Below are positions 1 through 24,000 of a DNA stretch of 24,000 nt, piece by piece. The first letter of the stretch is position 1. Each line of letters opens with the position of its first letter. The translations under genes and the position numbers were made by a program. The notes beneath the pieces were generated by a model, which made no database searches, had not been told where the DNA came from, and saw only the letters and a list, made by a program, of their open reading frames with translations. This stretch comes from Neoroseomonas terrae (GTDB taxonomy: Bacteria; Pseudomonadota; Alphaproteobacteria; Acetobacterales; Acetobacteraceae): NCBI RefSeq assembly GCF_018129025.1, contig NZ_JAAEDI010000014.1, forward strand, positions 94,521 through 118,520, written 5' to 3'.

Positions 1-18
1 TCACCAGCTCCGGCGGCC

Positions 19-22
<4 letters not shown>
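1..22 (-). CDS. First codons (partial, runs off window) of a further gene, presumably the second ABC ATP-binding subunit (DppF-like)
   Basis: ATG at 22..20 overlaps the TGA (21..19) of the upstream permease/ATPase gene as ATGA, the same coupling seen at other junctions in this array. It reads MRPPELV... The function is guessed only from usual Dpp/Opp operon order. Confidence 0.25.
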
Positions 23-1835
<1,813 letters not shown>

Positions 1836-1836
<1 letters not shown>

Positions 1837-2780
1837 CAGGCGCGGACCCGCGGGTCGATCATGCCATAGAGCAGGTCCACCGCCAGGTTCAGGGCGACGA
1901 AGATCGCCGCGATGACGAACAGCGTGCCGACGACGACCGGATAGTCGCGGCTGTTCACGGCGTCGACCATCATGCTGGAGATGCCGGGCCAGTTGAACAC
2001 GAACTCGGTCAGCACCGTGCCGCCGAGCATGGCGCCCATGTGCAGGGTCACGACTGTCACCACCGGCATCAGCGCATTGCGCAGCGCGTGATGCACCAGG
2101 ATGCGCAGCGGTGATGCCCCCTTGGACCGTGCGGTACGCACGAAGTCGCGGTTGAGGGTATCGAGCACCGCCGCGCGCGTCATGCGCAGGACCACCGCCG
2201 CAAAGCCCAGGCCGATCGCGATCGCTGGCATCATCAGCAGCTTGACATGGGCTGACGGGTTCTCGGCGAAAGGAACGTAGCCGCCGGTCGAAACCCATTC
2301 GAGCTGTCGGGCGAGCACCAGGATCATCAGCGTCGCGATGACGAAGACCGGCATGCCGTCGAAAACCGCCGCGAAGCCGTTGAGCGTTCGATCAAGCAGC
2401 CCGCCGCGGCGGACTGCCGCGAGCACGCCGAGCGGCACGCCGACCAGCGCGGCGAACACCGTTGCCGCGAGGATAAGTTCCAGTGTGCGGGGGAGACGGC
2501 GCCCGATCAGCTCGTCGACGGGTTCCTGGTCGAGCAGCGAATGCCCCAGTTCGCCGCGAGCAAGCCCGCGCAGCCAGTCGGCATACTGTTCCACCAAAGG
2601 CCGATCGAGACCGAGTTCTTCCCGCAAGGCCGCAACCGCGCTGGGGTCGGGGGCGAAGCCGCCTTCGGACAGCATGATCTCGGCCGGATCGCCCGGCACC
2701 AGATGGATGGCGCCGAACGCCATGGTCGCCACCATCCAGACGAGCAGCAGCGACAGGGCGACGCGCTTGGCAAACCACAT
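1836..2780 (-). CDS. ABC transporter permease, DppB/OppB-like
   Basis: Track ORF 1836..2783. The first codon in the track is GTG (2783) and an ATG follows at 2780, so the start could be either. Multi-TM protein with family motifs HLVPGDPAEIML and RTARSKGASPLRILVHHALRNAL. Its stop overlaps the next gene's ATG. Confidence 0.9.
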
Positions 2781-2789
2781 CACGACGGA

Positions 2790-4307
2790 TCAGCCGACGG
2801 TGACACCCTCCATCTGGATCGGTGAATAGGTCGTCAGGGAGTACGGCATGCGCTTGAAGCCCGTGACGTTGTGGCGCATCGCATAGCCTTCATGGCGCCA
2901 GCCCAGCCCGATCATGGCCGCTTCCTCGCCATTGGCCTTCTGGAGTTCGGCGTAGATCAGGCGGCGCCTTGCCGGGTCGAGCTCGGTGCGGCCATCCTGG
3001 AGCAGCTTCTCGATCCGCTCGCTGCGGAACCCGAAGGAACGCAGATAGCTTGGCGGTCCGACCAGCATCGAGGCGATGGCATCGGGATCGTTGTAGAAGC
3101 CGGTCGAGCCATAGAGGCCGAGCTCGTACTGACCGCGGTTCCCGCCCGTGGTGTAGCGTGCATAGTCCGCGAGCACGAGATTCACCTCGATCCCAATCTC
3201 GGCGAGGTTCTCCTTCACGACCTGGCCCGCACGCTGGAAGGCGCTGACGGAGCTGTAGCAGGGGACGTTGACGGAGAACCCGTTCGGGAACCCCGCCTCC
3301 GTGACCAGTTGCTTTGCGCGCGCCACGTCGCGACGGAATGGCTCACCGGCCAGTTCCAGCGAGAAGGACGCGCCCTCGGGTATCGGCAGGCCGTGCAGCG
3401 GCGCGCCATGACCGTAGAAGGTCGCGGCGACGAAGGCGTCGCGGTCCACGGCAAGCCCGACCGCCTGGCGCAGGCGTGCATCGGTGAATCGACCGCGCGT
3501 GAAGTTGAAGAGGAAGTAGTAGAATCCGCCGATACCGGTTTCGACCCGCACATTCGGGTTCTGGCGCATTGTCGTGATGGACTGCCAGGGCACGGCTTCC
3601 ATCAGGTCGGCATCGCCATTCTCAACCGCCGCGACGCGCAGGCTCTCGTCACCGTAATAGGTCGACCGGACATGCTCGATCTTCGGCAGGCCTTCGCGGT
3701 AGTAGCGCGGAAAGCGACGGAACACGAAGCCCTCGCCACGGACGCGGCTGACCATGGTGAACGGCCCGCAGCCGATCGGATCCTCGGGCGGCGTACCAGC
3801 CGACTTGGCGGAGATCATGGGCGCGAAGGGAGAAGCCAGGAGCAGGAGCAGGGTCGCCGACGGCCTCTTGAGCGCGACGCGCACGCGCCTCGGCCCGAGC
3901 ACCTCGACGGTCTCGACACTTTCGAAACTCTCCTTCAGGAAGGCCGTCGAGCCTTCCTTGATGATCTCGTTGAGCGAGTAGGCGATGTCGTTCGCGGTGA
4001 CGGGATCACCATTGTGGAAGTATGCCTCGCGCAGCTCGAAGATGTATTCGGTGGAGCTGGGCTGGGTCCAGGTCGCAAGCTCCGGCTGCACCTCGCCATC
4101 CGTGTTGTAGGATGCGAGGCCCCGATGCATCATCAGCTTGATGCCATTCCCGGTATTCCCGGAGGAGGCATAGGGCCGCAGCGTCGCGGGGAAGGTGGAC
4201 AAGGCGACGCGCAACGTGTCCGACGCCGCCCGCGCCGTGGAGATCGGCAGCCCCGCGGCGAGCGCCGCGAAGACGCTCATGCCCAGAAGATCGCGTCGCC
4301 CGGTCAT
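2790..4307 (-). CDS. ABC transporter substrate-binding protein, family 5 (peptide/nickel/opine type), Tat-like signal peptide
   Basis: 505-aa ORF. The N-terminus MTGRRDLLGMSVFAALAAGLPISTARA/AS has a twin-arginine motif and an AxA cleavage site. Length and sequence are typical of DppA/OppA-family SBPs. Its ATG (4307..4305) overlaps the upstream TGA (ATGA). Confidence 0.9.
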   Translation of the reverse strand: MTGRRDLLGMSVFAALAAGLPISTARAASDTLRVALSTFPATLRPYASSGNTGNGIKLMMHRGLASYNTDGEVQPELATWTQPSSTEYIFELREAYFHNGDPVTANDIAYSLNEIIKEGSTAFLKESFESVETVEVLGPRRVRVALKRPSATLLLLLASPFAPMISAKSAGTPPEDPIGCGPFTMVSRVRGEGFVFRRFPRYYREGLPKIEHVRSTYYGDESLRVAAVENGDADLMEAVPWQSITTMRQNPNVRVETGIGGFYYFLFNFTRGRFTDARLRQAVGLAVDRDAFVAATFYGHGAPLHGLPIPEGASFSLELAGEPFRRDVARAKQLVTEAGFPNGFSVNVPCYSSVSAFQRAGQVVKENLAEIGIEVNLVLADYARYTTGGNRGQYELGLYGSTGFYNDPDAIASMLVGPPSYLRSFGFRSERIEKLLQDGRTELDPARRRLIYAELQKANGEEAAMIGLGWRHEGYAMRHNVTGFKRMPYSLTTYSPIQMEGVTVG

Positions 4308-5647
4308 GCCACTTCTCCTTGGAAAGGCTGCGAGGATCGTTCGCCCGGCGCGACCACGACCCCCAAATGCTCACGCAGCGTGGTGCCCTCGTACTCCTTG
4401 CGGAACAGGCCACGGCGCTGCAGTTCCGGCACGACCATGTCGACGACATCCGCGAGCCCGCCCGGCAGATGCGGCGGCAGGATGTTGAAGCCATCGGCGC
4501 CGCCTTGCGTGAACCACGCCTCCATCTCGTCGACGACCTGTTCGGGCGTGCCGACGACGGAATGGTGTCCGCGACTGACCGCGATGCGTTCGTAGAGCTG
4601 GCGGATCGTGAGCTTCTCGCGCTCGGCGATGCCGTAGAGGATCTCGCTGCGGACCTGCGGCGCGGCATCGAGGCGCGGCACCGGACCGTCGATGTCATAG
4701 CCGGAGAAGTCGCCGACCATGTTGTAGAGCATCATGAGCCCGACCTGCGGGTCGAGCAGATCCTGCAACACGCGGAACTTGCGCTGCGCCTCCTCCTCGG
4801 TGGCGCCGACGATGATCGAGAAGCCCGGCATGATCGCAAGCTGTTCGGGACGCCGCCCGTACTTGGGCATGCGATCCTTGACCGAACGATAGAAGGCCTG
4901 CGCCTCCGCAAGCGTCTGCGATGCGGCGTAGATCACATCGGCATGCGCGGCGGCGATCTCCCGCCCGCGATCGGTCGCGCCGGCCTGGATGATGACGGGA
5001 CGGCCCTGCGGGCTGCGCGGCACATTGAGCGGGCCGCGCACCGTGAAGTGCCGGCCGCGATGATCCAGCACATGCATCCTGGACGGGTCGAAGAAGGTGC
5101 CGGACGCCTTGTCCATGGGGAAGGCGTCTTCATCCCAGCTGTCCCACAGGCCCTTCACCACCTCGACGAACTCGGCGGCGCGGTCGTAGCGGCCGAGCTT
5201 CTCGGGCGGCTGCTCCAGGCCGAAATTCAGCGCCTCCGCCTCCGACCAGGACGTGACCAGGTTCCAGCCCGCGCGACCCTTGCTGATATGGTCGAGCGAG
5301 GCAAATTTCCGCGCGATGTGATAGGGCTCGTTGTAGGTGGTGGACGCGGTCGCGATCAGCCCGATGCGGCTCGTGACCATCGACAGCGCGCCGAGCAGCG
5401 TCAGCGGTTCGAAATTCACGATGTCATGCGCGACCATGTGGCGCGCCGCATGTTCCTTCGCACGCACGCCGACGCCGTCGGCGAGGAATGCCATGTCGAA
5501 CTTGCCGCGCTCGGCGATCTGGGCGACCTGGACATAGTTGTCCAGGTCGATCTCCGCGCGGGATGGCGCATCCGGATGGCGCCAGGCCGCGATGTGATAC
5601 GGGTTGCGCATCGACACGCCGAGATGGATCTGCCTGGGAGACGTCAT
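4304..5647 (-). CDS. LLM-class flavin-dependent monooxygenase, NtaA/SnaA/DszA (nitrilotriacetate monooxygenase component A) family
   Basis: Track ORF 4304..5683. The family-typical N-terminus starts at the ATG at 5647 (MTSPRQIHLGVSMRNPYHIAAWRHPDA...), and ATG 5683 is an alternative start. About 447 aa with conserved stretches FDMAFLADG, YNEPYHIARKFASLDHISKGRAGWNLVTS and GGADGFNILP. Confidence 0.85.
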   Translation of the reverse strand: MTSPRQIHLGVSMRNPYHIAAWRHPDAPSRAEIDLDNYVQVAQIAERGKFDMAFLADGVGVRAKEHAARHMVAHDIVNFEPLTLLGALSMVTSRIGLIATASTTYNEPYHIARKFASLDHISKGRAGWNLVTSWSEAEALNFGLEQPPEKLGRYDRAAEFVEVVKGLWDSWDEDAFPMDKASGTFFDPSRMHVLDHRGRHFTVRGPLNVPRSPQGRPVIIQAGATDRGREIAAAHADVIYAASQTLAEAQAFYRSVKDRMPKYGRRPEQLAIMPGFSIIVGATEEEAQRKFRVLQDLLDPQVGLMMLYNMVGDFSGYDIDGPVPRLDAAPQVRSEILYGIAEREKLTIRQLYERIAVSRGHHSVVGTPEQVVDEMEAWFTQGGADGFNILPPHLPGGLADVVDMVVPELQRRGLFRKEYEGTTLREHLGVVVAPGERSSQPFQGEVA

Positions 5648-5759
5648 TGCCTGGGATTCCCGATGCAGCGTGATCGTGCGCATTCGCCTGCGGACACGAC
5701 TCTATCGATTGAACCGCGCAGCAAGTGGCGTGCCATCGGCGGCATCGCCGCGAACAGCC

Positions 5760-5781
5760 GCGATGGCTTGCTCACCATCGC
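5760..5781. other. Intergenic hairpin (7-bp perfect stem GCGATGG/CCATCGC, 8-nt loop) in the only sizeable gap of the minus-strand array
   Basis: Read directly from gcgatgg-cttgctca-ccatcgc. No T/U tract follows on either strand, so its role (attenuator, processing site or none) is open. Confidence 0.25.
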
Positions 5782-5829
5782 GTGTCGCTGCGCAATTGTG
5801 CGGCGAATGATGCGCACCGCGGCATCGCG

Positions 5830-6624
5830 TCACGCCACTGGCGCGCGGAGATCAGCCAGCTTCATGTGCTCGACCAGCTTCGACGTCTGATCGACGATGT
5901 AGTCGGCGAAGATCTTGCCGGCGGCGGCGTTCGAGATCGAGGTGTCGCCATTCACCGTGCCATCGGTGTGATCGGTGATGTGCATCGGCACATAGACGTC
6001 GAGTTCACCCATGCGCACGGAGTTCAATCCCTGCGTCGGCAGCCCCATCAGGATCTTCCCGTTGTGCACCGGGTCCGCGAGTTCCGGACGGCGGAGCTCG
6101 GGATAGAGATGCGCATAGACCGAGCCGATCGGATCGACGCCATGCCCGACCGATGCCTTCCAGTTCGGTCCGTGCGCCTGTTCGCGCACGCGCGCCGGAA
6201 CCATCGGCCAGATGTCGATGAAAGGAACGATGATGCCTCGCTCGCGGCGAATGTCGCGCACCAGCCGGTCGAGCAGCGCGTGGTTGCCGGTATGGCCGTT
6301 GAACACCAGGAGACGGTTCACCCCATGATCAAGGAATGCCCCGATCATGTCGCGCACCACGCCGGTGAAGCTCTCGGGCGAGACCTGGATGCCGCCGGGA
6401 ACGGCACGGAAGGAATCGGACCAGCCGAACGGAAAGGTCGGCGCGACCAGCGCCCCGGTGCGCTCAGCGACCTGCGCGGCAAGGTCGCGCGCCAGCATGA
6501 AGTCGCCCATCGGGTTGCACGGCCCCTGCACCTCCTGGCTGCCGAGCGGCAGCAGGATCACCGGATCCTCGGCCATGCGTTCCTTGAATTCGACCGAGGT
6601 CATCTGCTCGATGAGGTACTTCAT
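5830..6624 (-). CDS. Creatininase-family protein (creatinine amidohydrolase / MftE-like fold), 264 aa
   Basis: Track ORF 5830..6627 begins with TTG. An ATG at 6624 follows, preceded by GGAG about 9-12 nt upstream. Family-like motifs are LPLGSQEVQGP near the N-terminus and VFNGHTGN in the middle. Confidence 0.8.
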   Translation of the reverse strand: MKYLIEQMTSVEFKERMAEDPVILLPLGSQEVQGPCNPMGDFMLARDLAAQVAERTGALVAPTFPFGWSDSFRAVPGGIQVSPESFTGVVRDMIGAFLDHGVNRLLVFNGHTGNHALLDRLVRDIRRERGIIVPFIDIWPMVPARVREQAHGPNWKASVGHGVDPIGSVYAHLYPELRRPELADPVHNGKILMGLPTQGLNSVRMGELDVYVPMHITDHTDGTVNGDTSISNAAAGKIFADYIVDQTSKLVEHMKLADLRAPVA

Positions 6625-6663
6625 CAATCCACTCCGGAATGGTCCTGGAAGGCGGCGGTGGGT

Positions 6664-7407
6664 TCAGGTGTCGGGCCGCCAGCCGATCTTGCGCAGCAGC
6701 GCCTGCCACTCGGCGCGGCCATATTCGTCGCCATCCCGCCAGCGGCGCATCTTCGCGCCGATCTGCGGGACCAGCGCGGCATCGACCTCAACCGGCGCGA
6801 CGCCGAGCGAGCGCGACAGCACCTCCACGTCGCAGGCGCGATCCAGCTTGTACATGCGCAGCATCGTGCCATGCACATTCCGGCCGAAGGTCAGCAGGCC
6901 GTGATTGTGCAGGACGACGCAGCTGCCGAGGCGGCAAGTCTCGCCCAACGCATCGCATTCCTCCTGCGTCGAAGGCATGCCGTACGCATGGTAGGCAAGG
7001 TCATCATAGACATGCAGCACATCCTGGCTGATCGGCCGCAGCCCATTGGGCAGGAGGGAGGCTGCCATCCCGGCGCGGGTATGCGTGTGCAGCACGAAAT
7101 TCGCGTCCGGGCGCGCCAGCAGGACACCGCTGTGAATGGCGAAGCCCGCCTTGTTGAAGCGTCGGGAGTCGCCGATCACATTGCCCCGCATGTCCATCTT
7201 CACGAGGCTTGCGGGCGTGATTTCCTCGAACAGCTCGCCATAGTGGTTGATGAGGAAGGTGTCGGGCTCGTCCGGGATGCGGGCCGAGATGTGCGTATTG
7301 ACCAGATCGGTCCAGCCGAGATGCTCGCTGACGCGATACAGCGCGGCGAGTTCACACCGCGCTTGCCATTCGGCCGCCGACATGGTGGGGCTTGCGGCGA
7401 GCGACAT
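6664..7407 (-). CDS. Class II aldolase / adducin-domain protein, 247 aa
   Basis: Track ORF 6664..7473 trimmed to ATG 7407, 1 nt after the upstream stop (7411..7409). ATG 7383 is an alternative start. Family motifs are INHYGELFEEITPASLVKMD, AIHSGVLLARPDANFVLHTHT (metal-binding HxH) and VLHNHGLLTFG. Confidence 0.85.
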   Translation of the reverse strand: MSLAASPTMSAAEWQARCELAALYRVSEHLGWTDLVNTHISARIPDEPDTFLINHYGELFEEITPASLVKMDMRGNVIGDSRRFNKAGFAIHSGVLLARPDANFVLHTHTRAGMAASLLPNGLRPISQDVLHVYDDLAYHAYGMPSTQEECDALGETCRLGSCVVLHNHGLLTFGRNVHGTMLRMYKLDRACDVEVLSRSLGVAPVEVDAALVPQIGAKMRRWRDGDEYGRAEWQALLRKIGWRPDT

Positions 7408-7408
7408 C

Positions 7409-8809
7409 TCAGCGCACAGCCTCGGCCACCCGGGCGCCGACCTCCTCCTCGGCCTTGAGCATGCGCAGCGCACGGCGCCAGCCCGCGACCGCCCAATCCT
7501 GTTCCGCCTGGCCGTGCGTCGCGGAGAGGATCAGGCCACGGCTTCCCTTCGGGTCGATGCCGTTGAGCACCAGGGCGAGATAGAGCTTCGCCAGCATCGT
7601 CTTGCGCGGATCACTCGCCAGCACGGATGCCGGTTGTGCCATGGCGTCGAAGTCGAGCGGGTCGATCCGCATCCCCTGCGGGTTGGTGAAGAAGTGCAGC
7701 ACGGAATGTTCCCCATAGACCGACCAGGGGATGCCTTCCTCCACCAATACCTGGTTGAAGGCCACGCGCAGCGCCTGCGCCGCGGCGGTCGCGCGCTCAC
7801 AGACGTCGCCGTCGCGGATCAGCGTCAGCGCGGCGATCGCCGCCGCGGCCGAGACCGGATTGGCGTTGTAGGTGCCCTGGTGCTTGATCTTCTCCCGCCC
7901 GCTCGCGGCGGCGGCGTCGAAGTCGAGCCAGTCGAGGATCTCCCAGCGCCCCGCCACTGCGCCGCCGGGCAGACCGCCGGCGACGATCTTCGCAAGGGTG
8001 CATAGGTCCGGCGTGACGCCGAGCGCGCCCTGTGCGCCGCCGGGCGAAACGCGGAAGCCGGTCACCACCTCGTCGAAGATCAGCACGACGCCATGCTGGC
8101 GCGTCAGCGCGCGCAGGCCGTGCAGGAACTCGGCCGAGACCGGCACCGCGCCCGTCGAGGCGCCGGTCGGCTCGATGATGACGGCGGCGATGTCGTCATG
8201 TTCGTCGAGTGCCTGCTCGACCGCCGCGATGTCGCCGGGCGGGACGAGCAGCACCTCCGCCGCGATCTCGGGCAGCACGCCCGGTGTGGGCGACCCGTCG
8301 AAATGGCCATCGACGCCGAAGGCCATGTGGTCATGCCAGCCGTGGAAGTGCCGCTGGAACCGCAGGATACGCGGCTTGCCGGTGAAGGCACGCGCGAGGC
8401 GCAGCGCCATGTGCGTCGCCTCGGTGCCGGAGGAGGTGAAGCGCACGCGTTCGGCGCAGGGCACCATCTCCTGGATCAGCCCCGCCCATTCGACCTCGAG
8501 CGCGTGGCAGCTGCCGAAATGCGTGCCGAGGGCGAGCTGCCGCTGCGCGGCCGCGGTGATGTCGGGGTGGCAGTGACCGAGGATCAGGGCGCCGTGGCCG
8601 CCGTAGAAATCGACGATCTCGCGCCCGTCCACGTCCCATTTGCGCGGCCCCGTCGCGCGTTCCGTGTACATCGGATAGGGGTCGGTATAGCGGCTGTCAT
8701 GCACGACGCCGCTCGGCAGGCGCTGCGCCGCCTGCGCATGCAGCGCGGCCGAGCCGGGCGTCGCTTCGACATAGGCGGCGACGATCGGGGAGTTGCTGCG
8801 CGACAACAT
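7409..8809 (-). CDS. Class-III (PLP-dependent) aminotransferase, glutamate-1-semialdehyde aminomutase-like, 466 aa
   Basis: Track ORF 7409..8962 trimmed to ATG 8809 (MLSRSNSP...), 4 nt after the upstream stop. Motifs are DFYGGHGALILGH, FTSSGTEATHMALRLAR, VIIEPTGAS, IFDEVVTGFR and the PLP-lysine context TLAKIVAGGLPGGAV. Confidence 0.9.
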   Translation of the reverse strand: MLSRSNSPIVAAYVEATPGSAALHAQAAQRLPSGVVHDSRYTDPYPMYTERATGPRKWDVDGREIVDFYGGHGALILGHCHPDITAAAQRQLALGTHFGSCHALEVEWAGLIQEMVPCAERVRFTSSGTEATHMALRLARAFTGKPRILRFQRHFHGWHDHMAFGVDGHFDGSPTPGVLPEIAAEVLLVPPGDIAAVEQALDEHDDIAAVIIEPTGASTGAVPVSAEFLHGLRALTRQHGVVLIFDEVVTGFRVSPGGAQGALGVTPDLCTLAKIVAGGLPGGAVAGRWEILDWLDFDAAAASGREKIKHQGTYNANPVSAAAAIAALTLIRDGDVCERATAAAQALRVAFNQVLVEEGIPWSVYGEHSVLHFFTNPQGMRIDPLDFDAMAQPASVLASDPRKTMLAKLYLALVLNGIDPKGSRGLILSATHGQAEQDWAVAGWRRALRMLKAEEEVGARVAEAVR

Positions 8810-8813
8810 GATG

Positions 8814-9962
8814 TCAGGCCGGCAGCGCGTCGGAAGCAGCGTGCCAGAGGCGGCCGCCCAGCACGACGCTGTCCAGGGCGAAGCGCTGCTTGCCCCGCAT
8901 CTTCTCGCCGACCACGTCGGTATAGAGGAAGTCACCGTCCTCGATGCGCAGCACCGTCGCATCGCCCGTGGTGCCGATCGTGAGATCGGCGAGGTCCGGA
9001 CGCTTCAGCACATGCGCCGGCGTGGCCGTCACCGCGCGCACGATCTCGGTAAGCGGCATGCCGAGGCAAAGGAACTTCGACATGGTGACAAGGTTGTCAT
9101 AGGCCGGCCCGTCGATGCATTGCACATGCACGTCGGAGCTGATGATGTCCGGCGGAAAGCCGCCTTCCAGCATGGCCCGCGCGACCTTGAAGGCGAAGGA
9201 CCCGCGGCCGTGGCCGATGTCGAAATACACGCCCTTCTCGCGCGCTGCCCACAGCCCTTCCTTGATGCGGCCATCGGCATAGACGGGTGCATTCGGGAAT
9301 GGCTTGTAGCAATGCGTCAGGATGTCGCCGGGGCGCAGCACCTCGAGCACATCGACATAGCGCGGCGGCGGCTTGTCGATATGGCACATGGTCGGCAGGC
9401 CGGCGAGGTCGGCAGCCTCAATCGCGTGATAGAGCGGCGCGATGCCGTTCGATCCGCTGGTATTCGCGCCGATGCGGACCTTCACGCCGCGGATCGCGTC
9501 GGGGAATTCGCGCGCCACCTTGGCACAGGCCGGCGCGCTCATCAGGCGTAGATCCTCGCTTTCCCCCATGATGGTGAAAGCAAAGATGCCGGCATGGGAG
9601 ATGTGCAGATAGGCGAGGATGCGCGTCTGGCTCGGCTCGATGACGTGCTTGAGAAAGCCGGGGAAGTTGCCGGGGCCGGCGCTGCCCACATCGAGCCAGG
9701 TCGTCGTGCCGGCCTGCCGCGCGAGAATGTCGGCATCGACACTGATGGAGGTGCCGCCCCAGTAGACATGCGTATGGAAGTCGATCATGCCGGGCATGAC
9801 CATGCAGCCGGCGACATTGCGCTCCTCAGCCGCCTTGGCGCTGCCGATCGCCTCGCCGAGTGCCGCGACCTTGCCGCCGGCGAAAGCGATGTCGGTCACC
9901 GTGTCGACGCCGCCGCCCGGATCGAGCACGCGGCCGCCGCGCAGGATCAGATCGTATTGCAT
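8814..9962 (-). CDS. Metal-dependent amidohydrolase (dihydroorotase/deacetylase-like superfamily), 382 aa
   Basis: Track ORF 8814..10298 trimmed to ATG 9962 (MQYDLILRGGRVLDP...), preceded by GGAG. It has the amidohydrolase signature MPGMIDFHTHVYWGG (HxH metal site) and the typical beta-sandwich N-terminus. Confidence 0.85.
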   Translation of the reverse strand: MQYDLILRGGRVLDPGGGVDTVTDIAFAGGKVAALGEAIGSAKAAEERNVAGCMVMPGMIDFHTHVYWGGTSISVDADILARQAGTTTWLDVGSAGPGNFPGFLKHVIEPSQTRILAYLHISHAGIFAFTIMGESEDLRLMSAPACAKVAREFPDAIRGVKVRIGANTSGSNGIAPLYHAIEAADLAGLPTMCHIDKPPPRYVDVLEVLRPGDILTHCYKPFPNAPVYADGRIKEGLWAAREKGVYFDIGHGRGSFAFKVARAMLEGGFPPDIISSDVHVQCIDGPAYDNLVTMSKFLCLGMPLTEIVRAVTATPAHVLKRPDLADLTIGTTGDATVLRIEDGDFLYTDVVGEKMRGKQRFALDSVVLGGRLWHAASDALPA

Positions 9963-9979
9963 GTCTTGCTCCGTTTCCC

Positions 9980-11557
9980 TCAGGCTTTCGTCACACCCCA
10001 GAATTGCGGGAAGGGCGCCTGCACGACGCCGCGCACATTGTCTCGCCAGGCCGTATGGCCCAGGAAGAATCCGGTCGGGATGGAGGTCACGAAGTCCATC
10101 GAGACGCGGTTGATGCGGTCGATCGCCTCGCGGGCCTGGGCATCGTCCACGGCGGCGTACCAGGATGCGATCGCCTCCTGCACCGAATCCGAGCTCGGCC
10201 AGCCGAACCAGGCGCGATCGCCACTGGCCGCGAGCCCGTTGTAGCCGGCGGGAACGAGGCAGGATGCGCCGGCGCTCCAGGTGTGGAAGATGTGCCACCC
10301 GCCCTGGGATGGCGGCGCCTTGCTGGCGCGGCGCTGGCCGACCGTGCCCCAGTCGAGCGACTGGAAATCCACGTTCATGCCGAGGCGGTTGGCCAGCAGG
10401 TCGCGCGTGACGTCGGATTGCGCCTTGTTGATGTGGACGTCCGAGGTCGCGAGCAGCACGATCGGCTCGCCGTCATAGCCGCTCTCGGCGAGCAGGCGCT
10501 TCGCCTCGTCGTAGCGACGCGGGCCTTTGAGCACGTCGCCGCCGACCTCGGTATAAGTGGGCGTGCCGGGCGTGAAGAAGCCGGGCATCGGGCGCCACAG
10601 GTCGGCGTCGTCGCCGACGATCGCGCGCATGTAGTCTTCCTGGCTCAGTGCGAGCTGGATGGCGCGCCGCGCACGCACATCGTTGAACGGCGGATGGAGG
10701 TGGTTCATCCGGAAGGTGCCGACATTGCCGAGCGGATCGGCGATATCGACCTTGATGCGCCGGTTGCGGCGAAGCAGCGGCACGAGGTCGACGATCGGGC
10801 TTTCCCACCAGTCGATCTCGCCGCTGCTCAGCGCGTTCGCGGCCGTCGACGGATCGGGCATGGTGATCCACTCGATGCGATCGAAGGCCATCGGCTTGCC
10901 GCCGGCGAGCCAGTCCGACGGCTCGTCGCGCGACCGGAAGTGCGGCGAGCGCACGAAGACCGCACGCGCGCCGGCCAGCCATTCGTCGCGTTTGAACATC
11001 ATCGGCCCGGAGCCGATGAACTCCGGCACGACGCGATGCGGGTCGAGCGAGGCGATGCGTTCCGGCATGACCACCGCCGAGGCCGGCTTGCCCAGCGCCC
11101 AGAGGAGCTGCGGCATCGGCTGCTTCAGGCGGATGCGGAAGCTGCGGTCGTCGATCCCCTCGATAGCGTCAAGGCGCGAGAGGATCATCGGTCCCATCGT
11201 ATCGCGCGCCAGCCAGCGCCGGAGGCTGGCGACGGCGTCGCGGGTCAGGACCGGCTCGCCGTCATGGAAGCGCAGCCCTTCGCGCAGGCGGAAGGTCCAG
11301 ACCTTCCCGTCGCTCGACAGGTCATAGGCCTCGACCATCTGCGGCCGGGGCACGAGGCGGGAGTCGACGCCGAACAGCGTGTCGTAGACGAGGTACGACG
11401 CGTTGCGCACGACGATCTGCGTGCCGGCGATCGGATCAATGTTCGGAAGGTCGGCCTGCGGCACGAAACGCAGCACGCGCTGTGCTTGCGCGGAGGCCAG
11501 TCGGGGCATCGCCACGGCGGCGGCAACGGCTGATCCAAGGTCTCGGCGACGGAACAT
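9980..11557 (-). CDS. ABC transporter substrate-binding protein, family 5, Tat-like signal peptide (second SBP, first gene of the array)
   Basis: 525-aa ORF with ATG at 11557. The N-terminus is MFRRRDLGSAVAAAVAMPRLASA/QA. Family-5 features include VPQADLPNIDP, WTFRLREGLRFHDGEPV and IDWWESP. AGGGGA lies about 8-14 nt upstream of the ATG. Confidence 0.9.
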   Translation of the reverse strand: MFRRRDLGSAVAAAVAMPRLASAQAQRVLRFVPQADLPNIDPIAGTQIVVRNASYLVYDTLFGVDSRLVPRPQMVEAYDLSSDGKVWTFRLREGLRFHDGEPVLTRDAVASLRRWLARDTMGPMILSRLDAIEGIDDRSFRIRLKQPMPQLLWALGKPASAVVMPERIASLDPHRVVPEFIGSGPMMFKRDEWLAGARAVFVRSPHFRSRDEPSDWLAGGKPMAFDRIEWITMPDPSTAANALSSGEIDWWESPIVDLVPLLRRNRRIKVDIADPLGNVGTFRMNHLHPPFNDVRARRAIQLALSQEDYMRAIVGDDADLWRPMPGFFTPGTPTYTEVGGDVLKGPRRYDEAKRLLAESGYDGEPIVLLATSDVHINKAQSDVTRDLLANRLGMNVDFQSLDWGTVGQRRASKAPPSQGGWHIFHTWSAGASCLVPAGYNGLAASGDRAWFGWPSSDSVQEAIASWYAAVDDAQAREAIDRINRVSMDFVTSIPTGFFLGHTAWRDNVRGVVQAPFPQFWGVTKA

Positions 11558-11673
11558 GCGCTGTAATCCCCTGCTGGAGTGCGACGTCCGTCCCGTGGTT
11601 GACTATAGAGATGCGGAAAATATCAGCAAGACGCTCTCATGCAGAAATAATAGGGTCGAAAAATAGGCAAAAC

Positions 11674-11688
11674 GACCATGAGATGGTC
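11674..11688. promoter_or_regulatory. Perfect palindrome GACCAT-N3-ATGGTC about 120 nt upstream of the minus-strand array; candidate operator
   Basis: Read directly from gaccatgagatggtc. It lies in the presumed promoter region of the SBP-led operon. No regulator gene is in the window, so this is a structural observation only. Confidence 0.2.
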
Positions 11689-12711
11689 ATGTCAACCGTG
11701 TGGTACCCACATCCAAGGGTTCCACGGCGCCAACGCTGGAATGTCTGGCCGTCGCATCCCGCCGTCGGTCTCGGGCAGACGCGAGATGCCTTCGCACTTG
11801 AAGCGGCGATGCGGTGCCGAACGCGTCCGGCGCGCGCGAATAGTGAACCGCGAGCGTAGAAGAGGCTGTCATCAAGCTGGGTTACGCTGCTGGCATCGAC
11901 GTCGCGCCAGCGGAGAGCGTAGATGCGCTCAACGGGCCAGAGTGGCGCATCGATTGGCGGGGCCATAGTGCGGGAGCGTTTTGCCGGCCTTGGTGCCGAC
12001 GCCACGCCGATAACGCCTGCGGGAATGGGCCGGCTTAAGTAGCCTGCCAATGGCTGAGCAATCCTTGTTAGGGACCCAGAAATTCCCTGTTCGGGTAGTA
12101 GGGTGTCCCGGCGGCAAGGCCCAAATTTCTTGGGTTTCGGGCGCGCAGCGACGATGGAATCCGGCGTTCTGCTCGAGTTTTCCCAGTATTTTCCCTGGTA
12201 GCCGGGAGTTCGGGCCCGAGGCGGGTTCGCCAATGACTAGCTCCGCCGCCAGTTCTCTTTGGCGTCCCGCTCTCCGCCTGCTGAGCTTTCACGCCGAGTG
12301 CAAGGTCTCTTGGAAGTTCCCGGGCGACCTGTTGACGGACCTACATCGTCACAACGGTTACAACCGCAAGAATGTGGCGACGGATACGGGCCGGAGGACG
12401 CTGGAGGTCCTGGCTATGCGCTGCTTCGGTCTTTTCCGCGCCGCGCGCACATCACGCTGACCAACCCGGCCCACCACATGCGCCGCCTGGTCTGGGTCGA
12501 AGGGAGAGGCGCGTCCGCGTGCAAGCCCAACCACCGGAAATACAGGCGGGGCGGTAATCGTCCCTGTCAGCGGTCGATAGACGGACGCCCGTCTCCTGCA
12601 GCGCCCCACTCGCCACTTTCACCGGCTTCCAATGGCGGGGATTGTTCGAGGTGTGCGTTCGCCGCGGTAGTGGATCAGACAAGACCTCACGGGATGATCC
12701 AGGTGTTCGTT

Positions 12712-12734
12712 GGCCTCCGTTGACTTAGGAGGCC
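12712..12734 (+). promoter_or_regulatory. Hairpin sequestering a Shine-Dalgarno sequence (anti-SD GGCCUCC / SD GGAGGCC, 9-nt loop)
   Basis: ggcctcc (12712-12718), gttgactta, ggaggcc (12728-12734): 7 perfect Watson-Crick pairs, 6 of them G:C. The 3' arm contains the GGAGG that sits 5 nt upstream of the ATG at 12738. No T-tract follows, so it is not a classical terminator. Confidence 0.4.
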
Positions 12735-12737
12735 GCA

Positions 12738-12863
12738 ATGCTAAGCACCACAATACCTACGCCGAATCGCATCATCCTGCTGGCCTGTCTGTGGCCGCGC
12801 ACCACACCGGAAGCCCGCCACAATGAATCACCTGACAATCAGAACGTTAAGCGTTTCTGGTAA
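12738..12863 (+). CDS. Small ORF, 41 aa (MLSTTIPTPNRIILLACLWPRTTPEARHNESPDNQNVKRFW), possible leader peptide or uORF of the MBOAT gene
   Basis: Below the ORF-track size cutoff and translated by hand. It has a canonical TAGGAGG-N5-ATG and a TAA stop at 12861-12863, 8 nt before the GTG start of the MBOAT gene. I recognise no homology, and the hydrophobic stretch IILLACLW is too short for a transmembrane helix. Confidence 0.3.
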   Translation: MLSTTIPTPNRIILLACLWPRTTPEARHNESPDNQNVKRFW

Positions 12864-12871
12864 GTAAAATC

Positions 12872-14293
12872 GTGGTTTTCTCGTCAGCGATATTTTTGTT
12901 TTTCTTTCTTCCTTTATTTTTTCTGTGTTATTTTACAGTAAAAATAGATAAAATCAGAAATTATATTATAATTGTTTTCTCCTTAATTTTCTATGGTTGG
13001 GGCGAACCGTGGTTCGTTCTGGTGCTTCTCTTATCGCTGGCGCTCAACTGGACGGCGGCGATCTATATAGATCGTGAAGAGCGACGGAATCGATTGATCG
13101 CCACGATCGTCGCCGTGGCACTGAATCTTCTCCTTCTGGCATCCTTTAAGTACGGGGATTTCATAGTTCAGAATATCAATGCAGTACTATTGCCCGTTCT
13201 CGGGGTTTCTATAAAGCAGCCAAATCTTCCCCTGCCATTGGGGATATCATTTTTCACGTTTCATTGCCTTTCTTATATCATTGATGTTTATCGGCGCCGC
13301 TTCCGCGCGAATAGGCGTCCTAGTGAAATCGCACTCTATATTGTTCTATTTCCGCAGCTCGTGGCGGGACCGATCGTGCGTTACAAAACAATCGCGCGGC
13401 AATTGCGCTCGCGCCGACATACACTTGGCCGAGCCTCGATCGGGGCGCGCATCTTCATTATCGGTCTAGCCCAAAAGATCCTTATCGCGGATCAGGTCGC
13501 AATCCTCGTAGAGACCGTCTTTGACCGCACCTCCGCGCCGTCGATGCTCGAGGCCTGGACAGGGTTGCTTGCCTATACGGTCCAGATTTATTTCGATTTC
13601 TGCGGCTACTCCAACATGGCGGTAGGCCTCGGATTCATCCTTGGCTTTAGTCTTCCGCGGAACTTCCGGCTTCCCTATACCGCGTTGTCCATCACCGATT
13701 TCTGGCGGCGCTGGCACATCTCCTTGTCGAGCTGGCTCAGGGACTACCTCTATATCCCGCTCGGCGGTAGCCGAGGCAGCTCTGCGCAACTCTACCGCAA
13801 TCTGATCCTCGTCTTCCTGCTTTGCGGGCTCTGGCACGGCGCCAACTGGACCTTCGTGCTCTGGGGCGCCTGGCATGGCGCCTTTTTGGTGATCGAACGG
13901 ATGGGCTTGAACCGCGTGCTGGGGAGGCTGCCGGTGGCGCTGCGCTGGGCCTACACAATCCTCGCCGTGATGGGTGGCTGGGTGCTGTTCCGCGCGCATG
14001 ACGTCGGCGGGGCTGCGGCGATGTATGCCGGGCTGCTGGGCTGGAACGGTATCGGCGCCATGCGCTTACAGGTCCATCTCGCGCTCGAGCCCGGCGTCAT
14101 GCTGGCGCTTGCAGCCGGATGGGCGTTCGCGACGATGCCGGCTTGGGGTCCTGCCCTGCGTCGATTGGCCGTCCCGGGCCTGGCTAGGCTTCGCGCCACA
14201 GTGGACACGGCCTGGACCTTTGGTCTGCTGATTCTCAGCCTGCTCTATGCTGCAGCCGGGACCTATAGCCCTTTTCTCTACTTCAGGTTCTGA
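12872..14293 (+). CDS. MBOAT-family membrane O-acyltransferase, AlgI-type (polysaccharide O-acetylation), 473 aa, GTG start
   Basis: The family-typical N-terminus MVFSSAIFLFFFLPL fixes the GTG at 12872 as the start. Motifs are FPQLVAGPIVRY, YFDFCGYSNMA, FWRRWHISLSSWLRDYLYIPLGG (catalytic His region) and CGLWHGANW. Confidence 0.9.
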   Translation: MVFSSAIFLFFFLPLFFLCYFTVKIDKIRNYIIIVFSLIFYGWGEPWFVLVLLLSLALNWTAAIYIDREERRNRLIATIVAVALNLLLLASFKYGDFIVQNINAVLLPVLGVSIKQPNLPLPLGISFFTFHCLSYIIDVYRRRFRANRRPSEIALYIVLFPQLVAGPIVRYKTIARQLRSRRHTLGRASIGARIFIIGLAQKILIADQVAILVETVFDRTSAPSMLEAWTGLLAYTVQIYFDFCGYSNMAVGLGFILGFSLPRNFRLPYTALSITDFWRRWHISLSSWLRDYLYIPLGGSRGSSAQLYRNLILVFLLCGLWHGANWTFVLWGAWHGAFLVIERMGLNRVLGRLPVALRWAYTILAVMGGWVLFRAHDVGGAAAMYAGLLGWNGIGAMRLQVHLALEPGVMLALAAGWAFATMPAWGPALRRLAVPGLARLRATVDTAWTFGLLILSLLYAAAGTYSPFLYFRF

Positions 14294-14298
14294 GGCCC

Positions 14299-15429
14299 AT
14301 GTTCTTCCGGTATCGCCGCGGATGGTTCCTCTGCCTGGTGGCCCTGCTCGCCGTGCCGCTGATTACCGGTGTGGTGTTCCCCAATACCATGCGCTCCCCC
14401 GATGAACTGCGCCCCCCTGCCGAAGCGCCCGCCATGCCGCGGGGCTGGCTCGAATGGATCACATTTCCAGCGCGGGTCGATCCCTGGCTGCGCGATAACT
14501 TCGGGCTTCGCCGCCACATGATCCATGCTCAGGCCTTGGTGGCGCACTGGCTGCTGGCCAGTGGCAATGACTCTGTGTTGATCGGCAAGCGCTGGCAGCT
14601 TTTCTATCGCGCAGAGGGAGCCGTTGAGCAGAGCGCCGGGCACCTGATCCGTGCGGATCAGGTGCGGCAGACGGCAGATCTCGTTCGCCAAGTCGATACG
14701 ATACTCGCCGCGCGCGGAATCGGGTTCATCTTCGGCGTCCCCCCGAACGGCAGCACGATCTATGACGACTTGCTGCCGCGCTGGGCTCGGCGCGGCGATC
14801 GGACAACTGAATACGACCTGCTGATGACGGAACTGCGCGAGCGCGGCGTCAGGACCCTCGACATGCGCCCTAGCCTTCGTGCCGCGCGGCAGGCCGGGCG
14901 CGTCTATTTTCGCTATGACACGCACTGGAACCCGGCGGGTTCGCTGGCCGGATACAACGCCGTAGTCGCCGCCATGGGACGCGAATCATGGCGGGTTGAT
15001 CGGCCTACGATCTTCGGGCCTACGACACGGCGCAGCGGCAGCGACCTCAGCCGTCTGCTCGGCCTGGGCGCCGATCTGTCCGAGCCCGTCCGCTACCTCA
15101 CGATCCCGATGCCTCAGGGCGAGACCTTGCCGGGTAACCCACCCTTTCCACCCCCCTTCGTCACCACATCCGATCGGGTCGAAGGGCCGACGATCATGAT
15201 CATCGGCGATTCCTTCTCCAACGTCGAAATTCTGATGCTGACCGCGCAGAATGCCCGGCGCGTCGTTTGGCTGCATCACGAGGGCTGTCACTTCGACTGG
15301 AAGTGGATCGACCAGTTCCAGCCCGACGAGATCTGGTGGCTGCCCGTCGAGCGGGCCATGCTCTGCTGGACCGACCGGCGCCCCAGGAACATGCCCGAGG
15401 CGCCCGCCGCGCCGCCTTCGCCCCGATAG
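14299..15429 (+). CDS. AlgJ/AlgX-like SGNH-type polysaccharide O-acetyltransferase partner, N-terminal membrane anchor, 376 aa
   Basis: The ATG is 5 nt after the MBOAT stop and preceded by GAGG. It has an N-terminal hydrophobic anchor (WFLCLVALLAVPLITGVVF). AlgJ/AlgX family motifs are IGKRWQLFY, VPPNGSTIYDDLLP and YFRYDTHWN (the D-x-H-W catalytic motif). Confidence 0.8.
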   Translation: MFFRYRRGWFLCLVALLAVPLITGVVFPNTMRSPDELRPPAEAPAMPRGWLEWITFPARVDPWLRDNFGLRRHMIHAQALVAHWLLASGNDSVLIGKRWQLFYRAEGAVEQSAGHLIRADQVRQTADLVRQVDTILAARGIGFIFGVPPNGSTIYDDLLPRWARRGDRTTEYDLLMTELRERGVRTLDMRPSLRAARQAGRVYFRYDTHWNPAGSLAGYNAVVAAMGRESWRVDRPTIFGPTTRRSGSDLSRLLGLGADLSEPVRYLTIPMPQGETLPGNPPFPPPFVTTSDRVEGPTIMIIGDSFSNVEILMLTAQNARRVVWLHHEGCHFDWKWIDQFQPDEIWWLPVERAMLCWTDRRPRNMPEAPAAPPSPR

Positions 15430-15432
15430 GAT

Positions 15433-15453
15433 CCGCCCCGGCGACCGGGGCGG
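15433..15453. terminator. Perfect 9-bp GC hairpin (CCGCCCCGG-CGA-CCGGGGCGG) in the 36-bp gap between convergent genes; candidate bidirectional terminator
   Basis: Read directly. It lies between the TAG at 15427-15429 (plus gene) and the stop at 15468..15466 (minus gene). There is no clear U-tract on either side, so termination efficiency is uncertain. Confidence 0.45.
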
Positions 15454-15465
15454 CCGGCACAAGGC

Positions 15466-17421
15466 CTATAGCGGCTTCCGCGCGATGAAGACGCTGTTCG
15501 CGCCGCCGAGATACATGAACTGCGCCGACCAGTAGAACAGGCCCTCCGCGTCGCTGAAGCCGACGGCGGACAGGTCTTCGATGATCTTCCACCCAAAATA
15601 CTGGAAGCACAGGCTGCCGCCCTCCGGATCAACCGGATTGCCGTGGAACTCGGGTTCCATCAGATGCTCGATGGAGCCGTCAGGGCGCAGCACCGCACGC
15701 ACCAGGTGGCTGTGAAGATCCTCGCGGAATGGTGCCGTGAAAAGCAGCGAACCTCCCGGCTTCAGGCAGCGCCAGAACTCCGCGAGAGCCTGCCGCGCAT
15801 CGGGAACATGTTCGAGCACATCGAAGCTCAGGATCAGGTCCAGGCCCGCATCGGGAAAGCTCAGCCGATGAACGTCCTCGTGACGCAGGCCGTCCACGAT
15901 CTCGCCCGGGGTGTGGCCCGGGCCCAGGTACTCGCTGCCAACGACGAAGGGAAAGCGCTGGCGCAGCCAGTCATGCAGCGGCGTGACCTGCTCGGTGATG
16001 TAGATGCGGTCGTGCTGCCGCGGCCGGAGTTCCTGCCAGAGGAGATGCAAAGAAGCCCGCAGCCGGTTGCCGAGGCCGCAGCCCGTGCAGGCCAGGTGCT
16101 CCCGCCAGTTCGGCAGGGTGCGCCCGTCCGGCAGTCGTCCGGTCGCGTAGTTGAAGTTGACCTGAAGCGGCCGCGTGCCGCCGCAGACGACGCACTGGCC
16201 TTCGACCGTGAACCCCGCCTCGCCGGACTCGTTTGGCACCAGGCTCGCCTCGAAGGCACGGCGTCGCGCCATCTTCGGCGCGAGGTCGGCCGCGAACGCC
16301 GACATCTCGCCCTGGGAACGTGCGCGCAGCACCGGCAGGTTGGGTGCCCGGGCCTCGATGGTGAGAGGCCGCGAGGACGCCGCGGCGCCTTTCACCGCGG
16401 TGAAGTCCTGCAGCGAACTCGGGCTGTGCTCGTTCTCCTGCCCGGCACCATTCCAGCGGAAGGCATAGGGGATGCGCCGGTAGTCCTCTCGCCCAAAGCG
16501 CCTTACTTCGGACCGATATTGCTCAAACAGCGTTCCGACGTCGCGCAGTGCCTCCGTGCGGAACTGCTGGCTGTGACGACTGAAGCTCGAATCCTCATCG
16601 ACCGCCGAACCGCTGAAATGGAAGAAGCGAAGCGGCGCGCCGTTGACCTTCCAGCCGCCGGCGCTTGGTTCCGCCGGCGCCCGAACCGTTCGCTGCGCAA
16701 GATTCCAATAAGCCACATTGTAGCCGGGATGGCGCAGGATGGCGGTGTGCTCGATGAAGGCCGGCAGCAGGTCCGCCCATTTCTGATCGACGAAGAATCC
16801 CGCTGCGAGATCGATGATGCAGTGCGTCTCGAGCCGGCGCGCCCACCATGCCGCAACACGGCGCACCGTAGCCGTATCGCGCAGCGCACAGAAACCGAGG
16901 TTGTAGATGCCGAACCGCAGCATCTTCGATTCATCCATCTCGGCATACTCCGCGGGCTCACAGAGATGCGGCGTCAGGACGCAATCCGCCCCGCCGTCTG
17001 ACAGCAGGGTGTGCAGTTCCTCCAGCGGCGACATGACCCATATATCCGGATCGAAATAGGCGACGGCCGCGCCGGGGTGCCGATCGAACAGCGTCAGAAA
17101 GGCGAAAGGTTTGATGGCGGTGTTGAGCTCCGTGATGTTGTATCGCTCGGTCATCTGAGCGAGCTGCGGGATTCCCAGATCACTCATGCGGAGGATGTCG
17201 AAGGGCAGGCCGTCGAAATCGACGCCAGTCGGCTCGTCGCACAGGGCGACGTAGAAGTGGACCCCCGGATGATGTCGTCTCAGGCTGTCATGCAACACCT
17301 GCGCCTGGGCCAGGAAGTTTCTCGAACAGATCGTGAAGGCGATGAAGGCTGGTGCAACTGCCGGCTCCATGTCGCTGCCATCTAAGCGGCCTGCTGGCTC
17401 TCTCATCATGAAGACATCCAT
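15466..17421 (-). CDS. Bifunctional putative glycosyltransferase (GT-A-like, DxD) / Cys4 zinc-ribbon / class-I SAM-dependent methyltransferase, up to 651 aa
   Basis: The N-terminal ~330 aa has FTICSRNFLAQAQVLHDSLRRHHPG, the DxD-like YFDPDIWV and FVDQKWADLLP..GYNVAYWNL. The Cys pairs CVVCGG and CTGCG lie at about nt 16075-16200. The C-terminus has the methyltransferase motifs LILSFDVLEHVPD and LKPGGSLLFTAPF. The start is uncertain among ATG 17421, 17409/17406 and 17370. It begins 6 nt after the upstream gene's stop. Confidence 0.8.
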   Translation of the reverse strand: MDVFMMREPAGRLDGSDMEPAVAPAFIAFTICSRNFLAQAQVLHDSLRRHHPGVHFYVALCDEPTGVDFDGLPFDILRMSDLGIPQLAQMTERYNITELNTAIKPFAFLTLFDRHPGAAVAYFDPDIWVMSPLEELHTLLSDGGADCVLTPHLCEPAEYAEMDESKMLRFGIYNLGFCALRDTATVRRVAAWWARRLETHCIIDLAAGFFVDQKWADLLPAFIEHTAILRHPGYNVAYWNLAQRTVRAPAEPSAGGWKVNGAPLRFFHFSGSAVDEDSSFSRHSQQFRTEALRDVGTLFEQYRSEVRRFGREDYRRIPYAFRWNGAGQENEHSPSSLQDFTAVKGAAASSRPLTIEARAPNLPVLRARSQGEMSAFAADLAPKMARRRAFEASLVPNESGEAGFTVEGQCVVCGGTRPLQVNFNYATGRLPDGRTLPNWREHLACTGCGLGNRLRASLHLLWQELRPRQHDRIYITEQVTPLHDWLRQRFPFVVGSEYLGPGHTPGEIVDGLRHEDVHRLSFPDAGLDLILSFDVLEHVPDARQALAEFWRCLKPGGSLLFTAPFREDLHSHLVRAVLRPDGSIEHLMEPEFHGNPVDPEGGSLCFQYFGWKIIEDLSAVGFSDAEGLFYWSAQFMYLGGANSVFIARKPL

Positions 17422-17427
17422 CTTCGA

Positions 17428-20208
17428 TCATTTGGTGGCCGGGAGGCCCAGCGCGTGAAGCATCTCGGCCAGCCGACGCGCGCCTGCGTCGACCGAGAAT
17501 TTTGCCTGCGCCTGCGCATGGCCGCCGGCGGAGAGTCTGGCCCACAGCGTCGGATCTTCGTGCAGGTCGCAGATCCGCGCGGCGAAGGATTCCGGCGTGT
17601 CCGCGATGGCAACGTCGCGGCCGTCCTGTAGGTGCATTCCCTCCGCCGCCATCGGCGTGGCCACGCAGGGGGTGCCGGCGGCGAGGCTTGATGCCACCTT
17701 GCCCTTGGCACCCGCGCCGTAACGCAGAGGTGCGACCGTCAGGCGCAGGCCGTCGAACCAGGGCTCGAGATCGGGCAGGGGGCCGAGATAGCGGACGCCG
17801 GGTGGCATCTGCGACCGTAGATCCTCCGGCAGGTCCGCCCCGACAATCGACATCGTCGCGTGCGGTAGACGCTGCGCCACGTGTGGCCAGATTTCGTCAA
17901 GCAGATACCGCACTGCATCGACGTTCGGCGTATGTTCGAAGCCACCGACGAAACCCAAGCCGCTGCGGCCTGCGAAGCCGGGGATGGCCGCCGCCGGGCG
18001 GACTGGGCGCGCGAGCGGCATTTCGAACACCGCCGAACCGGGCACGTCGCGCAACAGCACGGCGCGTTCGGCGGAGGAGACGACAATCGTCGCGTCGGCT
18101 TGGCGCGTCAGATAGTATTCTCGCTCCCGGGTCGTCTCCGAAAGGCGCATTTCCTCCAGGTTGCCGGTCAGCCGCGCTTCTCGGTCCTCTCGCATATGGT
18201 GCAGATCGACCGTGTTGAAGACGACCTTTGCGCGCGGCGCATGCCGGCGGACGGCTTCGAGATAGCGGCCACCGTGATAGACGCGCGAAAGGATGCACAG
18301 CGTCAGCGTCTCACCGTCGCTGCGAAGGAAGGCCTGGATCGAGGGTGTGAGTCGCGGCGTCAGGCAGATGATGCCTTCTGCTTCCAGGCTGTCGCGATAG
18401 GAAGACGACTCACGGAAAGAATGATCCCCCACGAACACGACCTCATAGCCGAATTCGCGCAGCGTGCGGGCCTGGAGCACGGCGTCGACCGATCCCGAAT
18501 CGCGATCCGGCCTGGGCCAGCGACTGTCGATGATAAGGGCACGCGGTTTGGCAGGGGGCGGCAGACAGGCCCGCCCGCCATCCTTGACGACAACCGGTTC
18601 CACGAAGGTAGGCCGCCAGCCTGTAGGTGCGACCGGCAGCAGTGGCGGCTTGTGACCTGACGAGGGGGAGAAGGCCTTGGTTTTGCCGGCGTTCGGCCGG
18701 ACCGCGGCACCCTGGCCGGTCGCGTGGTTGGCCGTTGCATCGCGGTACAGACGCAGGCGGTGCGGGAGTTGCAGGGAGATGGTCCACCAGAGCAGCTTGG
18801 CGCTGCGACCCACGGCGCGGCGCAGGCTGGTGGGCAGGCGCTGCCCGATGCGGCGGATCGGGTTGGTAGCGCGCCAGAGTGTGCTGTTCTCGATAGCCCG
18901 CAGGCGGTCCTGACTGGACTGAAGTTCCGACCGCGCACCACGTTCGGCGGCGGCGCGGGCCTCGGCCCGGGCGACGGCCGCGGTGATTTCCGCGCGCAGC
19001 GTCGCGGCCTCGGCCTGGGCCTGCGCGATGGCGGCCGCGTTTTCCGCATGCAGCGCCGCCGCCTTGTCATCGGCCTGCGCGATGGCGGCCGCGTTTTCCG
19101 CGTGCAGCGCCGCCGTCTTGCCATCGGCCTGCGCGATGGCGGCCGCGCTTTCCGAGCGCAGCGCCGCGGCCTCGGCCCTGGCCGCGCCATGGGCCTCCAT
19201 CTCGCGGCGCAATCGCTCCTCCAACCCGCTCACCCGCTGGTCGAGGCGCAGCGAGAGGTAGCGGCGGCAATCCGCCGCGCTCAGCGCGACCAGATTGAAG
19301 TAATCGGGACCGCCGGGTTCGGTGCCGTCATCGCCGGCGTGCAATTCGCGCCCGATCCCGCTCTCACCGAGATGGAAGAGGCGATAGCCCCACTCTCGCA
19401 GTTGGGTCAGCAGCGCCTCGGCGGTGGTGCCACTGACCCGGCTCAGCCAATGGGGGAAGACCTCGACCAGCAGGACCGGCCGATCGCGGGCAATCAGCGC
19501 CTGCGCGCCCCGCAGCACCAGCGGTTCGGCCCCTTCCACGTCGATCTTGATCAGCCGCACCGGACCCTCGATGCCAAGCGCATCCAGCGGTCGAACCGGC
19601 ACCCGACCCAGCGAAACCGCGCCCTCCGGCATGGCGCCGGGGACGAGGAAGCTGTGGCCGGGATTGCGTTCATCCGGCGCCCAGGCCAACTCGATCGCCC
19701 CTTCCTCGGCGCCAAGCGCGATCGCCTCGATGCGGCAGCGCTCGTCGAAGCCATTGTCGGCAACGGACTGACGCAAGCGGCGGGAAAGGTCCGCCCGTGG
19801 CTCGAAGGCATGAACCCGGCCCTGGGGCCCCACCGCCTGCGCCGCAAGGATCGAGAACCACCCGATATTCGCCCCGACATCGATGAAGCCGTCGCCGGGT
19901 TCGAGCACGGTCAGGATGAAATCCGTCTCGGCCGGTTCCCACGCCCCGCGCAGGCACCCCAGCGAGACACCGTGATCGGCGAGGTCAAGCCAGAGCTTCA
20001 GGCCGTCGCGGATCTCTGCGCAGACCCACTTGCTGCGCGCGAACACGTCCACGGCCATGCGTGCGCGAAACTCCTCGCTCTCCAGCAACCGCTGCCCCAG
20101 CGCAGTCGCCGACGCCGCTTCCCGCGCCGCCGCGACCGTCACCTCACTCTCCGGCTCCCGGCCAAGGATCGCTCCATATATCGCCACAACGTCTTCACGA
20201 GTGATCAT
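17428..20208 (-). CDS. Multidomain FkbM-family methyltransferase / Ala-rich coiled coil / GT-B (group-1, GT4-like) glycosyltransferase, 926 aa
   Basis: Track ORF 17428..20529 trimmed to ATG 20208 (MITREDVV...), preceded by AGGA. FkbM motifs are FIDVGANIGWFSILAA, VHAFEP and LIKIDVEGAEPLVL. The coiled coil carries 18-aa repeats. The GT-B part has LIIDSRWPRPDRDSGS and GAGAKGKVASSLAAGTPCVATPMAAEG. Confidence 0.85.
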   Translation of the reverse strand: MITREDVVAIYGAILGREPESEVTVAAAREAASATALGQRLLESEEFRARMAVDVFARSKWVCAEIRDGLKLWLDLADHGVSLGCLRGAWEPAETDFILTVLEPGDGFIDVGANIGWFSILAAQAVGPQGRVHAFEPRADLSRRLRQSVADNGFDERCRIEAIALGAEEGAIELAWAPDERNPGHSFLVPGAMPEGAVSLGRVPVRPLDALGIEGPVRLIKIDVEGAEPLVLRGAQALIARDRPVLLVEVFPHWLSRVSGTTAEALLTQLREWGYRLFHLGESGIGRELHAGDDGTEPGGPDYFNLVALSAADCRRYLSLRLDQRVSGLEERLRREMEAHGAARAEAAALRSESAAAIAQADGKTAALHAENAAAIAQADDKAAALHAENAAAIAQAQAEAATLRAEITAAVARAEARAAAERGARSELQSSQDRLRAIENSTLWRATNPIRRIGQRLPTSLRRAVGRSAKLLWWTISLQLPHRLRLYRDATANHATGQGAAVRPNAGKTKAFSPSSGHKPPLLPVAPTGWRPTFVEPVVVKDGGRACLPPPAKPRALIIDSRWPRPDRDSGSVDAVLQARTLREFGYEVVFVGDHSFRESSSYRDSLEAEGIICLTPRLTPSIQAFLRSDGETLTLCILSRVYHGGRYLEAVRRHAPRAKVVFNTVDLHHMREDREARLTGNLEEMRLSETTREREYYLTRQADATIVVSSAERAVLLRDVPGSAVFEMPLARPVRPAAAIPGFAGRSGLGFVGGFEHTPNVDAVRYLLDEIWPHVAQRLPHATMSIVGADLPEDLRSQMPPGVRYLGPLPDLEPWFDGLRLTVAPLRYGAGAKGKVASSLAAGTPCVATPMAAEGMHLQDGRDVAIADTPESFAARICDLHEDPTLWARLSAGGHAQAQAKFSVDAGARRLAEMLHALGLPATK
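18643..20208. repeat. Direct repeat copy A (1566 bp) = N-terminal cassette of gene 17428..20208
   Basis: Aligns with 22313-23878 at a constant +3670 offset. Line-by-line comparison found 8 mismatches, all at or below 18974, and no indels. Confidence 0.95.
19021..19176. repeat. In-frame 54-bp tandem repeat (2 near-identical units + 1 degenerate, with a further degenerate unit upstream) in the coiled-coil region of copy A
   Basis: Units at 19021-19074 and 19075-19128 differ at 3 of 54 positions, and 19129-19176 is degenerate. They encode AAAIAQADGKTAALHAEN / AAAIAQADDKAAALHAEN / AAAIAQAQAEAATLRAEI. Confidence 0.85.
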
Positions 20209-23200
20209 GCTGGGATCCTGAACTGTCCGCGTCGCTGGCGGGAGTTCCTGGTGTTGAAGCTCGAGCCATAGGGCCAGCGCCCGTGCCGGGGTGCAGCGGA
20301 GGTTGCAACGGCAGCGCGTTCGCGCTCTCCAGCGTCCTGGCCAGTTCGATGCAGCGCGCCGCCTCCGCCCGCTCCAGCCCGAAGACACCGGCCGCGTATT
20401 CGAGGAAGGCTCGCGCAGCCTGACGGCGTTCCGCATCGGGGCTGGAAACGCGCGCGGCCAGAGCCTGGACCTGGGCGATCTCCTCCAGATGACGGGTATG
20501 CCCCGAGGTGATCGTAAGGCCCCGCGCATGCCGCCGGTGATGGTTCAGCGCCGCCGCCTTGAAGGCAATGTCCCCGCGTTCCAGCATGCGGATATAGAAC
20601 AGCCAGTCCGCCGCGTTGCGCAGGGAGACCATGGCCTCGATGGTTTCGGACAGGACAGGTAGCGCGGCATCGCGCCGCATCACCACGGCGCTCACATTGA
20701 GAATAGTGTTCTTCACGCTGAGGCAGTGTCGGATCTCCTCGCTGCCCGGGCGCCGGTAGTCGGAGGTCCAGAGCGCAGGATCCACATCGCTCGTATAGGC
20801 GACATAGTCCGGCGCGATGACCGCGCCGTGCTCGTCGATCTGCTTCGACTGCGTATAGGCCATCACGACGGCTGGATTGGCGAATTCCGGAATGAGGGAA
20901 TTGAGAAAGGCCGGTTCCGAAAGATCGTCGGCCTCGGCAATCCAGACCAGCGGATACCGCGCCAATTCGACGCCCCGAGCCCATTGCCGAGACACGCTTC
21001 CAGAGTTCTGCGCATTCGGCACGATCCGCATCGGTACGGGCGACGACGCGCGCAAGGTCTCGAGAACAGCCAGGCTGTCGTCCGATGAGGCATCGTCAAG
21101 CACGATGAGTTCCGATACCTGATGGCTTTGCGCCCAGATGGAACGCACACGCTCCGGCAGGTATCTCGCATAGTTGTAGTTCGGAACGACGGCCGTCACG
21201 CGGTTGGGCGGCAGAGCCAGGGTGGCAAGGTCCCGCACATAGGCAGGAAAGCTCAGCCTGTCCGCGACGATCCGCTCGCCCGCCTGGCCTGCGTGCGCCC
21301 TGAGCACCGGATCGCGGATCAGCGCGCCGATCGCCTGGCCCATCGCTTCGGCATCTTCGAACGCCGGGGGGAGCAAGCCCGTCTCGCGGGCAAGCTCGGG
21401 CATCCCGCCGCTCCGATCGAAGCAGATGACAGGAAGCCCATGCGCGGCGGCTTCAAGCGCCGAGCTCGGAAAGGGATCCTCGCGCGAGGAAAGCAGGAAG
21501 ATGTCGGCGGCGGAGAGGAACTCCTGCGGCGTCTCCGTCTTCCCCGGCAACAGGATGACATCCTGGAGGTGTTGCGCCTCAATCGCGGCGCGCAGTCCGG
21601 CCTCCACTCCCGGTTCAATGGCACCGACCCAGGCGAAGCGCGCCGCATGCCCCTCTGCGCGCAGGGCCGACGCGATGGCTGGCCATAGGTCCAGGCCCTT
21701 GCGGCGATCCCCGAAGCCGAGGCCAAGGATCAGGATCGTGTCCGGCCCCACACCCAAAGCACTGCGAATGCGCACGCGCGCCGCCTCGCGCTGATCCGGA
21801 GGCAGCGACGGGCGGTATAGCCCCTGCGGCCGAACCAGCCATCGATGCCTCGTATCTCCGAATGTTCCGATGAAGGCAGCGCGCACCGCATCATTCGGAA
21901 AGACCACGACATCGGCTTCAGCTGCGACGGTTCTCGCAGCGGCCTCCAGCCCGTACTCGCGGATGATGCCAGGCATCTCATGGACTAGGCAGATGCTTCG
22001 CAGCCCTGCCGCGGCAAGGGCAGGGATGATCTGGCCGGAGACCGTCGTATTGCAGATGACGGTCGAGACCCCGCTACCGGCCAGGTCCCGGGCCGTGGCC
22101 TCCCAGGCCTGTCGGTCGGCGAAGGGAACGAGTCGGGTGTGCGCTACCGCCGCCATCGCGTCCCGGAGCTCGCCGCCATCGCCGAGAATGATCTCGACCT
22201 CACATTCGCCCTGTCGGACCACTTCCTCGGCGATGTGCAGCACCAGCAATGGAGCGCCGTGAAAGCGGGCGTCATGAGAGATGATGGCGATGCGCTGCTC
22301 CGCTCGAGTTGTTGGCGGCTTGTGCCCTGACGAGGGGGAGAAGGCGTCGGTTTTGCCGGCGTTCGGCTGGACCGCGGCACCCTGGCCGGTCGCGTGGTGG
22401 GCCGTTGCATCGCGGTACAGGCGCAGGCGGTGCGGGAGTTGCAGGGAGATGGTCCACCAGAGCAGCTTGGCGCTGCGACCCACGGCGCGGCGCAGGCTGG
22501 TGGGCAGGCGCTGCCCGATGCGGCGGATCGGGTTGGTAGCGCGCCAGAGTGTGCTGTTCTCGATAGCCCGCAGGCGGTCCTGACTGGACTGAAGTTCCGA
22601 CCGCGCGCCACGTTCGGCGGCGGCGCGGGCCTCGGCCCGGGCGCCGGCCGCGGTGATTTCCGCGCGCAGCGTCGCGGCCTCGGCCTGGGCCTGCGCGATG
22701 GCGGCCGCGTTTTCCGCATGCAGCGCCGCCGCCTTGTCATCGGCCTGCGCGATGGCGGCCGCGTTTTCCGCGTGCAGCGCCGCCGTCTTGCCATCGGCCT
22801 GCGCGATGGCGGCCGCGCTTTCCGAGCGCAGCGCCGCGGCCTCGGCCCTGGCCGCGCCATGGGCCTCCATCTCGCGGCGCAATCGCTCCTCCAACCCGCT
22901 CACCCGCTGGTCGAGGCGCAGCGAGAGGTAGCGGCGGCAATCCGCCGCGCTCAGCGCGACCAGATTGAAGTAATCGGGACCGCCGGGTTCGGTGCCGTCA
23001 TCGCCGGCGTGCAATTCGCGCCCGATCCCGCTCTCACCGAGATGGAAGAGGCGATAGCCCCACTCTCGCAGTTGGGTCAGCAGCGCCTCGGCGGTGGTGC
23101 CACTGACCCGGCTCAGCCAATGGGGGAAGACCTCGACCAGCAGGACCGGCCGATCGCGGGCAATCAGCGCCTGCGCGCCCCGCAGCACCAGCGGTTCGGC

Positions 23201-23878
23201 CCCTTCCACGTCGATCTTGATCAGCCGCACCGGACCCTCGATGCCAAGCGCATCCAGCGGTCGAACCGGCACCCGACCCAGCGAAACCGCGCCCTCCGGC
23301 ATGGCGCCGGGGACGAGGAAGCTGTGGCCGGGATTGCGTTCATCCGGCGCCCAGGCCAACTCGATCGCCCCTTCCTCGGCGCCAAGCGCGATCGCCTCGA
23401 TGCGGCAGCGCTCGTCGAAGCCATTGTCGGCAACGGACTGACGCAAGCGGCGGGAAAGGTCCGCCCGTGGCTCGAAGGCATGAACCCGGCCCTGGGGCCC
23501 CACCGCCTGCGCCGCAAGGATCGAGAACCACCCGATATTCGCCCCGACATCGATGAAGCCGTCGCCGGGTTCGAGCACGGTCAGGATGAAATCCGTCTCG
23601 GCCGGTTCCCACGCCCCGCGCAGGCACCCCAGCGAGACACCGTGATCGGCGAGGTCAAGCCAGAGCTTCAGGCCGTCGCGGATCTCTGCGCAGACCCACT
23701 TGCTGCGCGCGAACACGTCCACGGCCATGCGTGCGCGAAACTCCTCGCTCTCCAGCAACCGCTGCCCCAGCGCAGTCGCCGACGCCGCTTCCCGCGCCGC
23801 CGCGACCGTCACCTCACTCTCCGGCTCCCGGCCAAGGATCGCTCCATATATCGCCACAACGTCTTCACGAGTGATCAT
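20195..23878 (-). CDS. Multidomain FkbM-family methyltransferase / coiled coil / GT-B (GT4-like) / GT-A (GT2-like) glycosyltransferase, 1227 aa
   Basis: Track ORF 20195..23968 trimmed to ATG 23878, chosen by identity with the paralog's start. Upstream ATGs at 23968 and 23923 are possible but fall outside the duplicated cassette. The GT-B part (about nt 21200-22295) has ICLVHEMPG and FLLSSREDPFPSSALEAAAHGLPVICFD. The GT-A part (about nt 20500-21200) has VTAVVPNYNYARYL, ELIVLDDASSDDS and WIAEADD. Confidence 0.85.
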   Translation of the reverse strand: MITREDVVAIYGAILGREPESEVTVAAAREAASATALGQRLLESEEFRARMAVDVFARSKWVCAEIRDGLKLWLDLADHGVSLGCLRGAWEPAETDFILTVLEPGDGFIDVGANIGWFSILAAQAVGPQGRVHAFEPRADLSRRLRQSVADNGFDERCRIEAIALGAEEGAIELAWAPDERNPGHSFLVPGAMPEGAVSLGRVPVRPLDALGIEGPVRLIKIDVEGAEPLVLRGAQALIARDRPVLLVEVFPHWLSRVSGTTAEALLTQLREWGYRLFHLGESGIGRELHAGDDGTEPGGPDYFNLVALSAADCRRYLSLRLDQRVSGLEERLRREMEAHGAARAEAAALRSESAAAIAQADGKTAALHAENAAAIAQADDKAAALHAENAAAIAQAQAEAATLRAEITAAGARAEARAAAERGARSELQSSQDRLRAIENSTLWRATNPIRRIGQRLPTSLRRAVGRSAKLLWWTISLQLPHRLRLYRDATAHHATGQGAAVQPNAGKTDAFSPSSGHKPPTTRAEQRIAIISHDARFHGAPLLVLHIAEEVVRQGECEVEIILGDGGELRDAMAAVAHTRLVPFADRQAWEATARDLAGSGVSTVICNTTVSGQIIPALAAAGLRSICLVHEMPGIIREYGLEAAARTVAAEADVVVFPNDAVRAAFIGTFGDTRHRWLVRPQGLYRPSLPPDQREAARVRIRSALGVGPDTILILGLGFGDRRKGLDLWPAIASALRAEGHAARFAWVGAIEPGVEAGLRAAIEAQHLQDVILLPGKTETPQEFLSAADIFLLSSREDPFPSSALEAAAHGLPVICFDRSGGMPELARETGLLPPAFEDAEAMGQAIGALIRDPVLRAHAGQAGERIVADRLSFPAYVRDLATLALPPNRVTAVVPNYNYARYLPERVRSIWAQSHQVSELIVLDDASSDDSLAVLETLRASSPVPMRIVPNAQNSGSVSRQWARGVELARYPLVWIAEADDLSEPAFLNSLIPEFANPAVVMAYTQSKQIDEHGAVIAPDYVAYTSDVDPALWTSDYRRPGSEEIRHCLSVKNTILNVSAVVMRRDAALPVLSETIEAMVSLRNAADWLFYIRMLERGDIAFKAAALNHHRRHARGLTITSGHTRHLEEIAQVQALAARVSSPDAERRQAARAFLEYAAGVFGLERAEAARCIELARTLESANALPLQPPLHPGTGAGPMARASTPGTPASDADSSGSQHDHS
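22313..23878. repeat. Direct repeat copy B (1566 bp) = N-terminal cassette of gene 20195..23878
   Basis: Partner of 18643-20208. Identity stops exactly at the A of the ATG (23878 vs 20208) and, at the other end, just after the codons for ..SSGHKPP. Confidence 0.95.
22691..22846. repeat. Same 54-bp tandem repeat in copy B
   Basis: Identical to 19021-19176 at the +3670 offset. Confidence 0.85.
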
Positions 23879-24000
23879 ATCAACTTGCTTTCGCAATGAT
23901 GATCGATCAAGTCCTGCTTGCATTCTACCGCGTTCATGTCGGCTGCTTTCCCGACCATCCGGTTGCACGACGCTGCGCGCTGAGCTCTCGTTGGCGTGGG

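What the first reader, a model, noticed from the sequence alone, without database searches (positions are those of the whole stretch)
18643..23878. Near-perfect 1566-bp direct repeat puts one identical N-terminal cassette on two different giant glycosyltransferase genes
18643-20208 and 22313-23878 align base for base at a constant 3670-nt offset. I found 8 mismatches and no indels, and 18975-20208 vs 22645-23878 (1234 nt) appear identical. In both genes the repeat covers the start codon through residue 522 (..SSGHKPP). That is the FkbM methyltransferase, the coiled coil and a basic Trp/Arg-rich segment (NSTLWRATNPIRRIGQRLPTSLRRAVGRSAKLLWW). It ends in an interdomain linker. Beyond it the proteins are unrelated: GT-B only in one, GT-B plus GT-A in the other. 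This points to a very recent cassette duplication or ongoing gene conversion. A crossover between the copies would excise exactly 3670 bp. That would leave one hybrid gene lacking the upstream GT-B/GT-A core, which could act as a genetic switch of glycan structure.
Basis: partly seen in the sequence, partly recalled or inferred. Interest (0 to 1): 0.8.

Follow-up and report, generated by a model that had tools for sequence, protein, structure and literature searches.

The report
Shared cassette kept identical by gene conversion
Two neighbouring sugar-polymer genes in a Roseococcus-like bacterium carry the same 522-residue front end (a methyltransferase plus a long helical spacer); the same pair exists in a related species, so repeated copying between the genes, not a recent duplication, has probably kept the two copies identical.

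Summary
Window 18643-20208 and 22313-23878 match at a 3670-nt offset, with 8 mismatches, no indels and 1234 identical bases. The match stops at the ATG of two overlapping minus-strand genes. Gene A (926 aa) is FkbM methyltransferase, helical spacer, basic amphipathic segment, GT4. Gene B (1227 aa) is the same cassette plus an unrelated GT4 and GT2.

Roseococcus pinisoli has the same gene pair. Its own two cassettes are 99.5% identical, yet only about 79-83% identical to the window's, the same divergence as the unique gene parts. The duplication is therefore old and homogenised by gene conversion (concerted evolution), not recent. A second assembly of a near-identical strain also shows two copies. 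Its two substitutions at gene positions 86 and 95 are present in both copies.

Gene A's architecture is widespread as a single gene, and relatives of gene B's core lack the cassette, so the cassette went from A to B.

By analogy with WbdD, WbbB and Klebsiella O7 ORF6, the cassette is most likely a chain-terminating methyltransferase on a ruler. Hetero-oligomerisation through the identical spacers is plausible but untested. The deletion-switch idea has no support. This is a new variant of known kinds, of moderate interest.

The parts
18643..20208 (-). Cassette copy in gene A (codons 1-522): N-terminal helical mini-domain, FkbM methyltransferase, helical spacer, basic amphipathic segment, start of linker
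22313..23878 (-). Cassette copy in gene B (codons 1-522), 99.5% identical to the gene A copy
17428..20208 (-). Gene A, 926 aa: cassette plus GT4 (GT-B fold) glycosyltransferase. This architecture is widespread in Alphaproteobacteria
20195..23878 (-). Gene B, 1227 aa: cassette plus an unrelated GT4 plus GT2. This architecture was seen only here, in L001 and in R. pinisoli
20195..20208 (-). 14-nt overlap of gene B's last codons and stop with gene A's first codons (ATGATCACTCGTGA). Gene B's stop lies inside the repeat, which suggests translational coupling
   Evidence: Read from the sequence and the translations
19378..19881 (-). FkbM methyltransferase core (residues 110-277) of gene A. The identical copy in gene B lies at 23048-23551
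   Evidence: The SAM-site motif D110/G112-G116 is invariant in the family alignment
18958..19192 (-). 54-nt (18-aa) tandem repeat, about 4 units, inside the helical spacer of gene A
22628..22862 (-). The same 54-nt tandem repeat in gene B. TRF reports 22657-22846; the range given here is the gene A array shifted by 3670
18769..18888 (-). Basic Trp-rich amphipathic segment (residues 441-480, STLWRATNPIRR...LLWW), the putative membrane-proximal anchor. The gene B copy lies at 22439-22558
   Evidence: highest hydrophobic moment, 12 K/R against 2 D/E, no transmembrane helix. The motif is conserved in relatives
18643..18974 (-). 3' edge of the cassette, holding all 8 paralog-specific differences. 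These are conserved in L001, so this edge now diverges independently
15466..17421 (-). Next gene in the same direction (651 aa, 6 nt after gene A): an unassigned N-terminal domain plus a class-I methyltransferase. Conserved after gene A in R. pinisoli
12872..15429 (+). Convergently oriented (facing the gene B-gene A-651-aa gene run) MBOAT (12872-14293) and AlgX-like SGNH (14299-15429) genes, a probable glycan O-acetylation pair. Conserved next to the cluster in R. pinisoli

Best explanation
Two adjacent, overlapping minus-strand genes of a glycan-assembly operon share one 522-codon N-terminal module. The module originally belonged to gene A (FkbM methyltransferase, helical spacer, amphipathic segment, GT4). 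An ancestor of this organism and of Roseococcus pinisoli copied it onto the front of a GT4-GT2 gene, creating gene B. Since then, non-reciprocal homologous recombination (gene conversion) between the two direct copies has repeatedly overwritten one with the other. The copies therefore evolve in concert, and only the 3' edge has begun to drift apart. Functionally (inferred), the module is the terminator-plus-ruler part of a polymerase-terminator system. The methyltransferase would cap the growing chain. The repeat-built helical spacer would hold it at a set distance from the membrane-proximal glycosyltransferases. The basic amphipathic segment would hold the base at the membrane. Because both proteins carry the same spacer, they can have the same reach and may co-assemble. 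This last step is speculative.
For: Shown. (1) The repeat is exact and ends at the start codon. (2) The R. pinisoli locus L002 has orthologous gene B' and gene A' with cassettes at a 3772-nt offset and 9 mismatches in 1650 nt. (3) Over the first 990 nt, A and B are 100% identical in the window, 99.9% in L001 and 99.6% in R. pinisoli, but 82.4-82.9% identical between species. The unique parts of the orthologues are 78-79% identical. (4) In the near-identical strain L001, substitutions at gene positions 86 and 95 occur in both copies, while the 8 edge differences split by paralog in both strains. (5) Direction of transfer: FkbM-spacer-GT4 proteins of about 870-1210 aa occur as single genes in other Alphaproteobacteria and in metagenomes. 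GT4 relatives carry the same spacer and the STxWR...WW motif. Relatives of gene B's core start directly at the GT-B domain or carry a WbsX domain instead. No other locus examined has an internal long repeat spanning these genes; the only repeats found (L006) lie after the gene and next to IS genes. (6) The AlphaFold model gives a confident methyltransferase (1-310), long helices (311-372, 399-440), helices 443-494, a disordered linker and a confident GT-B domain with GT4 structural neighbours. (7) Spacer length varies from about 100 to about 500 residues in the family and is built of tandem repeats: 54 nt here, 78 nt in R. pinisoli, about 9 units in P0370. Established knowledge: in WbdD, WbbB and K. 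pneumoniae O7 ORF6, a terminator sits at the distal end of a coiled-coil ruler and glycosyltransferases at its base (PMC11231755).
Against: No Wzm/Wzt-type exporter with a cap-binding module lies in the window or within 10 kb in L001 or L002. The spacer helices have low pLDDT, and a simple hydrophobicity spectrum shows no significant heptad signal. 'Coiled coil' therefore rests on analogy and on the family-wide variable-length helical repeats. The strain-level 'concerted' substitutions come from an assembly with a long-read error profile, with 9 homopolymer insertions. Identical context could give identical systematic errors, and polishing over an identical repeat could equalise the copies. 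Only two species carry the arrangement, so the age of the duplication rests on one comparison. No enzyme activity, glycan structure or protein interaction was tested.
Confidence: 0.78

Rival explanations
1. Very recent duplication: the cassette was copied onto gene B only recently, and the copies are alike simply because there has been no time to diverge.
For: 99.5% identity with a 1234-nt perfect block. The shared region ends at slightly different linker positions in the two species, which could hint at separate events.
Against: R. pinisoli has the same two genes in the same order, with its own near-identical cassette pair that is 17-21% diverged from the window's. The unique parts of the orthologues have the same divergence. 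Two independent, recent, in-frame fusions of the same module to the same gene would be needed. This architecture appears nowhere else among the best matches of an exhaustive search of 1.84 billion representative proteins.
Confidence: 0.04
2. Assembly artefact: a single cassette was duplicated, or two diverged copies were made identical, by assembly or polishing.
For: Perfect repeats longer than a read length are prone to collapse or cross-polishing. The 1234-nt perfect block could be partly equalised by multi-mapped reads.
Against: Three independent assemblies show two copies with intact reading frames through both junctions. L001 has a long-read error profile, and such reads normally span 1.6 kb. 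The same 8 paralog-specific differences recur in the window and in L001.
Confidence: 0.02
3. Recombinational switch: crossover between the direct repeats deletes 3670 bp, removing gene B's GT4-GT2 core, and the cell uses this to change its glycan.
For: The geometry is correct. The copies are direct and in register, so a crossover gives an intact gene identical or nearly identical to gene A behind gene B's upstream region. RecA-dependent deletion between 1.5-kb direct repeats is expected at low frequency (general knowledge).
Against: The deletion cannot be reversed without a donor copy, so it is a loss and not a switch. Both copies are retained in all three genomes and across a species split, which implies that deletions are selected against. 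No single-copy or hybrid allele appeared in the genome, metagenome, plasmid or protein searches, although very few relatives exist and the word-based protein searches missed even the L001 and R. pinisoli orthologues.
Confidence: 0.08
4. Neutral homogenisation: conversion is real but has no functional meaning. Two close direct repeats simply recombine often, and identity of the two modules is not selected.
For: Conversion between nearby repeats needs no selection. Equal spacer length in A and B follows automatically from conversion. The 3' edge is already drifting, with 8 fixed differences including 4 amino-acid changes.
Against: In both species the homogenised block covers the whole functional module, from the start codon to the linker. 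Without selection, deletion between the repeats should eventually remove one copy, yet both persist. The amphipathic segment has no amino-acid difference between the copies. None of this is decisive.
Confidence: 0.35

Closest known systems
Polymerase-terminator glycan assembly with a coiled-coil molecular ruler (E. coli O9a/K. pneumoniae O3 WbdD-WbdA; K. pneumoniae O12 WbbB; K. pneumoniae O7 ORF6), as summarised in PMC11231755
   Same: An N-terminal modifying enzyme (here an FkbM methyltransferase) is separated by a long helical spacer from membrane-proximal glycosyltransferase modules in one polypeptide, as in WbbB and O7 ORF6. A basic amphipathic segment follows the spacer, as in WbdD. Spacer length varies widely in the family. 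Further GTs and a second methyltransferase lie in the same operon.
   Different: The terminator is FkbM-type, and no paper in the searchable library links FkbM, coiled coil and O-antigen. Two proteins, not one, carry the terminator and ruler, with identical sequence. No Wzm/Wzt exporter with a cap-binding module is nearby. Coiled-coil character, capping and ruler function are not shown here.
Helicobacter pylori FutA/FutB fucosyltransferases (PMC2583950)
   Same: Two paralogous glycosyltransferase genes share a tandem-repeat 'ruler' region. Recombination between the paralogs moves sequence and repeat number from one to the other, sometimes changing both together. Homo- or hetero-dimerisation through the repeat region has been proposed.
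   Different: FutA and FutB are full-length paralogs at distant loci with the same catalytic domain, and exchange there generates diversity within a population. Here only an N-terminal module is shared by two adjacent genes with unrelated catalytic parts, and the visible outcome is homogeneity.
Concerted evolution of bacterial duplicate genes by RecA-dependent gene conversion, such as tufA/tufB in Salmonella and rRNA operons (own knowledge, not checked in the library)
   Same: Paralogs are more alike within a genome than orthologues are between species, and the mechanism is non-reciprocal homologous recombination.
   Different: Those cases involve whole genes of identical function. Here the conversion tract is one module of two multidomain genes. 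It is bounded by the start codon on one side and an interdomain linker on the other.
Shared-core, variable-tip gene arrays (Rhs, CdiA and their orphan toxin modules; own knowledge)
   Same: A constant N-terminal sequence is joined to different C-terminal functional parts in neighbouring genes. The shared sequence is a substrate for recombination.
   Different: Those arrays use recombination to swap toxin tips, and the orphans are usually not expressed. Here both genes are complete, co-oriented and overlapping, so both are probably expressed together.

Membership tests
Concerted evolution by gene conversion | Paralogous copies within a genome are more similar than orthologous copies between genomes | tested here: met
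   First 990 nt: 100%, 99.9% and 99.6% within genomes against 82.4-82.9% between species. Whole cassette: 99.5% against 79%.
Concerted evolution by gene conversion | Flanking orthologous sequence shows ordinary divergence, so the duplication predates the split | tested here: met
   The unique parts of gene A and gene B orthologues are 77.8% and 79.3% identical in DNA and about 78% in protein. Gene order is conserved.
Concerted evolution by gene conversion | New substitutions appear in both copies of one lineage | tested here: inconclusive
   L001 differs from the window at gene positions 86 and 95 in both copies. L001 has a long-read error profile, so systematic error or cross-polishing cannot be excluded.
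Concerted evolution by gene conversion | Divergence accumulates at the tract edges | tested here: met
   All 8 differences in the window lie in the last 332 nt. In R. pinisoli the differences cluster at both ends.
Polymerase-terminator system with coiled-coil ruler (WbdD/WbbB type) | A chain-terminating enzyme domain at the membrane-distal end of the spacer | tested here: inconclusive
   An FkbM methyltransferase domain is present with an invariant SAM-site motif and a confident model. A capping activity cannot be tested with these tools.
Polymerase-terminator system with coiled-coil ruler (WbdD/WbbB type) | An extended coiled coil between the terminator and the membrane-proximal part | tested here: inconclusive
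   Helices 311-372 and 399-440 are predicted but with low pLDDT. They are built of an 18-aa tandem repeat, and spacer length in the family ranges from about 100 to about 500 aa. No significant heptad periodicity was found.
Polymerase-terminator system with coiled-coil ruler (WbdD/WbbB type) | Peripheral membrane anchoring by an amphipathic helix, with no transmembrane segment | tested here: met
   Residues 441-470 have the highest hydrophobic moment, with 12 K/R against 2 D/E and 3 Trp. Neither protein has a transmembrane-like stretch. This is a prediction only.
Polymerase-terminator system with coiled-coil ruler (WbdD/WbbB type) | Polymerising glycosyltransferase modules in the same protein or recruited to it | tested here: met
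   GT4 in gene A; GT4 plus GT2 in gene B. GT-B fold with GT4 structural neighbours.
Polymerase-terminator system with coiled-coil ruler (WbdD/WbbB type) | An ABC exporter (Wzm/Wzt) whose carbohydrate-binding module recognises the cap | tested here: not met
   None in the 24-kb window or within 10 kb in L001 or L002; the only ABC genes are Opp-type importers. Distant single-gene relatives do sit beside ABC exporters (L003, L008). The exporter may be encoded elsewhere in the genome.
Recombinational on/off or phase-variation switch | Both states coexist in populations or among close relatives | not testable with these tools
   No read data. All three available assemblies are two-copy.
Recombinational on/off or phase-variation switch | Reversibility of the rearrangement | tested here: not met
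   The repeats are direct. A crossover deletes the intervening 3670 bp and cannot be undone within the cell. This follows from the geometry.

The most novel reading that the evidence does not exclude
The identity of the two modules is selected, not incidental. Gene A and gene B products co-assemble through their identical helical spacers into one mixed ruler complex, which places three glycosyltransferase modules at the membrane and the capping methyltransferases at the tip. Gene conversion is the means by which any change in ruler length, made by gain or loss of the 54-nt tandem units, is copied to the partner gene. Chain length of the glycan can then be retuned in one step without breaking the complex.
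Probability: 0.25. Interest if true: 0.7.

Novelty: new variant of a known kind. Interest (0 to 1): 0.5.

Why it matters
Current work on ABC-transporter-type glycan assembly stresses that terminator, ruler and polymerase modules are distributed among proteins in many ways (PMC11231755). All described cases have one ruler protein per system. This locus has two ruler proteins with the same terminator and spacer but different polymerase modules, and the sameness has been maintained across a species split. That makes testable the question of whether ruler proteins form mixed oligomers and whether equal ruler length matters. It is also a clean bacterial example of concerted evolution confined to one module of two multidomain genes. 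In practical terms, annotators and assemblers should expect such 1.5-kb perfect repeats inside glycan loci and should not collapse them.

Tried and rejected
- **Exact-sequence look-ups:** look-ups of gene A and gene B found nothing on record.
- **Genome and metagenome scans:** these gave only one relative each. L002 was decisive. L009 is a 3.6-kb contig at 56% identity and was of no use.
- **Plasmid search:** tblastn against plasmids found only distant FkbM genes at 31-34% identity.
- **Word-based protein searches:** these missed the closest orthologues (L001 gene A, R. pinisoli gene A), so absence from those lists is not evidence of absence.
- **Rfam:** no RNA family in the window.
- **Promoter and terminator scan:** no promoter-like site and one terminator-like site, below the number expected by chance.
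- **Hydrophobicity Fourier analysis:** no significant heptad peak, so 'coiled coil' is kept as an inference.
- **Foldseek on the whole model:** only GT4 neighbours were returned, nothing informative for the methyltransferase or spacer. A PDB sequence search gave only weak generic SAM-methyltransferase and FkbM hits.
- **Error-motif check:** I looked for a common methylation-type motif behind the L001 substitutions and found none, but all its indels lie in homopolymers.
- **Trans-specific paralog differences:** I looked for these at the cassette's 3' edge to date the duplication independently. The linker is too variable to tell.
Full report
**1.
A base-by-base comparison at a 3670-nt offset shows that window 18643-20208 and 22313-23878 differ at 8 positions with no indel, and that 18975-20208 is identical to 22645-23878. 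Identity falls to background on both sides. At the upper end it stops at the CAT that is the ATG of a minus-strand gene.

The two genes are:
- gene A, 17428-20208 (926 aa);
- gene B, 20195-23878 (1227 aa).

They overlap by 14 nt, so gene B's stop codon lies inside the first codons of gene A's cassette. Both proteins share residues 1-522 apart from four substitutions.

Pfam places an FkbM methyltransferase at residues 110-277 of both. It places a GT4-type domain at the C-terminus of gene A, and a GT4-type domain followed by a GT2 domain in gene B. The parts after residue 522 have no detectable sequence similarity. Inside the cassette lies a 54-nt tandem repeat of about four units.

**2. The repeat is not an assembly artefact.**
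- A JGI contig (L001) is 99.84% identical to window 10203-24000 and has the same two copies.
- Its nine indels relative to the window are all single extra bases in homopolymer runs. This is the error profile of long reads, which normally span a 1.6-kb repeat.
- One of these insertions splits gene B in L001 into 380-aa and 859-aa ORFs. I read this as a sequencing error.
- The same eight paralog-specific differences are present in L001.

**3. The duplication is old and the copies evolve in concert.**
The only relative in the species-representative genome collection is Roseococcus pinisoli XZZS9 (L002; Roseomonadaceae). It has the same layout:
- gene B' (1229 aa) followed by gene A' (968 aa);
- then a 650-aa methyltransferase gene;
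- then an AlgX-like and an MBOAT gene.

Its two cassettes lie 3772 nt apart and differ at 9 positions in 1650 nt. The identities are:

| Comparison | DNA identity |
|---|---|
| Cassette A vs B, window (first 990 nt) | 100% |
| Cassette A vs B, L001 (first 990 nt) | 99.9% |
| Cassette A vs B, R. pinisoli (first 990 nt) | 99.6% |
| Cassettes between species (first 990 nt) | 82.4-82.9% |
| Cassettes between species (whole cassette) | 79% |
| Unique part of gene A orthologues | 77.8% |
| Unique part of gene B orthologues | 79.3% |

Copies that are identical within each genome, but as diverged between species as the rest of the genes, are the signature of concerted evolution by gene conversion.

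Even the tandem repeat differs between species (78-nt units in R. pinisoli against 54-nt units here) while being the same in both genes of each genome.

At strain level, L001 differs from the window at gene positions 86 and 95 (R29Q, A32V) in both copies, whereas the eight edge differences sort by paralog in both strains. This fits a very recent conversion covering the 5' part of the cassette. I treat it as supportive only, because identical sequence context could give identical systematic errors in an error-prone assembly.

In the window all the differences lie in the last 332 nt. In R. pinisoli they cluster at both ends. Tract edges are expected to convert least often.

**4. The cassette moved from gene A to gene B.**
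- Proteins with gene A's architecture (FkbM, spacer, GT4; about 870-1210 aa) occur in Meridianimarinicoccus, in Agrobacterium pusense and in many metagenomes. In every locus examined they are a single gene, next to separate GT2, GT4 and epimerase genes.
- Relatives of gene A's GT4 domain carry the same helical stretch and the motif ST(x)WR..P.RR....WW even when they lack the methyltransferase.
- The closest relatives of gene B's GT4-GT2 core (P0122, 672 aa; P0123) begin directly at the GT-B domain. More distant relatives carry a WbsX domain instead.
- Among the best matches of an exhaustive search of 1.84 billion representative proteins, the only protein combining FkbM with GT4 and GT2 is R. 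pinisoli gene B.
- The six other loci examined contain no internal long repeat spanning these genes; only L006 has short (176-259 nt) repeats, after the gene and next to IS genes.

**5. What the cassette most likely does (inferred).**
An AlphaFold model of gene A has five regions:
- a confident methyltransferase domain (1-310);
- long helices at 311-372 and 399-440, with the low confidence usual for a monomer model of an oligomerising helix;
- three shorter helices (443-494);
- a disordered linker (495-555);
- a confident GT-B domain, whose structural neighbours are GT4 enzymes.

Residues 441-470 have the highest hydrophobic moment of the region and are strongly basic and Trp-rich. Neither protein has a transmembrane segment.

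In the family the spacer ranges from about 100 to about 500 residues and is built from tandem repeats.

This is the layout described for polymerase-terminator systems: a terminating enzyme at the far end of a coiled-coil ruler, glycosyltransferases at its membrane-proximal base, and an amphipathic helix at the membrane. Examples are WbdD, WbbB and K. pneumoniae O7 ORF6 (PMC11231755). I therefore read the cassette as a chain-capping methyltransferase on a ruler.

Three weaknesses remain:
- no Wzm/Wzt exporter is nearby;
- no heptad signal was detected;
- nothing biochemical is known.

**6. Why two identical rulers?**
Described systems have one ruler protein, which recruits or contains the polymerase modules (PMC11231755). 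Here the GT4-GT2 polymerase-like core has its own copy of the ruler. Identical spacers would allow mixed oligomers of A and B, so that three GT modules sit at one base. Conversion would keep the two lengths equal and would spread repeat-number changes to both genes.

The closest precedent is H. pylori FutA/FutB. There a tandem-repeat ruler is shared by two paralogous fucosyltransferases, is exchanged by recombination between them, and has been proposed to mediate homo- or hetero-dimers (PMC2583950).

The alternative is that conversion is a neutral consequence of two close direct repeats. It cannot be excluded, because equal length follows automatically from conversion.

**7. The deletion-switch idea.**
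A crossover between the copies would delete 3670 bp and leave a gene nearly identical to gene A behind gene B's upstream region, so the geometry is right. However:
- the event is irreversible;
- both copies persist in all three assemblies and across a species split;
- no single-copy or hybrid allele was found, although few relatives exist.

Deletions surely arise at low frequency, but they look like losses removed by selection, not a switch.

**8. Verdict.**
The finding is a new variant of two known things, ruler-type glycan assembly proteins and bacterial concerted evolution. Its unusual features are two co-expressed ruler proteins sharing one homogenised module. Interest is moderate.

Noticed in passing
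window 11558-12871 (and on into 12872-13500): A stretch of about 1.3 kb has no convincing ORF, and GC drops from about 66% to 51-56%. The low GC continues into the 5' half of the MBOAT gene. This may be a horizontally acquired O-acetylation module or a regulatory spacer.
   Followed up: no
L001 (JGI 3300055349, Ga0558512_069), positions matching window 10660-22763: All nine indels relative to the window are single extra bases in homopolymer runs. They fragment the MBOAT, SBP and gene B ORFs in that assembly, so the frameshift splitting gene B in the spacer repeat is probably a sequencing error and not phase variation.
   Followed up: partly
window 20195-20208: Gene B's last four codons and stop (CAT GAT CAC TCG TGA) are read from the first 14 nt of gene A's cassette in another frame. 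In R. pinisoli the two genes are instead 82 nt apart.
   Followed up: partly
P0370 (1137 aa) and P0374 (1213 aa), relatives of gene A: The spacer between FkbM and GT4 is about 500 aa there, against about 110 aa here. In P0370 it consists of about nine tandem 'QAEAEIxxLRSxL' units followed by the conserved SWR...P.RR...WW motif. In P0374 part of the spacer is a different repeat ('WY...DV...NP..HY...G..EGR').
   Followed up: partly
P0246 (Roseomonas elaeocarpi, 567 aa): This protein has the same about 45-residue N-terminal helical mini-domain as the cassette (MITxxEL..AFRLVLGRDPE...). It is joined directly to a short helical stretch, the WW motif and the GT4 domain, with no methyltransferase. 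The mini-domain may therefore have a role of its own.
   Followed up: no
window 15466-17421 (-): In this 651-aa protein Pfam recognises only the C-terminal class-I methyltransferase (about 512-613). The N-terminal 330 or so residues are unassigned and contain a DxD-like 'FDPDIWV' motif, so this may be an unrecognised GT-A-type transferase. The gene is conserved after gene A in R. pinisoli.
   Followed up: no
window 19-2298, 2790-4307, 9980-11557; L005 17253-22616: Opp-type peptide-importer genes, including a fused permease-ATPase of 759 aa and two family-5 solute-binding proteins, flank the glycan genes here and also in the Meridianimarinicoccus roseus locus. This is probably coincidental synteny.
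   Followed up: no
L007 (Agrobacterium pusense-related contig) 2251-4101: In one relative, the single-gene version of the cluster (GT2, GT4, epimerase, FkbM-spacer-GT4) lies about 2 kb from a 616-aa flagellin gene. In some lineages the product could therefore be a flagellin glycan and not an O-antigen.
   Followed up: no

What the first reader, a model, noticed from the sequence alone, without database searches (positions are those of the whole stretch)
17428..23878. Methyltransferase / coiled-coil / glycosyltransferase single polypeptides: candidate self-contained polymerase-terminator-ruler enzymes
Both proteins join a SAM methyltransferase (FkbM family) to glycosyltransferase domains through an Ala-rich helical segment of roughly 125 residues (from LDQRVSGLEERLRRE to SQDRLRAIEN). 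There is precedent in ABC-transporter-dependent O-antigen synthesis. E. coli O8/O9a WbdD is a terminating methyltransferase or kinase-methyltransferase carried on a coiled coil that sets chain length. WbbB of Raoultella terrigena / Klebsiella O12 combines a terminating transferase, a coiled-coil ruler and polymerising GTs in one protein. The GT-B + GT-A pair of the 1227-aa protein is what a disaccharide-repeat polymerase would need. An FkbM-type methyl cap fused this way, present as two paralogs sharing one terminator/ruler cassette, is not an arrangement I recognise as characterised. No wzm/wzt, wzx/wzy or initiating transferase lies in the window, so the export pathway is unknown.
Basis: inference. 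Interest (0 to 1): 0.75.

Follow-up and report, generated by a model that had tools for sequence, protein, structure and literature searches.

The report
Methyl-capping, spacer-linked sugar-chain polymerase pair
Two neighbouring Roseomonas genes each join a methyl-adding enzyme, through a long helical spacer, to sugar-chain-building enzymes; this looks like a new variant of the known systems that build, cap and measure bacterial surface sugar chains, and the two genes keep their shared front half nearly identical.

Summary
Genes A (17428-20208, minus strand, 926 aa) and B (20195-23878, minus strand, 1227 aa) share a 522-aa cassette. It holds an FkbM methyltransferase, a ~120-130 aa Ala-rich helix with four 18-aa tandem repeats, and a basic Trp-rich segment. 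In A it is fused to a GT4 module, in B to GT4+GT2.

A's GT4, B's GT4+GT2 and the downstream protein C (GT8-like transferase plus methyltransferase) all have 39-54% identical counterparts in two wzm/wzt loci. One of these loci also has a CBM-bearing Wzt and a stand-alone methyltransferase-coiled coil protein ending in the same SxxWRxxxPxR motif. The cassette also exists as a stand-alone protein, like WbdD.

Three caveats apply:
- The proteins are not self-contained.
- No transporter lies within about 9-17 kb in any of three genomes.
- The Ala-rich helix shows no significant heptad signal, so a coiled coil and a ruler role remain inferred.

The methyltransferase-coiled coil-GT-GT arrangement is already characterised (K. 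pneumoniae O7 ORF6; WsaE without a described coil).

Three things are new. The cap domain is FkbM-type. Relatives carry pyruvyl- or sulfotransferase heads instead. Gene conversion keeps the two paralogs' cassettes 99% identical within each genome, while their repeat arrays differ between genomes.

The parts
20195..23878 (-). Gene B, 1227 aa: FkbM methyltransferase, helical spacer, basic segment, GT4 (GT-B), GT2 (GT-A)
   Evidence: ORF and translation; Pfam and NCBIfam. The C-terminal 708 aa are 41% identical over 649 aa (E 3e-138) to the GT4+GT2 protein of the Lysobacter wzm/wzt locus L090.
17428..20208 (-). Gene A, 926 aa: FkbM methyltransferase, helical spacer, basic segment, GT4 (GT-B). Its ATG overlaps the last codons of B by 14 nt.
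   Evidence: Identical to R. terrae P0004. AF2 model: pLDDT 81. The GT domain folds like retaining GT4 enzymes BshA, HepE, MshA and PimA.
22313..23878 (-). Shared cassette, copy in B (aa 1-522): terminator candidate, spacer and basic anchor segment
   Evidence: Direct repeat at offset 3670, 99.5% identical.
18643..20208 (-). Shared cassette, copy in A (aa 1-522)
   Evidence: The same conversion tract, from the ATG to the linker, is 99.1-99.9% identical in Roseomonas sp. OT10 and Roseococcus pinisoli.
19279..20208 (-). FkbM-family SAM methyltransferase domain of A (aa 1-310); the copy in B is 22949-23878
   Evidence: PF05050 E 1e-17; TIGR01444 E 2e-27; sub-threshold V_cholerae_RfbT hit; PDB 2py6 FkbM; AF2 pLDDT mostly 80-95.
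18889..19278 (-). Ala-rich helical spacer of A (aa 311-440); the copy in B is 22559-22948
   Evidence: AF2 helices 311-383 and 391-440 at pLDDT 65-79, with a low-confidence break at 384-390. No Pro and 36% Ala. Length between flanking motifs is 108-328 aa in homologs.
18958..19192 (-). 54-nt (18-aa) tandem repeat array inside the spacer, 4.4 copies; the copy in B is 22657-22846 as called by TRF
   Evidence: OT10 has 66-nt units x4.7 and R. pinisoli 78-nt units x3.5 at the same place.
18721..18885 (-). Basic, Trp-rich helices after the spacer (aa 442-496, STLWRATNPIRR...AKLLWW); the copy in B is 22391-22555. Candidate membrane-interface or recruitment segment.
   Evidence: 11 K/R, 1 D/E and 3 W. 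Three short helices in AF2. W475 and R484 are nearly invariant. The SxxWRxxxPxR motif also ends the stand-alone MT-coil proteins L090:5388-6527, P0266 and P0296.
17431..18543 (-). GT4 (GT-B) module of A (aa 556-926), with the PRPDRDSGS motif
   Evidence: Pfam; AF2 and Foldseek. 40% identical (E 2e-83) to the GT4 gene that follows wzm-wzt in L091, and 39% (E 2e-86) to the GT4 inside Lysobacter P0155. At least 4469 cluster representatives at E<=1e-30.
21224..22297 (-). GT4 (GT-B) module of B (about aa 528-885)
   Evidence: Pfam Glyco_trans_1_4 and Glycos_transf_1; PDB WaaG E 9e-11.
20375..21208 (-). GT2 (GT-A) module of B plus its conserved C-terminal extension (about aa 891-1168); the last ~59 aa are a low-complexity tail
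   Evidence: Pfam Glycos_transf_2 E 3e-18; chondroitin synthase 2z86 E 1e-7; the alignment to the L090 protein runs to aa ~1168.
15466..17421 (-). Conserved partner of A-type proteins.
   Evidence: Pfam MT at 512-613. AF2 pLDDT 88, pTM 0.89. Foldseek: GT8 3tzt, LgtC, XXYLT1, LARGE1, and sugar O-MTs AtmM/RebM. Invariant D124-P-D126. Sits immediately downstream of X-coil-GT4 genes in 10 loci. 2502 homologs at E<1e-10.
12872..15429 (+). MBOAT (473 aa) and AlgX-like SGNH (376 aa) pair, convergent with the operon. Possible periplasmic O-acetylation of the exported glycan; whether it belongs to the system is uncertain.
   Evidence: Pfam MBOAT E 9e-32 and ALGX E 2e-23. GC 0.56 against about 0.66. Conserved next to the operon in OT10 and R. 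pinisoli but absent from L004.

Best explanation
A, B and C are cytoplasmic, membrane-associated components of a machine that builds a methylated surface polysaccharide on a lipid carrier. The glycan is most likely an LPS O-polysaccharide, possibly a capsule-like glycan, exported by an ABC transporter encoded elsewhere in the genome.

**Shown**
- The operon encodes four glycosyltransferase modules: GT4+GT2 in B, GT4 in A, and a GT8-like module in C.
- It encodes three SAM methyltransferase modules: two near-identical FkbM domains and a class I domain in C.
- Each FkbM domain is separated from its GT module(s) by a proline-free helix of about 130 aa, a basic Trp-rich segment and a disordered linker.
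- All GT and class-I-MT modules have 39-54% identical counterparts inside wzm/wzt loci.
- The FkbM-helix-motif cassette occurs elsewhere as a separate protein.

**Inferred mechanism**
1. The basic segment holds the proteins at the membrane, next to the growing undecaprenyl-linked chain.
2. The GT modules polymerise the repeat, and C's methyltransferase methylates internal residues.
3. The helices oligomerise into a rod that holds the FkbM domains roughly 150-190 A away.
4. Only chains that have reached that length are therefore O-methylated at the non-reducing end. This stops extension and licenses export.
5. Because A and B carry the same cassette, they probably co-assemble in one rod, which brings all polymerase modules together.
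For: **Architecture and models**
- Domain order.
- AF2 gives confident FkbM (1-310) and GT-B (556-919) domains joined by long helices 311-440, short basic helices 443-496 and a disordered linker 497-544.
- Protein C is a confident GT-A plus MT model.

**Pathway assignment by homologous modules**
- In L091 the gene order is wzm, wzt, a 559-aa GT4 (40% identical to A's GT4, E 2e-83), then a C homolog.
- Lysobacter locus L090 holds wzm; wzt with a Wzt_C carbohydrate-binding module; a Methyltransf_24 protein with a ~120-aa coil ending 'SFSWRLAAPMRW'; a GT4+GT2 protein 41% identical over 649 aa to B's C-terminus (E 3e-138); and a C-type protein with an A-type GT4 inserted.
- The more distant FkbM-300-aa coiled coil-GT2 protein P0035 lies in an ABC2_membrane/ABC_tran/Poly_export cluster.

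**The cassette is an autonomous module**
- Stand-alone FkbM-coil-SxSWRxTAPLR proteins exist: P0266 (500 aa) and P0296 (462 aa).
- The same coil, motif and GT4 body carries PS_pyruv_trans or Sulfotransfer_3 heads in other genomes. The swapped heads all add non-sugar groups, as terminators do.

**Spacer behaviour**
- Length ranges from 108 to 328 aa.
- Lineage-specific tandem repeats are 18 aa x4.4, 22 aa x4.7 and 26 aa x3.5.
- Less Ala-rich homologs show significant periodicity of about 3.5 residues (P0009 z=2.9, P0011 z=5.1).

**Precedents**
- The coiled coil is described as the characteristic marker of polymerase-terminator systems, and O7 ORF6 has an MT-coil-GT-GT layout (PMC11231755).
- WsaE is a methyl-cap MT plus two GTs (PMC2943079).
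- There is a weak RfbT-family hit. V. cholerae RfbT methylates the terminal perosamine of the O1 antigen (own knowledge).
Against: - No wzm/wzt, initiating transferase or ligase lies within 17 kb downstream or 8.8 kb upstream in R. terrae, or within 10 kb either side in OT10 and R. pinisoli.
- None of about 30 related loci has a Wzt-type ATPase within 10 kb.
- A Pfam census of 123 neighbouring ORFs in 14 loci found no ABC2_membrane, Wzt_C, Wzx/Wzy, Bac_transf or Poly_export.
- The window's helix has no significant amphipathic periodicity (z=-0.7).
- AF2 was a monomer model with moderate pLDDT and a break at 384-390, so a coiled coil is not demonstrated.
- There is no sequence similarity to WbdD or WbbB.
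- Nothing here shows that FkbM acts on the terminal residue rather than on internal ones.
- No structure of a Roseomonas surface glycan was found.
Confidence: 0.6

Rival explanations
1. Same pathway, but no ruler. The helix is only an oligomerisation or scaffold element, or a flexible tether. The FkbM domains methylate internal sugars of the repeat, as a decoration, and chain length is set by something else.
For: - The window's helix lacks a significant coiled-coil periodicity.
- The operon already shows a taste for methylation, since C carries its own MT.
- Having two FkbM copies per complex is not needed for a cap.
Against: - Internal methylation is more simply done by a domain next to the GT. 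C's MT is packed against its GT in the AF2 model (pTM 0.89).
- FkbM, by contrast, is held behind 130 helical residues, a basic segment and a 50-aa linker.
- The head position is exchangeable for pyruvyl- and sulfotransferases.
- The cassette exists as a separate protein, next to a CBM-bearing Wzt in the analogous Lysobacter case.
Confidence: 0.22
2. Cytoplasmic protein glycosylation. The enzymes build and methylate a glycan directly on a protein such as flagellin, which would explain why no lipid-carrier, flippase or exporter genes are nearby.
For: - In Agrobacterium pusense the homolog P0032 sits with GT2, GT4 and epimerase genes 5 kb from a 616-aa flagellin gene.
- FkbM methyltransferases and GT-MT fusions are common in flagellin glycosylation islands (PMC4875605, PMC5109656).
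- About 30 related loci have no exporter nearby.
Against: - Flagellin is adjacent only in A. pusense.
- Homologs of all the GT and MT modules lie inside wzm/wzt loci, one of them with a Wzt_C module.
- A basic, Trp-rich interface segment and a long spacer have no obvious role in flagellin modification.
- The adjacent MBOAT/AlgX pair acts outside the cytoplasm.
Confidence: 0.07
3. An intracellular polymethylated polysaccharide, analogous to mycobacterial methylmannose polysaccharide, made by alternating glycosyl and methyl transfer and never exported.
For: - The gene set is GT plus MT without export genes.
- A methylmannose-polysaccharide mannosyltransferase (7qsg) is among the fold matches of A's GT4 (rank 29).
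Against: - The fold match is generic for GT4 enzymes.
- Homologous modules lie in wzm/wzt loci.
- The proteins have a membrane-type basic segment.
- An MBOAT/AlgX pair lies next to the operon in three genomes.
Confidence: 0.03

Closest known systems
Klebsiella pneumoniae O7 ORF6 (Kelly, Whitfield and colleagues, J Biol Chem 2024, PMC11231755)
   Same: One polypeptide with an N-terminal SAM methyltransferase terminator, a central helical or coiled-coil spacer and C-terminal GT modules. A further GT is supplied by a separate protein. It is experimentally shown to polymerise and terminate an ABC-transporter-dependent O-polysaccharide.
   Different: - ORF6's methyltransferase is not FkbM-type. It works with a kinase domain, so the cap is methyl-phosphate, and ORF6 also has a CBM-like domain.
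- ORF6 has two GT2 modules; here the modules are GT4, or GT4+GT2.
- ORF6's locus contains wzm/wzt; this one does not.
- ORF6 is a single protein, not two paralogs sharing a cassette.
E. coli O8/O9a (K. pneumoniae O5/O3) WbdD
   Same: A terminating methyltransferase (O8) or kinase-methyltransferase (O9a) at the N-terminus of an extended coiled coil. The coil ends in a membrane-associated amphipathic region that recruits the polymerase, and its length sets chain length (PMC11231755, PMC3482155). Stand-alone relatives of the Roseomonas cassette (P0266, P0296) have exactly this layout.
   Different: - No detectable sequence similarity, and a different MT family.
- In Roseomonas the cassette is covalently fused to the GT modules.
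- In WbdD the coil was shown to be a ruler; here that is only inferred.
Raoultella terrigena / K. pneumoniae O12 WbbB
   Same: Terminator, coiled-coil ruler and two polymerising GT modules in a single protein (PMC11231755).
   Different: WbbB's terminator is a Kdo transferase (a sugar cap), not a methyltransferase. No sequence similarity was found.
Geobacillus stearothermophilus WsaE (S-layer glycan; PMC2943079)
   Same: An N-terminal O-methyltransferase that makes the 2-O-methyl cap, fused to two glycosyltransferase domains, working with a second GT protein in a Wzm/Wzt pathway.
   Different: [quoted passage not shown] It is from a Gram-positive S-layer glycoprotein pathway.
Lysobacter sp. 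Root983 wzm/wzt locus (L090; uncharacterised, found here)
   Same: It contains 39-54% identical counterparts of B's GT4+GT2, A's GT4 and protein C. It also has a methyltransferase-coiled coil protein ending in the same SxSWRxxxPxR motif, next to a wzt with Wzt_C.
   Different: Its terminator candidate is a separate Methyltransf_24 protein, not FkbM. The A-type GT4 is inserted into the C-type protein. The transporter is in the locus.

Membership tests
Polymerase-terminator systems with a coiled-coil ruler (WbdD / WbbB / KpO7 ORF6 kind) | A chain-terminating catalytic module at the membrane-distal end of a long helical spacer | tested here: met
   FkbM domain at aa 1-310 is followed by helices 311-440. 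That it acts as a terminator is inferred, not shown.
Polymerase-terminator systems with a coiled-coil ruler (WbdD / WbbB / KpO7 ORF6 kind) | The spacer is an extended, oligomeric coiled coil | tested here: inconclusive
   - The AF2 monomer model is helical at pLDDT 65-79, with a break at 384-390.
- The segment has no Pro in 120 aa.
- Hydrophobic periodicity is not significant in the window (z=-0.7) but is significant in homologs P0009 (z=2.9) and P0011 (z=5.1).
- No multimer model was possible.
Polymerase-terminator systems with a coiled-coil ruler (WbdD / WbbB / KpO7 ORF6 kind) | Polymerising GT modules on the same protein, or recruited at the membrane-proximal end | tested here: met
   A has a GT4 module, B has GT4+GT2, and the partner C has a GT8-like module. 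The basic Trp-rich segment at 442-496 lies between coil and GTs.
Polymerase-terminator systems with a coiled-coil ruler (WbdD / WbbB / KpO7 ORF6 kind) | Wzm/Wzt ABC transporter (often with a cap-binding CBM on Wzt) encoded with the system | tested here: not met
   None in the window. None 8.8 kb beyond its end. None within 10 kb either side in OT10 and R. pinisoli. Homologous modules are next to wzm/wzt in L090 (with Wzt_C) and L091. The rest of the genome could not be searched.
Polymerase-terminator systems with a coiled-coil ruler (WbdD / WbbB / KpO7 ORF6 kind) | A non-reducing-end cap on the glycan, and a modal chain length that depends on coil length | not testable with these tools
   Needs NMR or MS of the glycan and coil-length mutants.
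WbdD / WbbB protein families (by sequence) | Detectable sequence homology to the solved WbdD or WbbB chains | tested here: not met
   phmmer of A and B against all PDB sequences returns only generic GT4, GT2, class I MT and FkbM (2py6) hits.
FkbM-family SAM methyltransferases (PF05050 / TIGR01444) | A profile match above the curated threshold | tested here: met
   PF05050: 65.3 bits against a cut-off of 22.7. TIGR01444: 96.3 bits against 37.7.
GT4 retaining GT-B glycosyltransferases | A profile match and the GT-B fold | tested here: met
   Glyco_trans_1_4: 76.4 bits against a cut-off of 27. Foldseek to BshA, HepE, MshA and PimA at E 5e-12 to 2e-11, TM (target) about 0.7.
Flagellin glycosylation island | Location next to flagellin or flagellar genes | tested here: not met
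   tblastn with the A. pusense flagellin finds it only in L002 and L003. There are no flagellar genes in the window or in L001, L006 or L092.

The most novel reading that the evidence does not exclude
The two paralogs form one hetero-oligomeric rod through their identical cassettes. A single ruler then carries all polymerase modules at its base and several FkbM cap enzymes at its tip. Gene conversion is what keeps the two spacers the same length. A gain or loss of an 18-aa repeat would then spread to both genes and retune the modal chain length of the surface glycan in one step. On this reading the head position is a general 'cap socket' that can also hold pyruvyl- or sulfotransferases. That would mean pyruvate and sulfate act as chain terminators in other bacteria.
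Probability: 0.3. Interest if true: 0.7.

Novelty: new variant of a known kind. Interest (0 to 1): 0.5.

Why it matters
Chain-length control by a coiled-coil ruler has been demonstrated only in the E. coli O9 serogroup (K. pneumoniae O3) and in K. pneumoniae O12 (PMC11231755).

This locus suggests the same logic is widespread in soil and water Alphaproteobacteria, built from different parts:
- an FkbM cap enzyme;
- a conserved post-coil SxxWRxxxPxR basic motif that could serve as a search handle for such systems;
- heads that can be exchanged for pyruvyl- or sulfotransferases.

The paired paralogs may be a natural experiment on the ruler idea. Their cassettes are homogenised within each genome, while the repeat arrays differ between genomes (18, 22 or 26 aa units). 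If the spacer sets chain length, both proteins must carry the same spacer, and repeat gain or loss gives a simple route to changing O-chain length.

The locus also shows that these assembly genes can sit far from their transporter. That matters for automated recognition of O-antigen loci.

Tried and rejected
- **Exact-sequence look-ups.** Look-ups of B, C and P0004 found no record. Context came instead from OT10, R. pinisoli and a JGI assembly of the same strain.
- **Sequence search against solved structures.** It gave no WbdD or WbbB relation.
- **Coiled-coil test.** A Fourier test for heptad or hendecad hydrophobic periodicity was not significant for the Ala-rich Roseomonas and Roseococcus spacers. 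I therefore do not claim a demonstrated coiled coil. By hand, the 18-aa unit (5.0 helical turns) places L4, A15, N8, A1 and I12 on one face, but four repeats are too few to test.
- **Dimer model.** A linker-fused dimer for AF2 was considered and dropped.
- **Transporter search.** A regex scan for Wzt-type ATPases (Walker A plus the SSGM signature) in 86 loci found them only next to distant, stand-alone FkbM genes (L048, L053, L073, L078, L083).
- **Flagellin lead.** Followed and found confined to A. pusense.
- **Methylmannose-polysaccharide idea.** Considered and rejected, as set out under the rival explanations.
- **Literature.** A search for FkbM with coiled-coil, O-antigen and chain length found no paper among the listed hits that uses 'FkbM' in this setting. 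A search for a Roseomonas O-antigen structure found nothing.
- **B. pseudomallei parallel.** It has a methylated, acetylated disaccharide O-antigen (PMC5524647). I checked PMC3250505 for wbiD, but the text gave no usable annotation, so no claim is made.

Full report
**1. What is there**

The window is high-GC DNA (about 66%). Its protein A is identical to 'FkbM family methyltransferase [Roseomonas terrae]'. A JGI assembly, L092, is 99.84% identical over 13.8 kb.

Three tightly packed genes lie on the minus strand:
- B, 20195-23878, 1227 aa.
- A, 17428-20208, 926 aa. Its ATG overlaps the end of B by 14 nt.
- C, 15466-17421, 651 aa, starting 6 nt after A.

Positions 1-11557 hold an unrelated peptide-type ABC transporter, aminotransferase and amidohydrolase cluster. 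An MBOAT/AlgX-like pair at 12872-15429 converges on the operon.

**2. The shared cassette**

A and B share 1566 nt (18643-20208 and 22313-23878) with 8 mismatches. The first 1234 nt from the ATG are identical. Identity begins exactly at the start codon and ends in a linker.

The AF2 model of A used a 23-sequence alignment and reached mean pLDDT 81. It divides the protein as follows:

| Residues | Feature |
|---|---|
| 1-310 | FkbM domain, confident |
| 311-383 and 391-440 | Helices, pLDDT 65-79, with a weak break between them |
| 443-496 | Three short helices |
| 497-544 | Disordered linker |
| 556-919 | GT-B domain, confident |

The long helix is 36% Ala, has no proline, and contains 4.4 tandem copies of an 18-aa unit. 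The segment at 442-496 has 11 Lys/Arg, 1 acidic residue and 3 Trp. That composition fits a membrane-interface or docking segment.

**3. Concerted evolution**

Roseomonas sp. OT10 and Roseococcus pinisoli have the same B-A-C order.

- Within each genome the two cassettes are 99.1-99.9% identical at DNA level, over the same tract from the ATG to the linker.
- Between genomes the cassettes are only 73-78% identical in protein sequence.

The A/B split therefore predates these lineages, and the cassettes are being homogenised by gene conversion.

The repeat arrays inside the helix differ between genomes but are the same in both paralogs of each genome:

| Genome | Repeat unit | Copies |
|---|---|---|
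| R. terrae (window) | 18 aa | 4.4 |
| Roseomonas sp. OT10 | 22 aa | 4.7 |
| Roseococcus pinisoli | 26 aa | 3.5 |

Across more distant homologs, the distance between the motifs that flank the helix ranges from 108 to 328 aa.

**4. Is it a coiled coil?**

This is not settled. The helix is long and proline-free. Homologs with less alanine show significant periodicity near 3.5 residues (P0009 z=2.9, P0011 z=5.1). More distant relatives, P0034 and P0035, have sequences over 300 aa that look like canonical coiled coils.

The window's own Ala-rich segment gives no significant signal (z=-0.7), and only a monomer could be modelled. It could be a non-heptad bundle or a stable single helix. Either would act as a spacer.

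**5. Which pathway?**

No exporter or initiation gene lies near the operon in three genomes, nor within 10 kb of about 30 related loci. Taken alone, that would favour a cytoplasmic product. The modules themselves point the other way.

- *Protein C.* It is a confident GT8-like GT-A domain plus a sugar-O-methyltransferase-like domain. It belongs to a very large family. It sits directly downstream of X-coil-GT4 genes in 10 loci.
- *Locus L091.* The gene order is wzm, wzt, then a GT4 40% identical to A's GT4 (E 2e-83), then a C homolog.
- *Lysobacter locus L090*. It holds:
  - wzm;
  - wzt with the Wzt_C carbohydrate-binding module;
  - a GT4+GT2 protein 41% identical to B's C-terminal 649 aa (E 3e-138);
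  - a C-type protein with an A-type GT4 inserted (39% identical, E 2e-86);
  - immediately after wzt, a Methyltransf_24 protein whose C-terminal ~120 aa are coil-like and end 'SFSWRLAAPMRWLSTKLKGK'.

The window's helix ends in the same kind of motif, 'STLWRATNPIRR'. Every part of the Roseomonas operon thus has a counterpart in a typical ABC-transporter-dependent locus. There, the methyltransferase-coil unit is a separate protein, as WbdD is.

Stand-alone FkbM-coil-SxSWRxTAPLR proteins also exist (P0266, P0296). The distant FkbM-coil-GT2 protein P0035 lies in an ABC2/ABC/Poly_export cluster.

**6. Exchangeable heads**

The same coil, motif and GT4 body carries other heads in other genomes:
- a polysaccharide pyruvyl transferase in Caballeronia, Afipia, Methylobacterium and an acidobacterial MAG;
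- a sulfotransferase in Oceanicaulis and a Pseudomonadales MAG.

All of these heads add small non-sugar groups. That is what terminators do in the known systems.

**7. Comparison with what is known**

The literature describes the coiled coil as the characteristic marker of polymerase-terminator assembly. The terminator sits at the distal end, and the polymerase modules are distributed variably between proteins (PMC11231755).

- K. pneumoniae O7 ORF6 is a methyltransferase(-kinase)-coiled coil-GT2-GT2 protein that works with a separate GT.
- WbbB is a terminator-coil-GT-GT protein.
- WbdD is a terminator-coil-anchor protein.
- WsaE is a cap methyltransferase plus two GTs (PMC2943079).

The Roseomonas proteins work like these but are not sequence relatives of WbdD or WbbB. 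One defining feature of the kind, a linked transporter, is not met locally.

FkbM methyltransferases also occur in flagellin glycosylation islands (PMC4875605, PMC5109656). One homolog, in A. pusense, lies near a flagellin gene. That rival is kept at low probability.

**8. Verdict**

These are very probably polymerase components of an ABC-transporter-type, methylated surface glycan pathway. Each carries a cap-type FkbM enzyme on a variable helical spacer. They are neither self-contained nor the first of their kind.

What is new is the FkbM head, the conserved post-coil motif, the swappable heads, the distance from any transporter, and the pair of paralogs whose terminator-spacer cassettes are kept identical by gene conversion. 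The last point suggests, without proving, a shared heteromeric rod.

Scores: confidence in the main explanation 0.6; interest 0.5; novelty, new variant of a known kind.

Noticed in passing
window 12872-15429 (+): An MBOAT protein (473 aa, DltB/AlgI-like) and an AlgX-like SGNH protein (376 aa) form a pair with GC 0.56, against about 0.66 around them. The pair converges on the operon. It is conserved beside the operon in OT10 and R. pinisoli but absent from L004. It is probably an extracytoplasmic O-acetylation pair, possibly acquired by horizontal transfer.
   Followed up: partly
L092:7118-8617 (equivalent to about 24157-25656, just beyond the window end): A 499-aa GT2 gene lies 280 nt upstream of B on the same strand. 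Its N-terminus carries a basic 'ISRRSAPLRRLIDWLSKIRR' stretch that resembles the post-coil motif. It is absent from the OT10 locus. It may be a fifth GT module of the system.
   Followed up: partly
L092 versus the window (whole overlap): The JGI assembly of the same strain has 9 indels in 13.8 kb. These indels split gene B into 380-aa and 859-aa calls and fragment the MBOAT gene. They look like assembly errors rather than biology, and they show how the repeat confuses gene calling.
   Followed up: partly
L004:8579-15208: A minimal two-gene module (FkbM-coil-GT4 plus a C homolog) sits between an EPSP-synthase-family gene and a 51-aa EPSP_synthase fragment. It looks like an insertion that duplicated or cut the end of the host gene, which suggests the module is mobile.
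   Followed up: no
L002:3068-12616 and L003:2251-11802 (Agrobacterium pusense): An unusually long flagellin (616 aa) lies 5 kb from GT2, GT4, epimerase and FkbM-GT4 (P0032) genes, among IS66, IS21 and IS3 elements. It could be a flagellin glycosylation island that uses a relative of protein A with a short, proline-interrupted linker.
   Followed up: partly
L090:5388-6527; P0266; P0296; P0017; P0034: The motif S-x-x-W-R-x-x-x-P-x-R, followed by basic residues, recurs at the end of coiled coils in many otherwise unrelated polysaccharide enzymes, both stand-alone and fused. It may be a general membrane-docking or polymerase-recruitment signature and a useful search handle. It matched no Pfam or NCBIfam model in the proteins scanned here.
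   Followed up: partly
L009, L010, L011, L021 (pyruvyl transferase heads); L023, L025 (sulfotransferase heads): Large proteins have a PS_pyruv_trans or Sulfotransfer_3 N-terminal domain, a coil, and the same C-terminal GT4. They are often followed by a protein C homolog. Sulfotransferase genes are the most frequent neighbours: 8 of 123 ORFs in 14 loci.
   Followed up: partly
window 19-11557: An unrelated cluster. It holds a fused permease-ATPase of a peptide/nickel-type ABC importer (759 aa), two family-5 solute-binding proteins, a luciferase-like monooxygenase, a class III aminotransferase and an amidohydrolase. The long ORFs at 5725-7458 (+) and 9860-11533 (+) have no Pfam match and may be shadows of genes on the other strand.
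   Followed up: no
window 11557-12872: A stretch of about 1.3 kb between the transporter cluster and the MBOAT gene has only two ORFs without any Pfam match (11637-12233 minus strand, 12259-12723 plus strand). The GC content drops here.
   Followed up: no
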